Part shown: piece after piece, positions 1 through 64,000 of the stretch
How positions within the stretch are numbered: position 1 is the first letter of the stretch
Layout: each line of letters starts with the position of its first letter
Origin: an uncultured Gammaproteobacteria bacterium
GTDB lineage: Bacteria > Patescibacteriota > Patescibacteriia > Magasanikbacterales > GWA2-37-8
NCBI GenBank assembly: GCA_964478235.1
Contig: CAYZGX010000001.1
Coordinates: 163,850-227,849, forward strand
DNA: 64,000 nucleotides
Direction: 5' to 3'
Made by a program: the position numbers and the translations under genes
The notes under the pieces: generated by a model
The model's input: the letters and a program-made list of their open reading frames with translations, nothing else
What the model was told of the DNA's origin: nothing
The model's database searches: none

Positions 1-640
1 AGAAATAGCGGTTGGTGGCAGTCCACGGTGCTTGTAGGTATTCCACAGTGAATCAATCCCCCGCTCTTGATCGGTAGTATACACGTCGCCAGTTCTGTCG
101 ACAAAATAATGAACACTCGAATCAACCTGCAACGCCCAACCAATACCAATACGACGCCATAAAATATCAGCAATCATTTTACGACTTTCGAGCGTTCGTG
201 CTTCACGTTCTACAATACTCGCCATGATTATCACTTCATCCATCGTCACCCCACGAGCTTTGGCAATCGCTCGCATCTCATCGGTAATTTGCATGTCACG
301 CAAATCACTAAATCGCTTAATCACTTCGGCGACGGTTGATCCTTTATAAAAACGAACCGTCTCGGGCGCCAGCCAACCTTCTTTGTTGTTGTTAGCGAGT
401 GGTTTTCCTGTAACCGCATAAACATCAGCGGTCGTTGAAGCTACTCCTTGTTTTACCAAATACTCGGCCACATCACGCAGATTCCAACCAGGAATAAGTG
501 TAATCGTAATTTCTTCGCGCGGCACAAACACCACCGGCGGCGGCGTTGGATTAGCGGTTTCATAGAGCTTCCAGGCCAAAAAAGGCGCTGTCGCCAAAAT
601 AAAAACGGTGGTAGCTAGAGCTTTTGCGTTGAAAGACATA
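1..640 (-). CDS. mltG: Endolytic murein transglycosylase MltG (YceG family), N-terminal part; C-terminus lies beyond the window start
   Basis: Reverse-strand translation starting at the ATG at 640-638 gives MSFNAKALATTVFILATAPFLAWK..., a TM anchor followed by a YceG/MltG-like body (SIVEREA, GLPPT motifs). The frame stays open to position 1. Confidence 0.7.
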
Positions 641-644
641 CGCG

Positions 645-1331
645 TTATTCGCTCCAATTGTCGCGGGCCCAAGCTAAACGCTCTGGCACACCAATATCTA
701 TCCACGGAAGATCCGACTGATACACATACAGGCCAGTCATATTTGGAAAGACGTCATACTCAATACTAAACGACTTGGCTTCAGGAAAATATTTTTTAGC
801 TTGTTCGGTAAACAGGTAAATACCACCATTAATATATCCTGGCTCATGACGACCTTCTTTTTCTTTAAATTCTTTGAGATGAAAATCACCTTCATACGAC
901 AAAGTGCCATATGACGCTGCATCATCTACTCGTGTAGCTAAAATAAGCCCGTCACTCGCTAGATCAAGACGACTAGCCATGGCAGTCAAATCAACGGTGG
1001 TGAGTACGTCGCCATTTAACACAATCACTGGTTCGTGTTGGTTAGTAACGTGTTCCCAAGCAAATTTAATCGCTCCACCTGTTCCCAAACGCTCTTCTTC
1101 AATTGCATAGATAAGCCGAACACCAAGATGAGATACACCAATTGTTTCAAACAATACTTTTGAGAGATGACCAGCGGCCAAAACCACCTCGGTAATACCT
1201 AATTTTTTTAGTTTTTCCAATTGCCAATCAAGGACAGTGCGTCCTTTAATTTCTAGAAGTATTTTAGGAATATTTTTAGTGATTTCACCGAGTCGAGTCG
1301 ATAAACCTCCACACAAAATAATAGCCTGCAT
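645..1331 (-). CDS. Sugar-phosphate nucleotidyltransferase (NTP_transferase family, e.g. mannose-1-P guanylyltransferase / glucose-1-P thymidylyltransferase-like)
   Basis: N-terminal MQAIILCGGLSTRLGE...IPK matches the G-x-G-T-R-L pyrophosphorylase signature. Length 228 aa. Confidence 0.8.
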   Translation of the reverse strand: MQAIILCGGLSTRLGEITKNIPKILLEIKGRTVLDWQLEKLKKLGITEVVLAAGHLSKVLFETIGVSHLGVRLIYAIEEERLGTGGAIKFAWEHVTNQHEPVIVLNGDVLTTVDLTAMASRLDLASDGLILATRVDDAASYGTLSYEGDFHLKEFKEKEGRHEPGYINGGIYLFTEQAKKYFPEAKSFSIEYDVFPNMTGLYVYQSDLPWIDIGVPERLAWARDNWSE

Positions 1332-1338
1332 AGCGTAT

Positions 1339-1863
1339 TTAAAAAAACAAAACGAGTAAATACCAGCTAAACGATGTAAGAAGAGCGGCTACAGAAAAAC
1401 CGCCAACAATATCAAATGGGTAATGAGCCCCGGCAAAAACCCGACCAAACGAAACCCATACTGCTAAAATTGGAAACACCTCAAAACCCGGAACAGTGAA
1501 CAAAAAACCAAGGCCAGTGACGAGCCAAGCCGTCATAGCATGATCAGATGGAAACGACTTCGCTCCAAGCGGAGTATAAAGCATTTTTGTTTCTGGGTGC
1601 GATACAAACGGACGAGGTTCGTGAACTAACAGGCCAATTATATAATTAATCCCCCACCCGACAAGCCAGGCGACAGCGAGCCAAGCAACCGGCACAAACG
1701 TCGCCCGTACATCACCAGACACGCTATAGAGCCCGCCAGCTACAAACCAACCAACTAGGGCAAAAATGACCCATTCAGCACCAGCACGACCAAAAGCATC
1801 CAGCCAGCGAAAACGGCCTTGAAGATTGTTGATTTTGCGAAAAAATTCAAAATTATAGTCCAT
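1339..1863 (-). CDS. PAP2-family membrane phosphatase (undecaprenyl-diphosphatase-like)
   Basis: Polytopic membrane protein carrying the PAP2 tripartite motif (HEPRPF ... PSDHA ... GAHYPFDIVGG). Confidence 0.7.
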   Translation of the reverse strand: MDYNFEFFRKINNLQGRFRWLDAFGRAGAEWVIFALVGWFVAGGLYSVSGDVRATFVPVAWLAVAWLVGWGINYIIGLLVHEPRPFVSHPETKMLYTPLGAKSFPSDHAMTAWLVTGLGFLFTVPGFEVFPILAVWVSFGRVFAGAHYPFDIVGGFSVAALLTSFSWYLLVLFF

Positions 1864-1984
1864 AGAATGAGTAGGCGTATCTTACCATTGCGGTCAGCTC
1901 CTGGCAATGGTCAAAAAACACCTTAATCTTGAAAAAAAACCCGATAACTGCTACACTACGGACACCTTTTGCGCAAACCACAAT

Positions 1985-2058
1985 GCGCCTGTAGCTCAGT
2001 CGGTAAGAGCACTACCCTTATAAGGTAGGGGTCGGTGGTTCGAGTCCACCCCGGCGCA
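1985..2058 (+). tRNA. tRNA-Ile (anticodon UAU)
   Basis: Cloverleaf read by eye: acceptor GCGCCTG/CCGGCGC with one T6-C67 mismatch, D-arm GCTC-AGTCGGTAA-GAGC, anticodon stem CTACC/GGTAG with loop CTTATAA (TAT), T-arm GGTGG-TTCGAGT-CCACC. CCA is not encoded. Confidence 0.7.
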
Positions 2059-2071
2059 CACTATTCATACT

Positions 2072-3061
2072 ATGACCAAAAAAATAACCATAACCGAAGA
2101 CGACCACAGCAAACGCCTCGACATTGTACTTGCTGAGAAGCTCGAAGTGAGTCGTTCCCAAGTGCAGAAAATGATTGATGCTGAGCAAATCACCGTCAAT
2201 GGCAAACAACCAAAAAAAGCCGGCGATACCATGAAAGAAGGGTACATCGTTGTAATTGATGAAAAAAAGGAAACGACCAAAACCGCCAAAAAAAGTCACG
2301 TCGTCAACCAACCAATTCCAAGCAAGACTCGTTCCAAAAAAGCTCTAGTTCCCAAAGTTATCTCCGAAACTCCAGATTTTGTAGTGATTGAAAAACCAGC
2401 TGGCCTCTTGGTACACCCTACCCAAGCCGAAGAAGAAAACACTCTCACCAACTGGCTCCTCAAACAGTACCCAGAAATTAAAAAAGTCGGCGACGATCCA
2501 ACTATCCGCCCTGGTATTGTTCATCGCCTCGACAAAGAAGCCTCTGGTCTAATGGTTATCGCTCGAACACAAAAAATGTTCGACCACCTCAAAGAGCAAT
2601 TTAAAAACCGCACCGTCAACAAAGAATATTACGCTTTGGTTCACGACCGTGTCGAGCGCGACGAAGCGACTATCAATTTTCCGATTGCTCGCAGCGGCAA
2701 TACCGAACGCATGGCCGCCCGCCCAGCCAATGAAAACGGCCTTGGCGACGACGAAAAGGACGCTGTCACCGATTTCATCGCCGAACGTCACTTCAAAAAC
2801 TTTAGTTTACTTCGCGTCACCATTCATAGCGGGCGCATGCACCAAATTCGTGTTCATATGCTCGCCTACAACCATCCTATAGTTGGCGACCCACTCTATT
2901 TCCAGAAAAAACGTCGTCGCACTTTTGATGAGCGCCTCGGCCGCCTCTTCCTGCATTCCACCTTACTTAGCTTCACCGATCTGAGCGGTCAAAAGGTCTC
3001 TTTTGAATGTGCACTCCCCCAAGAATTGCGAGATTTCTTAGAAACACTCGTTGTTGTCTAA
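2072..3061 (+). CDS. RluA-family 23S rRNA pseudouridine synthase (RluD-like) with N-terminal S4 domain
   Basis: S4-like N-terminus (RLDIVLAEKLEVSRSQVQKMI), catalytic HRLDKEASG motif, Lys-rich linker insert. Confidence 0.8.
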   Translation: MTKKITITEDDHSKRLDIVLAEKLEVSRSQVQKMIDAEQITVNGKQPKKAGDTMKEGYIVVIDEKKETTKTAKKSHVVNQPIPSKTRSKKALVPKVISETPDFVVIEKPAGLLVHPTQAEEENTLTNWLLKQYPEIKKVGDDPTIRPGIVHRLDKEASGLMVIARTQKMFDHLKEQFKNRTVNKEYYALVHDRVERDEATINFPIARSGNTERMAARPANENGLGDDEKDAVTDFIAERHFKNFSLLRVTIHSGRMHQIRVHMLAYNHPIVGDPLYFQKKRRRTFDERLGRLFLHSTLLSFTDLSGQKVSFECALPQELRDFLETLVVV

Positions 3062-3065
3062 TCCT

Positions 3066-3638
3066 ATGCCCGGCCTTTTTGTTATCATCTCTTCTCCTTC
3101 TGGTGGCGGTAAAGATGTTGTTATCAACAGCCTTATCAAACGCCTCCCGAAGACAACCCGACTCATCACGACCACCACTCGCGAACCTCGCCCCGGCAAC
3201 AAAGAAGGTGTAGACTATTTTTTCACCACCAAAGATATTTTTGAAAAACGTATTGCCAACGGTGATTTTCTCGAATACAACAACTACGCTGGCAACTACT
3301 ACGGCACGCCAAAAAAATATCTAGAAGAACTCTTAGCTACCAACGATGTCGTGTTAAGCCAACTCGAGGTCAACGGCAAACACGCCCTCGATAAACTCGG
3401 CTTTGCCCACCTAGCCATCTTTATGCTCCCTGACAGCCTCGACAACCTTAAAAAGCGCATTGAGCGCCGTGGAGGCATCACCCCAGAGGTTATCGCCGAG
3501 CGCCTCAAAATAGCCGAACGAGAAATCGCCGCTTCCTCAGATTATGACTACCGAATCGTCAATGTGGAAGGGCAATTACCTGAAACTATAGCCAAAATCG
3601 AGGAGATTATTACCTCCGAACTAGCCAAACGAGGGTAG
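3066..3638 (+). CDS. gmk: Guanylate kinase
   Basis: P-loop SPSGGGK plus TTTREPRPGNKEGVDYFF...NGDFLEYNNYAGNYYGTP. Start taken at the ATG at 3066; the ORF track begins at a TTG at 3051. Confidence 0.85.
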   Translation: MPGLFVIISSPSGGGKDVVINSLIKRLPKTTRLITTTTREPRPGNKEGVDYFFTTKDIFEKRIANGDFLEYNNYAGNYYGTPKKYLEELLATNDVVLSQLEVNGKHALDKLGFAHLAIFMLPDSLDNLKKRIERRGGITPEVIAERLKIAEREIAASSDYDYRIVNVEGQLPETIAKIEEIITSELAKRG

Positions 3639-3698
3639 GCTTGACAAAAAGCCCACATTTAGCTAGAATAGCGTCACTCTATTACTTATCATCGTTTT

Positions 3699-4025
3699 AT
3701 GACCGAAGCTACGAAGCAAGTCCTCAAAGCAGGCATGGTGGTCAAAATTCACCAAAAAATCAAAGAAACTAACACTAAAGGCGAAGAAAAAGAACGTATC
3801 CAGATCTACGAAGGTACGATCATCAACGTTCGCCATGGTAACGAAATTGGCGCCACCATCACTGTTCGCAAAGTAGCCGACGGTATCGGTGTTGAGCGTA
3901 TCTTCCCTATCAACGCTCCAGTTATTGCCAAAATCGAAGTTATCAAAACATTCGATGTCCGCCGCGCCAACCTCTCCTACCTCCGTGGAGACTTCAAACG
4001 CAAAATGAAAGAAACTACTAAATAA
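3699..4025 (+). CDS. rplS: 50S ribosomal protein L19
   Basis: 108 aa; the core ...EGTIINVRHGNEIGATITVRKVADGIGVERIFPINAPVI...RRANLSYLR matches the bL19 family. Confidence 0.85.
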   Translation: MTEATKQVLKAGMVVKIHQKIKETNTKGEEKERIQIYEGTIINVRHGNEIGATITVRKVADGIGVERIFPINAPVIAKIEVIKTFDVRRANLSYLRGDFKRKMKETTK

Positions 4026-4033
4026 TCTTCAAC

Positions 4034-4063
4034 AAAAAAACCTGCCAACTGGCAGGTTTTTTT
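4034..4063. terminator. Bidirectional intrinsic terminator between rplS and uvrA
   Basis: A-run, hairpin CCTGCC-aact-GGCAGG, T-run. It serves the convergent rplS (+) and uvrA (-) genes. Confidence 0.6.
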
Positions 4064-4074
4064 GTTATGCTTAT

Positions 4075-6903
4075 TTATAAATATTTCCCGGTCCAACTCT
4101 TTTTATTTTTCTTTACTTCAGCCGGGGTGCCTTCGGCGACCACTTCCCCACCACCTTTACCGCCTTCTGGGCCCATATCAATCACCCAATCAGCTGAGCG
4201 GATAACATCAAGGTTGTGTTCAATCACAAGCACCGAATTACCTTTGGCGACCAACTGCGACAACACCTGGAGCAAACGTTTGGTATCTTCAAAATGCAGA
4301 CCAGTGGTTGGCTCATCAAGAATATATAAAGTATTGCCAGTAGAAGCGCGGGACAATTCTTGCGCTAATTTAATACGCTGCGCTTCACCGCCCGAAATAG
4401 TAGTCGCTGGCTGACCAAGTTCAACGTAGCCGAGACCCACTTCGCGAAGCACATTAAGTTTATCAGCAATCGCTGGAAACTCGCTAAAGAAACTATAGGC
4501 TTCTTCCACTGTCATCTTGAGGACATCAGCAATATGCTTGTTATGATATTTAATTTCGAGTGCTTCTTGATTATAGCGCAAACCATTACATTCATTACAC
4601 TCCACAAACACATCAGCCAAAAACTGCATTGGAATACGAACATAGCCTTCGCCAGCACACGCTTCACAACGCCCACCTTTTACATTGAAACTAAATTTAC
4701 CAGCATCATAGGAGCGCATGCGAGCTTCGGTGAGCGAAGCAAACAAATCGCGAATAAGGGTAAACACACCAGTATAAGTCGCTGGATTGGAACGTGGTGT
4801 TCGGCCAATTGGTGACTGGTCGATGGCAATAACTTTATCAATATTAGAAATGCCTTTGATACTTTTGTGTGCGCCCGGCTCATCTTTGGCACGATAAAAA
4901 TACTTAGACAAAGCTTTACTCAAGATATCGATAATCAAAGTAGATTTACCAGAACCAGACACACCAGTTACCGCCACTAATTTTTGAAGTGGAATCTCCA
5001 CATCAATATTTTTGAGATTAAACGCCTTAGCCCCAGTAATAATAAGAGATTTTGGCGGCAATTTAGCTGTCGCCTGTTTCTTTTTGAGACTGCGATATTC
5101 TTCGCTAATATCAATACGACCGCTCAAATACTCAGCCGTTAACGATTTTTTGTTTTTCTTAAACTCAGCCAATGTACCTTGGGCAATAATTGTTCCGCCA
5201 TAGACACCAGCACCCGGACCAACATCAATGATGTAGTCAGCTTCTTCCATCATCGCTGGATCGTGCTCTACCACCAAGACAGAATTGCCTAAATCACGGA
5301 GGTATTTAAGTGTTTTAATCAGTTTATCGTTATCACGAGGATGCAAACCAACTGACGGCTCATCCAAAATATAAATAACCCCGGTCAAACCAGCTGATAG
5401 CTGACTCGCCAAGCGAACACGGGTAACTTCACCACCAGACAAAGTATTCATCGAACGACTTAAGTGGAGGTATCCTAAACCAACCTCATCGAGATGTTCC
5501 AAACGAGGCATGATTTCTTTGAGCACAGGCTCAACCACTTTAGTTTGAATATTTTTACTCACCCCTTCGGTAGCTTTGCTAAAAATTTTCTTAAGAGCGA
5601 GCAAACTTTCTTCCACACTCATCGCCGCCATATCAGCAATAGTATATTCACCGATTCGAACAGCGAGCGATTCAGCTCGCAAGCGTTTACCTTGGCACAC
5701 CGGACAAATGCGCTCGCGCATGTATTGCTCAATTTCTTTACGAACGTATTCAGAGTTAGTCTCCAAATGCTTTTGCATCAAATCTGGAATAACCCCGGCG
5801 TAGGCAGCCTTTTTCCCTTCCACCTCATACAGCTCAGAGCCGCTACCATACAAAACAATATCCAATACTTTAGCTGGTAAATCACTAATCGGAGTATGAA
5901 CAGAAAAGCCATACTTATCAGCTACTTTGCTGAGCATTTTCTGATACCAACTCTGGTTGCCGGTAATGCGGGTCCACGGCTGAATCGCCCCTTCGGCCAA
6001 GGTAAGCTTGGTATTAGGGATAACCAACTGCGGATCAACTTCCATCGTTACACCAAGGCCAGTACAGCGAGGACACGCGCCGTAGGGGCTATTAAAACTA
6101 AAACTACGCATGTCGAGGCTCGGCATCACTTTGCCACATTTTGGACACAAACCAATAGTGGAAAAAAGTGTTGTCGTTTCATCACTCAAAACACGCACCA
6201 AACCGTTAGACAAATCCACCGCTGTTTCAACAGCCTTTGTCGGATCTTCTTTTTTAATATTAAGGATTTTGCCAACTAATAAATCAACGGTAAACATCTC
6301 TGACGCTGGAAACTCCATCTCCACAACTTCATTAATTTTTACCAAATCACCGTCGATGCGTACCCATTCATAACCTGATTTTTCAATCTTTTCAATCAAC
6401 TCTTTTTTATCCACCACACCTTCACGAACGAGCGGTGAAAAAATACAAACTTCTTTACTTTTACGAGCAATCTCACGAACCCGCTCCACAATTTCACCAG
6501 TAGAATACAATTTCACTGGAACATGACAATCAGGACAATGCTGAGTACCGACACGAGCAAAAAGCAAACGGAGATAGTCATAGATTTCCGTCACCGTACC
6601 AACAGTGGAGCGAGGATTTTGAGTAGAAACTTTTTGGTCAATCGCAATGGTCGGCGACAAACCATCAATTGCGTCAACATCGGGCTTATCTTGCACATCC
6701 ATAAACTGACGAGCAAACGACGACATTGATTCGGCATAGCGGCGCTGACCTTCGGCGTAAATAGTGTCAAAAGCTAAACTTGATTTACCTGAACCAGACA
6801 AACCAGTGACCACAACTAATTTATTTTTTGGAATATCGATCGAAACGTTTTTCAGATTATGCACCCGAGCTCCCTTAACTTTAATCATGTCCATAACAAA
6901 CAA
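4075..6903 (-). CDS. uvrA: Excinuclease ABC subunit A
   Basis: 942 aa with two ABC ATPase modules (Walker [10 protein letters not shown] and [14 protein letters not shown] signatures) and UvrA zinc-finger cysteines. Confidence 0.95.
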
Positions 6904-6925
6904 AGCTATAAAAAATATACATTAA

Positions 6926-8383
6926 TTATTGAGCATAACTACCTTGCGGGTAAGTGCCCGAATCATTCACCACAGCCTCAACTGCTGTTCCGTCGAGATC
7001 GGCATTAGCCGTAATACCCGAAGGTAGCTGATCAAGCGGGAAATAATCTTTAATCGTGACTTGTTTATCCCAAACGCCAACCACTGCTGGGCCAGTATGA
7101 TCTTTGTAACCCACCACAAATCGGGCATCTTTACGGATAGTGTAATTAATATCCAACTCCCCGGTCAGGATAAACCCAACCAGCTCACCTTGTGAGCTAG
7201 AACACCAATCAGCCGGCCTGTAGGCATCAGTGAGGCTACTAAACATGGTTTCGTACGTATTAAACGTTCCTCCTTCACGTGTTACCACTTGATATCCTTC
7301 AGATCCCCCGCCCCATTCTTCATTGTCACCAATAGTCAGTTTGTTGGTGGCTGAATTTCGGCACACCCCATAAAAGGTAAAGGCGTTATCATCAAGCCAA
7401 TCTTTTGAGCCAATATTACTCCAATTGATTGGCAACTTAGCTGCCACCTGATCACTAAACGATGTCACCGCAAACCGCAAGAAAAGCTGGCCAGCCTTAC
7501 AACCATAGCGCATTTTTGCTCCTTCTGGAGTTTTCTTTTGCGGGTCATCAGCGTCAAGCTCTACACATGACGTACCAGCATTACAAACATTACCAAAACA
7601 AGTAGCGTCGCCACCTTCGGTCATGTAAAATCGGTGGCCACAATAAAATTTAGAGGTTTTAACTTCGCTGTACGGCAGGTCATATTTAATGGAAACATCT
7701 GGGGCTGGAATAGCGCTTATCTGATCGGTATATTCGCCAGCAAAATGAAACGAGGTAGTATCCGGAGCCCCAGTACAAAACTGCGGAACCATTGCTTGCG
7801 GACGAACCATCCAGGTTTGCGGCAAGCGAAACGCCACCAATGTCGGATTAACTGTTTGTAAAATAAAATACGAAGAGTACGCGATAAATAACCCAATTAA
7901 GGCCCCACCAATCCGACTCTTGGCACTCGAAATCGCTTCAGAATTGCCAGCCGAGGAGACCCATTGAATACCAGCAACAATAAGCACTAACACTGCCAAA
8001 ATAGCCGCAATACCAATCGCGTAGGTATAGTTAATTTGTAAAAATTCACCAATATTAGAAAATTCACTCTTCCCGCCAAAACTAATTTCTGTTTTGGTTT
8101 TACCCGAAGGCAGGCATTTTCCCCATTCACTGTCGCCACTTCCACCTTTACAGAGCCCCTCATTGGCTACAAAACCACCAACAGCTTGAGCGTATTCTTT
8201 ACTACCCGCTTGCAGTTGCGAAAAAGACTTGCCAGCGAGTTGTTGCGCCACAATTTCTTGGCAAGCCGAACGTTGCCAACATAAAGCGTTGAACTCTGGA
8301 ATACTGGTCTCGGCTTTTACGACCGAACCACCAATAAATAATGAAGCGAGGGTGCACAGGCCAAACACGAAGTGTTTTGACAT
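6926..8383 (-). CDS. Cysteine-rich secreted/surface protein with internal two-helix membrane hairpin (unknown function)
   Basis: Start chosen at the ATG giving the signal peptide MSKHFVFGLCTLASLFIGGSVVKA (the ORF track extends to 8473). More than 18 Cys residues lie in the extracellular domains. The central segment YAIGIAAILAVLVLIVAGIQWVSSAGNSEAISSAKSRIGGALIGLFIAYSSYFIL is a helix-loop-helix hairpin reminiscent of VirB2/TrbC-type pilins. Confidence 0.5.
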   Translation of the reverse strand: MSKHFVFGLCTLASLFIGGSVVKAETSIPEFNALCWQRSACQEIVAQQLAGKSFSQLQAGSKEYAQAVGGFVANEGLCKGGSGDSEWGKCLPSGKTKTEISFGGKSEFSNIGEFLQINYTYAIGIAAILAVLVLIVAGIQWVSSAGNSEAISSAKSRIGGALIGLFIAYSSYFILQTVNPTLVAFRLPQTWMVRPQAMVPQFCTGAPDTTSFHFAGEYTDQISAIPAPDVSIKYDLPYSEVKTSKFYCGHRFYMTEGGDATCFGNVCNAGTSCVELDADDPQKKTPEGAKMRYGCKAGQLFLRFAVTSFSDQVAAKLPINWSNIGSKDWLDDNAFTFYGVCRNSATNKLTIGDNEEWGGGSEGYQVVTREGGTFNTYETMFSSLTDAYRPADWCSSSQGELVGFILTGELDINYTIRKDARFVVGYKDHTGPAVVGVWDKQVTIKDYFPLDQLPSGITANADLDGTAVEAVVNDSGTYPQGSYAQ

Positions 8384-8478
8384 ACTGTTTACCAATAAAG
8401 AATAACTTTTTGTCGCTACAGACTGTAGCACACAAACGAGGTTTTGACAATGCTGACAGGTAAACCCGAACAATCGCC

Positions 8479-9234
8479 TTATTTATTCAAATAAGACGTG
8501 AGGTATTTTTGCCAGACAGTAAAGGGAATGGCTCCTTCTACCTTTTGACCATTTACAAAAAATGTCGGTGTTCCCACAACTCCACTACGGACGCCTTCCA
8601 AATAATCACGGCGAACTTTTTCGGCCGTTGCTGGATTGTCTAAGCATAATGTAAGCGGGCTGTACTCCAAATCTACCGCTGTCGCAATAGTATACACAGC
8701 TTCATCAGACAACGCTTCAGGGAGGGCTTCTTGATTAGCAAACAACCAATCGTGGAGCGGCCAATACCTGTTTTGAGCATAAGCACATTCAGCTAGCTCA
8801 GCTAATTTGGTAGCTCCCGGATGAAGTGTTTCTACTGGAAAATGACGAGTGATATAGGTGACACTGGTGCCATACGAAGACAGCACCTGTTTCATAACCG
8901 GCGCCGCAACACGACAATTTGGACATTTAAAATCAATGAATTCAACAATCACAATCGGAGCGCCTGGACGGCCAAGCATTGGACTTTTGGAATTATCAAG
9001 CTCTACCGACCCAGCCACAGCCGAGGTATGAGGCAAAGCATCAGTAAACTGCCCACGCCACTCAAGAGCTACTCCCGGGGTGGCGCCATGAGAGATCTGC
9101 CACCAATAACGAAGAGTGAACCCAATAATACAAAGAAGGAGGGCGCTAAACAAAAAACCAACGACAATGAGGACTATCCCCCACCATCGCTCAAACCATC
9201 GTCGTTTTGCTGGCGCCTCACTATCAAACGGCAT
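8479..9234 (-). CDS. Membrane-anchored DsbA-family thiol:disulfide oxidoreductase
   Basis: N-terminal TM helix followed by a thioredoxin fold with a CPNC active site (IVIVEFIDFKCPNCR) and DsbA-like C-terminal half. Confidence 0.75.
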   Translation of the reverse strand: MPFDSEAPAKRRWFERWWGIVLIVVGFLFSALLLCIIGFTLRYWWQISHGATPGVALEWRGQFTDALPHTSAVAGSVELDNSKSPMLGRPGAPIVIVEFIDFKCPNCRVAAPVMKQVLSSYGTSVTYITRHFPVETLHPGATKLAELAECAYAQNRYWPLHDWLFANQEALPEALSDEAVYTIATAVDLEYSPLTLCLDNPATAEKVRRDYLEGVRSGVVGTPTFFVNGQKVEGAIPFTVWQKYLTSYLNK

Positions 9235-9295
9235 AAGCTATTTATTAAGGAGTAGTATAACAAAAAAAGCCTCACCTGACTACTTCTGGTATTCA

Positions 9296-9324
9296 TTGAC
9301 AAAAAGACAAGCCTTTGGTATACT
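9296..9324 (+). promoter_or_regulatory. Sigma70-like promoter upstream of secG
   Basis: TTGACA (9296-9301), 17-nt spacer, TATACT (9319-9324). Confidence 0.5.
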
Positions 9325-9362
9325 TCTTTATAAGTTATTAGTTTTGAAAAAAGGCATTTTAT

Positions 9363-9581
9363 ATGCGTGAAACGATTCTCAACATCACTCAAATTGCTCT
9401 GTCATCTGTTTTGATCCTTATTATTGCCCTACAGCAAAAAGGCTCTGGCATGGGCGCGCTCCTTGGCGGCTCAAGCAATGTCTATAGCACCAAACGCGGT
9501 CTCGACAAGGTGCTCCATATTACCACTATCGTTATTGCAGCTGTTTTCTTGGCTGTTTCTCTCGCTCGCGTATTCTTCTAA
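9363..9581 (+). CDS. secG: Preprotein translocase subunit SecG
   Basis: 72 aa with two TM segments around a Gly-rich loop (KGSGMGALLGGSSNVYSTKRGLDK), typical of SecG. Confidence 0.75.
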   Translation: MRETILNITQIALSSVLILIIALQQKGSGMGALLGGSSNVYSTKRGLDKVLHITTIVIAAVFLAVSLARVFF

Positions 9582-9632
9582 AGCAGTCGCCACTTCACAG
9601 TTGCGACTCATTATTTAGGCTCATGTTTCCAC

Positions 9633-11588
9633 ATGGTTTGGAGCAAGCTTCTTTCACGGTTGAAAACTAAAAAGCCGTCGCTTCCTAGTTATCAAGATCT
9701 GGACAAAAAACTGGTAAAAAGCACGCAAACCTCCCAATTTCCAAAATTGGCACAATTAAAATACGTCCAACATTTTTTGTCTTCCTCCGAGAAAAAAACC
9801 GCCTTGGCAAGCCTACTTGTCTTTGCTGTAAGCAGTCTTGCCCTTGCTGGCATGCAGTTTGCTCAAAAGATTGAGCAGGTACCAGCAGTTGGCGGCGAAT
9901 ACAGCGAAGCCATGATTGGTCAGCCAAAATACATCAACCCTCTTTTCTCGGCCGCAAGCGATGTTGACGCTGATATAACCAGTCTCGTCTACGACGGATT
10001 ATTCCGTTATAACCAAGATGAAAAGCTCGAACCAGCTTTAGCTGAAAGTTACACCATTAGTGTTGATCAAAAAAGCTACGATATCACCCTTCGCTCAGGC
10101 CGCACCTGGTCAGATGGCGAACCGGTCACCATTGATGATGTTATTTTTACCTTTGAAACACTTCAAAACCCAGAGGTCGGCAGCCCCCTTCTTCTAGCTT
10201 TTCAAGATGTCGCTATAACCAAAGTAAACGATACCACTGTTCGCTTCACTCTCAAGAGCCCTTACGCCCCCTTTATGAGCAGTCTCACTGTTGGTATCTT
10301 GCCCGCCCATATTTGGGGTAGCACCTCGGCCAACAGCCTCAAATTGGCTAGCCAAAACCTCCAACCTGTTGGATCTGGTGAGTGGAAGTTTAGCAAACTT
10401 CTCAAAGACGAAAGCGGTCGAGTGACCAGCTACACCTTGGAACGCAATGAAAATTATCAAGGTAAAAAACCATACATCAACACGCTACGTTTTGTTTTCT
10501 TTGATGAATACCGTGAAGCAATTGACGCCATGCGCACCGACACCAGTCTGTCGCTCAGTTTTGTGCCTCACGCTCTTGAAAGTAAGCTTAACAGCAAAAC
10601 AACTCAAATCGTCCCAATCACTTTGCCACAATACACAAGCCTGTTTTACAACCAAACCAACCAGCCACTACTAAAAGACGACGCACTTCGCCAAGCCCTA
10701 GCTCTCGCCACCAATAAAGAACAATTGGTTAAAGATGCTCTTGGCAACTACGGCAAGGCTATTGACTTCCCTATTCTAGAAGGCAGTGTTGGTTATTTTG
10801 CTACCAGCTCAAAAATAAGCTTTTCCATCGAACAAGCTAATGCTTTACTCGACAAAAAGTGGACTCGTATTCAGCCTGAAGAGTATTTTAACCTGGCCAC
10901 AACCAGTCTCTTCAAAAAAAGCCAGCCTGAAATTGAAGCCTTTAAGCAAGCTAATAGCTCCACTCCAGAAAAAGGCATTGAATTTGAAACACAATTGCGT
11001 GACGAAGCCATTGCTACTGTACGCAAAACAATGGACCCATCACAAACGTTTTATCGTAAAGATAAAGATGGTGCAGTTTTAGAAATCAGCCTGACTACCG
11101 CTGACAATCCAGAATACAGTCGAACTGCTGAGCTAATTGCCCGCATGTGGCAAGAAGCTGGTATCAAAGTAAGTGTCCAAAAAATTAACACTCAACAAAT
11201 TGTCCAAGTGGTTAAAAAACGCAACTACGAAACACTACTCTACGGCGAATTAATCGGTTTTGATCCTGATCCGTTCCCATTCTGGCATTCCTCACAAGTA
11301 ACCAGCCCAGGGCTTAATGTGGCCAACTACAGTAACCGCACGGCTGACAAACTGCTCGAAGAAGCTCGAGCCACAACTGATGAAAAAAAACGCGGCGATT
11401 TATATCGACAATTCCAAGAAATTCTGGCCAAAGATATGCCTGCCCTGTTTTTATACACCCCAACCTACAGCTTTGCTGTTTCGACCAATATCAAAGGGGT
11501 GACCAACAAAACTATCAATACTCCGGCCGATCGCTTCATCGGTATCGAAGACTGGTACGAAAAAACAACCTGGCGTTTTAAACGCTAA
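9633..11588 (+). CDS. Membrane-anchored ABC transporter substrate-binding protein, family 5 (oligopeptide/dipeptide-binding type)
   Basis: N-terminal cytoplasmic tail plus one TM, then an SBP_bac_5-like body (YTLERNENYQGKKPYINTLRFVFFDEYREAIDAMRTD). No permease gene is adjacent. Confidence 0.6.
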   Translation: MVWSKLLSRLKTKKPSLPSYQDLDKKLVKSTQTSQFPKLAQLKYVQHFLSSSEKKTALASLLVFAVSSLALAGMQFAQKIEQVPAVGGEYSEAMIGQPKYINPLFSAASDVDADITSLVYDGLFRYNQDEKLEPALAESYTISVDQKSYDITLRSGRTWSDGEPVTIDDVIFTFETLQNPEVGSPLLLAFQDVAITKVNDTTVRFTLKSPYAPFMSSLTVGILPAHIWGSTSANSLKLASQNLQPVGSGEWKFSKLLKDESGRVTSYTLERNENYQGKKPYINTLRFVFFDEYREAIDAMRTDTSLSLSFVPHALESKLNSKTTQIVPITLPQYTSLFYNQTNQPLLKDDALRQALALATNKEQLVKDALGNYGKAIDFPILEGSVGYFATSSKISFSIEQANALLDKKWTRIQPEEYFNLATTSLFKKSQPEIEAFKQANSSTPEKGIEFETQLRDEAIATVRKTMDPSQTFYRKDKDGAVLEISLTTADNPEYSRTAELIARMWQEAGIKVSVQKINTQQIVQVVKKRNYETLLYGELIGFDPDPFPFWHSSQVTSPGLNVANYSNRTADKLLEEARATTDEKKRGDLYRQFQEILAKDMPALFLYTPTYSFAVSTNIKGVTNKTINTPADRFIGIEDWYEKTTWRFKR

Positions 11589-11609
11589 GCTTGTTGAAAG
11601 ATACAAAAA

Positions 11610-11691
11610 GCGGACGTGGCGGAACTGGTATACGCGTACGTCTCAGAAGCGTATGGAGCAATCCTTGAGGGTTCGAGTCCCTCTGTCCGCA
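11610..11691 (+). tRNA. tRNA-Leu (anticodon CAG), type II with long variable arm
   Basis: Acceptor GCGGACG/TGTCCGC, 3-bp D-stem with long loop, anticodon stem TACGT/GCGTA, loop CTCAGAA, 13-nt variable arm, T-arm GAGGG-TTCGAGT-CCCTC. Confidence 0.8.
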
Positions 11692-11747
11692 CAAACATTA
11701 CTCATCCCCTGTTTTTCCTCTCTTTTAATTTACGGAAAAGCGGTTAA

Positions 11748-13673
11748 TTGTATGTTTTATTTATGATGTTATCGAAAGATACACCAACAACTCCTCCAAT
11801 GCCGAGCCCAAGCTCGCCTGGAGACAAATCACAAAGTCGTCGCCCTCGCCGAGCGCCTTATGCGCCAAACCGCGAACGAACGACTAATTTTGCAATTCCG
11901 GCTCACGTCGGACCTCGCGCCACCAGTGGCCCAAGCCCCTACCGCTCCACTCGAGCCACCAGCGGCCACACTATGCGTGTTGAACCAACCAAAGTTGCAG
12001 CTGGTCCAAATGAGAAAAAACTACGAGTCGCTGTGCTTGGCGGTCTTGAAGAAATCGGTCGTAACTGCACCCTCATTGAATACGGCGATGATATTATTAT
12101 CATCGATTTAGGGCTTCAATTCCCTGAAGAAGACATGCCTGGTATTGATTACATCATTCCAAACATGAGCTATCTTCGTGGAAAAGAAAAAAATATCCGC
12201 GGGGTAATTATCACTCATGGTCACTACGATCATATCGGTGCCATTCCTCACGTTATGCCGCTCCTCGGCTATCCGCCAGTTTTTGCTTTGCCAATTACTG
12301 CTGGCATTATCAAAAAACGCCAAGAAGATTTTAAAGACGTAAAACCTTTAAATATTCACTTAGTCAAAAGCTCCGACAAATTACAACTTGGTAGTTTGGG
12401 TGTAGAATTTTTTCACTTGAACCACAACATCCCTGACTCCACCGGTGTTGTTATTCGCTCTCCAGAAGGCACCATCATCCATACTGGTGACTGGAAATTC
12501 GATTACCAACCGACCGGCGAAATGCCAGCTGACTTACAACGCATTGCTCAAATCGGCAGTGAAGGTGTGCTCGCCCTCTTGAGCGACAGTACCAACGCTT
12601 CTCAGCCAGGTCATCAAGTCTCGGAAACAGAAATTGCTCACAATCTCGAAGATATTTTAATGAAGGCTCCAGGCCGAGTTATTATCGGTACCTTCGCTTC
12701 ATTACTGTCTCGTATCAAACAACTTATCGAAATCTCTGAAAAAATGGGTAAGGTTGTCGCTCTCGGTGGTTTTAGCATGAAAAGCAACGTGGAAATCGCC
12801 AAAGAGCTCGGCTATATGAAATTTAGCCCAAAAACCTTGGTAGATTTGCGCACCATCAACAAATATCCTGACAACAAAGTTGTTATCATCTGTACTGGTG
12901 CCCAAGGCGAAAAGAATGCTTCTTTGATGCGCATCGCTAATGGCGAACATCGCGATGTAAGCCTTATTCCAGGCGATACTGTCGTGTTCTCCTCTTCGGT
13001 TATTCCAGGCAACGAGCGCACTGTGCAACGCCTCAAAGACACCTTGTTCCGCAAGGGTGCTGACGTTATCCATTACCAAATGATGGACGTACACGCTGGT
13101 GGTCATGCGAAGACCGAAGATGTGAAACTCATGATTCGCCTCCTCAACCCAAAATACTTCGTACCAATTCACGGCAACCACTTCTTGCTGGTCTACAACG
13201 GTCGTGTCGCTTCATCACTCGGTATGAGTAAAGATAAAATTTTCATTGCCGACAACGGCCAGGTGATGGAATTCAAACAAGGCGAAGGTGTACTTACCAA
13301 AACAAAATTACCGACTGACTACGTCTTTGTGGACGGTCTTGGAGTATCTGACGAAACCAACGTGGTGGTTCGCGATCGCCAAGTATTGGCCGAGGATGGT
13401 ATGGTGGTAATTATCGCCACCGTTGATAGTAAAACCGGCAAACTTATCCAAAATCCTGATATTATCTCGCGCGGGTTCGTCTTCCTCAAGAGCCACAAAG
13501 AGCTCATTGAAGACATGCGTCATCGCGTCAAAAAATTAATTGTTGAATCTGACCCAACAACTTGGGCTGACACCAATTACATCCGAAATAAAATCCGCGA
13601 TTACGTTGGTCAATTCCTCTTCACTAAGACGGAAAAACGCCCAATGATCTTGCCGGTTGTTATCGAAGTCTAA
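11748..13673 (+). CDS. rnj: Ribonuclease J (metallo-beta-lactamase / beta-CASP)
   Basis: KKLRVAVLGGLEEIGRNCTLIEYGDDIIIIDLG start of the MBL domain, HxHxDH motif VIITHGHYDHIGAIP, beta-CASP and C-terminal domains. About 85 aa of Pro/Arg/Ser-rich sequence sits upstream of the conserved core, so the true start may be internal. Confidence 0.9.
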   Translation: MYVLFMMLSKDTPTTPPMPSPSSPGDKSQSRRPRRAPYAPNRERTTNFAIPAHVGPRATSGPSPYRSTRATSGHTMRVEPTKVAAGPNEKKLRVAVLGGLEEIGRNCTLIEYGDDIIIIDLGLQFPEEDMPGIDYIIPNMSYLRGKEKNIRGVIITHGHYDHIGAIPHVMPLLGYPPVFALPITAGIIKKRQEDFKDVKPLNIHLVKSSDKLQLGSLGVEFFHLNHNIPDSTGVVIRSPEGTIIHTGDWKFDYQPTGEMPADLQRIAQIGSEGVLALLSDSTNASQPGHQVSETEIAHNLEDILMKAPGRVIIGTFASLLSRIKQLIEISEKMGKVVALGGFSMKSNVEIAKELGYMKFSPKTLVDLRTINKYPDNKVVIICTGAQGEKNASLMRIANGEHRDVSLIPGDTVVFSSSVIPGNERTVQRLKDTLFRKGADVIHYQMMDVHAGGHAKTEDVKLMIRLLNPKYFVPIHGNHFLLVYNGRVASSLGMSKDKIFIADNGQVMEFKQGEGVLTKTKLPTDYVFVDGLGVSDETNVVVRDRQVLAEDGMVVIIATVDSKTGKLIQNPDIISRGFVFLKSHKELIEDMRHRVKKLIVESDPTTWADTNYIRNKIRDYVGQFLFTKTEKRPMILPVVIEV

Positions 13674-13685
13674 GCCAACCAAACA

Positions 13686-13716
13686 AAATACCACTCGCGA
13701 CCGAGTGGTATTTTTA
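13686..13716 (+). terminator. Intrinsic terminator after rnj
   Basis: Hairpin ATACCACTCG-cgac-CGAGTGGTAT followed by TTTTT. Confidence 0.55.
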
Positions 13717-13833
13717 TACACTTTTCTGTGGATAAGTAGCCCTGGTGTAAAGTAGAGGGAGACGTGCTATACTCACTGTAACAACCACAGTCTGTAGTAA
13801 AAAAAAGCTAAAAAAGATACTACTGGTAGTGTT

Positions 13834-14031
13834 ATGACCGTTCCATTCAAAGAATACCGCTGTACCACCTGCCACAAATTATTGTTCAAAGGCTGGCTGG
13901 TAGAAAGCGCTATCGAAATTAAATGCAAAGGCTGTCACGAAATGAACACCATTGAAGCTAGCAGTGCCGACGCTTTCATGTGTGGCATTCTCCCCTGCCC
14001 TAATCGCATACCAGTCAAACCAAAAAAATAA
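13834..14031 (+). CDS. Small Com-like zinc-ribbon protein (CxxC...CxxC)
   Basis: 65 aa. YRCTTCHKLLFKGWLVESAIEIKCKGCHEMNTIE resembles the Mu Com family (RCxxCxKLLfk...IEIKCxxC). It has its own extended -10 promoter (TGcTATACT at 13765-13773) and a downstream hairpin (14050-14085). Confidence 0.45.
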   Translation: MTVPFKEYRCTTCHKLLFKGWLVESAIEIKCKGCHEMNTIEASSADAFMCGILPCPNRIPVKPKK

Positions 14032-14106
14032 CACCTGAAGCTCAAACACGAAGCTCACCCACAAGGGTGAGCTTTATTTTTAAAAAACATTCAACACCAC
14101 ACCACT

Positions 14107-15942
14107 ATGTCGCACGACAAAAAAACAATGGTCGACGTTAGCCAAACAATTGACGAGTATCTTGATAAAAGCGATTGGCGGGTCAACGCCAACTCCAACC
14201 AAGGATTTTCACTTGGCGGGATGATCCTCAATATGGCTGGCAAAGTGACGGCCAACTACTGGCTGTCTCACGTCTATCCAAGCGAAGTCGGCGAAGCTCA
14301 TCGGAGTGGCGACATCCATATTCATGACCTTGATATGTTTTCTGGCTACTGTGCTGGCTGGAGCTTGCGCGCCCTCCTCGAGCAAGGCTTTAACGGTGTA
14401 CCAGACAAAATTGAATCAGGTCCGCCAAAACATCTTTCATCGGCCATCGCTCAAATGATTAATTTCTTGGGTACTCTCCAAAACGAATGGGCTGGAGCTC
14501 AAGCCTTCTCTAGTTTTGATACCTTCCTCTCACCATTTGTAAAAAAATATGAGCTAGAGTTGCGTGATACTATCAAAAAATATGGCATGCAATTTGAAAA
14601 TGAAGAAACCAAAGAAAAATATATTGCGAACGATGTCTATCAATACGTCTACCAAAACATGCAGTCATTTGTCTTTAACCTCAACATTCCTTCACGCTGG
14701 GGAACACAAACGCCGTTTACCAACATCACACTTGATTGGGATTGCCCCGCCGACCTCAAAGAAAAACGCCTCGTATTAGCCGGTAAGCCTTATGACTATA
14801 CCTACGGCGAACTCGAGCCGCAAATGGACATTATTAACCGAGCTTTTATTGAGGTGATGAGCAAAGGTGACGCTAAAGGACGAACCTTCACCTTCCCTAT
14901 TCCGACCTACAATATTGGTAAAGATTTTAAATGGGACGACCCAAAAAACCTCGCTCTCTTTGAAATGACTGCCAAATACGGCACCCCGTATTTCCAAAAT
15001 TTCATCAATTCAGAGCTAAACCCCGGAGATGTTCGCTCTATGTGCTGTCGTTTACAACTCGATCTCAAAGAACTGCGTAAACGTGGCGGCGGGCTTTTTG
15101 GCTCGGCTGAAATGACCGGATCAATTGGGGTGGTCACCATCAACGCCGCTCGCATCGGCTACACCAACCGTGGAAACAAAGAGGGTTTTTACAACCAAAT
15201 AAATCATCTCATGGAGCTGGCCAAAACCTCCCTCGAGATGAAACGAGTCGTTGTTCAAAAATGGATTGACGCCGGGCTCTTCCCCTTCACCAAACGCTAT
15301 CTCGGCTACCTCAAAAACCATTTCTCAACTATCGGCATCAACGGGTTAAACGAGGCTATTCGTAATTTCTCGAACGACACTGAAAATATTACTACTCCAA
15401 ACGGTCAAAAATTTGCCGAAGACGTATTGGTATTCATGCGTACTAAACTTCAAGATTTCCAAACCGAAACACGCAATCTCTATAACCTAGAAGCCACCCC
15501 GGCCGAAGGCGCCACCTACCGCTTTGCCAAAGAAGACCAAAAGAGGTTCCCTGATATTTTTCAAGCTGGCACCTACGAAGCACCCTACTACACCAACTCT
15601 TCACAAATCCCGGTCGGTTTCACCGACGATGTCTTTGAAGCGCTTCTACTCCAAGACAAACTCCAAACAAAGTACACTGGCGGGACAGTGCTCCACTGTT
15701 ATATGAGTGAAAAAATCAGCAGTCCCGAAGCTTGTCGAAATCTAGTGAGAAAAATCTTAAACAATTTCCGCCTACCCTATATCACTATCACCCCGACATT
15801 CTCCATTTGTCCAAAGCACGGCTATTTAACCGGAGAATACGACTTTTGCCCGCGCTGCGACGCCGAAAACGGACTACAACCTGGTGTTCACTTTGATACC
15901 ACCATGCGTAATAAACACCGCAGTCTTATCCCTCAATTATAA
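14107..15942 (+). CDS. nrdD: Anaerobic ribonucleoside-triphosphate reductase NrdD (class III RNR), catalytic body and zinc ribbon; ORF terminates before the glycyl-radical motif
   Basis: 611 aa. Class III RNR core (CCRL, finger-loop cysteines) and a C-terminal zinc ribbon ICPKHG...FCPRC. The ORF stops 27 aa later without the RVxGY glycyl-radical motif. Confidence 0.9.
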   Translation: MSHDKKTMVDVSQTIDEYLDKSDWRVNANSNQGFSLGGMILNMAGKVTANYWLSHVYPSEVGEAHRSGDIHIHDLDMFSGYCAGWSLRALLEQGFNGVPDKIESGPPKHLSSAIAQMINFLGTLQNEWAGAQAFSSFDTFLSPFVKKYELELRDTIKKYGMQFENEETKEKYIANDVYQYVYQNMQSFVFNLNIPSRWGTQTPFTNITLDWDCPADLKEKRLVLAGKPYDYTYGELEPQMDIINRAFIEVMSKGDAKGRTFTFPIPTYNIGKDFKWDDPKNLALFEMTAKYGTPYFQNFINSELNPGDVRSMCCRLQLDLKELRKRGGGLFGSAEMTGSIGVVTINAARIGYTNRGNKEGFYNQINHLMELAKTSLEMKRVVVQKWIDAGLFPFTKRYLGYLKNHFSTIGINGLNEAIRNFSNDTENITTPNGQKFAEDVLVFMRTKLQDFQTETRNLYNLEATPAEGATYRFAKEDQKRFPDIFQAGTYEAPYYTNSSQIPVGFTDDVFEALLLQDKLQTKYTGGTVLHCYMSEKISSPEACRNLVRKILNNFRLPYITITPTFSICPKHGYLTGEYDFCPRCDAENGLQPGVHFDTTMRNKHRSLIPQL

Positions 15943-15965
15943 CTTACTTACCAACTAAATAATCT

Positions 15966-16169
15966 ATGGAAAACACTACTACACCAACCAGAACTCGTTG
16001 CGAAATTTGGACTCGTGTTATGGGTTATCATCGACCGCTATCACATTTTAATATCGGAAAAAAATCAGAGCACATCTCACGCAAGCACTTTACCGAATGC
16101 GTTTCAGCCAATAGTATTTTTATCAAAAAATACGCTCACCTTGGCCAACCACTCTACACTACTCGCTAA
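15966..16169 (+). CDS. nrdD: NrdD C-terminal glycyl-radical domain encoded as a separate 67-aa ORF in another frame (gene fragment or split gene)
   Basis: TRTRCEIWTRVMGYHRPLSHFNIGKKSEHISRKHF carries the class III RNR glycyl radical signature (RVxGY...NxGKxxE...R). It lies in frame 0 whereas the nrdD body is in frame 1. Confidence 0.6.
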   Translation: MENTTTPTRTRCEIWTRVMGYHRPLSHFNIGKKSEHISRKHFTECVSANSIFIKKYAHLGQPLYTTR

Positions 16170-16175
16170 GCTACT

Positions 16176-16880
16176 ATGCTTATTTCTGGCATACAACCTT
16201 TTACCTTGCTCGATTACCCTGGAAAAACCGCGTGCGTTGTCTTTTTGCCAGGTTGTAATTTTAGATGTGGCTACTGCCACAACAAGGAGTTTGTTTTACC
16301 AGAAAAAATAAAAGAGCTTCAAGGAAACTTTATCGATGAAGAGGTGGTCTACAATTTTCTCATCAACCGTCGCGATTTACTTGATGGCGTAGTTATTTCC
16401 GGAGGCGAGCCAACTATGATGCCTGACCTCATTCCCTTCATGCAAAAAATAAGACGACTAGGCTTTTCGGTGAAACTAGACACCAACGGCAACCGACCAG
16501 ATGTCATCACCAAAGCACTCGAGCTTCGTACCGTTGACTATATTGCCATGGATCTTAAGACCGACCTCCCCACCTATACCGCACTTGTAGGAAACGGCGC
16601 CAAAAAAGATGCGCTCGAACAAAGTATTAGCATTCTCCTCAACAGTCCGATTGACTACGAGTTCCGCTCCACCATTATCAAAGAAGTTCACTCAGACGCT
16701 ATTCTTGAAAGGATGGCTCAAGCTATCGCTGGAGCTAAACACTGGTATTTACAAAATTTCAGACCAGAAAACACTCTAGCTCCACACTTTGCCAACTACC
16801 ACCCTTTTGAAGAAGTAGAACTCAAAAAAATAGCTGAATATCTCAGCCCCTACGTACACAAACTAACTATTCGCTCATAA
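16176..16880 (+). CDS. nrdG: Anaerobic ribonucleotide reductase activating protein (radical SAM)
   Basis: N-terminal LLDYPGKTACVVFLPGCNFRCGYCHN carries the CxxxCxxC radical-SAM cluster motif typical of NrdG. Confidence 0.9.
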   Translation: MLISGIQPFTLLDYPGKTACVVFLPGCNFRCGYCHNKEFVLPEKIKELQGNFIDEEVVYNFLINRRDLLDGVVISGGEPTMMPDLIPFMQKIRRLGFSVKLDTNGNRPDVITKALELRTVDYIAMDLKTDLPTYTALVGNGAKKDALEQSISILLNSPIDYEFRSTIIKEVHSDAILERMAQAIAGAKHWYLQNFRPENTLAPHFANYHPFEEVELKKIAEYLSPYVHKLTIRS

Positions 16881-16886
16881 ATAAAA

Positions 16887-16916
16887 ACCCGGTCGCAGAA
16901 AGCGATCGGGTTTTTA
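16887..16916. terminator. Intrinsic terminator after nrdG (also facing the 3' end of rnpB)
   Basis: Hairpin CCCGGTCGC-agaa-GCGATCGGG followed by TTTTT. Confidence 0.6.
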
Positions 16917-16918
16917 AG

Positions 16919-17361
16919 TGTTTACAGCAATAAGCCGAATTTTGTTCCCCTTACGGGGTGATAATCATTTCTCTTGCCGGTACATTGCTATACCGATCAT
17001 CTGCCCGTCCTAAAGCTTTTAAGCTGACAGATATACTAGCGAGCGAACTTTCCGAGGCTATACCTGATGTATAGACACGCTGCTCTTGCACCAGATAGGG
17101 TTTAGCACTTGCTCTCTATTGCTAAAGAGCCGAGTAGAGTAGCTGTAGTCTTAAGAACAACAACTCCCCTACACTTTTCACCTTTCATCCCGATTATAGC
17201 CGGAATTAGTATTGTCTCTGTGCCACTGTCCCGAAGCGGATATTGCTATACGCCTGGTGGAGGTTATCCACTATCCTTGTCCCAATAGGTAGCGATAAAA
17301 ATTGGGGGTGTTCGGACTTTCCTCGACGACCCAAAGGTCGGCGCGATTATCTACTGTAAAC
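16919..17361 (-). ncRNA. rnpB: RNase P RNA, bacterial type A
   Basis: The reverse strand contains CGAGGAAAGTCCGAACAC (CR-I/P4), GGATGAAAGGTGAAAAGTG (P10-P12 GGGUGAAA region) and ACAAAATTCGGCTTATTGCTGTAAAC (CR-V ACAGAAnnCGGCUUA), with a P1 pairing to the 5' GTTTACAG. A promoter lies immediately upstream. Confidence 0.8.
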
Positions 17362-17367
17362 GGGCGT

Positions 17368-17396
17368 AGTATAGCACAAAAAGGGCTTTTTGTCAA
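17368..17396 (-). promoter_or_regulatory. Sigma70-like promoter for rnpB
   Basis: On the minus strand: TTGACA (17396-17391), 17-nt spacer, TGcTATACT (-10 at 17373-17368). The RNA 5' end GTTTACAG begins 6 nt downstream. Confidence 0.5.
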
Positions 17397-17459
17397 GGTT
17401 TGACCGGGAGAAAAAAACAGCGTACACTACTAATACTTTATGTCTCTTGTCTTTGACCC

Positions 17460-18878
17460 ATGAAGCGTCTTGAATTAGCCCTCACCGTTCTTCTTTTACC
17501 GCTTGACTACTGTCTTATCGTCTTAGCTGGGCTCACCGCCTACAGCTTGCGCTACACGTCATTTATTACGGCTATCCGCCCGATTCTTTTTGATTTATCA
17601 TTTGAAAAATTCTTACCCATCCTCCTCGTTGTCGCCTTGGGTTGGGTAGCTATTTTTGCTTTTTCCGGGCTCTATCGCACCAACCCTAACCGCAAACTGG
17701 CTCGTGATATTAACAAAATTATCATGGCCTGCTCCACCGGATTTGCCGGTATTGCCATTTATTTATTCTTTACGCTTCAAAAATTTGACTCCCGCTTCCT
17801 AGTTCTCACTAGCTGGATTCTTGCTATCATCTACGTCAGCTTAGGGCGCATCCTAATGCGCGGGGTTCGCAGCCTCTTCTATCGCTTTGGCCTAGGACTG
17901 CGTAAAACAGTGATTGTCGGCAACGAAACAATTGCTGAAACTATTAAAACCGCTCTTCTCGAAGAACCTCGCCTTGGCTACCGCATCACCGGCACCTATA
18001 CTAATTTTTCTGAACGCACCAAAAAAGAACTGCTCAAAAATATTCCTGACGAATTTATTCTTTCCAACCCTCGTGGCGACGAAAACGAAACACTGTCAGC
18101 TGTTGAATTTTGCAACGAGCACCATATCACTTTTAAATATTCTGCCGACCTCTTCGCCACCATCTCAAGCAACATGAGCGTGTCCACTATTGCTGGTATC
18201 CCCATTATTGAACTTCGCCGCACTCGTTTATCCGGCTGGGGCCGCGTTTTTAAACGCACCGTTGATATCGTCGGCAGTCTAGTCTTCATCATCATATTGT
18301 GGCCATTTTATATTATTACTGCCCTATCTATCCTGCTTGAAACCGGTCGCCCAGTTATTTATCGCAACGAACGAGTTGGTCAATACGGTCGAAAATTCTT
18401 CACCCTCAAGTTTCGCTCTATGTACCAAGCGCTCTCCACTGGCACACAATTTGGTGCCTCTGGCGAAAAAGCTCTCAAAGAAGAAGCTAAACTTATCAAA
18501 ACCAGCAGCGTCAAAAATGGTCCTGTTTACAAAATACAAAACGACCCTCGAGTCACTCCCTTTGGCCGTTTTATCCGCCGGTGGAGCATTGATGAGCTTC
18601 CGCAGTTTTTCAACGTTCTCAAGGGTGATATGAGCCTCGTTGGCCCTCGCCCACACCAACCTCGTGAAGTTGATCACTACGAAACACACCATAAAATTGT
18701 TTTAGCGATCAAACCGGGAATAACCGGTATCGCTCAAATCTCTGGTCGAAGCAACTTAAGCTTTGAAGAAGAGATTCGCCTTGATACCTTCTATATCGAA
18801 AACTGGAGTTTACTTATGGACATCATTATTTTGTTAAAAACTCCTTTTGTTGTACTTCTGCGCAAAGGTGCCTGGTAA
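17460..18878 (+). CDS. Undecaprenyl-phosphate sugar-1-phosphate transferase (bacterial sugar transferase, WbaP/ExoY-like)
   Basis: N-terminal multi-TM region, then a C-terminal bac_transf domain ([24 protein letters not shown] ... SLVGPRP ... KPGITG). Confidence 0.9.
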
Positions 18879-18887
18879 CATTTCCCT

Positions 18888-20006
18888 ATGAAGATAGCCC
18901 TAGTCCATGACTATCTTGCTCAAGACGGAGGGGCGGAGCGAGTTTTAAAAGCATTTCACGAGCTGTGGCCACAAGCTCCTATTTTTGTATTGTTCTACGA
19001 CAACAAAAAAATAACCGATTTCTCCACAGCTACTATCAACGAATCGTTTCTCAAACACGTTCCTGGTATCTATACTCATTTTCAGTGGTATCTCCCACTC
19101 ATGCCTTTGGCTACTGAAAAATACAACCTCGACGCCTTTGATGTTGTTCTCTCTTCTACTAGTGCCTTTGCCAAAGGGGTTATCACCCCTCCACACACCA
19201 TTCATATCTCCTACTGCCATACTCCAGCACGCTATTTATGGAGTGATACCCACCACTACGTTGACGGACTTCCCTACAACCGACTCGTGAAGTCTATTTT
19301 GCCAAGGTTTATCTCCAAAATGCGTTTGTGGGATAAAATGAGTGCTGATCGAGTTGATGTTTTTATCGCCAATTCAAAGACTGTTCAATCACGTATTAGC
19401 AAATACTACCGTCGTGACAGCACCATTATTCACCCCCCAGTTGATGCCCAAAAACTTCGTCTTAGCCCCACTGTCGAAGATTATTTTGTAGCCGGCGGAC
19501 GTCTTGTTCCCTACAAACGCATCGACCTGGTCATTCATACCTTCAATCGCCTCGGTTGGCCACTTAAGATTTTCGGTACCGGCCCTGAATTAAAACGGCT
19601 CCAAAGAATTGCCAAACCAAACATCACTTTCTTAGGGCGAATTAACGACGAAGAAAAAGCCGAGCTTCTCAGCCGGGCTAGCGCCTTTATCCATCCGCAA
19701 GTAGAGGATTTTGGAATAACCGCTGTTGAAAGTATGGCCTCAGGACGTCCAGTTATTGCCTTTTCCGAAGGTGGAGCTCTCGAAACAGTTGTCGCCCGAG
19801 AAACCGGCCTCTTCTTCACCGAACAAACCTGGGAATCACTGCTCGACACACTCCTCACCTTCAACAAAAATACTTGGGATAGCGCTCGCATCCGAGAACA
19901 CGCTCTCCAATTCGACTTGAGCGTTTTTAAAAACGCTATCAATAGTCACGTCACCGACCGATTTGAAGAATTTAAACGCGGTGTCACCCAACCAACTCTT
20001 GTATAA
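18888..20006 (+). CDS. Glycosyltransferase family 4
   Basis: MKIALVHDYLAQDGGAERV N-terminus and an E-x7-E motif (EDFGITAVESMASGRPVIA). Confidence 0.85.
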   Translation: MKIALVHDYLAQDGGAERVLKAFHELWPQAPIFVLFYDNKKITDFSTATINESFLKHVPGIYTHFQWYLPLMPLATEKYNLDAFDVVLSSTSAFAKGVITPPHTIHISYCHTPARYLWSDTHHYVDGLPYNRLVKSILPRFISKMRLWDKMSADRVDVFIANSKTVQSRISKYYRRDSTIIHPPVDAQKLRLSPTVEDYFVAGGRLVPYKRIDLVIHTFNRLGWPLKIFGTGPELKRLQRIAKPNITFLGRINDEEKAELLSRASAFIHPQVEDFGITAVESMASGRPVIAFSEGGALETVVARETGLFFTEQTWESLLDTLLTFNKNTWDSARIREHALQFDLSVFKNAINSHVTDRFEEFKRGVTQPTLV

Positions 20007-20009
20007 CCT

Positions 20010-21149
20010 ATGCATATCGGGATAGATCTGCGATCACTCGAACAAACTGAGCAAACTGGTGTTGGCGTGTTTACTCGTGATTTAGTTGAGACACTTGCGA
20101 CCGTTCTCCCTAAAAATTCATTGGTTGGGTTTGTTAATAAAGGCAGTAAAAAACTTTCCACCCTACCTCAATTTTCATCACGCCTCTCCACTAAACTGCT
20201 TAACACCAGCCTCCTAACAACCAATCACCCACACCTTGATAGATTGCTTGAAGAAAAAGCTCAATTGGACAAACCGCTCGATTTTTTTATCTCTCCCAAC
20301 AGTCATTTTACCAGCATCTCTCCTCAGACTCACCACATCCTGGTGATCCACGATATTGCCTTTGCCCTCTTCAAAGACTACTACACGCTCAAACAGCACC
20401 TCTGGCACCGACTCGTCAATCCAGCAAAACAAAGCTCAGCGCAAAATACCCATCTGGTTGTACCGTCGCACAATACAAAACGCGATGTGATTGATTATTT
20501 CAACATTAGTCCCGAAAAAATAACTGTCATTTATCCGGGCACACCTCTCACCAAAACAGAACCGTCTTCAACAGAAAAAATTCGTGAAAAATATAACCTA
20601 CCTCCCCGTTTTATTTTAGCTCTCGGCACCAACGAGCCGCGAAAAAATACCCCAGCCCTACTTCAAGCCTACGAACAGGCTGCACACAAACTCCCCCTCC
20701 CCTATGCACTAGTCATCGCCGGGGCAACCGGTTGGAAAAACACAGCCACCGAGCGCTCTATTAGCCAATCGGCGGTCAAAAAAAATATCCACATGATTGG
20801 ATATGTGGACGAAACGGATAAAGGCGCCCTCCTTCGTGAAGCCAGCCTCTGTATTTACCCCTCTTTTTATGAAGGGTTTGGCTTTCCAGCACTCGAAGCA
20901 ATGCAGGCCGGCACACCAGTTATCGCAAGCAACCGTTCATCGCTTATGGAAGTCACTGGTGCCTCAGCCTATGCCATAAACCCACACCATCCCGAAGAAA
21001 TTGCCGAGGGTATTTTTCGCCTACTAACCGATACTCAACTACGAAACAACCTGATCGCACAAGGAAAAACTCAAGCCGATCTTTTTTCATGGAAAAAAGC
21101 TGGTGAAGAATGGGCTGAACTGTTTAAGCGATTACAGAGAAAGATCTAA
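20010..21149 (+). CDS. Glycosyltransferase family 4
   Basis: Signature YEGFGFPALEAMQAGTPVIAS. The start lies 1 nt after the previous GT4 stop. Confidence 0.85.
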   Translation: MHIGIDLRSLEQTEQTGVGVFTRDLVETLATVLPKNSLVGFVNKGSKKLSTLPQFSSRLSTKLLNTSLLTTNHPHLDRLLEEKAQLDKPLDFFISPNSHFTSISPQTHHILVIHDIAFALFKDYYTLKQHLWHRLVNPAKQSSAQNTHLVVPSHNTKRDVIDYFNISPEKITVIYPGTPLTKTEPSSTEKIREKYNLPPRFILALGTNEPRKNTPALLQAYEQAAHKLPLPYALVIAGATGWKNTATERSISQSAVKKNIHMIGYVDETDKGALLREASLCIYPSFYEGFGFPALEAMQAGTPVIASNRSSLMEVTGASAYAINPHHPEEIAEGIFRLLTDTQLRNNLIAQGKTQADLFSWKKAGEEWAELFKRLQRKI

Positions 21150-22421
21150 ACCAGACAAAACATCAGCTAATGTTGGGAAAAGTGTAAACAACACTAACAC
21201 TACACTGACAATAATCAAGCGGATGATTGATTCCCACGTAACAAAGGCATAAAAAAATTTTCCTGCTCGAGACTGTTCTGGCAAACCAAGAATTTTTCCT
21301 TTTCGAAGCAATAACACCAAGAAAATAAGGATAATCGGTAAAAGCATGCCGTTGACCACCTGCGCAAAAATCATAATTTGGAACAAAGACACGAATGGCA
21401 ATAACGTAAAAATACAGCTTAGGCCAATAGTTACTGCCATCAAGCCGTAAAATACCCGGGCTTCTTTCCAGGTTGTATCCATACCATGCTCAAACCCAAA
21501 AGCTTCACAAATAGAGTAGCTCGTCGTAAGCGGTAAAATAAAAGCACCCAAAAGCGACGCAAAGAAAAATCCAACACCAAAAATAATCATCGCCGCCGAA
21601 CCAAGAATTGGTGTCAGGGCACGGGCTGCCGTTGATGCCGACTCCACTACCACACCGTGATCATACAAAACTTCTTTAGTGGTTATCATAATAGCTCCTG
21701 CAATCAGACAGGTAAAAAAAGCACTAATATACACTTCAATTTTTTGAAGACGATACTGTTCATGACTCGTTCCTTTATCAACCACGTACGACTGAATAAA
21801 AAATTGTCCCCACGGGGTAATAGTGGTGCCCATCACACCAAGTAGCGCCATCAAAAAAGCATAGTCAGCCGGCAAACTAACCGTCAAACTTTCCCGAGCC
21901 ACCTGTACCCAATCAGGTTGACTCATTACTGCCGAAATAATATAGACGAGCAAGAAAAGCGAGATGGTCATAAAAAAGCGCTCTGCCCGCTTAAACGAAC
22001 CTTTATACAGAAGAACCCAGACCAAAACACCAAAAAAAGGCACGGAAATCCATTTACTAATTCCAAACAATTCGAGTGCTGCTGCAATACCAGCAAACTC
22101 AGAAGTTGTGACGGCTAAATTCGCAAAAAATAACGTAGCAATGGCTAAAAACGTCCAACGAATATTAAACTGCTCGCGAATGAGGGCGGACAAACCTTTA
22201 CCGGTGAATACCCCGAGACGAATACCGATCTCTTGAGTAAAAGCGAGGGTGATGAAGTTGACCACTAAAACCCAGAGCAATCCATAACCAAAACGAGACC
22301 CGACGAACGAATAGGTACTAATCCCGCCAGCATCATTATTGGCCGTCCCAGCAATCAAGGCTGGCCCAAAAACAGCCAACGAAGCCATGATTTTCGAGGT
22401 TGTTGACTTAAAAAAACGCAT
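21132..22421 (-). CDS. NRAMP-family transporter with non-canonical metal-site motifs
   Basis: Eleven or twelve TM helices. TM1 region AGTANNDAGGISTYSFVGSRFGYGLLWVLVV is Nramp-like but lacks DPGN. The TM6 region GVMGTTITPWGQFF lacks the MPH Met and His. Confidence 0.8.
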   Translation of the reverse strand: MRFFKSTTSKIMASLAVFGPALIAGTANNDAGGISTYSFVGSRFGYGLLWVLVVNFITLAFTQEIGIRLGVFTGKGLSALIREQFNIRWTFLAIATLFFANLAVTTSEFAGIAAALELFGISKWISVPFFGVLVWVLLYKGSFKRAERFFMTISLFLLVYIISAVMSQPDWVQVARESLTVSLPADYAFLMALLGVMGTTITPWGQFFIQSYVVDKGTSHEQYRLQKIEVYISAFFTCLIAGAIMITTKEVLYDHGVVVESASTAARALTPILGSAAMIIFGVGFFFASLLGAFILPLTTSYSICEAFGFEHGMDTTWKEARVFYGLMAVTIGLSCIFTLLPFVSLFQIMIFAQVVNGMLLPIILIFLVLLLRKGKILGLPEQSRAGKFFYAFVTWESIIRLIIVSVVLVLFTLFPTLADVLSGLDLSL

Positions 22422-22432
22422 ACATCCAGAGA

Positions 22433-23638
22433 TTAAGCTTCGGGGTATAAAAACCGCATCACATCATCAATTGTCACCATACCGAGCAGACGATGTTTGG
22501 TGTCAACAACAGCGGCCGTGTACAAATCGTATTTAGTCATGGTGCGCACCACATCACGAATACTATCTTCAACCTGCAAAACAGAGATGGGGTGATCTTT
22601 GGGAATTAAATCACTCAATAATTGAGCTGGCTCAGAAATAAGTAACCGACGAAGCGATACCGCTCCTCTAAACGTACCGTTAGCATCAACCACGTACACA
22701 TACAAAAGCGAGCGCATTGATTTGGAACGAAGTTTAATCTCCTCTAGTGTTTCTGCCACTGTCCAATCAGGCTGAACTTGCACCATGTCAGTAGTCATAA
22801 GACCGCCAGCTGAGTCATCTTTATACACCAAAAGACGCTCAACATTACCAAGCTTACGATCAGGTAATTGTGCGAGCACTCTTTTAGCCTCTTGTTCAGG
22901 CAACATTTGAATCAAATCAGTCAGCTCGTCAACTGGCATTTTTTCCAAAATGTCAGCGGATTTTTCAGGGCCGAGGCGACTCACCAAAATCTTCTGACGG
23001 CGGGGATCAAGCTCTTCGAGCACTTGCGCTGCTGTATCGTGATCAAGCGAAGTCACCAGGCGTGCCCCATGCTTAGCGCTTAAATCTTCAACAATGTTAG
23101 CTAAATCAGCCGGATGTAACCGAATTAAATCATTAGACAGCGAATCAACACGCAGAGCCCCCTTCACTCGCTGAGCTTTACGCCAATCAATCAAATTAAC
23201 TTTAAAGAAATCAAAGACATCCAAGAGATCGACGCCTAAACGACGTAAGATTGCTTTAAAACTCACATCAATACCAAGCACCGACATCTGATCACGAAAT
23301 ACTCCTAATTTTAAATCGTTCACTCGGACAACACGCGCTCCATCAATATCTACAATCTGTTCATCAATAATATCTCTATCTAAAAAAACACAGTCTTCAC
23401 TCGGAGCTGTTTCCGGAATGGCGTGTTCTGGATTTTTCAAAGTAATTTCAGCATTACCAAGATTGGCCACAAATGAAAATGGGATAGCCTTATCCCCACG
23501 ACGAGTGGCCACAACTAAAAACAGGAGCGGAGCATACCGACCTGGTTTAGGATCTATTAAAATGTCTTTTAGACGCCCGACTACCGTATCTGCGCTGTCT
23601 CGCACCTTCAGGCGAAGTAATTGACTAAAATACATCAT
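22433..23638 (-). CDS. MgtE N-terminal domain plus CBS-pair protein without transmembrane domain (cytosolic Mg2+-sensor-like module)
   Basis: PRC-barrel-like N-terminus, MgtE_N helical domain (ILEKMPVDELTDLIQMLPEQEAKRVLAQLPD), then two CBS domains. No hydrophobic C-terminal domain. It lies 11 nt upstream of the Nramp gene on the same strand. Confidence 0.75.
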   Translation of the reverse strand: MMYFSQLLRLKVRDSADTVVGRLKDILIDPKPGRYAPLLFLVVATRRGDKAIPFSFVANLGNAEITLKNPEHAIPETAPSEDCVFLDRDIIDEQIVDIDGARVVRVNDLKLGVFRDQMSVLGIDVSFKAILRRLGVDLLDVFDFFKVNLIDWRKAQRVKGALRVDSLSNDLIRLHPADLANIVEDLSAKHGARLVTSLDHDTAAQVLEELDPRRQKILVSRLGPEKSADILEKMPVDELTDLIQMLPEQEAKRVLAQLPDRKLGNVERLLVYKDDSAGGLMTTDMVQVQPDWTVAETLEEIKLRSKSMRSLLYVYVVDANGTFRGAVSLRRLLISEPAQLLSDLIPKDHPISVLQVEDSIRDVVRTMTKYDLYTAAVVDTKHRLLGMVTIDDVMRFLYPEA

Positions 23639-23797
23639 AAAAAGCTACCCGTAGTATACTCGCCTTAAGACAAAAATACAACTACAGACAAGGTGGATAG
23701 AATACTCTATTTTGGCTAATTTGTCAATAAAAAAGGCTTATTTGCCGGCTGGGCTAGCCAAGTAGAGGAGCATCTGGCATACTTACGGGAAGACTCT

Positions 23798-24925
23798 ATG
23801 CGTATTGGAATTGACGCTCGCATGTATGGCTCAGCCCAAGGTGGTTTAGGGCGCTACATTGAGCAACTACTTATCCATCTAGAAAAACAGCTTACCGACG
23901 AAGAAATGGTTGTTTTTTTACGTCGCGACAATTTTAACGCCTACCAGCCAACCCACAAAAACATCACCAAAGTCCTAGCTGACATCCCCTGGTATGGTTG
24001 GCGCGAACAACTACTGTTACCCAAAATTATTACCGCATCAAACGTTGATGTAATGCATTTTCCTCATTGGAACGTACCACTGCGCTATAACCAGCCATTC
24101 GTTGTCACTGTCCACGACTTGCTCCTCCTGCACTTCCCCACTCGCGAAGCGAGCACCCTTGGACCAATTACCTACATGCTTAAAAACTGGGTTTTTAAAC
24201 GCGTCTTGCGTCACGCTGTCGCCTCTTCCCGCCTCATTATCACTCCTAGCGACTACACCAAACAAGATATCGTCAAAACACTGGCTATTTCTGAAAAGAA
24301 AATACATGTTACCAAGCAAGCAGCGACTGTTTTTGCTAAAACCACACCAAAATCATTGGATCACTACGGAATTACCAAGCCATTTGTCCTCTATGTCGGT
24401 GTAAGCTACCCCCACAAAAACCTCGACACACTCCTCACTGCCTGGACATTATTTGAAAAAAAATACGGTACCGATTACCAGCTTGTTTTGGTTGGAAAAG
24501 AAAATTTCTTTTATCGTCGACTGCTCAAAAGCGCCACTGCCAAGGCTTGCCAAGGGCTGGTGTATACCAATTTTGTTCCTGATGAAGAATTACCAAAATT
24601 CTACCAAGAAAGTCGTCTCTACGTACTCCCAAGCCTCTATGAAGGTTATGCTTTACCAGCACTTGAAGCTATGGCCTATAACCTGCCAGTAGCTTCCTCG
24701 AACGCCACCTGCCTACCAGAGGTGCTGCAAGACGGGGCTCTCTACTTTGATCCAACCAACCCTGATTCAATCGTCTCAGCCTTATTTCAAGGGCTTACTA
24801 ACGAGTCAACTCGTCAAAAATTAAAAGAAAATGGAGCTCAAATCGTGGCCAGCTACCAAGCTCACGACCTTGCCCGAAAAACCCTTGCTCTCTATCACCA
24901 AGCAGTGGATAACCAGACCCTCTAA
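23798..24925 (+). CDS. Glycosyltransferase family 4
   Basis: MRIGIDARMYGSAQGGLGRY N-terminus and YEGYALPALEAMAYNLPVASS signature. Confidence 0.85.
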   Translation: MRIGIDARMYGSAQGGLGRYIEQLLIHLEKQLTDEEMVVFLRRDNFNAYQPTHKNITKVLADIPWYGWREQLLLPKIITASNVDVMHFPHWNVPLRYNQPFVVTVHDLLLLHFPTREASTLGPITYMLKNWVFKRVLRHAVASSRLIITPSDYTKQDIVKTLAISEKKIHVTKQAATVFAKTTPKSLDHYGITKPFVLYVGVSYPHKNLDTLLTAWTLFEKKYGTDYQLVLVGKENFFYRRLLKSATAKACQGLVYTNFVPDEELPKFYQESRLYVLPSLYEGYALPALEAMAYNLPVASSNATCLPEVLQDGALYFDPTNPDSIVSALFQGLTNESTRQKLKENGAQIVASYQAHDLARKTLALYHQAVDNQTL

Positions 24926-25011
24926 ACGAGTTCCGAAAAACAACAAAATAGTGTATACTATAAGGGTGAACACATTTTTTGTTTCGCTTGTCAGCATTAA
25001 TCGTGTAGCTC

Positions 25012-27621
25012 ATGTCATCCGCTCATAAGAGAGTCCAATTACGACGCTGCCAGGGTTGTAATAAACCCGGCCACAATCGCGCTCGCTGTACCGCCCCTCT
25101 CAGCGCTGTTGTGTCGACACTCCAAAAAACTATCACCAAATCACCTCGCGTTCAAAAAACTGAACCGACCGTTGTTGTTGCTAACAAAACTATTCCAACT
25201 ACCCCACCTGCCCCTCAGACATCCCGGCACCTCAAAATGTTCGTCCACCATGTTGATTCCCGCCCAGAACACTCTCCACATGTTGTAAACCTACGCTCCA
25301 AAAACGACATTAGTTGGAAAAAAACAACTGCCGCCTCTCCAGAAAAAAACGATTCACTCTATCACACCTATCATCAAACAATTGTCGAAGAAGCGACCAC
25401 GCTCCCGCCAATAACCACACTACCAATTTCATTACTACCAGTTTCTAAAGAACCCGGCGCTCTTCGTTCTTGGTTCAAAAAAATAACAACAAAGCCAACC
25501 CAATCCGACGAAGCAGTTTTTTCTGTAGAGCTACAAAAAACCTCTCCTCGACCAACAACGATTACCCCTAATCAAAATTTTCAGTTAGAGAAAACACCAT
25601 CTCTAACAGATCGCTGGCAGAATCTTACCCAGATGCTTCCTGGTGCCAAGCGTCTGGTGGCCGCTGGAACACTCTTAGCAATACTCGTCAGTGTTCCTGG
25701 TCCAGCATATGGCTATTACCAAGATATTTTAAGCACTAAAGCCTCAGTTATCAAAGATTCAAGCGAAGCTTTTTTAGCTCTTCAAGACTCCACCATCGCT
25801 TTAAAGCAAGCTGATTTCTCTAGAGCTGAAATAGCCACCGCCCAAGCTCTCGGCAAATTTAACACGGCTTTAAGCGCCCTCAACGACCACCGCTTCATTG
25901 AAACGTTGACCAGCATTATCCCTACCGTCGGCGGATCACTCGAGAGCCGACAAAAGATTCTACTAGCCGGTCAAGAAATTACCGTTGGCAACAGCTATCT
26001 ATTACAAGGCCTCAAAAAAGATGCTACTACTGGCGGATTTTCTAGCCACCTACAAACAGTCATCGAAAATCTCCACCTCGCTATTCCTAACTATGAAAAA
26101 GCTGCTCAAAACTTAGCCGAGGTTGACCCAAAAACACTTCCTATTGAATACCAAGCACAATTCGGAGATTTTCGTCGCCTCATGGGCAGCGTGCTTAGCG
26201 ATTTTAAAACTATCGACAGTGTCGGTTCATCATTTTTGGATATTTTTGGGACCAAAGGTACTCGACGCTATATCATTGTTTTCCAAAACCCAGCTGAACT
26301 TCGTCCAACTGGTGGTTTTATGGGAAGTTTTGCTGTGCTCACCGTCAAAGATGGAGCAATCACTAAGATGACTGTTCCTCCAGGCGGAACGTATGACCTC
26401 CAAGGACAGCTACGCAAAGTTGTTGAGCCTCCTACCCCCCTACTTCTTTCCAACAAACGTTGGGAATTCCAAGACGCCAACTGGTTCCCAAGCTTCCCGG
26501 TAAGTGCTGAAAAAATAATGTGGTTCTATCGCAACAGTCTCGGCGAAAGCGTTGATGGAGTTATTGCTATCAATGCCTCTGTTTTGGAACGCCTACTCAG
26601 CATTATGGGCCCAGTGACCGATGAAAAACGTGCTGTCACCCTACACAGCGACACCGCTCTCGCGACTATTCAAAAAATTGTTGAAGAAGGTCCAGAAAAA
26701 CAGATTAACAAACCAAAACAAATTATCGCTGATTTGGCTCCTGGGCTGGTAAAACAAATTAGCACGGCCAATACCGCTCAAATCATTCCTCTTTTAACCG
26801 AACTCCAAGAGGCTTTAGAACAAAAAGAAATCCAGGCCTATTTCACCGATGGAGAAGTGCAGAACACTATCAAAAACCTTGGTTGGTCGGGCGAGCTGGT
26901 TGCCACCAATAAAAACCAGGATTATGTTATGGTCGTCAACACCAATATTCAAGGCGAAAAAAGTGACGCCAATATATCTCAAACAGTGAGCCACCAATCA
27001 GTAGTAGCTCAAGACGGAACTATCACCAACACCGTCACTATTACTCGTCGTCATAATGGTACAAAAGGTGAAAAATTATACGGCACTACCAATATTAACT
27101 ACCTACGCTTATACGTTCCAGAGGGAAGCTCACTACTCAGCGCCAGTGGTTTTATGTGGCCCGACGAAAAAGCCTTCCGCGCTCCGCTAAAGTGGGCTGA
27201 GAAAGACACTCTTCTCACCGCCGTTGAAGATGAACAGTCTATCGACAGCGAAACTGGCACCAGAGTGACCAATGAGCTTGGAAAAACCGCTTTTGGCAAC
27301 TGGGTTATTACCGAACCAGGCAGTGAAAGCACTGTCAGCTTCACCTACCGCCTGCCATTCAAAATCCGCCCAATCATTGAACAAAAAACTGCTTGGGAAA
27401 AAGTCGTAGCCCCACTCACCAATCCAATCGCTCGTTACCAACTGATAGCTCAACGACAATCAGGATCGCTATCGACCTTTGATAGTCAGGTTATTTTTAC
27501 CAGCGACTGGCACCCCTACTGGCAAGAAGGCGAGAATATGACCCTTGCCACCAATGGCGCTCGTATCGCTCCAACCAACCTCACCAAAGATACCGTGTGG
27601 AGCTTGGTGATGCAGCGCTAA
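25012..27621 (+). CDS. Large membrane-anchored protein: N-terminal CCHC zinc-knuckle and Thr/Pro-rich cytoplasmic region, single TM, large extracytoplasmic domain (DUF4012-like, tentative)
   Basis: 869 aa. CQGCNKPGHNRARC at residues 13-26, TM at about residues 215-235, extracellular region with RYIIVFQNPAELRPTGGFMGSFAVL. Confidence 0.55.
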   Translation: MSSAHKRVQLRRCQGCNKPGHNRARCTAPLSAVVSTLQKTITKSPRVQKTEPTVVVANKTIPTTPPAPQTSRHLKMFVHHVDSRPEHSPHVVNLRSKNDISWKKTTAASPEKNDSLYHTYHQTIVEEATTLPPITTLPISLLPVSKEPGALRSWFKKITTKPTQSDEAVFSVELQKTSPRPTTITPNQNFQLEKTPSLTDRWQNLTQMLPGAKRLVAAGTLLAILVSVPGPAYGYYQDILSTKASVIKDSSEAFLALQDSTIALKQADFSRAEIATAQALGKFNTALSALNDHRFIETLTSIIPTVGGSLESRQKILLAGQEITVGNSYLLQGLKKDATTGGFSSHLQTVIENLHLAIPNYEKAAQNLAEVDPKTLPIEYQAQFGDFRRLMGSVLSDFKTIDSVGSSFLDIFGTKGTRRYIIVFQNPAELRPTGGFMGSFAVLTVKDGAITKMTVPPGGTYDLQGQLRKVVEPPTPLLLSNKRWEFQDANWFPSFPVSAEKIMWFYRNSLGESVDGVIAINASVLERLLSIMGPVTDEKRAVTLHSDTALATIQKIVEEGPEKQINKPKQIIADLAPGLVKQISTANTAQIIPLLTELQEALEQKEIQAYFTDGEVQNTIKNLGWSGELVATNKNQDYVMVVNTNIQGEKSDANISQTVSHQSVVAQDGTITNTVTITRRHNGTKGEKLYGTTNINYLRLYVPEGSSLLSASGFMWPDEKAFRAPLKWAEKDTLLTAVEDEQSIDSETGTRVTNELGKTAFGNWVITEPGSESTVSFTYRLPFKIRPIIEQKTAWEKVVAPLTNPIARYQLIAQRQSGSLSTFDSQVIFTSDWHPYWQEGENMTLATNGARIAPTNLTKDTVWSLVMQR

Positions 27622-27656
27622 ACGCTGTCCGTTCATTATTAGGGTTATTTATTTGT

Positions 27657-29522
27657 ATGCAACATCATAAAACCGCCCCTGCTTCTGATACTCCGCCTGA
27701 CGAGAAAAAATCACATCATCGTTTTACCAAAAAAAGAGCTTCTTCAGAAAATACCGACGAAGTCTACAGTGAAAAAAACATTGATCACACCATAGCTGCT
27801 ATTTATCAAGACGATAATGGTGAAATTCCTAATATGCAACGCATGACTATACAACGAAGCGGTTCTTTTGCGCGTTTTTTCACCTTTATCTTTTTAATCG
27901 GTATCGTCGGGGCAGTTTTGGCTTGGACCGGTTTCTTTTTCCTACCAAACAGCGACACCTCTCGCGACCAAGTCAGCTTAGTTTTTGAAGGTCCAAGCAC
28001 TGTTGAGCTCGGAGCTACCACCACCTTTAAACTAGTCTATGGAAACGATGGGACAGTTGATGTTACCAAACTCACTCTCAACGTCTATTACCCAGAAGGT
28101 TTCTACTTTATCACCAGTTCGAAGCCAACCTCTAATGCTGGTCGAAACGAATGGAAATTAGCCGATCTCTCTATCGGAAAAAATGCCGAACTACTCATTA
28201 CTGGTAAATTTTACGGCACACCTGATGAACAAAAGTCGTGGCGCGCTTTTTTAAACTATACCCCAACCAACTTTAATTCTGAACTACAAAAAATTAGTGC
28301 TAAAAATGTCATTATCGGCGACTCCCCCCTCTCTCTCACTATGTCCGGCCCAGACAAAGCTTCAATTGGTGTAGACGCGGCCTATAGTTTTGCTATTGAA
28401 GCCGACACCGATTGGAAAGGGCCACTTTTATTGGTACCACTTGTTCCAACCAACTTCCAAATTTCTTCATCCTCACCAGCGCTTGATAAAAACGGTCGTT
28501 GGAATGTTGTCTTTACCACTTCCACCCCTCGCCCACTCTTTAGTTTGCGTGGTCGTTTCAAAGATAGTACGGTCACAAGCACTATCAAAGCTAATCTGTA
28601 CGTTTCTATTCCAACATCAAACCAACTATTCGCCGTTGCTCACACTGAAATTACTCCAGAAATTGCTAAAAACTCCATTCCTTTTGCCACCGCTATCAAC
28701 GGCACAACCCAAGACTTTGACTCTCACCCTGGAGAAAAATTGGCTATCACTGTCAATCTCAAAAACACTTCGCCAGACGTGATGAAAAACGCCACTATTA
28801 GTCTTATTTTTGATGCCCCTTCAGTCAAACGAGCAAGTGCTCTTAGTTGGGGACAAATCAGCGACAAAAATGACGGTGTCATTGTTGGCGAACAAGTCAG
28901 CGACACTCTTCGACGCGGCACTATCACCTGGACCAGCAAACAAATTCCAGCACTAGCTCAAATTCAACCAAACAGCACCATTACTTTTGACCTCGCCCTG
29001 CCCATCAAAGACACTCGTGACTTTGACTTTAGCACTAGTAAAGAAAATACTATTAAAGTCGTTACCAACGCCACCTATCTTGATAAAACCAACACGACAA
29101 TTTCCACCGCAGCGAGCCCAATCACCATCACCCTTATTAGCGATCTCGCTTTTGAAAACCGAGACTCGGTGACCACTAATAGCCAAAGCAAAGAGGAACA
29201 TGCTGTTTCCTGGGTACTCACCAATAGTTACCACGATTTGAAAGATATCACTGTCACTGCCGATATCTATGGCGACACCACTTTCCTCGCTGGATCAACA
29301 TCTGGCGGATCAATGGTCTTCTCAGCCAAAGACAAACGCATCACCTGGACTATCCCTTCCATGCCTGAAAGCATTGATGTAGCCAACGGCACCTTCACCC
29401 TAGTCGTCAACGCGAAAAACCCAACTCAAAATACCTTACTTTCTAAAGTAAAAATCGAAGCCACTGACACTGTGGCCGGAAAAAAGATACTTCTATCTGG
29501 CAATGAAATAAAGCTTAAATAG
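27657..29522 (+). CDS. Membrane-anchored surface protein with repeated beta-sandwich (Ig/CARDB/DUF11-like) modules
   Basis: Start taken at the ATG at 27657 (the ORF track extends to 27597, overlapping the upstream gene). Cytoplasmic tail, TM FFTFIFLIGIVGAVLAWTGFFFL, then about 500 aa of repeats of the form LTLNVYYPEGF / ITVNLKNTS / ITVTADIYGD. Confidence 0.5.
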   Translation: MQHHKTAPASDTPPDEKKSHHRFTKKRASSENTDEVYSEKNIDHTIAAIYQDDNGEIPNMQRMTIQRSGSFARFFTFIFLIGIVGAVLAWTGFFFLPNSDTSRDQVSLVFEGPSTVELGATTTFKLVYGNDGTVDVTKLTLNVYYPEGFYFITSSKPTSNAGRNEWKLADLSIGKNAELLITGKFYGTPDEQKSWRAFLNYTPTNFNSELQKISAKNVIIGDSPLSLTMSGPDKASIGVDAAYSFAIEADTDWKGPLLLVPLVPTNFQISSSSPALDKNGRWNVVFTTSTPRPLFSLRGRFKDSTVTSTIKANLYVSIPTSNQLFAVAHTEITPEIAKNSIPFATAINGTTQDFDSHPGEKLAITVNLKNTSPDVMKNATISLIFDAPSVKRASALSWGQISDKNDGVIVGEQVSDTLRRGTITWTSKQIPALAQIQPNSTITFDLALPIKDTRDFDFSTSKENTIKVVTNATYLDKTNTTISTAASPITITLISDLAFENRDSVTTNSQSKEEHAVSWVLTNSYHDLKDITVTADIYGDTTFLAGSTSGGSMVFSAKDKRITWTIPSMPESIDVANGTFTLVVNAKNPTQNTLLSKVKIEATDTVAGKKILLSGNEIKLK

Positions 29523-29525
29523 CAA

Positions 29526-29559
29526 CAAAAATCCCCTGACTTTGTCAGGGGATTTTTTA
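29526..29559. terminator. Bidirectional intrinsic terminator (surface-protein gene / miaA)
   Basis: ATCCCCTGAC-tttg-TCAGGGGAT flanked by an A-run and a T-run. Confidence 0.6.
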
Positions 29560-29560
29560 T

Positions 29561-30487
29561 TTATAACAGAAATTTTTTTACCATCTCTCGAACATTCTTC
29601 ACCTCATCTGGGTTCACCCATTGAATACGCTTATCTCGTTTAAACCAAGTAATCTGCCGTTTCGCGTAGCGGTGTGTATCTTGTTTAATTGATTCAACCG
29701 CGGCTTCCAAAGTCATAGTTTCGCTCAGATAAGCTCCAATTTGTTTATAGCCAATACTACTCATGCTTGGCAAATTCCAACCGTATTTTTGTTTAAGTAA
29801 TTTTTGAGTTTCTTTCACCAAACCATTTTCTATTTGAGCATCAATAGCCTTGTCTATGCGTGCGTATAAATCAGGCAATTCACGCTTTAACCCTATCTGC
29901 AGAGCCTCAAACAGTGGCTTAGCGAGCGAACGTTGTTCGGCAAACGATTCCCCCGTCAAAATCGCCACTTCAAGAGCGCGAATAACCCGGCGAGGATTCT
30001 GCCTATCAACCTGTTCAAAACTTTTTGGGTCAACTTTTTTAAGGAGTAGTAATAATTCCTCCAATGGTTTTTCTTCAAGCGAACGTCGAAGCGTTTTGTT
30101 TGGCGGAACAGACGGCATAGATAGATTGTCAACAATTGACCATACATAGAGCCCTGTCCCCCCAACAACAATCGGCACTTTTCCACGAGACACAATGTCA
30201 TTAATATGCGTTACCGCTCGCTCTTTATACTCTGCCAAACTCATCTCATGCCCCGGATCAACGCAATCCATCATATAGTGAGGAATGCCGTCAACCATAA
30301 ACACTTGCTCTCCACGAACTGCCTTCCACACACCATCGGGTTTGGCAGTGCCAATCGTCATTTTGGTATACACCTGACGCGAGTCAGCCGAGACAACTTC
30401 ACCGTTGAATTCTTTGGCTAATGACAAACCAAGAGCGGTTTTTCCGCTCGAGGTCGCGCCAACAATAACAATAATCTTTGGTAGCAT
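29561..30487 (-). CDS. miaA: tRNA dimethylallyltransferase
   Basis: MLPKIIVIVGATSSGKTALGLSLAKEFNGEVVSADSRQVY P-loop N-terminus and conserved MiaA body. Confidence 0.9.
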   Translation of the reverse strand: MLPKIIVIVGATSSGKTALGLSLAKEFNGEVVSADSRQVYTKMTIGTAKPDGVWKAVRGEQVFMVDGIPHYMMDCVDPGHEMSLAEYKERAVTHINDIVSRGKVPIVVGGTGLYVWSIVDNLSMPSVPPNKTLRRSLEEKPLEELLLLLKKVDPKSFEQVDRQNPRRVIRALEVAILTGESFAEQRSLAKPLFEALQIGLKRELPDLYARIDKAIDAQIENGLVKETQKLLKQKYGWNLPSMSSIGYKQIGAYLSETMTLEAAVESIKQDTHRYAKRQITWFKRDKRIQWVNPDEVKNVREMVKKFLL

Positions 30488-30497
30488 TTGGACTATT

Positions 30498-32252
30498 TTA
30501 ACGTGAAATTCGCTGTTTTGTTTCAGAGATTACTCGTTCTACAAAAGCAGCTTGTGTCATTTTGATTTGCTCTTCTTGACCACGAACGCGAATCATCCAT
30601 TCTTCGCCAGCCAATTCTTTGTCACCTACCACAACCACATACGGAATCTTTTGACCGGCGGCATTACGAACTTTTTTACCAATTGTTTCATCAGCACTAT
30701 CAATACCAACGCGAATACCTTGTTCATCAAGCTGTTTTTGAAGAGCAACTGCTCCTTCAACATGCTTTGACGACACCGGCAACAGCTGTACTTGTACTGG
30801 GGCCATCCATACCGGGAAAGCACCGGCATAGTGCTCGATCAGAATGCCCATAAAACGCTCTGGAGAGCCCACCAAAGCGCGATGGATCATAATTGGGTGT
30901 TTCTCCTGTCCATCAGAATCAACATAGGTCAAACCGAAACGTACTGGCATATTCATATCCAGCTGAATCGTCGAGATCTGCCATTCACGACCAATTGAGT
31001 CAGTCGCCATAATATCCATTTTCGGACCATAGAAGGCCGCTTCCCCAAGCGCTTCTTTAAAAGTAATACCGTTTCGTTCCAACAGTGCTCGGAGAATGCT
31101 TTCTGCCTTTTCCCAAGTACTATCTTCACCCAAATATTTTTCTTTATGTTCTGGATCGCGAAGCGACAAGCGAATCCAATAATTTAGACCATACGTGGTG
31201 AGCGCTTGCTTAATAGCAATAAGAACATTATTAAATTCTTCCTCAATTTGATCTTCGCGACAGAAACAATGGCCATCATCTTGAGAAAAACAACGTAGGC
31301 GGGTGAGGCCAGACAGCTCACCTGGTCGCTCATCACGATAGAGGTTCGAAAAATCAGCAAAACGAAGCGGTAAATCTTTATAACTGCGCTTCTGTGAAGC
31401 ATAAATCTGCGTATGCTGGGGGCAGTTCATTGGCTTCAGATAATACTGTTCATCAGAATAGTGCGACTTTACCTCAAGCATGTCATCTTTATATTTATCG
31501 TAGTGACCAGACACCTTGAATAGCTCTGCTTTGTTAATGTTCGGTGTGTGCACCTCTTGAAAACCAATCTTTTTGTTAAGTTCACGGGAATAATTAGCGA
31601 TAGCATTACGCACTGTCGTACCTTTTGGAGTAAAAAGTGGCATCCCTGGTCCAACCAACTCAGAGATAACAAACAAATCTAGTTCTTTGCCAAGCTTGCG
31701 ATGATCGCGCTTCTTGGCTTCTTCCAACATATTCAAATACACTGCCAACTCTTTGCGATTAGCAAACAACAAACCATAAATACGGGTCAACATTTCATTC
31801 TTTTCGTCCCCGCGCCAGTAGGCACCAGCCACTTTGTGGAGTTTCAAACCATCAAGCGGAATCTCTTTGGTGTTGTCAGTATGACCACCACGACACAAAT
31901 CAGTAAACGGACCAGATTCATACAGAGTAAGCGTTTTACTTTCGCCCGCAAACTCATTAATCAAATCTAATTTAAACGGCTGGTCTTTTTCAAACTGCTT
32001 TGCTTCATCCACCGACACTTCTTTGCGCACAAAAGCATGACCACCCTTAGCAATTTCCTTCATTTTTTCTTCAATTTTTTCCAAATCATTTTCCGAAATA
32101 GACACGCCAGCTGGAAATTTAAAATCGTAATAAAAACCAGTTTCAATCGTTGGGCCAATCGCCAACTTTGTTCCTGGATACAATTCCAAAACAGCAGCCG
32201 CCAACATATGAGCCGCTGAGTGTCGTGCGTTGTCTAGTTTTTGTACATCCAT
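30498..32252 (-). CDS. thrS: Threonine--tRNA ligase (lacks N-terminal TGS domain)
   Basis: 584 aa. Editing domain HSAAH motif, class II aaRS motifs, and anticodon-binding C-terminus. Confidence 0.95.
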   Translation of the reverse strand: MDVQKLDNARHSAAHMLAAAVLELYPGTKLAIGPTIETGFYYDFKFPAGVSISENDLEKIEEKMKEIAKGGHAFVRKEVSVDEAKQFEKDQPFKLDLINEFAGESKTLTLYESGPFTDLCRGGHTDNTKEIPLDGLKLHKVAGAYWRGDEKNEMLTRIYGLLFANRKELAVYLNMLEEAKKRDHRKLGKELDLFVISELVGPGMPLFTPKGTTVRNAIANYSRELNKKIGFQEVHTPNINKAELFKVSGHYDKYKDDMLEVKSHYSDEQYYLKPMNCPQHTQIYASQKRSYKDLPLRFADFSNLYRDERPGELSGLTRLRCFSQDDGHCFCREDQIEEEFNNVLIAIKQALTTYGLNYWIRLSLRDPEHKEKYLGEDSTWEKAESILRALLERNGITFKEALGEAAFYGPKMDIMATDSIGREWQISTIQLDMNMPVRFGLTYVDSDGQEKHPIMIHRALVGSPERFMGILIEHYAGAFPVWMAPVQVQLLPVSSKHVEGAVALQKQLDEQGIRVGIDSADETIGKKVRNAAGQKIPYVVVVGDKELAGEEWMIRVRGQEEQIKMTQAAFVERVISETKQRISR

Positions 32253-32253
32253 A

Positions 32254-32446
32254 TAATTAAACAGTTAAAAATATAAATAAAAATCCCGATACACCAAAAA
32301 AAGGTCTATCGGGGTCATTGTTAAGCACAAGGACGGTTCCACCCGAAAATTTCACTTAATACCTGTATTTGTACATACTGACAAGAGTGGTACCATATTC
32401 TGACCTGGTCAGAACTGGGCTGGTTCTTGTGTAAAACGTATGGGTA
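32254..32446 (-). promoter_or_regulatory. Putative T-box leader with intrinsic terminator upstream of thrS
   Basis: The minus-strand RNA contains AAAUUUUCGGGUGGAACCGUCC (T-box-like GGGUGGnACCG), then hairpin CCCGAUA...UAUCGGG plus a U-run just before the thrS ATG. ACC (Thr) codons occur in the upstream stem region. Confidence 0.4.
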
Positions 32447-32452
32447 TCCCCT

Positions 32453-32481
32453 AGTGTACAAAGGAGGAGTAGAACTGTCAA
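32453..32481 (-). promoter_or_regulatory. Sigma70-like promoter for thrS leader
   Basis: On the minus strand: TTGACA (32481-32476), 17-nt spacer, TACACT (32458-32453). Confidence 0.45.
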
Positions 32482-32512
32482 GAAAAAAGACTGCTCTTTG
32501 CAGTCTTTTTGT
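32482..32512. terminator. Bidirectional intrinsic terminator downstream of the 32520-33656 gene
   Basis: A-run, AGACTGC-tcttt-GCAGTCT, T-run. Confidence 0.55.
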
Positions 32513-32519
32513 ATACTTA

Positions 32520-33656
32520 TTATTTTACATTTTTAACCACCACTCGGATACGATCAGGCGAGGTCGGCGCCCCACTCATCCACGACGGAGAGAATTTTAC
32601 ATCCACCCCAACAACATGGTCGAGGCCGAGGACATATCGCTGGATTTCTTCCTTGGTTTTACTAACAAAATTGGTTGGTGCTAATTTTTCTACATTTGCA
32701 TCAAGGGTCACCAGGGCATCTTGAGCCACCTGAAGCTCGGCTGTGCCGTCTTTAAGACTGAACGACGAAACAGATACTGTTGGTTTTTTATCAGCTGCTA
32801 AAAATTTCTCTGCTGTAAGATCAATTTTACTAGAAACTTCACGGGCAATTCTATCGGTGAGATCTTTAGCGTTGTACATCACTACCACGAGGGTACTGGT
32901 ACCACTTACGTCAAAGGCAGCCACCTGATCACCAGCCGAAGCTGATGCTCTAGCGCTCTGACTAGCAATACTAACACTCACTTCTATCCCGTCGGTCGCT
33001 AATGTTTTCAAAAAGGCTTGTTTTACTTTTTCTTTATAATTATTTTCAGCGCTAGTGATATCGTCTTGGCTAAGCACCGCCACTGTCTGCGATCCACCAA
33101 TCATTGCTGCCTTACTTTCAGCGTAAATTGTCTTTTGTTTTACTTCGATCAAACCTGGGATAGTAAAGGTAGTCGGAGCAACATCACCGAGAGGACCCGG
33201 CTGGTCAGCATAGACCGGCACAGTCACCTGGCCTTGTGGTGGCACAGTGGTATTAACCGATAAACGGAATAACACGCCGGTTGGTGACAACAAACGAGTT
33301 GTTTTAACGAGCGGCTGAGCTAAACCGGTTTTATTATAAATAATCACTTCACCTTTTGAGGTACCAGCAACTGATTTAGTGCCAGTTGGCTGGTATTTTT
33401 CAGTATGAGAAAAAATAGTTGAGGTAACACTTCCCGGCATCGAGCCTGGCTTAACCCCTTCTTGGCTCAACGTAACGTTGAGAGTCACCTTTTTAGCATC
33501 TTCTTTAGCAACAATCGTAACTTCCGCTTTCTTGGACGTGATAAAAATAACCACTCCCAAAAGAGCAATGGTTATCAATAAAAATGACACTGCGACTATC
33601 TTATACCACTCCGGGGACGAGTCCCCCGAATTGGTTGACATACGATGTGTTATCAT
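32520..33656 (-). CDS. Hypothetical membrane-anchored protein (N-terminal TM, Ser/Thr/Val-rich extracytoplasmic domain)
   Basis: 378 aa. TM helix IVAVSFLLITIALLGVVIFI. No recognisable catalytic motif. Sits downstream of pilB. Confidence 0.5.
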   Translation of the reverse strand: MITHRMSTNSGDSSPEWYKIVAVSFLLITIALLGVVIFITSKKAEVTIVAKEDAKKVTLNVTLSQEGVKPGSMPGSVTSTIFSHTEKYQPTGTKSVAGTSKGEVIIYNKTGLAQPLVKTTRLLSPTGVLFRLSVNTTVPPQGQVTVPVYADQPGPLGDVAPTTFTIPGLIEVKQKTIYAESKAAMIGGSQTVAVLSQDDITSAENNYKEKVKQAFLKTLATDGIEVSVSIASQSARASASAGDQVAAFDVSGTSTLVVVMYNAKDLTDRIAREVSSKIDLTAEKFLAADKKPTVSVSSFSLKDGTAELQVAQDALVTLDANVEKLAPTNFVSKTKEEIQRYVLGLDHVVGVDVKFSPSWMSGAPTSPDRIRVVVKNVK

Positions 33657-33715
33657 AGAAATGCGGTTGCCCCGTTAGTATAGCACAAAAAAGGGCGTTT
33701 GTGGTGTGGACAAGC

Positions 33716-35470
33716 TTATTCTGTCACCCGGAAGATTTCGTCAATAGTGGTAATCTTGTCGAGCGCCTTGAGTAAACCATCCTGAGCCATGGTCACCATG
33801 CCGTTTTTAACGGCAATTTCCTGAATAGTATACTCCGATAAGTTACCGCTCAGAATAATTTCTTCAATTTCCTTGTTCATCGTAAAAATCTCATAAATAC
33901 CAATACGACCCTTATAACCGATATTACTACACACCTCACAACCTTTGCCTTTATAAAAATGCAGGTTGTTCATATCGACATTCTTCTGCTCAGCTGGCGG
34001 CAAGGTGGTGAGTAGTTGTTTTACTTTTTCCATTTTCTCAGCTGGCGGAGTATCCTCTACAATGCAATTACTACAAATACGGCGCACCAAACGCTGGCCA
34101 ATCACCGAATTGAGGGACGGTGCCAAAAGAAACGGCCGAACCCCCATCGATAAAAAGCGCGGCAAGGCACCAGAAGCGCTATTGGTATGAATAGTAGATA
34201 ACATCAAATGACCAGTCAAAGCAGCCTGAATAGCAATTTCCGCCGTTTCTAAATCCCGGATTTCACCAACCATACAAATATCTGGATCTTGGCGTAAAAT
34301 ACTGCGTAAGCCTTTGGCAAAAGTATAATCTCGTCCTGGATCAACCTGACTTTGGTTAATCCCCTCCATTTTAATTTCAATCGGATCTTCCAGGGTAATA
34401 ATTTTTACCCCTGGTTTGTTGAGGGTGCGTAAAATTGCGTACAACGTCGTGGTTTTACCACTGCCAGTTGGACCAGTGGTAATAATCATACCATTTGGTC
34501 GTTCAATTTCTTTTTTGAGACGATCATGAGCGTCACCACGCAAACCAAGCTCATCAAACGTCACCCCTTTACTACCGCTGTGCAAAATACGCATAACCAC
34601 ACTCTCCCCATGAATAGTCGGAAGTGTAGAAACACGAATATCGAGACCGCCTGAGGGCAGCTGAAGGGTCACACGACCATCTTGCGGACGATCCGTCACG
34701 TTTAACTTTAACGCTGCCAAAAGCTTGATACGCGATATAAATCGTTTCCACTGCTCTTTTGGAAGCATGGTAATGTCGTGTAAAATACCATCAATACGAT
34801 AGCGAACTGCAATGCCACCCTCTTCAGCTTCAACGTGCATATCTGAAGAACCGAGCTTAATAGCTGACGCCACCATCAGTGTCAAAATATCAGTGATCGA
34901 AACATTAACAAAAGCTTGTTTTAAACTATCCAAGTTATTAATGCCTACATTATAGCGATTCATTTCTTCTTCGCTAATAATCACGTCTTTGGTGACTGGC
35001 TTATAAATAGGCAGCGTGGCGTAGAGAGCAATAATTTTCTGATAACTACGCTCAGAAATAAGGTAAACTTGAACATTAGAACCTTGTTTAGCCGCTAAAT
35101 CCGCTCTAATCTGTTCAACTCCTGGTGTGGCCGCGAGCGCCCCGATACGCGCCTGTTCATTGGAAAAATAAAAACAAATGGCTTTTTCTTTTTCAGCCAC
35201 CTCTTGAGGGATTGCTCGAAGAGCTTCCGAAGAAACTGGAAAATTTGTGAGATCAATGTAGGGCAGCCCTGCTTGTGCCGCCTGTGTTGCCACCTGTTCC
35301 TCTTTATCACGAACCGCAATTTCATCCATCTTATGCTGAAAGGCGTCACCGGCACTCGTGCCAGCCGGCGTATGCGAAGAAGGCGCCCCTGCTGGAGCAG
35401 TCGCCGCCGGCGCAGCGCCAGAGGCTGGCTTTTTTTTCACCAAATCATTAATCGATGGGAAATCAGACAT
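33716..35470 (-). CDS. pilB: Type IV pilus assembly ATPase PilB / GspE family
   Basis: GspII_E N-domain, Walker A GPTGSGKTTTLYA, Asp and His boxes, C-terminal tetracysteine CSNC...CEVC. Confidence 0.9.
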   Translation of the reverse strand: MSDFPSINDLVKKKPASGAAPAATAPAGAPSSHTPAGTSAGDAFQHKMDEIAVRDKEEQVATQAAQAGLPYIDLTNFPVSSEALRAIPQEVAEKEKAICFYFSNEQARIGALAATPGVEQIRADLAAKQGSNVQVYLISERSYQKIIALYATLPIYKPVTKDVIISEEEMNRYNVGINNLDSLKQAFVNVSITDILTLMVASAIKLGSSDMHVEAEEGGIAVRYRIDGILHDITMLPKEQWKRFISRIKLLAALKLNVTDRPQDGRVTLQLPSGGLDIRVSTLPTIHGESVVMRILHSGSKGVTFDELGLRGDAHDRLKKEIERPNGMIITTGPTGSGKTTTLYAILRTLNKPGVKIITLEDPIEIKMEGINQSQVDPGRDYTFAKGLRSILRQDPDICMVGEIRDLETAEIAIQAALTGHLMLSTIHTNSASGALPRFLSMGVRPFLLAPSLNSVIGQRLVRRICSNCIVEDTPPAEKMEKVKQLLTTLPPAEQKNVDMNNLHFYKGKGCEVCSNIGYKGRIGIYEIFTMNKEIEEIILSGNLSEYTIQEIAVKNGMVTMAQDGLLKALDKITTIDEIFRVTE

Positions 35471-35479
35471 AAACTCCTA

Positions 35480-36508
35480 CTATTTTCGACGCTTAAAACC
35501 AAACCAATGGAGCACTCGACTCGAAACACCTTCATGGTGCATTTTAATAAACATGTACATCCAACTGCTAGTGATAAAAGCGTGAAAAATACCGCCAACA
35601 ATGGCAATAATTAAAACATATAGTGCGAGTGTGGCGTAAATACCAAAAGCAATAAGCGAAGTAAAACCAGTGGCTGCGCCAACCAAAGTGAGGATAACTG
35701 ATGGGGTCAAAATCCACAAACCACCAAAGATAAAGGCCATCATCAAAGCAATACTCAAAATCAACTCAATAATAGCGAGCTCCAAAGAAACCAGTACGTG
35801 ATGTTCAAAAAGCAGACGGCCTTTGGTAATGGCTGTGCCAAGGCTATTTTCGTCGTGAACAATGTAACCGGAAGCATATTTTGCAATAGTCGAAACGGCA
35901 AAAGCTACCACAAAACCAGCTGAGAAAATAAGCGCGTTAACATAGAACGCTCCCCAACCAAGCAAATTATTACCGCTAAAAGCAACTAATAGATAACCGA
36001 CAGCTAAAAAATTGACCGCTAAAACAAATCGTTCTAACACTTTCATTCCGAGCAGACGCCAAAAATGTTTCACCCCTTTATGCCACGAGCGCGAGGTAGT
36101 CGGAGTGCGACCGAGAAGCGAAAAAGCCCCAGTACTCGCCGCGATCAAAGCCCCTTCAGCTGCCACTGACACTAAAATAACTAAGACAAGAACAGCCAAA
36201 AGTACCACCAAAAGCCAGAGCGACCAAACGTTCAAAAATGGCGACCACAAATAAGATGATGCTAGCAGTGACCAGTCTGACAAATGTAGTAAACGGTTCT
36301 CATCAATCGCCAGAACTCTCCCCACAAAATTTGGTAGACCGAATTGGCCAACCAACGCCGATAATAAACCGAAAATCCACAAAATTTTAGTGTGCCAGAC
36401 GAGTTGCCAGGCTTTTGTCAGCGCTTGTCGATATGTTGGCTCCAACATACATGAAGAAATAGTTACTAAGTAACGACTAGTATAGCACATTTTAACTAAA
36501 CAAACCAA
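35480..36508 (-). CDS. Hypothetical polytopic membrane protein
   Basis: Eight to nine predicted TM helices and no PilC/GspF signature. The start may lie at an internal Met (MLEPTYRQ). Confidence 0.45.
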   Translation of the reverse strand: MVCLVKMCYTSRYLVTISSCMLEPTYRQALTKAWQLVWHTKILWIFGLLSALVGQFGLPNFVGRVLAIDENRLLHLSDWSLLASSYLWSPFLNVWSLWLLVVLLAVLVLVILVSVAAEGALIAASTGAFSLLGRTPTTSRSWHKGVKHFWRLLGMKVLERFVLAVNFLAVGYLLVAFSGNNLLGWGAFYVNALIFSAGFVVAFAVSTIAKYASGYIVHDENSLGTAITKGRLLFEHHVLVSLELAIIELILSIALMMAFIFGGLWILTPSVILTLVGAATGFTSLIAFGIYATLALYVLIIAIVGGIFHAFITSSWMYMFIKMHHEGVSSRVLHWFGFKRRK

Positions 36509-36553
36509 AAAAATCCCCCACCGTTAGGTGAGGGATTATAAACACGGACAAGA

Positions 36554-38425
36554 TTAACCAACAATTTCAATTCCAGGACCGCTAGTATTCTTTGTTTGCG
36601 GTACACCCATAAGTTTTTCGATCTCTTCTTGTTCAATCGTTTCTTTTTCAATTAAAGCTGCGACCAATCTGTCGACCGTAACTCGATTATCCGCCAAGAT
36701 TTTCTTAGCTCGAGCTTCCGCCTCATTCACCAACTTCTTAATTTCTCGATCAATCTCATCAGCGGTAGCATCGCTATAATCACGACCTTCATGCATTTCA
36801 CGGCCTAAGAAAATTGGCTCGTCGTGCGACCCAAAGGTGCGCGGGCCAAGTGTGGTGCTCATACCGTAACTGGTCACCATTGCTCGAGCAATCTTAGTCG
36901 CCGTACGCAGGTCACTCGAAGGACCAGTTGAGAGTTGGTCGTCGCCAAAAATCATTTTTTCAGCCACATACCCACCCATCGACATCGCCAAATCGTCTTT
37001 AAATTGCGCTAAAGTATGGTAATTTTTATCTTCCGACGGCATCTTTAAAGTATAACCACCAGCTGACCCGCGAGATATAATAGAAACTTTGCGAACCGGA
37101 TCACAGTTTGGCAGTAAATAACCAACAACTGTATGCCCTGCTTCGTGATACGCTGTCATTTTCTTATCTTTATCAGTCATCACTCGACTCTTACGTTCTG
37201 GGCCAAGAAGAACTTTTTCAACACTTTCTAAAATTTCAATTTCGCCAATTTCTTTTTTCTCACGACGTACGGTGAGAATAGCTGCTTCGTTCATCAAATT
37301 AGCCAAATCAGCCCCAGAAAAACCAGGCGTGCGTTCCGCCAAACGACGAATGCTGATTTCTTTAGCAAGTTTTTTACCTTTAGCGTGTACCACCAAAATT
37401 TCTTCACGATCAGCAATATCCGGCAAATCGACAGTTACTCGACGATCGAAACGACCCGGACGAAGGAGAGCCGGATCAAGCACGTCAGGACGATTGGTGG
37501 CCGCCATAATAATGACGCCAAGATTTGGTTCAAAACCGTCCATTTCCACCAAAATTTGGTTGAGTGTCTGCTCGCGCTCATCATGCCCACCACCCAAACC
37601 AGCACCACGACGGCGACCAACAGCATCAATTTCATCAATAAAGATAATCGCTGGCGCAGCTTTTTTAGCTTTAGCAAACAAATCACGAACACGACTAGCC
37701 CCAACACCAACAAACATTTCCACAAACTCCGAACCACTCATATGAAAGAATGGTACATTGGCTTCACCAGCCACTGCTTTGGCCAAGAGCGTCTTGCCAG
37801 TACCTGGGCTACCCATCAAAAGAACACCTTTAGGAATTTTTGCCCCCATATCAGCAAATTTTTTCTGATCGCGCAAAAACTCTACCACTTCAGCCAATTC
37901 TTGTTTAGCTTCTTTGGCACCAGCCACGTCAGCAAAAGTTTTTTTATCTTTATCATCAACTCCGGCTTGGCGAGGATTGCTTGAACCGAAGCCCATCGCT
38001 TTGTTATTCATCCCTTGCATGCCACGAGTGGTGAAATAGAAGAAAACCATGATTAAAATAAGCGGTAATAAAGCCGGCACTAAATTAGCTGCCCAAAATT
38101 TCCAAGAACTATCACTTTTTACTTCCACTTCAATCCCCTGACGAGCTTGTTCGCTCACTCCGTAGTTCTCCATAATCTGACCAAACGAATCACCAACTTC
38201 TTTGGTGACTTCTTGTTGGCGAGCTTGTTCATCTTTAAGGGTAACAAGCAAGGTATTGCCAGTAACAGTGACTTTCTTGACCTTGCCGGCGTTGATTTGT
38301 TCAACCAACGTGCCAACACCGATAATCTCTGGCTTCTTACTGCCATCACGCAAGTAGGTAAGACCACCGGCGATCAAAAAAAGAACGAGAAAGATGACGA
38401 TAAAATTCTTAAGAAATGACTTCAT
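36554..38425 (-). CDS. ftsH: ATP-dependent zinc metalloprotease FtsH
   Basis: N-terminal TM, AAA module ([23 protein letters not shown]), SRH, HEAGH zinc site. Start taken at MKSFLKNF; the ORF track extends to 38464. Confidence 0.95.
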
Positions 38426-38536
38426 AAAACAACGGTTCACAAATGCGGATAGCTCCACATTCAATACATAAAGTTAAGCTATCGTACCTAAACTGAGGCA
38501 AAAAAGCAAGTCTTTGGCCCAAGGCCTTAATAACAA

Positions 38537-38565
38537 AAGCCCCGCGAGGGCGGGGCTTTGTCTAG
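38537..38565 (-). terminator. Intrinsic terminator after rpsA
   Basis: Minus strand GCCCCGCCCTCGCGGGGC hairpin followed by a T-run. Confidence 0.55.
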
Positions 38566-38574
38566 CCTGATTAC

Positions 38575-39753
38575 TTAGGCTTTTTCTTCGTCTTTTACAG
38601 CTTTTTTAGCTGGTTTTTTGACTTCTTTTTCTTCTGAAGCTTCAGCCGCTTTCTTTTCAGTAGCCTTGCGACCACTCTTGCCTTTCACGCCGGCAATTTT
38701 GAGGCCAAGGCGATGATCAGCTGGTTCAAGAGATACGATTTCAAATTCGATTTCTTGACCGATTTTGAATTTATCACCCAAGTTATTAATTGGCTCATCA
38801 GACAATTCAGAGATATGAGCCAAACCATGGATATCGCGATCAAGGCCAACCATCAAGCCAAAAGACTCAATCTTCAAAACCTTACCGGTTACCTTGTCAC
38901 CAACTTTATATTTATCTTTAACACTCTTCCAAGGATCGTCAACAATGCGTTTAACAGAGAGGTAGATCTTAGAATGATCGAGCTGGATAATTTGAGCTTT
39001 GACCTTGTCGCCAACCTTGAGAACATCTTTTGGATGATCAATACGTTGCCAAGCGATTTCGGAGATGTGGACCAAACCTTCCAAACCCTGACCAAATTTG
39101 ATGAAAGCACCAAATGAAGTGAGAGCACTGATTTCGCCTTCTACCACGTCACCTACTTTATAGGATTCAAGCACTGCTTTTTGAGAATCTTCCCAAACAG
39201 CACGCTCGGAAACGATGAGTTTCTCCTCAGTTTCGTTGACGTCAATAACTTTTACTTCAATTTCTTTACCAACCATCTCGCGCAATTTTTCCAAAATGCG
39301 GTTCTTGTCGCCACCAGCTACACGAGGGTAGTTGTCTGGAGACAATTGAGATACTGGCATAAAGCCATTGAGGGCTTCTACCTGAAGCATTAAACCACCT
39401 TTGTTAGCTGCGGTGATTTTGGCTTTGAGGGTAAGACCGTCTTTCATCCATTTCTTCATGCTGTCCCAAGCTTTTTGGTAACCAGCAATACGGAAGGACA
39501 ATTCCATTTCACCATTCTCATTTTCGAGGTCGGTGACGGTTGCTTCAACTTCATCCCCTACTTTAAGGGAAGAATATTCGCGAGATTCAGCGAATAATTC
39601 ACGACCGCGGACAACGCCGGTGGTCATACCTTCGATATCGATGTGGATTTCGCCACGTTCGACCGAAATAACTTTGCCTTTGATAACATCATTTACCGCT
39701 GGGACGTGCATCGTCTGAGCTGCAAACAACGTTTTAAAGTCCTGATGTGCCAT
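38575..39753 (-). CDS. rpsA: 30S ribosomal protein S1 (four S1 domains, Lys-rich tail)
   Basis: Repeated S1 OB-fold motifs (GxV..I...GaFV) and a C-terminal KKAAEASEEKEVKKPAKKAVKDEEKA tail. Confidence 0.9.
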   Translation of the reverse strand: MAHQDFKTLFAAQTMHVPAVNDVIKGKVISVERGEIHIDIEGMTTGVVRGRELFAESREYSSLKVGDEVEATVTDLENENGEMELSFRIAGYQKAWDSMKKWMKDGLTLKAKITAANKGGLMLQVEALNGFMPVSQLSPDNYPRVAGGDKNRILEKLREMVGKEIEVKVIDVNETEEKLIVSERAVWEDSQKAVLESYKVGDVVEGEISALTSFGAFIKFGQGLEGLVHISEIAWQRIDHPKDVLKVGDKVKAQIIQLDHSKIYLSVKRIVDDPWKSVKDKYKVGDKVTGKVLKIESFGLMVGLDRDIHGLAHISELSDEPINNLGDKFKIGQEIEFEIVSLEPADHRLGLKIAGVKGKSGRKATEKKAAEASEEKEVKKPAKKAVKDEEKA

Positions 39754-39861
39754 AGAAACAAAAAAACGCTTTTTAACCTATCCCGGTAAAATCCGGCAAG
39801 CCGGTGGGATTCAGTGCTCTTCTCTAGGGTGGAAAAGCTTCATTTCTTTATTTGTGAGTGG

Positions 39862-39889
39862 AGTATAGCATACCCCCTTAAAAAGTCAA
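39862..39889 (-). promoter_or_regulatory. Sigma70-like promoter for rpsA
   Basis: Minus strand: TTGACT, 16-nt spacer, TGcTATACT. Confidence 0.45.
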
Positions 39890-39931
39890 GGATAGCCCCT
39901 AAAAACCCCTTTTTACCCACTGGAGGCAGTC

Positions 39932-39960
39932 TTGCCGTCTTCCTATATATATGCTAAAAT
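39932..39960 (+). promoter_or_regulatory. Sigma70-like promoter for the 40005 gene
   Basis: TTGCCG, 17-nt spacer, TGcTAAAAT. Confidence 0.4.
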
Positions 39961-40004
39961 ACGTCTGTTAAAAACAAGCGTGAACTTATTGAAATTAAAC
40001 TTCT

Positions 40005-40622
40005 ATGCATATCTCCTGGCTCGGTCAAACCGCTATCAAACTTCAAACCAAATATCTCGACGAGGATGTCACTGTCGTTATTGATGCCTACAAACCTGAT
40101 ACCGGCGAGTTCCCTCGCAGTCTCACCCCAACCCTCGCTCTCTTCTCCAAAGGCACCGATGATGCTATCACGTTATCCGGCGACCCGTTCATCATGAGCA
40201 GTCTCGGCGAGTGCGAACTCAAAGAAGTTATGGTGACCGCTTTTCCAAGTGAAAACGGCAACATCATCTTCAAATTAAATAGCGAACAAATGAACATTGT
40301 TCACTTAGGTCGCCTCAACAAAAAACCTGAATTATCTGAGCTCGAAAAAATTGGCTCCATTGATATTTTAATTGTTCCAGTTGGCGGCGCGCCAAATTAT
40401 CTATCCGATGAAGATGCTGCCAGTCTCGTCACCGCTCTTGAGCCACGCATTGTTATCCCTGTTGGCTTCCAATGCGACAGTGATCCAAAAGCCAAACCGG
40501 TAACCGACTTCATCAAGGAACTTGGTTTAAAACCAGAAATCACCGACAAAAAAGTTATCGTTAAGAAAAAAGATCTCCCTCAAGAAGATATGAAATTGTA
40601 TCTACTTGAGAAAAATATCTAA
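40005..40622 (+). CDS. MBL-fold metallo-hydrolase (Lactamase_B_3-like)
   Basis: MHISWLGQTAIKLQT...VVIDAY resembles the M-K-I-T-W-L-G-H start of the metal-dependent hydrolase family. 205 aa. Confidence 0.55.
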   Translation: MHISWLGQTAIKLQTKYLDEDVTVVIDAYKPDTGEFPRSLTPTLALFSKGTDDAITLSGDPFIMSSLGECELKEVMVTAFPSENGNIIFKLNSEQMNIVHLGRLNKKPELSELEKIGSIDILIVPVGGAPNYLSDEDAASLVTALEPRIVIPVGFQCDSDPKAKPVTDFIKELGLKPEITDKKVIVKKKDLPQEDMKLYLLEKNI

Positions 40623-40626
40623 CCGT

Positions 40627-41073
40627 ATGCCAAAAAAAGGCGCACCACTCAACGAAAACGAGGCAGAAACAATGCCTGGTTTAGTGTTGACGCAAAGCGC
40701 TTTGGACGAAGAAGGTGAAACTCCACTCACCCCTCGAGAAAAAATACTATCAAGAAGCAAAGCCTACAATACAGGCAATCGCCGATTTATGTGGACCAGT
40801 GTGGGGGTCATTGTTCTCGCTATCGTTGGTTTGTGGGGCTATGCGCTCGCTAGTCAATTTAGTTTTATTGATTGGTCAAAATCAAGCGAAGCCAGACTCA
40901 TCGCCAACACCCGTCGCGACTGGGAAACACTCTTTGACGAAAAAGCTTCTATTAAAGATACTGTTCAGGTTGGGATTAACACTTTAGTTGGGAAAATTAA
41001 AAGCGAAGAAACGGTTCTTCCGGTTACCACCACAACGACCACCACTCTAGCAACCACTACACTATCATTATAA
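40627..41073 (+). CDS. Hypothetical membrane-anchored protein with Thr-rich C-terminus
   Basis: Single TM (WTSVGVIVLAIVGLWGYALA) and a TTTTTTLATTT tail. Start taken at the ATG at 40627 after the upstream stop. Confidence 0.4.
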   Translation: MPKKGAPLNENEAETMPGLVLTQSALDEEGETPLTPREKILSRSKAYNTGNRRFMWTSVGVIVLAIVGLWGYALASQFSFIDWSKSSEARLIANTRRDWETLFDEKASIKDTVQVGINTLVGKIKSEETVLPVTTTTTTTLATTTLSL

Positions 41074-41130
41074 AACCCTGCCATCTCAGTACCGCTTCCG
41101 GTAACGAGATTCTAGTGTTTTAATGAAAAA

Positions 41131-43602
41131 TTGTGTATGCAAGGTAAGCTTGAATTGTCATCAGGAAATATTGGAGCTTTGACTCCTGCCCCTATCGTCG
41201 ACGAAGTCCGCAAATCATATTTGGAATATGCGATGAGTGTCATCGTTTCCCGCGCTCTGCCCGATGTTCGCGACGGCTTGAAACCAGTTCATCGTCGTAT
41301 TCTCTATGCGATGTGGAACATGGGCCTTCGCCACACCGCTAAATACCGCAAATCAGCCCACGTAGTCGGTGAAGTGATGGCTAAATACCACCCACACGGT
41401 GATGCTGCTATCTACGACTCCATGGTTCGTATGGCACAAGATTTTGCCATGCGCCACCAATTGGTTGATGGCCAAGGTAACTTCGGCTCGATGGACGGCG
41501 ACAGTGCCGCTGCCTACCGCTATACCGAAGCCCGCCTCAAAGCAGTCGCTGCCGAAATGCTTCTTGATATTGAAAAAAATACCGTCAACTTCACACCCAA
41601 CTACGACGGCTCCCACCAAGAACCAAGCGCTCTTCCTACCAAAATCCCCAACTTACTCTTGAACGGCACCATGGGTATTGCCGTTGGTATGGCCACTTCT
41701 ATTGCTCCGCACAACCTCAATGAATTGTGTGATGCAGTTGCTGCCTTAATTGAACAGCCAAAAACCAGTGTTGAAGAAATTTGCGAAATCGTCAAAGGCC
41801 CAGACTTCCCAACTGGCGGTATTGTCTATGGCAAAAAAGATATTGCTGCAGCCTATGCCACTGGCAAAGGCGGTGTCGTGATTCGTGCCAAAGCTGAAAT
41901 CGTTGAAGCCAAAAACGGCTCATTCCAAATTATCATCACCGAAGTTCCCTACCAAATCAACAAATCGGTCTTACTCGAAAAGATCGCTGATTTGGTACAA
42001 GAAAAGAAAATTGAAGGTATCAAAGACTTACGCGATGAATCCAACAAGGATGGTGTTCGCGTCGTTGTTGATTTGAAAAAAGATTCCTATCCAAAAAAGA
42101 TTTTAAACCAGCTCTACAACCTCACCGACCTCCAAACTACCTTCCACTACAACATGTTGGCCTTGGTAGATGGTATTCAACCTCGCATTTTGAATATCAA
42201 AAACATTTTAGAAGAGTTTATCAAACATCGCCAAGTAGTTATTCGCCGTCGTACCGAATTTGACCTGGAAAAAGCCAACGACCGTGCCCACATCTTGGAA
42301 GGTTTGCAGATGGCGCTCGACAAAATTGATTTGGTTATCAAAACTATCCGCGCTTCTGCCGACAAAGAAGAAGCTAAAGTTAATTTGATTAGCAAATTTA
42401 AATTTAGCGACCGCCAAGCATCCGCTATCTTGGAAATGCGCCTCCAACAACTTGCCAACCTCGAAGCGCAAAAGATTGAAGATGAATTAAAAGAAAAGAA
42501 AGCTCTCATCAAAGAATTAGAATCTATTTTGGCTTCTGCTGCCAAAATTATGAGCATCATTAAAGCCGAAACCAAAGAAATCAAAGAAAAATACGGCGAG
42601 GAACGTCGCACTCAAATTATCGCTCATGGTGTCAAAGAGTTCACCACCGAAGATTTGATTCCGAACGAACCAACGGTCGTCATGGTCACCACCGACGGCT
42701 ATGTCAAACGCATGCCACCAGACACCTTCAAACAACAGTCTCGTGGCGGCAAGGGTGTTATCGGCGTCACCACCAAAGAAGAAGAGTCAGTAGATCAACT
42801 CATCACCACCAACACGCATGACAACATGCTCTTCTTCACCAACCGTGGTCGCGTCTTCCAGCTCATGGCCTACGATATTCCACAAGGTAGCCGCACTGCC
42901 AAAGGCCAAGCCCTCGTCAACTTCCTCCAGCTCGCTCCAAACGAAAAAGTCACCGCTCTTCTCCCAATGAGTGACATGACTCGCTATAAATTCTTAATGA
43001 TGGCAACCACCAAAGGCAACATTAAGAAGACTCCCCTCGAAGATTTTGCCAATGTTCGTCGCAGCGGTCTTATCGCTATGAAACTCAAGACCGACGACAA
43101 CTTGGAATGGGTCAAACCAACCACTGGTGACGATGAAGTGATGATTGCCACCAAAGCTGGTCAAGCTATCCGCTTCAAAGAAAAAGATGTCCGTCCAATG
43201 GGCCGCACCGCGAGCGGTGTCCGTGGTATGCGTCTCAAATCCGAAGATGCGGTGATTGGTATGGATATCGTTAATCCAAAAAATAAAAACTTAGAGTTCC
43301 TCACTATCGGTGAAAACGGTGTTGGAAAACGCACCGAACTTGATGAATATAAGGTTCAAGGTCGTGGTGGTAGTGGTATCAAAACTGCTGACATCACCAA
43401 AAAGACTGGCTGGCTCATCTACGCCAAAGTTATCGATAAAGAAGAGACCAACGAACATGATCTCATGATGATTTCCGCCAAAGGCCAGGTCATTCGCCTA
43501 CCATTCAAATCAATTAATACTTCGGGTCGCGCCACTCAAGGTGTCCGCCTGATGCGCTTCAAAGAAGAAGCTGATATCGTTGCTGGTGTCACCATTCTCT
43601 AA
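41131..43602 (+). CDS. gyrA: DNA gyrase subunit A
   Basis: [28 protein letters not shown], an active-site Tyr region, and C-terminal beta-pinwheel repeats. Confidence 0.95.
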
Positions 43603-43607
43603 TAAAC

Positions 43608-43650
43608 CCAAACAAAAAACCAGTCGCCCAAAGCGACTGGTTTTTAATTT
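43608..43650. terminator. Bidirectional intrinsic terminator (gyrA / tkt)
   Basis: AAAAACCAGTCGC-ccaaa-GCGACTGGTTTTT. Confidence 0.6.
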
Positions 43651-43657
43651 TTTCTAT

Positions 43658-45514
43658 CTAGGCAGTAAGTTTTTTTACCGCCGCCACAATCGCTAGCGCA
43701 TCAATGCCAGAATATGCTAGCAACTCATCACTTGCTCCACTGTGCGGCACTTTTGTCACCGCCAAATGTTCAAACTGAGCCCCTGAGCTTGCGAGCAACC
43801 CCTTCACCGCCTCACCAAGCCCACCTTCAACAAAATGATCTTCAACCACAACAATTTTTCCAGTATCGCGGGCAGCTTTTTCCAAAGTAGTGCCATCCAA
43901 AGGTTTAACACTATACGCATCAATAACGCGCACAGCTATCCCCTGCTTGTGCAATTCATCACAGGCTTTAAGTGTCTCATGGACAGTAACACCAGCCGAA
44001 ACAATCGTCACCACATCTGCCGTACTAGAGCGCAAAGTTTTACTGCCACCGGCGATAAACAGCTCATCTGACCGATACAACACCGGCGTATCACGACGAG
44101 TGGTGCGGATATAGGTAATACCTTTGTTATGAGCCGCTACTTCCACCAACTTGTCGGCCGAAGTGGCATCCGACGGATAGAGCACCGTACTTCCGAGCAA
44201 CCCTCGAAACAAAGCAATATCTTCAAGCCCCATCTGCGAAGCACCATCTTCGCCAATCGACACCCCGGCGTGCGACCCAACAAACGTCATCGTGACATTA
44301 GCATACTGCGCCATACGAATTTGATCATGTGCTCGCGAAAAGAAAGCGGCAAATGTCGATACAAACGGCATATACCCCCGACGCGCCAAACCAACAGCTG
44401 CCCCTACCATATTTTGCTCAGCGATAAACATTTCAAAAAAACGCTTCGGGTGTTCGTGCTTAAAAGCTTCCGCCCCCGTAGAATTACTGGTTTCCGCATC
44501 AAGTACAACCAACTTAGGAAAAGCCGATGCCAAACGACACAATGCCGGGCCGTAGGCTTTTCTCGTCGCCACCAATTCCTGTGGTCCATATGACACGCTG
44601 GCTAAATCGTAGACTTTAGTGTCAGTTTGTTCTTTAGAAGAATACTTAAGAGAAACCGTACGGTGCGGAATCATTCCCCGCACACCAACATTAACTGTTT
44701 TAAGAGCCAACACCGCCTGCTCAGCCTCAGCCGGCGACAAAGCTTTACCATGCCAACCTTCTTTATCTTCAATAAAGGCGACGCCTTTACCTTTTATAGT
44801 TTTAGCAATGATCATTACCGGTTGTTTTGTTTCTGCCACTGCTTTAGCGAGAGCGTCGCTAATCGCCTGAACATCATGACCGTCAACCACAATCGTTTTC
44901 CAGCCAAAAGCCCACGCTCGGCGCTCATGCTCAGCCACATCATGCCCAAACATTGTTTCACCGCGCTGTCCCAAACGATTAACATCCAAAATAGCTACCA
45001 AATTACCTAATTTATAATGAACGGCCAAGTTCATCGCCTCCCAATTCGACCCTTCAGCCATTTCGCTATCCCCTAGCAAAACAAAGGTCTTTGTTGGAAC
45101 TTCATCAAGATACTTGGCAGCCAAAGCCAAACCAACTCCAATCGACAATCCTTGCCCTAATGAGCCAGTTGGCGCTTCGGTAAAGGGAAATTGCATAGTT
45201 GGATGTCCTTCTAAACGACTTTCCAACTGACGCAACGTTACCAATTCTTGTTCAGTAATCGCCCCGGCAACAGTATATAACGAATACAAGAGTGGCGCAG
45301 CATGTCCTTTGGAAAAAATCAGGCGATCGTTAAGGGGGTGTTCTGGATGTTTGAGGTCGGCGTGAAAAAAACCACCAAACATCAGGGTGGTCATGAGGTC
45401 GGTGGCTGACAAAGAAGATGTCAGGTGTCCTGATCGAGCCGCTGTAGTGGCACGGATACTAAAATAACGCACCAAGACGGCTAATTCTTCTATTTTTTTT
45501 CTCCCAATATGCAT
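43658..45514 (-). CDS. tkt: Transketolase
   Basis: ThDP-binding N-domain (SGHLTSSLSATDL, GSLGQGLSIGVGLA), Pyr domain, C-terminal domain. 618 aa. Confidence 0.9.
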   Translation of the reverse strand: MHIGRKKIEELAVLVRYFSIRATTAARSGHLTSSLSATDLMTTLMFGGFFHADLKHPEHPLNDRLIFSKGHAAPLLYSLYTVAGAITEQELVTLRQLESRLEGHPTMQFPFTEAPTGSLGQGLSIGVGLALAAKYLDEVPTKTFVLLGDSEMAEGSNWEAMNLAVHYKLGNLVAILDVNRLGQRGETMFGHDVAEHERRAWAFGWKTIVVDGHDVQAISDALAKAVAETKQPVMIIAKTIKGKGVAFIEDKEGWHGKALSPAEAEQAVLALKTVNVGVRGMIPHRTVSLKYSSKEQTDTKVYDLASVSYGPQELVATRKAYGPALCRLASAFPKLVVLDAETSNSTGAEAFKHEHPKRFFEMFIAEQNMVGAAVGLARRGYMPFVSTFAAFFSRAHDQIRMAQYANVTMTFVGSHAGVSIGEDGASQMGLEDIALFRGLLGSTVLYPSDATSADKLVEVAAHNKGITYIRTTRRDTPVLYRSDELFIAGGSKTLRSSTADVVTIVSAGVTVHETLKACDELHKQGIAVRVIDAYSVKPLDGTTLEKAARDTGKIVVVEDHFVEGGLGEAVKGLLASSGAQFEHLAVTKVPHSGASDELLAYSGIDALAIVAAVKKLTA

Positions 45515-45527
45515 ACGCTCCTAATAA

Positions 45528-46691
45528 CTACTTGGTTTGTAAAAATGTATATAACGCCCGAAGAGCTTGCTCTGTTACCACCTCTTCGCCACCAAATGAA
45601 AAGCGAACATATCCTGTATATCCAAAAGCACTCCCTGGCACCATTGCAATATTTCCTTCTTCCAACACTCGCTCGCAAAAAGCGACATCATCTTTTTCTT
45701 GAACTCCCAAAGAGCTGAGCGGCACAAAGGCGTAGAGGCCAGCTTCGGGTGGTGTCAGTGGTGAAAACAACTCTGAAAAAACTGCTACAAAATGATTACG
45801 TCGAGCTTCCATGATCGTTCGAACCTGCGTCTGTACCACCTCAGCTGATTCCAAAGCTCCAAGCACAGCCCACTGGCTCACACTCGATGTCCCGGTAGTA
45901 CTCTGACCTTGGATAAGTGTTACTCGTTCAACCACGTCGCATGGCGCCAAAACAAATCCCACTCGCCAGCCAGTCATCGCAAAATGTTTGGAAGCACTTT
46001 GAATAATAATGACGTTATCTTTATGTTCAAGAAACGAGCCACAAGATACAAACTCACGTCCATCATACGTTAACCCACTATAGACTTCGTCTGAAATAAC
46101 AATCACTCCTCGCTCCTTAGCAAACGCTAGCAACTCAGCCAACTCTTCTCGAGAATATAACGAACCGGTCGGGTTGCCAGCATTATTAAGAAAAATAATC
46201 TTCGTTCGCGAAGTAATTGTCTTCTTAAACAATTGCAGGGAGAGTTTAAAACCAGTTTCTGGACTAGCGACAGCAGTAATTGTTGTTCCACCAAATAATT
46301 CCACAATACTCGTATACGACACCCAGTATGGTGCCACAACCATTGCCTCAACTCCTGGCTCAACCAGAGCCTGGCAGACGGCGTACAACCCAAATTTTCC
46401 ACCACAGGTGACAACACACTCCTCAGGAGAAAATCGTGACTGATAAGCGGTGTTGACCCAAGCGGTCATAGCCGAACGAAGCTCAGGAATGCCGGCTACC
46501 GGAGTATATTGGGTTTTGCCTTCGCGAATAGCCTTTTCAGCTCGCGCCACCACCGCTTGATGTGGAGCAATAACCGGCTCGCCCACGCTAAGATTATGGA
46601 CAAAAATTCCTTGGGATTTTTTGTAAAGAGCACGGGTGTTCATGGCGACCGTGGCACTCGGTTCAACCTCCGTCAAACGAGAAAAATGCAT
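45528..46691 (-). CDS. Pyridoxal-phosphate-dependent aminotransferase, class I/II (aspartate aminotransferase-like)
   Basis: PLP-lysine motif SASKHFAMTGWRVGF and class-I aminotransferase fold. Confidence 0.8.
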   Translation of the reverse strand: MHFSRLTEVEPSATVAMNTRALYKKSQGIFVHNLSVGEPVIAPHQAVVARAEKAIREGKTQYTPVAGIPELRSAMTAWVNTAYQSRFSPEECVVTCGGKFGLYAVCQALVEPGVEAMVVAPYWVSYTSIVELFGGTTITAVASPETGFKLSLQLFKKTITSRTKIIFLNNAGNPTGSLYSREELAELLAFAKERGVIVISDEVYSGLTYDGREFVSCGSFLEHKDNVIIIQSASKHFAMTGWRVGFVLAPCDVVERVTLIQGQSTTGTSSVSQWAVLGALESAEVVQTQVRTIMEARRNHFVAVFSELFSPLTPPEAGLYAFVPLSSLGVQEKDDVAFCERVLEEGNIAMVPGSAFGYTGYVRFSFGGEEVVTEQALRALYTFLQTK

Positions 46692-46750
46692 ACAAACAAA
46701 AGAATCAATAGACCTATACTAGCACATTATTACCCGGTAATACAAACAAA

Positions 46751-46776
46751 AATCACTGCCGGTATCGGCAGTGATT
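46751..46776 (-). terminator. Terminator hairpin downstream of tRNA-Arg(CCG)
   Basis: Perfect stem ATCACTGCC/GGCAGTGAT followed by a T-run on the minus strand. Confidence 0.5.
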
Positions 46777-46782
46777 AAAAAG

Positions 46783-46854
46783 TGCTCTTACAAGGAATTG
46801 AACCTTGATCCCGGACTTCGGAGGCCCGTGTTCTATCCGTTAAACTATAAGAGC
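46783..46854 (-). tRNA. tRNA-Arg (anticodon CCG)
   Basis: Acceptor GCTCTTA/TAAGAGC, anticodon stem CGGGC/GTCCG, loop CTCCGAA, T-arm AAGG-TTCAATT-CCTT. Confidence 0.8.
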
Positions 46855-46864
46855 AGGAGATTGT

Positions 46865-47839
46865 CTAGAAAAACCGCCGGACAAAACGCAGTATCTGATA
46901 AAGCCGATACTGCCACGAAGAAAAAATAAGGTCAAATGTTCCCGGAGCCACCTGAGAAACACCACCAAAACCCATTTTAAACCGAGTCACGCCAGCATAC
47001 TGATGTTTTTCGTCATAAATATACTCCCCGCCTTGATACTTCCCTGGTGCAATTCCAAAAAAATCATAGTGACTATAGCCCAAACGCTTAGCTAATTGCA
47101 TCCCAGCCCACTGTATGAGGTGTGGTGCCATCACCTGGCGATGGGCATAATCCGAAGCACCAAACACATAGGTAAAAACTGTTCCAAAACCAATAAACAG
47201 ACCTGTCGCAACTGGTGTCTCTCCGATATACGCCACGAGCTGTCGGCTAAACGACGAAGCCAAAATATGTTCGTAATGTTTTTTATCATGAAGACGAAAG
47301 CCGTCGCGCTCCCCGGTTTGTTTCATCAAGTTCCAAAAAATAGCCCAGTCTTTTATTTCTTTCACTACCACACCCTTCTTCTCAGCCAAGCGAATATTGT
47401 AGCGAGTTTTAGTGTGCATTGCTGAAAGTAGCGCATCATCGTCACCAAGCGCCAAAAGCACTGTCGCGCTCGGGTTCACATCGTACACTTTAGTATACGA
47501 AGAAAAATATTTTTCAAAAGAAGCTGGCTCAACCCGCCAAAACAAACATTTTTTCTGAATAAAATAGTCAGCAAAAGCCTGGTACACCTCAATATGGCCA
47601 CTGGCCACAACCGGGCCTTTCGGAGAAAAAGCATACTGCCAACCAAACGGTAAACGAGTATAGACAACCAAAGCTTGGGCCACTACCACTTCCCCATCAA
47701 CTGCTTGTAATAATTCTACCCGCTTATCTTCTTCCACTAAAAGACGGGCCCACAAAGAAGATTGGGTGAAATTTGAAAACGATTGTTTGAGAAGCCAGGC
47801 GTCCCAGACAGCTGCTCCTGTGGTAGTCCGAATATCCAT
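46865..47839 (-). CDS. FemAB-family peptidoglycan interpeptide-bridge aminoacyltransferase
   Basis: 324 aa with the two-GNAT-like FemABX architecture. Confidence 0.6.
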   Translation of the reverse strand: MDIRTTTGAAVWDAWLLKQSFSNFTQSSLWARLLVEEDKRVELLQAVDGEVVVAQALVVYTRLPFGWQYAFSPKGPVVASGHIEVYQAFADYFIQKKCLFWRVEPASFEKYFSSYTKVYDVNPSATVLLALGDDDALLSAMHTKTRYNIRLAEKKGVVVKEIKDWAIFWNLMKQTGERDGFRLHDKKHYEHILASSFSRQLVAYIGETPVATGLFIGFGTVFTYVFGASDYAHRQVMAPHLIQWAGMQLAKRLGYSHYDFFGIAPGKYQGGEYIYDEKHQYAGVTRFKMGFGGVSQVAPGTFDLIFSSWQYRLYQILRFVRRFF

Positions 47840-47840
47840 A

Positions 47841-48533
47841 TTATAATTGCGCCGCTACATATGTCGCGATCACCGCCGCTGTCTCACCACGCAAAACCGG
47901 CGCACCAAGCGAACGAACAGTCAGCCCAGCTTGTTTAGCTCGTTCACGCTCAGCCTCGCTCCAACCACCTTCTGGACCCACCAGAAGTGCCACCGAGTCT
48001 GCTGCAGCAACATCATTAGGAGATAATTGTTCTGGAGCAAAATCCAAGAAAAAAGTTGCCTCAGGTTTTACTTCATCAAGTGCTTTTTCAAAAGGTACTG
48101 GTTCGCGAATCACCGGTACCGTACCTCGATGTGATTGCTCACTCGCCTCTTTAGCAATTTTTTCAGTGCGCGCTTTATTAAATCCTAATTTAATGGTTCT
48201 ATCTGTAATCACCGGCACAATTTCAGAAGCGCCAGCTTCAGTAGCTTTTTGAACAACCCATTCAAAATTGTCTCGCTTCAAAAGAGCACAATAAAGGGCA
48301 ACAGTGCGCTTAGAAGCTGGCTTGCTTAATTGCTTTTTAATGATTTTCAAAGAAATTTCTTTAGCCCCAACAGACACAATTTCCGACAACAGCTCTGTTC
48401 CGTCTCCAGGCGCAACAATAATTTGCTCAGCCGGATTGAGATCAAGGACATCTTTAATTTGATGAACCAATTCACGGTCAGTGATACTGAAATGATCATT
48501 AACTGGAGTAGTGGTGACAAAAAAACGATGCAT
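47841..48533 (-). CDS. rsmE: 16S rRNA (uracil1498-N3)-methyltransferase
   Basis: MHRFFV start, PUA-like N-domain, C-terminal SPOUT motif LLVGPEGGWSEAE. Confidence 0.85.
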   Translation of the reverse strand: MHRFFVTTTPVNDHFSITDRELVHQIKDVLDLNPAEQIIVAPGDGTELLSEIVSVGAKEISLKIIKKQLSKPASKRTVALYCALLKRDNFEWVVQKATEAGASEIVPVITDRTIKLGFNKARTEKIAKEASEQSHRGTVPVIREPVPFEKALDEVKPEATFFLDFAPEQLSPNDVAAADSVALLVGPEGGWSEAERERAKQAGLTVRSLGAPVLRGETAAVIATYVAAQL

Positions 48534-48595
48534 ATACGATGCTATCTAAGTAGTTTCAGTGTAGCGCTTGAAGACTTTTCAGTCAAACACCAAAC

Positions 48596-48664
48596 CTGTT
48601 CCCCACACTGTCTTCTAGAAGTAAAAGACACTGTTGGGGTGGGGAGCGCTACGTACGCGCTCCC
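48596..48664. repeat. Two adjacent GC-rich hairpins without U-tracts
   Basis: CCCCACACTGTCTT...AAGACACTGTTGGGG (imperfect) and the perfect GGGGAGCGC-tacgta-GCGCTCCCC. Confidence 0.4.
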
Positions 48665-48684
48665 CGAAACCCTTTCTTGCTCGA

Positions 48685-49668
48685 TCAAACCTCCTTGGTA
48701 TAGAGCTCCCGCAAACGCTCAAGCACGAAAGATCCGCACTCCGGAACCTCATGATACAAACGACCGAGCTCTCCGACTGTATTCGCCTCAGCCATGAGCT
48801 GTCGAACAATCACTTCGAGATGGCCTTTGGCTAGACTACCACGACAGAGGCGGTACACCTGTTTCAGCTGATCAGTGCTCGTAGCGTTGGCAATGAGATT
48901 ATTATGAAGCCTGCCGAGCGCATTCACACCAACTGCACGACCCAAATCACCATAAACAAGATACGCATCCGCCAACGTGGACAACTTCTCAAAATCGTCA
49001 CTGGCCAAAACAAGACAGCGCCCAAAAATTTCACCAAGAACTGATGGCGAAGAAGCTTCCCTGTTGCCAGGACGACTCAAAAACTGAATCCAGTCCGAAA
49101 AAGTCCCGACACGCATCATACGCTTGAAAGCTCGTTCACCAAGCTGGCTGTCTCGACTGAGCGACCAGACAAAGTGCTCATCAGTAAACGACTGGGCGGT
49201 GCGCTCCAAAGAAAACATCAGCTCCGAATACAGAGCACTTCGCTTGTCGATGTTCTCAGAAACATACCGCTTGCCCTGCTTGGTGGTCGCGAGTCGGCAC
49301 AGTCGCTGAAAAGCCAACTTGCCATACTTGGTTTCTGAACCAGCCTCAAAAATGATTTGGTAGTGCCCAAAAGTCCGGGCCGTATTGAAAAGCCGCCTCT
49401 GGAGAACCAGTCGCAGTTTTACATCGGTCACGGTTACCAAAGCCTCAGCAACCGTTCCAAAGGGCTCAGCAGTATCCCGAATCTTCCGAAGCATTACCGC
49501 TTGGAACTCCGGGTCGCTGTTGCCAGCAACTTTGTAAACATCAATCAAATCCTTGAGGATCAGCCCCTTCAAAAGACCAGCCGGCAGAGCATTCTTAGCC
49601 ACCACCACGGCCAGAGCCAAACCAATCCTGGCTACCAAATGTTCAAACCGAGTTTTTTGCTCAGACAT
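48685..49668 (-). CDS. Hypothetical alpha-helical protein (no recognised domain); GC content visibly above neighbours
   Basis: 327-aa ORF preceded by a TTGACA-N18-TATACT promoter. Confidence 0.5.
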   Translation of the reverse strand: MSEQKTRFEHLVARIGLALAVVVAKNALPAGLLKGLILKDLIDVYKVAGNSDPEFQAVMLRKIRDTAEPFGTVAEALVTVTDVKLRLVLQRRLFNTARTFGHYQIIFEAGSETKYGKLAFQRLCRLATTKQGKRYVSENIDKRSALYSELMFSLERTAQSFTDEHFVWSLSRDSQLGERAFKRMMRVGTFSDWIQFLSRPGNREASSPSVLGEIFGRCLVLASDDFEKLSTLADAYLVYGDLGRAVGVNALGRLHNNLIANATSTDQLKQVYRLCRGSLAKGHLEVIVRQLMAEANTVGELGRLYHEVPECGSFVLERLRELYTKEV

Positions 49669-49736
49669 CAGAGACCTCGCTCCGACAACGCGGAGAAGAA
49701 AGAGTAAATTGATAAGGAACGACTAAGAACAGGCGA

Positions 49737-49766
49737 AGTATAGGCTAAAAAAGGCCTTTTTGTCAA
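49737..49766 (-). promoter_or_regulatory. Sigma70-like promoter for the 48685-49668 gene
   Basis: Minus strand: TTGACA (49766-49761), 18-nt spacer, TATACT (49742-49737). Confidence 0.4.
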
Positions 49767-49802
49767 CCTATGCCACCTAAGTAGCAGATCAGCCAGCAGG
49801 TC

Positions 49803-49831
49803 TTGCCAAAACCAAAAGTTTATGCTACACT
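49803..49831 (+). promoter_or_regulatory. Sigma70-like promoter for the rpmF-nusB-rnc operon
   Basis: TTGCCA, 17-nt spacer, TGcTACACT. Confidence 0.45.
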
Positions 49832-49889
49832 ATCGATACTTTTGGTAAATCCTATTACCTATTTTTACTTATAGAGTAACTCCACCCCT

Positions 49890-50069
49890 ATGGGTCTCCC
49901 TGGTCATCGACGCACCTCAGGCGATAAACGCCGCCGCCGCACACATGTTGCGCTTTCCGAACAAAGCGTTAACAAGTGTCCAAAATGCCAGAAACCTGTG
50001 CGCCCACATCGCGCCTGCGCTTTCTGTGGCACCTACCGCGGTCGTCAAGTTGTTAAAGCAACTAAATAA
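49890..50069 (+). CDS. rpmF: 50S ribosomal protein L32
   Basis: 59-aa ORF that is not in the ORF track: MGLPGHRRTSGDKRRRRTHVALSEQSVNKCPKCQKPVRPHRACAFCGTYRGRQVV. It carries the bL32 RRTS..RRR.H motif and a zinc ribbon. Confidence 0.85.
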   Translation: MGLPGHRRTSGDKRRRRTHVALSEQSVNKCPKCQKPVRPHRACAFCGTYRGRQVVKATK

Positions 50070-50091
50070 CCCTCATTAGAATCCTTGTCGT

Positions 50092-50541
50092 ATGTCTAAT
50101 CGCCACTTAGGCCGGTCTATCGCCATGCAATCCCTTTTTGAATGGGATTTCAAAGGCACTCCGACTGCTATTTTGCCGGCGATTATTGATCATAACCTTG
50201 GTGAATTTGCTCCCGGCCTTGAAGAGCGTGAATTTACGCAAAAATTAGTCGACGGTGTTATGGAACACCTTAAAGAAATCGACCAAATTATTGCGAGCTA
50301 TGCTCCAAGTTGGCCAATTAACCAAATCACCATTGTCGACAGAAATATTCTTCGAATAGGTGTTTTTGAACTCAAATTTTCCACCGAAGTTCCGCCGAAG
50401 GTAGCGATTAACGAAGCTATTGAGCTCGCCAAGAGCTTTGGCGGTGCTGCTTCTGGTAAATTTGTAAACGGCGTTCTTGGATCTATGTTCAACGACATGG
50501 TCAAAGAAAACCCAAGCCTCAAAGAAGAAAAACAAGGATAA
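50092..50541 (+). CDS. nusB: Transcription antitermination factor NusB
   Basis: [13 protein letters not shown] start and a NusB helical fold. Confidence 0.9.
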
Positions 50542-50547
50542 AACCGT

Positions 50548-51327
50548 ATGTCTATTAGCGAAACAGTACAATCATTGCCAGAAGTTGTAGCTAAAAACTT
50601 TGCTTCGCTCGAAGCCAAGATTGGTGTTTCGTTTAAAAAACCGGAATACTTGGTACAGGCCTTTGTACATCGCTCATACCTCAACGAAAATCATGATTTT
50701 CCGTTGGGTCACAATGAGCGTTTAGAATTCTTAGGCGATGCTGTCCTCGAACTTGTCGTTACCGAATTCTTATTTGAAGAATACAGTAACCCCGAAGGCG
50801 AACTCACCAACTGGCGCGCTGCTCTCGTTAACGCCAAAATTCTTTCGAGCATTGCCTACGAAATTGATATGGAAGAATACCTCTTCCTCAGTCACGGCGA
50901 AGCCAAAGATGCTGGCACAAAAGCTCGCGACTATATTTTAGCCAATGCCATTGAAGCGCTTATTGGCTCAATCTATATTGACCAAGGCTATACCATGGCC
51001 AAACAATTTATCACTCGCTGGATCTTGATTAAACTTCCGTATGTTCTCGAAAACGGTTTATGGATTGACGCCAAAAGTCGTTTCCAAGAATCTTCTCAGG
51101 AACTGCTCGGCATCACCCCAACCTACAAAGTACTCCACGAAGAAGGTCCGGACCACAACAAAATTTTCCAAGTCGGCGTCTTCTTGGACAAAGAATTAAT
51201 CGCGAGTGGCTACGGCAGCAGCAAGCAAGAAGCACAAACCGAAGCCGCTGAAGCAGCGATTAAAGTAAAAACCTGGAAAGGCCCAAAAATTACTGTTTTG
51301 AAGCGTAATCCAGGAGATCCATTATAA
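50548..51327 (+). CDS. rnc: Ribonuclease III
   Basis: Signature ERLEFLGDAVLELVV and a C-terminal dsRBD. Confidence 0.9.
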   Translation: MSISETVQSLPEVVAKNFASLEAKIGVSFKKPEYLVQAFVHRSYLNENHDFPLGHNERLEFLGDAVLELVVTEFLFEEYSNPEGELTNWRAALVNAKILSSIAYEIDMEEYLFLSHGEAKDAGTKARDYILANAIEALIGSIYIDQGYTMAKQFITRWILIKLPYVLENGLWIDAKSRFQESSQELLGITPTYKVLHEEGPDHNKIFQVGVFLDKELIASGYGSSKQEAQTEAAEAAIKVKTWKGPKITVLKRNPGDPL

Positions 51328-51334
51328 ACCACAC

Positions 51335-51410
51335 GGGTCGCTAGCTCAGCTGGTAGAGCAGATCCCTCTTAAGGATAAGGTCCTGGGTTCGACCCCCAGG
51401 CGACCCACCA
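51335..51410 (+). tRNA. tRNA-Lys (anticodon CUU), CCA encoded
   Basis: Acceptor GGGTCGC/GCGACCC, D-arm GCTC-AGCTGGTA-GAGC, anticodon loop CTCTTAA, T-arm CTGGG-TTCGACC-CCCAG, then ACCA. Confidence 0.85.
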
Positions 51411-51413
51411 ATA

Positions 51414-51450
51414 ACAAAAACCACTTACTAACGAGTAAGTGGTTTTTTAT
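51414..51450. terminator. Bidirectional terminator between two convergent tRNA genes
   Basis: AAAAACCACTTAC-taacgag-GTAAGTGGTTTTTT. Confidence 0.6.
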
Positions 51451-51453
51451 ATG

Positions 51454-51525
51454 TGCTCCCAAAGGGAATCGAACCCCTATCTTCAGGTTCGAAGCCTGAT
51501 ATTCTATCCGTTGAACTATAGGAGC
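51454..51525 (-). tRNA. tRNA-Arg (anticodon UCG)
   Basis: Acceptor GCTCCTA/TGGGAGC (one G-U pair), anticodon stem TCAGG/CCTGA, loop CTTCGAA, short variable arm, T-arm AGGGG-TTCGATT-CCCTT. Confidence 0.75.
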
Positions 51526-51579
51526 GGACTAGACTCAACTGAGTGTAGCAGAAATAGTGTGTTTTATCAAGAGGTGGCC

Positions 51580-52479
51580 CTAAAATACAACCAAACTCTC
51601 AAACACGTCCTGAGCTGAAGATTTTTTTGTTATCACTTTATTCAGCGCGTACAAAAGTGGGAGTTTTTTCTTATCAATTCCTCGAACCAGACGCATAATT
51701 GCCGGCAAAGAACGAGTTCCTTCGCTTGATCCTTCACCGCTTGTTACCAATTTTTTTCCCACCTGATGATTGCGAGAAGAGCTACTAAAGCCGGTAGCTA
51801 CCAAATCTCCGAGCCCAGCTAGCCCCAAAACTACTTGAGGAGACATTTTTTTAAATTGAATAATACTATACATTTCACTAACCGCTTCAGCCACCAACAA
51901 ACCTTTGCGGTTATTCCCCCACCCCAACCCTTCGGCAACACCCAATGTTAGAGCGAAGACATTTTTAAGAACACCGGCCAAAGCAACTGTTTCAGCTTCT
52001 TTGGAATGCAAAACTCGTAGTTTTGTACCGCTAAACAGCTTACTAACCACCTTATAAGCCGAACTACTCGGTATAGCAATAACTCCAGCACCACCAAGAT
52101 CGCTCCGTAATTCTTCGGCAAGCATCGGACCACTAAGTAGTCCCGACGGCTGACCTCGGCGGAGTGTTTCTCGCATAATTGTCGTCACTGTTTTACCCGT
52201 TTTCTCTTCAATACCTTTAGCAATAGTGATGACCGGGGTGGATTTCTTAAGTAAAGGTGCGATAGCCAAAGAAGCTTCGCGCACCGCAAACGATGGAACG
52301 CACAAAAAGACCACCTGCGCGCAAGGAATAATTTCTTCTAATGATTTTTGGTTTGGTACTTTACCCAAAATTGCGTCCCAATACTCCACTTGCACCAAAG
52401 TATTCTGTTTGGAAATAAAAGCACCAATAATTTGCCCCATTGCTCCCGCTCCCATGCAGACAACAGTTGTTTGTTTCAT
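51580..52479 (-). CDS. gpsA: NAD(P)H-dependent glycerol-3-phosphate dehydrogenase
   Basis: N-terminal Rossmann fold VVCMGAGAMG and a GpsA-like C-terminal domain. 299 aa. Confidence 0.75.
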   Translation of the reverse strand: MKQTTVVCMGAGAMGQIIGAFISKQNTLVQVEYWDAILGKVPNQKSLEEIIPCAQVVFLCVPSFAVREASLAIAPLLKKSTPVITIAKGIEEKTGKTVTTIMRETLRRGQPSGLLSGPMLAEELRSDLGGAGVIAIPSSSAYKVVSKLFSGTKLRVLHSKEAETVALAGVLKNVFALTLGVAEGLGWGNNRKGLLVAEAVSEMYSIIQFKKMSPQVVLGLAGLGDLVATGFSSSSRNHQVGKKLVTSGEGSSEGTRSLPAIMRLVRGIDKKKLPLLYALNKVITKKSSAQDVFESLVVF

Positions 52480-52769
52480 ATCAATAGAAATAAATAATAG
52501 ACAGGTTCAGTATAGCGAAAAAAAATGTTTTATACAAAAATATTTTTTACCAAAAAAAAGTCGGCTGTGTATAACTTTACTTGCATCTATTTATTTATTT
52601 CGCATTTAACCGTATAATACTCACAGGTCGAAGAAGTTTTTTTACAGCGATGCTTGTCTTGTAAAAAAATACTTCACAAAATTTTTTCTCGCGTTCGCGA
52701 GGTTAGAAAAAATATTTTTATCTCTACTCATTTTTTACGAGTAGGCAAAAGATTAAGGAGGTGGCAACT

Positions 52770-52859
52770 ATGGCAAAGAAGAAAAAAGCTAAGAAACCAG
52801 CTAAGCGTAAAGCTACCAAGAAAAAAGCTAAAAAAGGTGCTAAGAAAAAGAAACGCTAG
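52770..52859 (+). CDS. 29-aa lysine-rich small protein (MAKKKKAKKPAKRKATKKKAKKGAKKKKR)
   Basis: Perfect SD AAGGAGG 9 nt upstream of the ATG, a structured AT-rich leader, and an intrinsic terminator immediately downstream. Confidence 0.45.
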   Translation: MAKKKKAKKPAKRKATKKKAKKGAKKKKR

Positions 52860-52867
52860 TTGTTAGT

Positions 52868-52902
52868 AAAACCAATCGCCTCAAGCGATTGGTTTTTTTG
52901 TT
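52868..52902. terminator. Bidirectional intrinsic terminator (micro-ORF / 52914 gene)
   Basis: AAACCAATCGC-ctcaa-GCGATTGGTTTTTTTG. Confidence 0.55.
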
Positions 52903-52913
52903 ATTTTAGCCAA

Positions 52914-54182
52914 TTAAAGTAGCTCTTTGTGAACAGGATTATGGTACTCTCCACCTGATAAAACACGAACCTCTCCATACACACCGTCATATCCTGGTGT
53001 AACACTCAATGTACCTTCACGCATGTTCTTAATGCCAAGCGCAATTTTTGTATATGGCGTATTTTTTTCAATCTCGGCAATCGAAGCATGAAGTAAAATA
53101 AAAAACTCAGCGCCAAGTTTTGAAATAAGACTATCATATTCCTTGGCAACTCGTTTACTCGCCACACCAACCTCAAAACTCTCAGCAATAATTTCTCGAA
53201 GCGGTACAATATAGCGATGTGGAATAATTCTTTTGGCTTGAGTCGAATTTTGTCTATCAGCCAAAGCCTCTACCCGGTGCATCACCCCAATCGTAAGAGG
53301 TTTTTTACATTTTGGACACAGTAATTTTTCACGCTTTGCTTCTTCTGGGGTCAAACTAACTTTGCACGGACGATGTCCATCGTGGTGGTACATCCCCTCT
53401 TCAGGATAAAACTCAATCGTATACGCAAAACGATTTGTATCTTTTTCTTTTAAGATGCGGCGAATCTCGTCGTAAGTAATGACTGATTCTTTTTCAAACA
53501 AAAGAACATTAGCTTCGCGAGCTAACTTGTCGAGGCTGTGGGCATCAGAGTTGGAAATAAGAGTGATGCCATCAAGAGCGCTGAGACGCTGATTCATGGT
53601 AGGGTCACTAGACAGTCCTGTTTCAATCGCAAAAATCTCCGGGGTGTATTCCTCAAAACACGCTTCCAAGCTGTCATAACCCGATTTTGAGCCAAATACA
53701 GCAAACCACGGGGTCCAAGCATGGGCTGGAATGACCATTATCCGCGGATCAATGCCAACCGCTATCGCCACTATCTCTTTAGCTGGGATACCCATAATCG
53801 GGCGACCGTCAGAGCGAAGGTTGGCCCCTCTCGCTTCGAGCGCTTGGTTAAAAGCTTTAGCCGACGCCAAACTAGGAGCAAAAATAAGCAGATGAAGGCG
53901 ACGGGTTTTGTCTTTGTGCTTATATACCACCGAAATTTCAGTGCCGATAATAAATCGAGTAGGGCTAGCTTTATTTTTCAAACAAAACAAACCACTCTCC
54001 CCAACCTCTTCGAGCTCTCGCTCAATAGATGCAAACCACAACGGATGGGTAAAATCTCCCGTTGACACCACCTGAATACCTTTTCGCTCACAAGCCGCTG
54101 CAATGTTTGGTAATTCCAGCTGTTTGGAACATGCTCGAGCATATTTAGAATGAATATGAAGGTCAACAATCGCTTCAATCAT
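52914..54182 (-). CDS. PHP-domain protein with C-terminal zinc ribbon, endonuclease Q-like (TIGR00375-type)
   Basis: MIEAIVDLHIHSKYARACS PHP metal motif, further His/Asp clusters, and CPKCKKPL. 422 aa, which fits the EndoQ size. Confidence 0.45.
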   Translation of the reverse strand: MIEAIVDLHIHSKYARACSKQLELPNIAAACERKGIQVVSTGDFTHPLWFASIERELEEVGESGLFCLKNKASPTRFIIGTEISVVYKHKDKTRRLHLLIFAPSLASAKAFNQALEARGANLRSDGRPIMGIPAKEIVAIAVGIDPRIMVIPAHAWTPWFAVFGSKSGYDSLEACFEEYTPEIFAIETGLSSDPTMNQRLSALDGITLISNSDAHSLDKLAREANVLLFEKESVITYDEIRRILKEKDTNRFAYTIEFYPEEGMYHHDGHRPCKVSLTPEEAKREKLLCPKCKKPLTIGVMHRVEALADRQNSTQAKRIIPHRYIVPLREIIAESFEVGVASKRVAKEYDSLISKLGAEFFILLHASIAEIEKNTPYTKIALGIKNMREGTLSVTPGYDGVYGEVRVLSGGEYHNPVHKELL

Positions 54183-54186
54183 ACAG

Positions 54187-54855
54187 CTATGACAAAAACT
54201 GGCCCCAGGATTCTGGAATCGGAGTACTAGCCGTCACCCGCTCATCGGTGGTAGCAGTAGAAAAAGTCAAAGACGTAGCACATAGCGCCAACGATTTATC
54301 AGCGTTGGCTTCTGGAGCACCATATTTTACATCACCAACAATCGGACAGCCGATCGTCGACAGCTGAGCCCGAATTTGGTGCGATCGTCCAGTGCCCAAC
54401 TGAATTTTAAGAAGAGAAAAATGATTATTTTTTTTAACCACTTCGTAGTGCAAGTCGGCTCGTTGAAAATCTGGTTTTTCAACTGGAGAAATAAGCACTT
54501 TATTCTTATCTTCTTCTTTTTTAATATAATGAACGATAGTATCAGCCTGTTTTGGTGGGTGACCAACAACCAAAGCGTGATATATCTTTTCCACGGTATG
54601 CGCTCGAAACTGCTCTGACAAACGACCAGCTCCTTTAGAAGTTTTACCAAAAACAATCACCCCAGAAACAGGGCGATCGAGACGGTGCACTAAGCCAAGA
54701 AAAACTTTTCCAAGTTTATGATATTTATTTTTGAGGTAATACTTCACTTCATCCATGAGCGTCGCGTCGCCGGTGTCGTCGCCTTGCACCAAAACACCAG
54801 CCGGTTTGTAAACAGCAATAGCATGGTTATCTTCGTACAATACCTGTAAATCCAT
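54187..54855 (-). CDS. RluA-family pseudouridine synthase
   Basis: Catalytic motif HRLDRPVSGVIVFGKT. 222 aa. Confidence 0.85.
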   Translation of the reverse strand: MDLQVLYEDNHAIAVYKPAGVLVQGDDTGDATLMDEVKYYLKNKYHKLGKVFLGLVHRLDRPVSGVIVFGKTSKGAGRLSEQFRAHTVEKIYHALVVGHPPKQADTIVHYIKKEEDKNKVLISPVEKPDFQRADLHYEVVKKNNHFSLLKIQLGTGRSHQIRAQLSTIGCPIVGDVKYGAPEANADKSLALCATSLTFSTATTDERVTASTPIPESWGQFLS

Positions 54856-54858
54856 AAA

Positions 54859-55761
54859 TTAGAGCGAACTCCAGCGTGCAAAAATACCACACGGCAACAA
54901 ACGATCACTTTTTGACTCTTGAATAGTGAGTTCCCCCACTTCAATCTCGCCACCAAGGCCTTCTACCACTTCAGCCAGGTTATTTTTATACGCCAAAGCT
55001 GAATACCCAGAGGCATAGCCATTAATGAGTACAAAAAGAGGTTTATCGGATAAGATTTTTTTACACAAATCTAACAATATTGGAAAGTGTTCTTCAATTT
55101 TCCACACTTCGCCATTTGGACCATGTCCAAAAGCTGGCGGATCCATAATAATACCGTCATATTTCCGTCCACGCTTAATCTCGCGCTTCACAAATTCAAC
55201 AGCATCATCCAAAATCCAACGAATCGGCTTGGCGGCTAAATCCGAAGCAGTGGCATTGTCGCGCCCCCAGCCAATCGCCGTCTTTGAACCATCCACGTGG
55301 CACACTTCAGCGCCAGCTTGAGCAGCAGCTAAGCTCGCCCCGCCAGTGTAGCCAAACAAATTTAACACCTGCACCGTTCGTCCGGATTTTTTAATCTTCT
55401 CTCGCATCCACTGCCAATTTTGAGCTTGCTCAGGGAATAAACCAGTGTGTTTAAATGGTGATAATTTGATGTACATGCGCAATCCTGCAAAAGCAATATC
55501 CCAGCGCTCTGGGACCACAAATCGAGTTTTCCAAGCAGTGTCTTTACCCGAAGCCAAACCGCCTTTGGTCATCGTTTTTTCACGATTAAAATAAGCGTCG
55601 GCTTTGTTCCAAGTCGCTTCTGGCAAACGTTTTTTCCACAAAGCTTGTGGATCAGGGCGAGTGATGATGATTTTTCCATAGCGCTCCATTTTTTCCCCGT
55701 CGCCACTGTCTAGAAGTTCGTAATCGTCACTAGCTATCGTTGAAACAATTGAATAATCCAT
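54859..55761 (-). CDS. Class I SAM-dependent rRNA methyltransferase (RlmI/RlmK-like)
   Basis: Motif I VLNLFGYTGGASLAAAQAGA. RlmI-type C-terminal MTase with a short N-terminus. Confidence 0.75.
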   Translation of the reverse strand: MDYSIVSTIASDDYELLDSGDGEKMERYGKIIITRPDPQALWKKRLPEATWNKADAYFNREKTMTKGGLASGKDTAWKTRFVVPERWDIAFAGLRMYIKLSPFKHTGLFPEQAQNWQWMREKIKKSGRTVQVLNLFGYTGGASLAAAQAGAEVCHVDGSKTAIGWGRDNATASDLAAKPIRWILDDAVEFVKREIKRGRKYDGIIMDPPAFGHGPNGEVWKIEEHFPILLDLCKKILSDKPLFVLINGYASGYSALAYKNNLAEVVEGLGGEIEVGELTIQESKSDRLLPCGIFARWSSL

Positions 55762-55769
55762 ACAAAAAA

Positions 55770-56495
55770 TTATTTTCCAGTATACTCTATTTCACTTTCA
55801 TCTAATCGTTTGAGGCCTTCACCGCTGATTGCTTGTTCATGGGCGTGAGCGACCAAGCCGGGTAGGCGCCCTACCAAGAAAAACCCTTTAGCTAGTTCGG
55901 CTGGATACCCCATATCAAGAATAATCGCCGCCATCGCCCCATCGATATTGATCGGTAGTGGTTTAGAGGTTAACGATTGCAATTCTTTGCCAAAAGCTAC
56001 TGCTAAAGCACAATGTTGTTTATAAAAACCGGTCTTTTTTGCCAAAGCCAAGAGTGTTTTAGCTCGCTCATCGACAGCCAGCACCTTGTGCCCATAGCCC
56101 GGTACGCGAACCTTAGCATCTTTGAGTCGTTTTGCCAACCCTGCCAAGTCACGCTCGTGGATATACGCCTCAAAAAAATGCCCGGCACCCTCTATGGCCC
56201 CACCATGAAGCTCGCCGAGAGCTTGGACCCCAGCCGAGACCGCAGTATGAAGGCTATTACCCGTTGAAGCCACCGTGCGAGCAACTGTCGCCGACGGAGC
56301 GCCGACCCCATGATCAATTGCTGCCACAAACAACGCATTTAGCATTTTAGTTTGTTTAGCACTTGGCATTGATCCGGTCCACAAAAGAGCAATAACTTCA
56401 ACAAAACTCTTTTGTTGAATAAGAGCTGTTAATTTTTTACCACGAATACGTTCCCCTTCTTCGGTAATCTGCGTCAAAGCTGTTTTCCATTGCAT
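55770..56495 (-). CDS. Stand-alone citrate-synthase C-terminal-domain protein (citryl-CoA lyase-like)
   Basis: 241 aa. LGELHGGAIEGAGHF (HGGA catalytic His) and RVPGYGHKVLAVDERAK (GYGH catalytic His plus acidic residue) correspond to the citrate synthase catalytic triad region. The large N-terminal CS domain is absent. Confidence 0.7.
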   Translation of the reverse strand: MQWKTALTQITEEGERIRGKKLTALIQQKSFVEVIALLWTGSMPSAKQTKMLNALFVAAIDHGVGAPSATVARTVASTGNSLHTAVSAGVQALGELHGGAIEGAGHFFEAYIHERDLAGLAKRLKDAKVRVPGYGHKVLAVDERAKTLLALAKKTGFYKQHCALAVAFGKELQSLTSKPLPINIDGAMAAIILDMGYPAELAKGFFLVGRLPGLVAHAHEQAISGEGLKRLDESEIEYTGK

Positions 56496-56504
56496 ACAAA
56501 TACA

Positions 56505-57449
56505 TTAATAATTATAGCGATCATTATAACGATCTCGACGAAACACCCATTTAAGGATCAAATATAGAACAACGATACTCAGCACTGCTGCTGCCACCCG
56601 TTTTGGCTCATTATTATCAGTAATCACGAGCCAGCCTCGTTTCATTCCTTCAAAATAAGGCGCCGCTACAGCTGTATACTCTTTAAACTTGTAGTACCAA
56701 GCCTCGCCTTGGGCAATCGCTGACTTTGTTTGATTATACGCTGAGGTAATCCTGCCGGCGGTTGTTGTGATGGTTGAGGCAACATCTTCGGCCCTATTTA
56801 ACAGCTGACGGTTTTTATCCAACACTTCTTGGAAAGACGATTCGTCAGTTGTCGAAGTATTTTGCGGAGAAGCGGTGAGCATGGCCACAATTTTTTCACC
56901 CAAGACTTGTGGAGATAATTTCTTTTTTGCTCCGTCATCTACAACTTCCAAAGCAACCGACCCCAAAACAACATTGGCAATAGCCCCCGATCCAGCTGAG
57001 CCAGCAGCGGCCACCTGATCAACCGTTACTGGAGTAGCTGTTTTTGCTCCCAAAGTGAGCGGCGAGCCAGTAGAGCGGACTGTTTGTTCCAATGGAACCG
57101 TTGAAGTAGCTCCAGACAGCGTTCGTGCCAGAAGCGATTCCAATCGAGCTTGGACAGCATGCTCTCCTGAACTCGGTTGCCAGACAGCTTTAAGCTGAAC
57201 AGCCTGCTCTTTAGTCAAAGATGTAAAAGGGGTGGTGGTAATAAGCGTTTCATTGTCATAAAACCCCACCACACCATCAAGCAATGGATAGTCGTTATTA
57301 ATAACAACTGTATACAAAGTTATTGGTTGGGAAGCAGAAAAGGTTGTTGTCGAAAACCACAGACCAGTGCTTGGCACAAACCCAACAGTCGCCGCAGAAA
57401 CGGCGTTTGGGAATAAAAATAAAGCTAATACTACGAGAATACTACGCAT
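56505..57449 (-). CDS. Hypothetical secreted protein with signal peptide and C-terminal TM anchor
   Basis: Start at MRSILVVLALFLFPNAVSA, 4 nt after the upstream stop. Ser/Thr/Ala-rich body and C-terminal hydrophobic anchor AAAVLSIVVLYLILKWVF. Confidence 0.5.
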   Translation of the reverse strand: MRSILVVLALFLFPNAVSAATVGFVPSTGLWFSTTTFSASQPITLYTVVINNDYPLLDGVVGFYDNETLITTTPFTSLTKEQAVQLKAVWQPSSGEHAVQARLESLLARTLSGATSTVPLEQTVRSTGSPLTLGAKTATPVTVDQVAAAGSAGSGAIANVVLGSVALEVVDDGAKKKLSPQVLGEKIVAMLTASPQNTSTTDESSFQEVLDKNRQLLNRAEDVASTITTTAGRITSAYNQTKSAIAQGEAWYYKFKEYTAVAAPYFEGMKRGWLVITDNNEPKRVAAAVLSIVVLYLILKWVFRRDRYNDRYNY

Positions 57450-58332
57450 ACGGCTGTACCAATTGTACCAGGTCTTCATAGCGCTCGGCAATCATAACCC
57501 CAACTGCATTCAAAGCTTTTTCTTTTTCCTCAGCCCCCTGCCCTTTAGCGACAATCGCTCCGGCGTGGCCAACATTCATCCCTTCTGGAAAAAGAGTAGC
57601 AAATTTTCCACCGATATATATCGCGAGCGGCTTGGTAAATTCTTTTTTCTTAATCGCTTCAATAATTTCAAACTCATAACTTCCACCATGTTCACCAAAA
57701 ATAGCTACGACTTTTGTCGCCGCATCTTTTTCAAATAGACGAAGTAAATCAGCGTAGGTGGTCCCCATAAGTAGATCGCCACCTACATGGACAGCAGCGC
57801 TCTGACCCAAACCAGCTTGGCGCATTTGCCAAGACAACTCATTTGTCATGCCGCCAGAGCGAGAAATAACCCCCACACTTCCCGGCTGAAAAATCTTATC
57901 AACCAAAGGCCCGCCAACCACCCCGATTCTCCCCACACCCGGAACGATAAAACCAAGAGAACTCGGACCAATAATACGAATATTTTTTTCTTTAGCCGCA
58001 GCCAAACAATAGGCTGTGTCTTTAATTGGAATACGCTCTACAATAATATTAATCAATGGAATACCAGCTTCTACCGCCTCTAAAATAGCGGCTTTGGCAG
58101 CAAACGGAGGCACGTAAATCGCTGTGGTATTCACTTCTGGAAAATTTTCCAGGGCTTCGGCAACAGAATTAAAAACAGGGCGACCTTCCACTTCTTGTCC
58201 ACCTTTTTTAGGGGTCACACCACAGACCACTTGAGTATGGTATTCACTCATTGCTTTCACTGCTTTTTGCCCCTCTTTACCAGTGATACCCTGAATAAGA
58301 ACTTTTGTTTTATCAGACAATAAAATACCCAT
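57442..58332 (-). CDS. Succinyl-CoA synthetase alpha-subunit-like protein (CoA-binding plus phosphohistidine domain; SucD / CcsB / AclA N-terminal-like)
   Basis: VLIQGITGKEGQ CoA-binding motif, VISRSGGMTNE, and the phospho-His loop MNVGHAGAIV. Confidence 0.85.
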   Translation of the reverse strand: MGILLSDKTKVLIQGITGKEGQKAVKAMSEYHTQVVCGVTPKKGGQEVEGRPVFNSVAEALENFPEVNTTAIYVPPFAAKAAILEAVEAGIPLINIIVERIPIKDTAYCLAAAKEKNIRIIGPSSLGFIVPGVGRIGVVGGPLVDKIFQPGSVGVISRSGGMTNELSWQMRQAGLGQSAAVHVGGDLLMGTTYADLLRLFEKDAATKVVAIFGEHGGSYEFEIIEAIKKKEFTKPLAIYIGGKFATLFPEGMNVGHAGAIVAKGQGAEEKEKALNAVGVMIAERYEDLVQLVQPYA

Positions 58333-58333
58333 A

Positions 58334-59566
58334 CTAACGACCTAAAGAATGAAGATGGTTTTTTAAAACCTTGCTGGCCTGATCTATCTTTTTACGAAAA
58401 ACTGCTAATTGCCCTACATCATCAAGCGCCGTCTCATCAGACAGCGAGAGCATTTCCGCCAGTTCACTATCTATTTTTTTACCAAACATTTTATTAAACA
58501 AACCTTTCTGAGTAGCAAGCACTTTTTCTCTCAACTTCACATACTCGGCGTAAGCATCCTTGGCATACAATTGAGCTTCAGCGATTTTTCTTTTTTCTTG
58601 AGCTTGTTTTTTTTCTTGTTGGCGAGTGTCATAGCGTGACACAACATCACCAAGTAAAACATCGTCAGGAAAAGCTTCGGCCAAACGTTTCACCAAATGA
58701 CCGCGAACAACTTCTCCAGTTTGACTATGTAATTTTTGAATAATACTCAATAAATCATCTTTAGACTGAAGTTTACCCTGAAACCACCGACCCAAATCAG
58801 TTTTTGGCTTAAAATCAGCTAACGCATATTTTTTACCAGGCTCTGGAGTGACAATAGTTATAGTTAAATCTTCTGCTGGCACGTCAGGCACCCGAGCATC
58901 TCGCACACCGATAATCGCTCGACGATCTTGTAGTAAATCAAGCACCGAAGCCACCCCGCTACCAGCCCCAGAAGTCGGTAGTGTTATTTTATTAACATTC
59001 CCATCTTGAAGTGCGTCGATTGTCTGCAAAAGCATATCTCGGAAATGACCAGGCTGATAGACATGTTCAGAAATAAAAACTGGATCAGCCAAATGACGAT
59101 CCTGTTCACGTTTCATGCCTTCGTAATTAACCTGATCATTTTTAAGTGTAGCGAAAGACAAACCAAAACCAGACTCACGCTGTAATTGCTTTCGAGAAGC
59201 CCCCTGAACAACGAGCTCAGCCCGACTTGTCCCATCAAGCCCAGAAACAAGGGCTGTGTGAAGCACTGTCAAAACATCACCTTCACGTACCACCGCAGCA
59301 ACAGGCTCTCGACGTCCACCATCACCAACTAAACTTCGTGTGGTTTCAAAAACATAGGTGCCTGCAGGTTTTTCACCGACAAATTTCTGAAAATTACCAC
59401 CATCTCCTCGTCTTGAATATTCTATTCCCTGCCAGGTAGACGGAGAAATATCTTCACTAACCTCAAAAACACTAGTATCTTTTTTTTCAGACGAGGTAGT
59501 TTCTTTTTTTGCCTGAAATTCTTCATGAGCTTCAGGAACAAGCGGGGATTGATGTTCTCTAGGCAT
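58334..59566 (-). CDS. Hypothetical cytosolic protein (410 aa) translationally coupled between the sucC-like and sucD-like genes
   Basis: No recognised motif apart from the Gly-rich LPTSGAGSGVASVL. It lies 3 nt after the sucC-like stop and 1 nt before the sucD-like start. Confidence 0.5.
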   Translation of the reverse strand: MPREHQSPLVPEAHEEFQAKKETTSSEKKDTSVFEVSEDISPSTWQGIEYSRRGDGGNFQKFVGEKPAGTYVFETTRSLVGDGGRREPVAAVVREGDVLTVLHTALVSGLDGTSRAELVVQGASRKQLQRESGFGLSFATLKNDQVNYEGMKREQDRHLADPVFISEHVYQPGHFRDMLLQTIDALQDGNVNKITLPTSGAGSGVASVLDLLQDRRAIIGVRDARVPDVPAEDLTITIVTPEPGKKYALADFKPKTDLGRWFQGKLQSKDDLLSIIQKLHSQTGEVVRGHLVKRLAEAFPDDVLLGDVVSRYDTRQQEKKQAQEKRKIAEAQLYAKDAYAEYVKLREKVLATQKGLFNKMFGKKIDSELAEMLSLSDETALDDVGQLAVFRKKIDQASKVLKNHLHSLGR

Positions 59567-59569
59567 AGG

Positions 59570-60724
59570 CTAAACAATTAAACGAGCTAAAATACCAGCT
59601 GTATCGCTCATTGAAGTTTCTTTGCCAAAAAAATGCATCATAAGACCATTGCGCTCAGCGCACGATTTCATAAGCCGCATTCCTTCTTCTTCAAATGGAC
59701 CGGCTCGACGGATCACAATTGGATAGTTTGGTTTAATCTCATCAAGTGCGTCCACAATGCCATGAAATGTCTCGGCAATATTGGTGAAATTAGCTACTCC
59801 GCCGGCAATCCACAAACCTCGAAGCCCCGGCTTTGATAAAACAATTTTAGCCAGCTCGCGCACCTTTTCACGTGGCGGATTACCAGAATATTCCGTATAA
59901 TTTGCCGGCTTAAGACCGGCCTTAATAAGCGCATCCATATTAGCAATACTCGCTCCCCCACCAGAAAACAAAATAGCAATATCCCCGTCCATTTCAATAT
60001 ATTTACCAGCTGTTCCACGGTAATACCCCTCACCTTCATCAATCTTTTTTACTGCCACCTCTCGCTCGGTTGGCAACCGCCCCATCATGGTACGTGGCTC
60101 AAGCTGGCTCCACTCTTCATGACGATAAAAAGCATCTTCATCGAGAGCAATTTTAGCATCCGCAGCCACATACCTGCCATCGGTTGTGATAATAAGTGGA
60201 TTAATTTCAATTTGACGAGTGTCCTCGGCTAAAAAACAATTCCAGATTTTTTGAAAAATATCACTCTTTGGCAACAAAGGGCTCAACACCTCTGATACAC
60301 GAATATCAAGTGGTGCTCGGACAATTTTTTCAGCCGACACCTCTTCAATATCCATACCACCCTCACGAGAATAGAGTATCATTGGTTGCTGCGAGGTAGT
60401 GTTATAGACTATTGAAACATATTCTTCTCGAGCAATAACTATTTTTTCTTCTACAAGTGCCGAAGCAACATGCTGACCACGAATCGTAGTGGTAAAAAGC
60501 TGGTTGCACGCTCGAACAACCTCGTCAGCTGACGAACAAAAAACTATACCATTATTTTTTCCGCGCTTACCAGACAATACTTGCGCCTTAACAACCACCT
60601 CAGAGATGCCAAGCGCGCTATACAAAGAAGCAGCATCATCACCACGACGAACAACAACTCCTTTTGGGGTAGTAATACCGTATTTTTGAAGTAATTGCTT
60701 GCCTTCAAATTCGTATAAATTCAT
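59570..60724 (-). CDS. Succinyl-CoA synthetase beta-subunit-like protein (ATP-grasp; SucC / CcsA / AclB-like)
   Basis: MNLYEFEGKQLLQKYGITTP, ATP-grasp lysine VVKAQVLSGKRGK, and ligase-CoA domain SGGGASIANMDAL...WIAGGVANFTNIA. Confidence 0.85.
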   Translation of the reverse strand: MNLYEFEGKQLLQKYGITTPKGVVVRRGDDAASLYSALGISEVVVKAQVLSGKRGKNNGIVFCSSADEVVRACNQLFTTTIRGQHVASALVEEKIVIAREEYVSIVYNTTSQQPMILYSREGGMDIEEVSAEKIVRAPLDIRVSEVLSPLLPKSDIFQKIWNCFLAEDTRQIEINPLIITTDGRYVAADAKIALDEDAFYRHEEWSQLEPRTMMGRLPTEREVAVKKIDEGEGYYRGTAGKYIEMDGDIAILFSGGGASIANMDALIKAGLKPANYTEYSGNPPREKVRELAKIVLSKPGLRGLWIAGGVANFTNIAETFHGIVDALDEIKPNYPIVIRRAGPFEEEGMRLMKSCAERNGLMMHFFGKETSMSDTAGILARLIV

Positions 60725-60728
60725 ATTC

Positions 60729-61061
60729 TTAAAAATTCAAACGAAATTCCACACCATATTTAGCAAATCCAAACGACTCGTACCATGAATGGAGTTCATC
60801 TTTGCCATAACGGCTCGTACACAAAAGTTTATAGCAGGCTTGAGCACGAGCTTCGGCAATAACTTCCTCCACCAATTTGCGCCCAATCCCTTTTTTTCGA
60901 GATGACTCAACTACAAATAAGTCTTCTAACAGACCAAACGGCTCTTCGTGTAAATCGTTGTGCAAAATATACAAAAAAACCCGACCAACTACTTGGCCTT
61001 TTTCTTTGGCTTCAAATCGCACGCCACGAGCTTTGGTAACTATCTTTTTTTCAATGTTCAT
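60729..61061 (-). CDS. GNAT-family N-acetyltransferase
   Basis: 110 aa with acetyl-CoA-binding motif RKKGIGRKLVEEVIAEA. Confidence 0.75.
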   Translation of the reverse strand: MNIEKKIVTKARGVRFEAKEKGQVVGRVFLYILHNDLHEEPFGLLEDLFVVESSRKKGIGRKLVEEVIAEARAQACYKLLCTSRYGKDELHSWYESFGFAKYGVEFRLNF

Positions 61062-62026
61062 ACAAGTACTTTCTTAAATATCTCACCTAATCGTTCTTTG
61101 CTGAGACCGCCGCCATCACGTTCAAACGGATAGCCAAACATCATGTAGCGCTCTTTCAGCACCTCGACATCTCGCGTTGCCACCCCCCACTTTTTCTCTT
61201 CATAAAATCGCCGCTCTTTAGCACCCAAATCAGCGGTGTTATAAATAACAATATTAATCGATCGTGGAACATAGCGCTGGAGCGCTTCAACAAAACCAGC
61301 CATCGTAGTTGGACCAAGCTCCCCCTCCGCCTCATAACCATTACCAACCACATAAACTAGTTTCGCCTTTGATTGTTTAAGCACTTGTTTCACCTCAGGA
61401 ATAAGCAAACTCGGAATAATACTCGTATACAAACTACCTGGACCTAAAATAATATAATCAGCCTGGCGAAGTGCCTCTAAAGCAGGTTGATACGCTCTCA
61501 CTCCTTCAGGTTTTAGCCAAACACTGGTAATTGTCTTACCTCGCTCCTCTCGAGAAGGCCGGTCAATTGCCACTTCAGTGGTTTGCTCTGTGCCATCATT
61601 CAACTCAGCGTGAAGCTGGGTATTTTCCAGTGTCACTGGCAATACTGGCCCAACACATTCAAGAGCTTGCGACAAAGCCAAAAGAGCATCGGGATATTTT
61701 TTATCCGAATACTGGCTCGCTAAAATCAAAAAAAGATTTCCTAAATTATGTTGACTAAGAGCTCCAGCATCAGTAAATCTTTTTTCATAAAAAATCTGAC
61801 GCAACGTATAATAATCATATTTTGACATTGCCAAAAGCGCCCGCAAAATATCTCCCGGCGGCAGTGTAGAAAACTCTTTACGAAGTCGGCCAGATGATCC
61901 GCCCGAGTCACTCATTCCAATCACCGCTGAAACAGAAAATTGTACCCCACTTCGACGCAGCGCCAAAAGAGATACGGCCGCTCCGTTCCCCCCACCAATA
62001 ACTACTACATTTTTTACTTTGGACAT
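61058..62026 (-). CDS. YvcK / CofD-family protein (gluconeogenesis factor, UPF0052)
   Basis: VVVIGGGNGAAV and IILGPGSLYTSIIPSLL motifs. Confidence 0.8.
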   Translation of the reverse strand: MSKVKNVVVIGGGNGAAVSLLALRRSGVQFSVSAVIGMSDSGGSSGRLRKEFSTLPPGDILRALLAMSKYDYYTLRQIFYEKRFTDAGALSQHNLGNLFLILASQYSDKKYPDALLALSQALECVGPVLPVTLENTQLHAELNDGTEQTTEVAIDRPSREERGKTITSVWLKPEGVRAYQPALEALRQADYIILGPGSLYTSIIPSLLIPEVKQVLKQSKAKLVYVVGNGYEAEGELGPTTMAGFVEALQRYVPRSINIVIYNTADLGAKERRFYEEKKWGVATRDVEVLKERYMMFGYPFERDGGGLSKERLGEIFKKVLV

Positions 62027-62027
62027 A

Positions 62028-62705
62028 CTATACTAATCCTAACAAACCATATAATCGAGGGTCTGTAAGCGTTGGCACGCTGGCATCCGCTAAAGAAAAA
62101 TCACCTTTACTCCATTTTTCGTTAATAACTGCTATACAAGGAATTCCCGCTCCTTTAGCTGACAAAACGCCGTTGACCGAATCTTCTATCACCACACATT
62201 CTTCAGGTTTAAGCTCTAACAAATCCAGCGTGTAGCGATAAATTGCTGGATCTGGCTTACCAATATAATTAACATGGTCCGACGAGACTAGTTCATCAAT
62301 TTTTCCTTGCCACCCCATCCGTTCCACAATCATGGTAATACGATCAATCGAAGAACCAGAAGCAATTGCTGATTTTTTTCCTACTTTTTTAACTGCGGTA
62401 ATAAGCTCCGTTGCTCCAGGCAACGCTTGAGCTTTATAAGTGTAAATGGTCTCACTCGCCCGATTTTTTTCAGTCAAAAGCTCTTCCACCGAAGCGTTCA
62501 AACCAAATTCTTCTTTTAGAAGAGCGACGGATTCGTGCAAACTTCGCCCAGTGACTTTTTGGGCGTGTTCTGGTGTCAGGAGAATATTATATTTATTCAA
62601 AAACTCTGTCTCTGCTGTCACCCAATGCAATTCGCTATCAATGAGCGTGCCGTCCATGTCAAAAATAACTGCTTTAATACTCATACTTTTATTCAACAGT
62701 AACAC
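62028..62705 (-). CDS. HAD-superfamily hydrolase (beta-phosphoglucomutase-like)
   Basis: Motif I AVIFDMDGTLIDSE and later HAD motifs. Confidence 0.8.
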   Translation of the reverse strand: MLLLNKSMSIKAVIFDMDGTLIDSELHWVTAETEFLNKYNILLTPEHAQKVTGRSLHESVALLKEEFGLNASVEELLTEKNRASETIYTYKAQALPGATELITAVKKVGKKSAIASGSSIDRITMIVERMGWQGKIDELVSSDHVNYIGKPDPAIYRYTLDLLELKPEECVVIEDSVNGVLSAKGAGIPCIAVINEKWSKGDFSLADASVPTLTDPRLYGLLGLV

Positions 62706-64000
62706 TTTTAGCTAAATTACGGGGTCTATCAACATCTCGACCGAGCGCCACCGCCATATGATAGGCGAACAGCTGAAGTGGAATAGTGGCCACTAGCGGT
62801 TCCACCAATTCCATTGTTGGTGGAATATACACCACATCATCGGCCAATTCACGAGCCGCCTCATCACCTTCGGTGGCAATAACAATGAGCGGGGCTTTAC
62901 GAGCGCGAATTTCTTCAATATTACTACGCATTTTATCGTAAAGCTGATTTTTAGTAAGGATAGCAACCACCGGAAAATCTGGCGACAACAGAGCGATTGG
63001 TCCATGCTTCATTTCGCCTCCTGGATACGCTTCGCTATGAATATAACTTATTTCCTTTAATTTAAGTGACCCTTCTAGGGCAACTGGGTACAAACTACCC
63101 CGCCCCAAATACAAAAAATTAGGGTATTTCTTATATTTTTCAACTAATTGCTTCATGGTGTCGCTCAACCTAAGGGCGGCAGTCATTTTAGCTGGCACTT
63201 CTTGAAGGGCTTTTATCAGACGCTCTCCGGTTGCGAGCGACACTCGACGAGTTCGCCCAAATTGCAAAGCATACATCAAAAGCACCGCTATCATATTAGT
63301 ATACGCCTTTGTTGAGGCGACGGCGAGCTCTGGACCAGCGTGGATATAGGTACCACCATCAGTCTCGCGAGCAATAGTAGAACCGACGACATTCACCACC
63401 CCGCGCACAAAAGCCCCTTTTCGCTTGGCTTCACGGAGAGCAGCCAAGGTGTCAGCTGTTTCACCCGACTGGGACACTCCAAAAACAAGGGTGTGTTTAT
63501 CAATAATCGGATCACTATAGCGAAACTCACTAGCGATTTCCACTGTTGTCGGAATACCAGCTAGCCGCTCAAAAGCATACTTCCCCACCAACGACGCATA
63601 CGAAGCTGTCCCGCAGGCAATAAGGATAATTCGATTCACCTGATGCATTTCCTCTTCGGTCATATTAAGACCGCCCAAATGAGCTGTACCATCTTTTTCA
63701 ACCAGTCGCCCGCGCATTGCATCTTGGATAACGGTTGGCTGGTCAAAAATCTCTTTTAACATAAAATGTGGGAAACCGTTTTTTTCTGCTTCCGCTTCAT
63801 TCCAAGTTATATGCTCCGCTTGTTTAGTAATTTTTTCATCTTTAAGGTTAGTTATGTCTGCTCGATCAGGTGTAATAATTGCAATTTCTCCATCATCAAG
63901 AAAAATAACATTTTGAGTATAAGCGAGCATCGGCGAGGTATCAGACGCAACATAATATTCTTTTTCACCGACTCCGATCACCAACGGACTGCCTAAACGG
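62689..64000 (-). CDS. glmS: Glutamine--fructose-6-phosphate aminotransferase (isomerising), C-terminal two-thirds; N-terminus beyond the window end
   Basis: Two SIS domains and the characteristic C-terminus NLAKSVTVE. The reading frame is open through position 64000. Confidence 0.9.
   Translation of the reverse strand, partial: RLGSPLVIGVGEKEYYVASDTSPMLAYTQNVIFLDDGEIAIITPDRADITNLKDEKITKQAEHITWNEAEAEKNGFPHFMLKEIFDQPTVIQDAMRGRLVEKDGTAHLGGLNMTEEEMHQVNRIILIACGTASYASLVGKYAFERLAGIPTTVEIASEFRYSDPIIDKHTLVFGVSQSGETADTLAALREAKRKGAFVRGVVNVVGSTIARETDGGTYIHAGPELAVASTKAYTNMIAVLLMYALQFGRTRRVSLATGERLIKALQEVPAKMTAALRLSDTMKQLVEKYKKYPNFLYLGRGSLYPVALEGSLKLKEISYIHSEAYPGGEMKHGPIALLSPDFPVVAILTKNQLYDKMRSNIEEIRARKAPLIVIATEGDEAARELADDVVYIPPTMELVEPLVATIPLQLFAYHMAVALGRDVDRPRNLAKSVTVE

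Follow-up and report, generated by a model that had tools for sequence, protein, structure and literature searches.

A predicted three-polypeptide, ATP-citrate-lyase-like citryl-CoA synthetase/lyase gene set in Magasanikbacteria, interleaved with two genes that look like lineage-specific passengers

The host of the DNA analysed here belongs to Candidatus Magasanikbacteria (CPR/Patescibacteria) and has a tiny genome, and a stretch of 64,000 nucleotides (the window) carries three genes resembling parts of a citrate-cleaving enzyme, interleaved with two genes of another kind. This raises the questions of whether the three genes encode such an enzyme and whether the two genes between them belong to it. 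The five ORFs lie on the minus strand, and the coordinates given in the preliminary description were all confirmed. In transcription order, these are a ccsA-like gene for the putative large subunit of citryl-CoA synthetase (CCS), an AclB/SucC homologue of 384 aa with ATP-grasp and ACL-type citrate-binding domains (59570..60724); a gene inserted at the ccsA/ccsB junction for a 410-aa cytoplasmic protein of a family to which no function is attached (58334..59566); a ccsB-like gene for the putative 296-aa small subunit with a CoA-binding domain and a phospho-His loop, homologous to SucD and to the N-terminal part of AclA (57442..58332); a gene for a surface protein with a signal peptide and a C-terminal transmembrane (TM) helix, 314 aa from its ATG (56505..57449); and ccl, for a putative stand-alone citryl-CoA lyase (CCL) of 241 aa, homologous to the C-terminal module of AclA and to the catalytic half of citrate synthase (55770..56495). 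The spacers are 3, 1, -8 and 9 nt, which agrees with the tight operon proposed earlier as far as packing is concerned, but such packing is not confined to the five. Because the GNAT gene and the rRNA-methyltransferase-like gene flank them at equally short distances (4 and 8 nt, respectively) and the sole strong terminator-like hairpin (52868-52896) lies further downstream, the five genes are part of a longer co-directional string rather than a delimited operon.

In Pfam profile searches, the large subunit matched PF08442 with 139 bits and the Citrate_bind family PF16114 with 108 bits (cut-off 26.8), and it missed the SucC equivalog cut-off of NCBIfam (244 against 375 bits). Its ATP-grasp domain scored 43 bits with PF24948, under the cut-off of 83. 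The best PDB match was the CCS large subunit 6HXQ_B (E = 1.9e-62), with 215 bits to CCS as compared with 152 bits to ATP-citrate lyase (ACL), and the motifs EYSG (G281), ANFTN (311-315) and RRAGP (339-343) aligned with G309, N346-T348 and R379 of human ACLY, respectively. All trees were built by neighbour joining from corrected p-distances and included few ACL references; in these, the large subunit together with Aquificae CcsA separated from 28 SucC in 100/100 bootstraps, the citrate-type C-terminal domain split from SucC in 200/200, and in 174/200 the citrate-binding domain at the C-terminus of the large subunit grouped with AclB and human ACLY. The small subunit contains PF02629 and PF00549/PF13607, missed the SucD equivalog cut-off of NCBIfam (279 against 336 bits) and keeps the phospho-His loop GHAGA (His256). 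Its PDB match to the alpha subunit of archaeal succinyl-CoA synthetase (SCS) was slightly above that to the CCS small subunit 6HXQ_A (246 and 220 bits), and in the tree it clustered with Aquificaceae CcsB in 196/200 bootstraps.

The 241-aa protein scored 242 bits with the NCBIfam citryl-CoA lyase profile NF004869, above the curated cut-off of 212, and matched Hydrogenobacter CCL (6HXP_A) over its full length with E = 2.8e-56, residues 3-240 aligning to 5-246 of the 268-aa 6HXP. The E-values were 1.9e-24 for the C-terminus of ACL alpha and about 1e-17 for citrate synthases, and the bit scores were 194 to CCL as against 90 to ACL. The lyase residues are retained in HGGA (His97), GYGH (His136) and NIDGA (Asp185); the phospho-His loop, HGGA, GYGH and the acidic residue were all found in the proteins to which they had been assigned before. 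The alignments indicate a complete stand-alone CCL. A fragment of a decayed citrate synthase was rejected on the end-to-end CCL match, and an N-terminal pseudogene is not present directly upstream because the gene there shows no similarity to citrate synthase in a Pfam search. Together, the curated profiles, the PDB matches and the trees for both synthetase subunits bear out the earlier CCS/CCL-like reading, and the three catalytic genes are, as judged from their sequences, a CCS/CCL set of an unfused, ACL-like kind. The opposite outcome named beforehand, with the subunits inside SucC/SucD and a decayed citrate synthase, was contradicted on every count, and SCS beside a broken citrate synthase was ruled out by the profile cut-offs, the trees and the full-length CCL match.

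By analogy with CCS, ACL and SCS, the large subunit with its ATP-grasp and citrate-binding domains would bind ATP and citrate, the small subunit would bind CoA and shuttle phosphate on His256, and both together would convert citrate, ATP and CoA into citryl-CoA, which the stand-alone lyase (His97/His136/Asp185) would cleave to acetyl-CoA and oxaloacetate. We infer the substrate, direction and physiological role from homology, and give a probability of about 0.72 to the reading that the window encodes a three-polypeptide, ATP-dependent CCS/CCL citrate cleavage in Magasanikbacteria in which neither interleaved gene encodes a subunit.

The same three enzymes could run mainly in reverse as an ATP-yielding citrate synthase, turning acetyl-CoA and oxaloacetate through citryl-CoA into citrate and ATP, which we consider unlikely. 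Moller and colleagues are said to have described the ACL of Desulfobacter postgatei in 1987 as an ‘ATP-yielding citrate synthase’ for substrate-level phosphorylation. The ACL or CCS/CCL reaction is near equilibrium, and a preprint gives the standard free energy of citryl-CoA synthesis as -5.9 kJ/mol. Substrate-level ATP would be valuable to an anaerobe-like fermenter, and the host is of this kind, with an anaerobic NrdD and activase and with no respiratory genes seen in the window. However, the reverse reaction requires a steady supply of oxaloacetate and neither PEP nor pyruvate carboxylase was seen within the window, acetate formation gives equal ATP per acetyl-CoA while sparing the C4 acid, a citrate exporter was not found, and the direction of a reaction is not revealed by sequence. 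Within the 64-kb window, no citrate transporter was found and no pathway consuming oxaloacetate or acetyl-CoA was identified; in agreement with the earlier description, no TCA enzyme was seen among its roughly 50 ORFs.

Both intercalated ORFs are real genes and are under purifying selection, with dN/dS of 0.12 for the 410-aa protein and 0.08 for the surface protein against their L004 orthologues, which are 86-88% identical. The 410-aa protein had no match in Pfam, NCBIfam, PHROGs, PADLOC or PDB; of 1.84 billion representatives, only 8 belong to its family, and its AF2 model was poor (pLDDT 44.5). The surface protein belongs to no Pfam or NCBIfam family and has 19 relatives, and its AF2 model consists of an Ig-like/CARDB-like beta-sandwich (pLDDT 76-88), a long helix and a C-terminal TM anchor, for which fold comparison returned generic beta-sandwich matches only. 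The claim that this protein is secreted and C-terminally anchored was supported by hydropathy, which indicated a signal peptide at the N-terminus and a TM helix at the C-terminus; the ATG at 57449 yields the canonical signal peptide MRSILVVLALFLFPNAVSA, and an alternative TTG start at 57491, giving 328 aa, is possible.

The preliminary description had suggested that these two genes may be accessory subunits or a membrane tether, which the gene order across relatives did not uphold. The 410-aa gene sits between ccsA and ccsB in three sampled genomes (the window, L004 and L006), and L006 has a methyltransferase and a NUDIX gene in addition. It is absent in L013 and L095, where ccsA adjoins ccsB, and the same junction contains an unrelated 140-aa membrane ORF in L010, an unrelated 135-aa ORF in L011 and a 978-nt spacer without an ORF in L012. 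Similarly, ccsB and ccl are separated by the surface gene in the window, L004, L006 and L095, and they adjoin each other in L010-L013, from whose cluster this gene is absent; in L008 and L009, both without ccsA, ccsB and ccl, the surface gene keeps its backbone position between the GNAT and methyltransferase genes. Thus, other Magasanikbacteria with the same enzymes lack these genes or have unrelated ORFs in their place. The ccsA/ccsB junction has repeatedly acquired unrelated lineage-specific genes, and the surface protein is the product of a resident backbone gene, outside the enzyme and present independently of CCS/CCL. Some relatives have contiguous ccsA-ccsB-ccl, and this order, collinear with aclB-aclA, is most likely ancestral.

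That the 410-aa protein, the surface protein or both act as a lineage-specific accessory component (scaffold, regulator or membrane tether) is quite improbable on this evidence, even though the 410-aa gene, under purifying selection, stays in place in the three genomes at identities down to 26%, the surface gene recurs between ccsB and ccl in four genomes, and the 1-3 nt spacers and the 8-nt overlap imply co-transcription. The unrelated flanking genes are packed with equal tightness, and the catalytic genes change slowly (79-81% identity) while the inserts change fast (26-44%); between the window and L006, the 410-aa protein and its positional counterpart share 26% identity and the two ccsA share 79%. 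The more distant relatives of the 410-aa protein are located elsewhere, apart from ccs genes, on contigs of mostly only 2-3 kb, and an extracytoplasmic beta-sandwich protein has no obvious route to a cytoplasmic enzyme other than its short tail. The 410-aa protein is probably a lineage-specific insert and a co-transcribed passenger. Intercalation is therefore no sign of new subunits, and both genes look like lineage-specific passengers.

It is very unlikely that an SCS or other acyl-CoA synthetase works here with a lyase on another hydroxy-acyl-CoA (2-methylcitryl- or citramalyl-type), citrate not being the substrate: some homologues carry the NCBI name ‘Succinyl-CoA synthetase, beta subunit’, the small subunit is by score equally similar to SCS-alpha and CcsB, and the NCBIfam ‘citryl-CoA lyase’ subfamilies are, to our knowledge, mostly without experimental characterisation, but the C-terminal domain of the beta subunit is the ACL citrate-binding domain with the citrate-contacting positions of ACLY conserved, every SCS and malate-CoA ligase equivalog cut-off was missed by a wide margin, both subunits branch apart from SucC/SucD, and the lyase matches CCL with an E-value about 4e31-fold better than that for any citrate or methylcitrate synthase.

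Like the window set, CcsAB and Ccl of Hydrogenobacter thermophilus and other Aquificaceae (6HXQ, 6HXP) comprise three unfused polypeptides, and their domain content is the same; the closest PDB entries to the large subunit and the lyase are the H. thermophilus proteins (the 215 and 194 bits above), and the phospho-His loop and the lyase His/His/Asp are common to both. Identity to the Aquificaceae proteins is ~38% for the large subunit, 42% for the small subunit and roughly half of the aligned positions for the lyase. The ccs/ccl genes of Magasanikbacteria are collinear in one cluster, whereas ccl was not found on the Aquificaceae contig L014; PF16114 scores are 100-110 bits for the Magasanikbacteria large subunits and 49-62 for Aquificae CcsA; the citrate-domain motifs are GGGAS, ANYTEYSG and ANFTN in the former and GGGGS, ANFTDIGG and ANNTR in the latter; and the Aquificae enzymes belong to rTCA autotrophs, whereas the host here is a CPR bacterium that is not autotrophic and shows no TCA cycle. 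AclBA of Chlorobium limicola (6HXJ) and the fused eukaryotic ACLY share their modules and predicted chemistry with the window set, its gene order is collinear with aclB-aclA, and the citrate-loop motifs of ACLY are identical in the large subunit. The set is not a canonical ACL because the small subunit and lyase, fused in AclA, are encoded by separate genes, and its ATP-grasp domain belongs to the SCS/CCS type, unlike that of ACL. SucCD and the window synthetase have common ancestry, an ATP-grasp beta and a CoA-binding phospho-His alpha subunit, and 35-47% identity; they differ in the C-terminal domain, which is Citrate_bind in the window beta subunit, and in that the window genes are linked with a citryl-CoA lyase gene and not with TCA genes. 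The ACL-like citrate-binding domain and the gene order collinear with aclBA therefore suggest an unfused, ACL-like form, and a modest novelty is that this domain is more ACL-like than that of Aquificae CcsA.

The closest genomes by the large subunit are Magasanikbacteria (62-74% identity), followed by Aquificaceae (34%), and more than 120 clusters share it at at least 62% identity (most at least 67%), with PF16114 in all. The catalytic set is under purifying selection (dN/dS 0.04-0.08; 0.08 for ccsA against L004). Several cluster members bear the JGI name ‘citryl-CoA synthetase large subunit’, a 2022 preprint reported CCS/CCL in CPR, and the literature reports it in CPR and DPANN. The earlier view that such genes are not expected in this genome was thus overstated; the enzyme set genuinely exists and is conserved throughout Magasanikbacteria, yet public databases already annotate it. 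As predicted from homology, its most likely role is to turn citrate scavenged from a host or the environment into acetyl-CoA and oxaloacetate in an organism without a TCA cycle, where acetyl-CoA would serve acetylations such as those in amino-sugar and cell-wall precursor synthesis and oxaloacetate could feed aspartate through an aspartate-aminotransferase-like gene at 45528-46691.

The ccs locus was found on the minus strand as five ORFs encoding, in the order of transcription, a 384-aa large subunit (ccsA-like, 59570–60724), a protein of 410 aa (58334–59566), a 296-aa small subunit (ccsB-like, 57442–58332), a secreted protein (56505–57449; 314 aa from its ATG or 328 aa if the TTG at 57491 is used) and a 241-aa lyase (ccl, 55770–56495). 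In the ORF listing these coordinates agreed exactly with the preliminary description, and the motifs named there were all recovered, namely GHAGA in ccsB and HGGA, GYGH and NIDGA in ccl. The spacers across the five genes measured 3, 1, −8 and 9 nt, and the flanks were equally tight, with a GNAT gene at 4 nt and an rRNA-methyltransferase-like gene at 8 nt. The promoter and terminator scans did not rise above the shuffled background (29 against 20.8 ± 4.5 and 18 against 14.1 ± 3.7), and operon boundaries were therefore not drawn from them, one strong hairpin apart. This terminator-like hairpin, a 12-bp palindrome between an A-run and a T-run at 52868–52896, was the sole strong one; it lies downstream of the five genes, between the MJ0043_C-domain gene and gpsA, resembles a bidirectional terminator and likely marks where the long co-directional string with the ccs genes ends. 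Because the flanks are equally tight, the scans are at background and the only strong hairpin is located further downstream, the tightly coupled operon proposed earlier held for its spacing and not for its limits, and the five genes are a stretch of a longer co-directional string spanning from GlmS to the MJ0043_C-domain gene.

The top sigma-70-like match of the region (56511–56538, minus strand, TCGAGA-16-TATAAT, 10/12), from a scan that was at background overall, falls within the 3′ end of the secreted-protein gene just upstream to the ccl start, and this candidate promoter might serve ccl alone. A Shine-Dalgarno-like purine-rich motif was absent from the 25 nt upstream of all nine starts inspected (54859–62026), where the sequences were AT-rich and the spacers were 1–9 nt or overlaps. 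Leaderless-like or coupled translation in this CPR genome would fit these features.

The large subunit contains an SCS-type ATP-grasp domain (PF08442, 138.8 bits) followed by PF16114 (108.3 bits, cut-off 26.8; profile positions 7–170 of 177), with this ACL-type citrate-binding domain in place of the SucC C-terminal domain. With the SucC equivalog models it scored 239–244 bits against cut-offs of 370–375, falling short by more than 130 bits. Its top match in the PDB was 6HXQ_B, the citryl-CoA synthetase (CCS) large subunit of Hydrogenobacter thermophilus (E = 1.9e-62), followed by the best succinyl-CoA synthetase (SCS) beta subunit (2.6e-46) and Chlorobium AclB (1.5e-43). When the C-terminal domain was searched alone, CCS (3e-30), AclB (3e-21) and human ACLY (6e-20) came first and SCS-beta was far behind (2e-13). 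The motifs ANYxEYSG (G281), ANFTN (N312, T314) and RRxGP (R340, as RRAGP) matched G309, N346-F347-T348 and R379 of human ACLY column by column, the ACLY numbering being counted on the alignment itself, and SucC sequences carry GGIMxCD and VVRxxG at these positions. In ACLY, G309, N346, T348 and R379 are reported to contact citrate (Sun et al, 2010). In a neighbour-joining tree, the large subunits of Magasanikbacteria and two Aquificae CcsA were jointly split from 28 SucC in 100 of 100 replicates, and a tree of the C-terminal domain separated the citrate-type from the SucC sequences in 200 of 200. These trees were bootstrapped on corrected p-distances with few ACL references, using the sequences extracted from fetched loci and PDB sequences transcribed from printed alignments, and are fit for a coarse split and not for fine topology.

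The small subunit carries PF02629 (CoA_binding), PF00549 (Ligase_CoA) and PF13607, with the phospho-His loop GHAGA at His256. It did not reach the SucD equivalog models (273–279 bits, cut-offs 336–353). The raw scores lean towards SCS-alpha, with an archaeal SCS-alpha at 246 bits slightly over the CCS small subunit 6HXQ_A at 220 bits, while the tree placed the small subunits with Aquificaceae CcsB in 196 of 200 replicates and never with Aeropyrum SucD alone.

The lyase passed the NCBIfam curated citryl-CoA lyase (CCL) model NF004869 with 242.1 bits (cut-off 212), and its residues 3–240 aligned with 5–246 of the 268 residues of 6HXP_A, the stand-alone Hydrogenobacter CCL (E = 2.8e-56), whereas the C-terminal module of AclA reached 1.9e-24 and citrate synthases about 1e-17. 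The catalytic residues His97 (HGGA), His136 (GYGH) and Asp185 (NIDGA) are kept. The Pfam Citrate_synt match covers only the profile positions 165–348 of 357, the citrate synthase N-terminal part being absent; the best citrate synthase model gave 90 bits against a cut-off of 332, and full-length citrate synthases have ~370–430 aa as against 241 aa here. A Pfam search of the gene directly upstream of ccl found no citrate-synthase similarity, which argues against an N-terminal pseudogene. Judged by its sequence, ccl is a complete CCL and not a fragment; a decayed citrate synthase was ruled out by the end-to-end alignment with 6HXP and by the lack of any N-terminal remnant upstream.

The domains, curated models and trees, and the PDB matches of the large subunit and the lyase, fit the CCS/CCL-type set that had been proposed, and neither synthetase subunit branched within the bona fide SCS in the neighbour-joining trees. 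These findings support the assignment of the three catalytic proteins as citryl-CoA synthetase plus citryl-CoA lyase. By homology to the characterised CCS/CCL, ACL and SCS enzymes, from which every mechanistic step is taken, the ATP-grasp domain of ccsA would bind ATP and its C-terminal domain citrate; His256 of ccsB would be phosphorylated and would pass the phosphate to citrate; CoA on ccsB would attack the citryl-phosphate to give citryl-CoA; and ccl, through His97, His136 and Asp185, would split citryl-CoA into acetyl-CoA and oxaloacetate.

TCA enzymes were searched within the 64-kb window and none was found, as had been noted before, and no citrate transporter was recognisable there. The content of the window is typical of CPR, including NrdD and its activase, a PilB-type ATPase, FemAB, GT4 glycosyltransferases and Nramp, along with UvrA, GyrA, FtsH, ThrRS, transketolase, GpsA, a YvcK-type UDP-GlcNAc-binding protein and GlmS. 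At 14107–16880 and 16915–17362, the anaerobic ribonucleotide reductase NrdD and its radical-SAM activase, which are compatible with an anaerobic lifestyle, are adjoined on the minus strand by an RNase P RNA of the bacterial class A (141 bits). Large proteins at 25012–29522 and 6926–8473 matched only DUF4012, DUF11 or type IV secretion pilin-like families, and, with the PilB-type ATPase beside them at 33716–35470, they make up a surface or pilus repertoire typical of CPR, which may serve in host attachment. We infer that the set serves to convert scavenged citrate into acetyl-CoA and a C4 acid for a cell that is TCA-less and probably depends on a host. An aspartate-aminotransferase-like gene (45528–46691) could act as the oxaloacetate sink. 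The surrounding amino-sugar genes (GlmS, HAD phosphatase, YvcK and GNAT) are suggestive of acetyl-CoA demand; since these genes are part of the conserved backbone rather than of the ccs island, they were not counted as evidence of linkage. The same enzymes running in reverse, as an ATP-yielding citrate synthase, appear improbable to us.

The two genes interleaved with the catalytic ones were compared across related loci. The window and one comparison locus (L004) share the order ccsA-410-aa-ccsB-secreted-ccl. In Magasanikbacteria CG11 (L013), GNAT-ccsA-ccsB-ccl are contiguous, and in a locus with 77% identical ccsA (L095), ccsA and ccsB are adjacent and followed by the secreted gene and ccl. 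Between ccsA and ccsB-ccl, an unrelated 140-aa membrane ORF was found in L010, an unrelated 135-aa charged ORF in L011 and a 978-nt ORF-less spacer in L012. Another Magasanikbacteria genome (L006, GCA_046590235.1) has the order ccsA-methyltransferase-390-aa protein-ccsB-NUDIX-secreted-ccl, and two further loci (L008 and L009) keep the same backbone, GlmS-HAD-YvcK-GNAT-[secreted]-MTase-RluA-MJ0043_C, with the secreted gene and without ccsA, ccsB and ccl. The extra genes of L006, a class I SAM methyltransferase (4860–5459) and a NUDIX hydrolase (7598–8017), underline the free insertion of unrelated genes into the ccs cluster.

The L012 spacer (9183–10160 of CAYJXK010000010.1, a Magasanikbacteria-like MAG) has no clean ORF and a GC content of 0.52–0.62 as against 0.46 in its flanks, and opens with a long perfect hairpin and a U-run directly after the ccsA stop. 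Its predicted RNA fold, at −386 kcal/mol, was much more stable than those of shuffles (−337.5 ± 7.5 kcal/mol, z = −6.5). Rfam returned nothing for it at E ≤ 0.1, and none of the fetched loci was similar to it. The spacer may hold a structured non-coding RNA or be the decayed remains of an insert at this junction. What looks like a diversity-generating retroelement was seen in L095 (Logan SRR32573210 contig), where a bAvd-like gene precedes a reverse transcriptase (RVT_1) at 14785–16400; the pair is flanked by RluA and the MJ0043_C-domain gene and lies downstream of the ccs genes by a few kb.

Both interleaved ORFs are real genes under purifying selection, with dN/dS of 0.12 for the 410-aa protein and 0.08 for the secreted protein. 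The 410-aa family is small, with 4 matches in a word-indexed search and 8 when 1.84 billion representatives were scanned exhaustively by HMMER, and its distant members did not adjoin ccs genes, though most of their contigs are only 2–3 kb. Between the window and L006 the 410-aa protein is 26% identical, and ccsA, ccsB and ccl are 79%, 81% and 70% identical, respectively. The protein has no TM segment, and its AF2 model (mean pLDDT 44.5, from a 3-sequence alignment) was unusable, being confident in the C-terminal helices alone. The secreted, C-terminally anchored nature of the other protein was borne out by a canonical signal peptide when started at ATG 57449 (MRSILVVLALFLFPNAVSA) and by a hydrophobic C-terminal helix; its model predicts the signal peptide, an Ig-like/CARDB-like beta-sandwich, a long helix and a TM anchor, and Foldseek against the PDB returned generic beta-sandwich matches only (TM-scores <0.25). 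Neither protein gave a credible match in PDB, Pfam, NCBIfam, PHROGs or PADLOC, nor did the inserts of L006, L010 and L011 in PHROGs and PADLOC, so that genes of phages, defence systems or known mobile elements are unlikely.

The simplest reading of these arrangements is that the ancestral cluster was a contiguous ccsA-ccsB-ccl, that the ccsA/ccsB junction is a hotspot filled by unrelated genes in different sublineages, and that the secreted protein belongs to a neighbourhood gene present independently of the enzyme. Both genes were therefore treated as co-transcribed passengers, to which we assign a probability of about 0.75. The preliminary description had suggested accessory subunits or a membrane tether; this found no support in the contiguous cluster of L013, the adjacent ccsA and ccsB of L095, the unrelated ORFs or ORF-less spacer of L010–L012 and the secreted gene without ccs genes in L008 and L009, and a lineage-specific accessory role is rated as improbable.

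The set was also compared with ATP-citrate lyase (ACL). In AclAB/ACLY, the CoA-binding/phospho-His module is fused to the CCL module in AclA, whereas here ccsB and ccl are separate ORFs, split by another gene in the window and separate even where adjacent (L013, 25-nt spacer). The order ccsA-ccsB-ccl is collinear with aclB-aclA. PF16114 scored 100–110 bits in the window, L013 and L095, 62 bits in a full-length Aquificaceae sequence (L014) and 49 bits in Hydrogenobacter CcsA, the latter from a C-terminally truncated sequence. The citrate-domain motifs GGGAS, ANYTEYSG and ANFTN of Magasanikbacteria are like those of Chlorobium AclB and human ACLY, whereas Aquificae CcsA has GGGGS, ANFTDIGG and ANNTR. 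In a neighbour-joining analysis of this domain (107 columns, two ACL sequences), Magasanikbacteria grouped with ACL in 174 of 200 replicates and with Aquificae in 22 of 200. The N-terminal ATP-grasp domain of ccsA stays SCS/CCS-like, and PF24948 was below the cut-off in all the sequences compared. The citrate-binding domain of Magasanikbacteria is more ACL-like than that of Aquificae CcsA in these comparisons, and, as a lead, the set, given this domain and the aclB-aclA collinearity, may represent an unfused, ACL-leaning form. A joint reading would make it an unfused ACL-like evolutionary intermediate through which TCA-less, host-dependent CPR cells would chiefly convert scavenged citrate into acetyl-CoA and oxaloacetate, with the ccsA/ccsB junction, where ACLY later gained its linker, as a tolerated insertion site that was filled by different genes or by a structured RNA in different lineages; this remains speculative, and we would sooner doubt it than adopt it.

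The closest ccsA relatives in the species-representative collection were from Candidatus Magasanikbacteria MAGs (62–74% identity), followed beyond this group by Aquificaceae CcsA (34%) and ordinary SucC (~30–34%). The exact large subunit was already present in a 5.8-billion-protein collection, on contigs up to 234 kb, together with more than 120 ccsA clusters at ≥62% identity (most ≥67%), all having PF08442 and PF16114 and, where taxon-labelled, nearly all from Magasanikbacteria or Patescibacteria. A recent horizontal acquisition was ruled out, since the genes do not differ from the window in GC content and the sequences from Magasanikbacteria form a widespread, monophyletic group. Two records labelled as uncultured Gammaproteobacteria bacterium, L010 (CAZWKA010000014.1) and L012, have a Magasanikbacteria-type backbone with 68–74% identical ccsA, and a 70% identical protein (P0086) is labelled Candidatus Udaeobacter sp.; these labels probably reflect placeholder taxonomy or mis-binned contigs.

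Many ccsA clusters are named citryl-CoA synthetase large subunit by JGI, and the same proteins are called hypothetical, ATP-grasp domain-containing or Succinyl-CoA synthetase, beta subunit by NCBI. A 2022 preprint (10.1101/2022.10.25.513756) reported that CPR bacteria and DPANN archaea have homologues of CCS/CCL that are wrongly annotated as SCS or CS, and a 2025 paper in Microbiome found aclAB enrichment in Saccharimonadia MAGs. From the preprint and the existing annotation, the enzyme type is already known in CPR at the survey level; the set stands as described, with no TCA enzyme in the window, and calling it unexpected was an overstatement. The locus adds a well-documented instance to an enzyme system that is known and, in this lineage, already annotated. 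Our search found no literature specific to CCS/CCL in Magasanikbacteria or to the gene arrangement, and the added value lies in the ACL-like citrate domain and in the comparison of the insertion hotspot across loci.

These results together correct a common misannotation in the NCBI names. They also carry the lesson that genes of densely packed CPR genomes cannot be taken as functionally linked on the ground of being interleaved. For the fusion of CCS/CCL into ACL, and with it for the question of how ACL and citrate synthase arose, a collinear but unfused set with an ACL-like citrate domain is a further data point. The predicted ATP-dependent citrate-cleaving enzyme is conserved throughout an entire CPR order in which no TCA cycle is visible, and citrate may be a metabolite that such symbiont-like cells draw from their hosts for acetyl-CoA and oxaloacetate.
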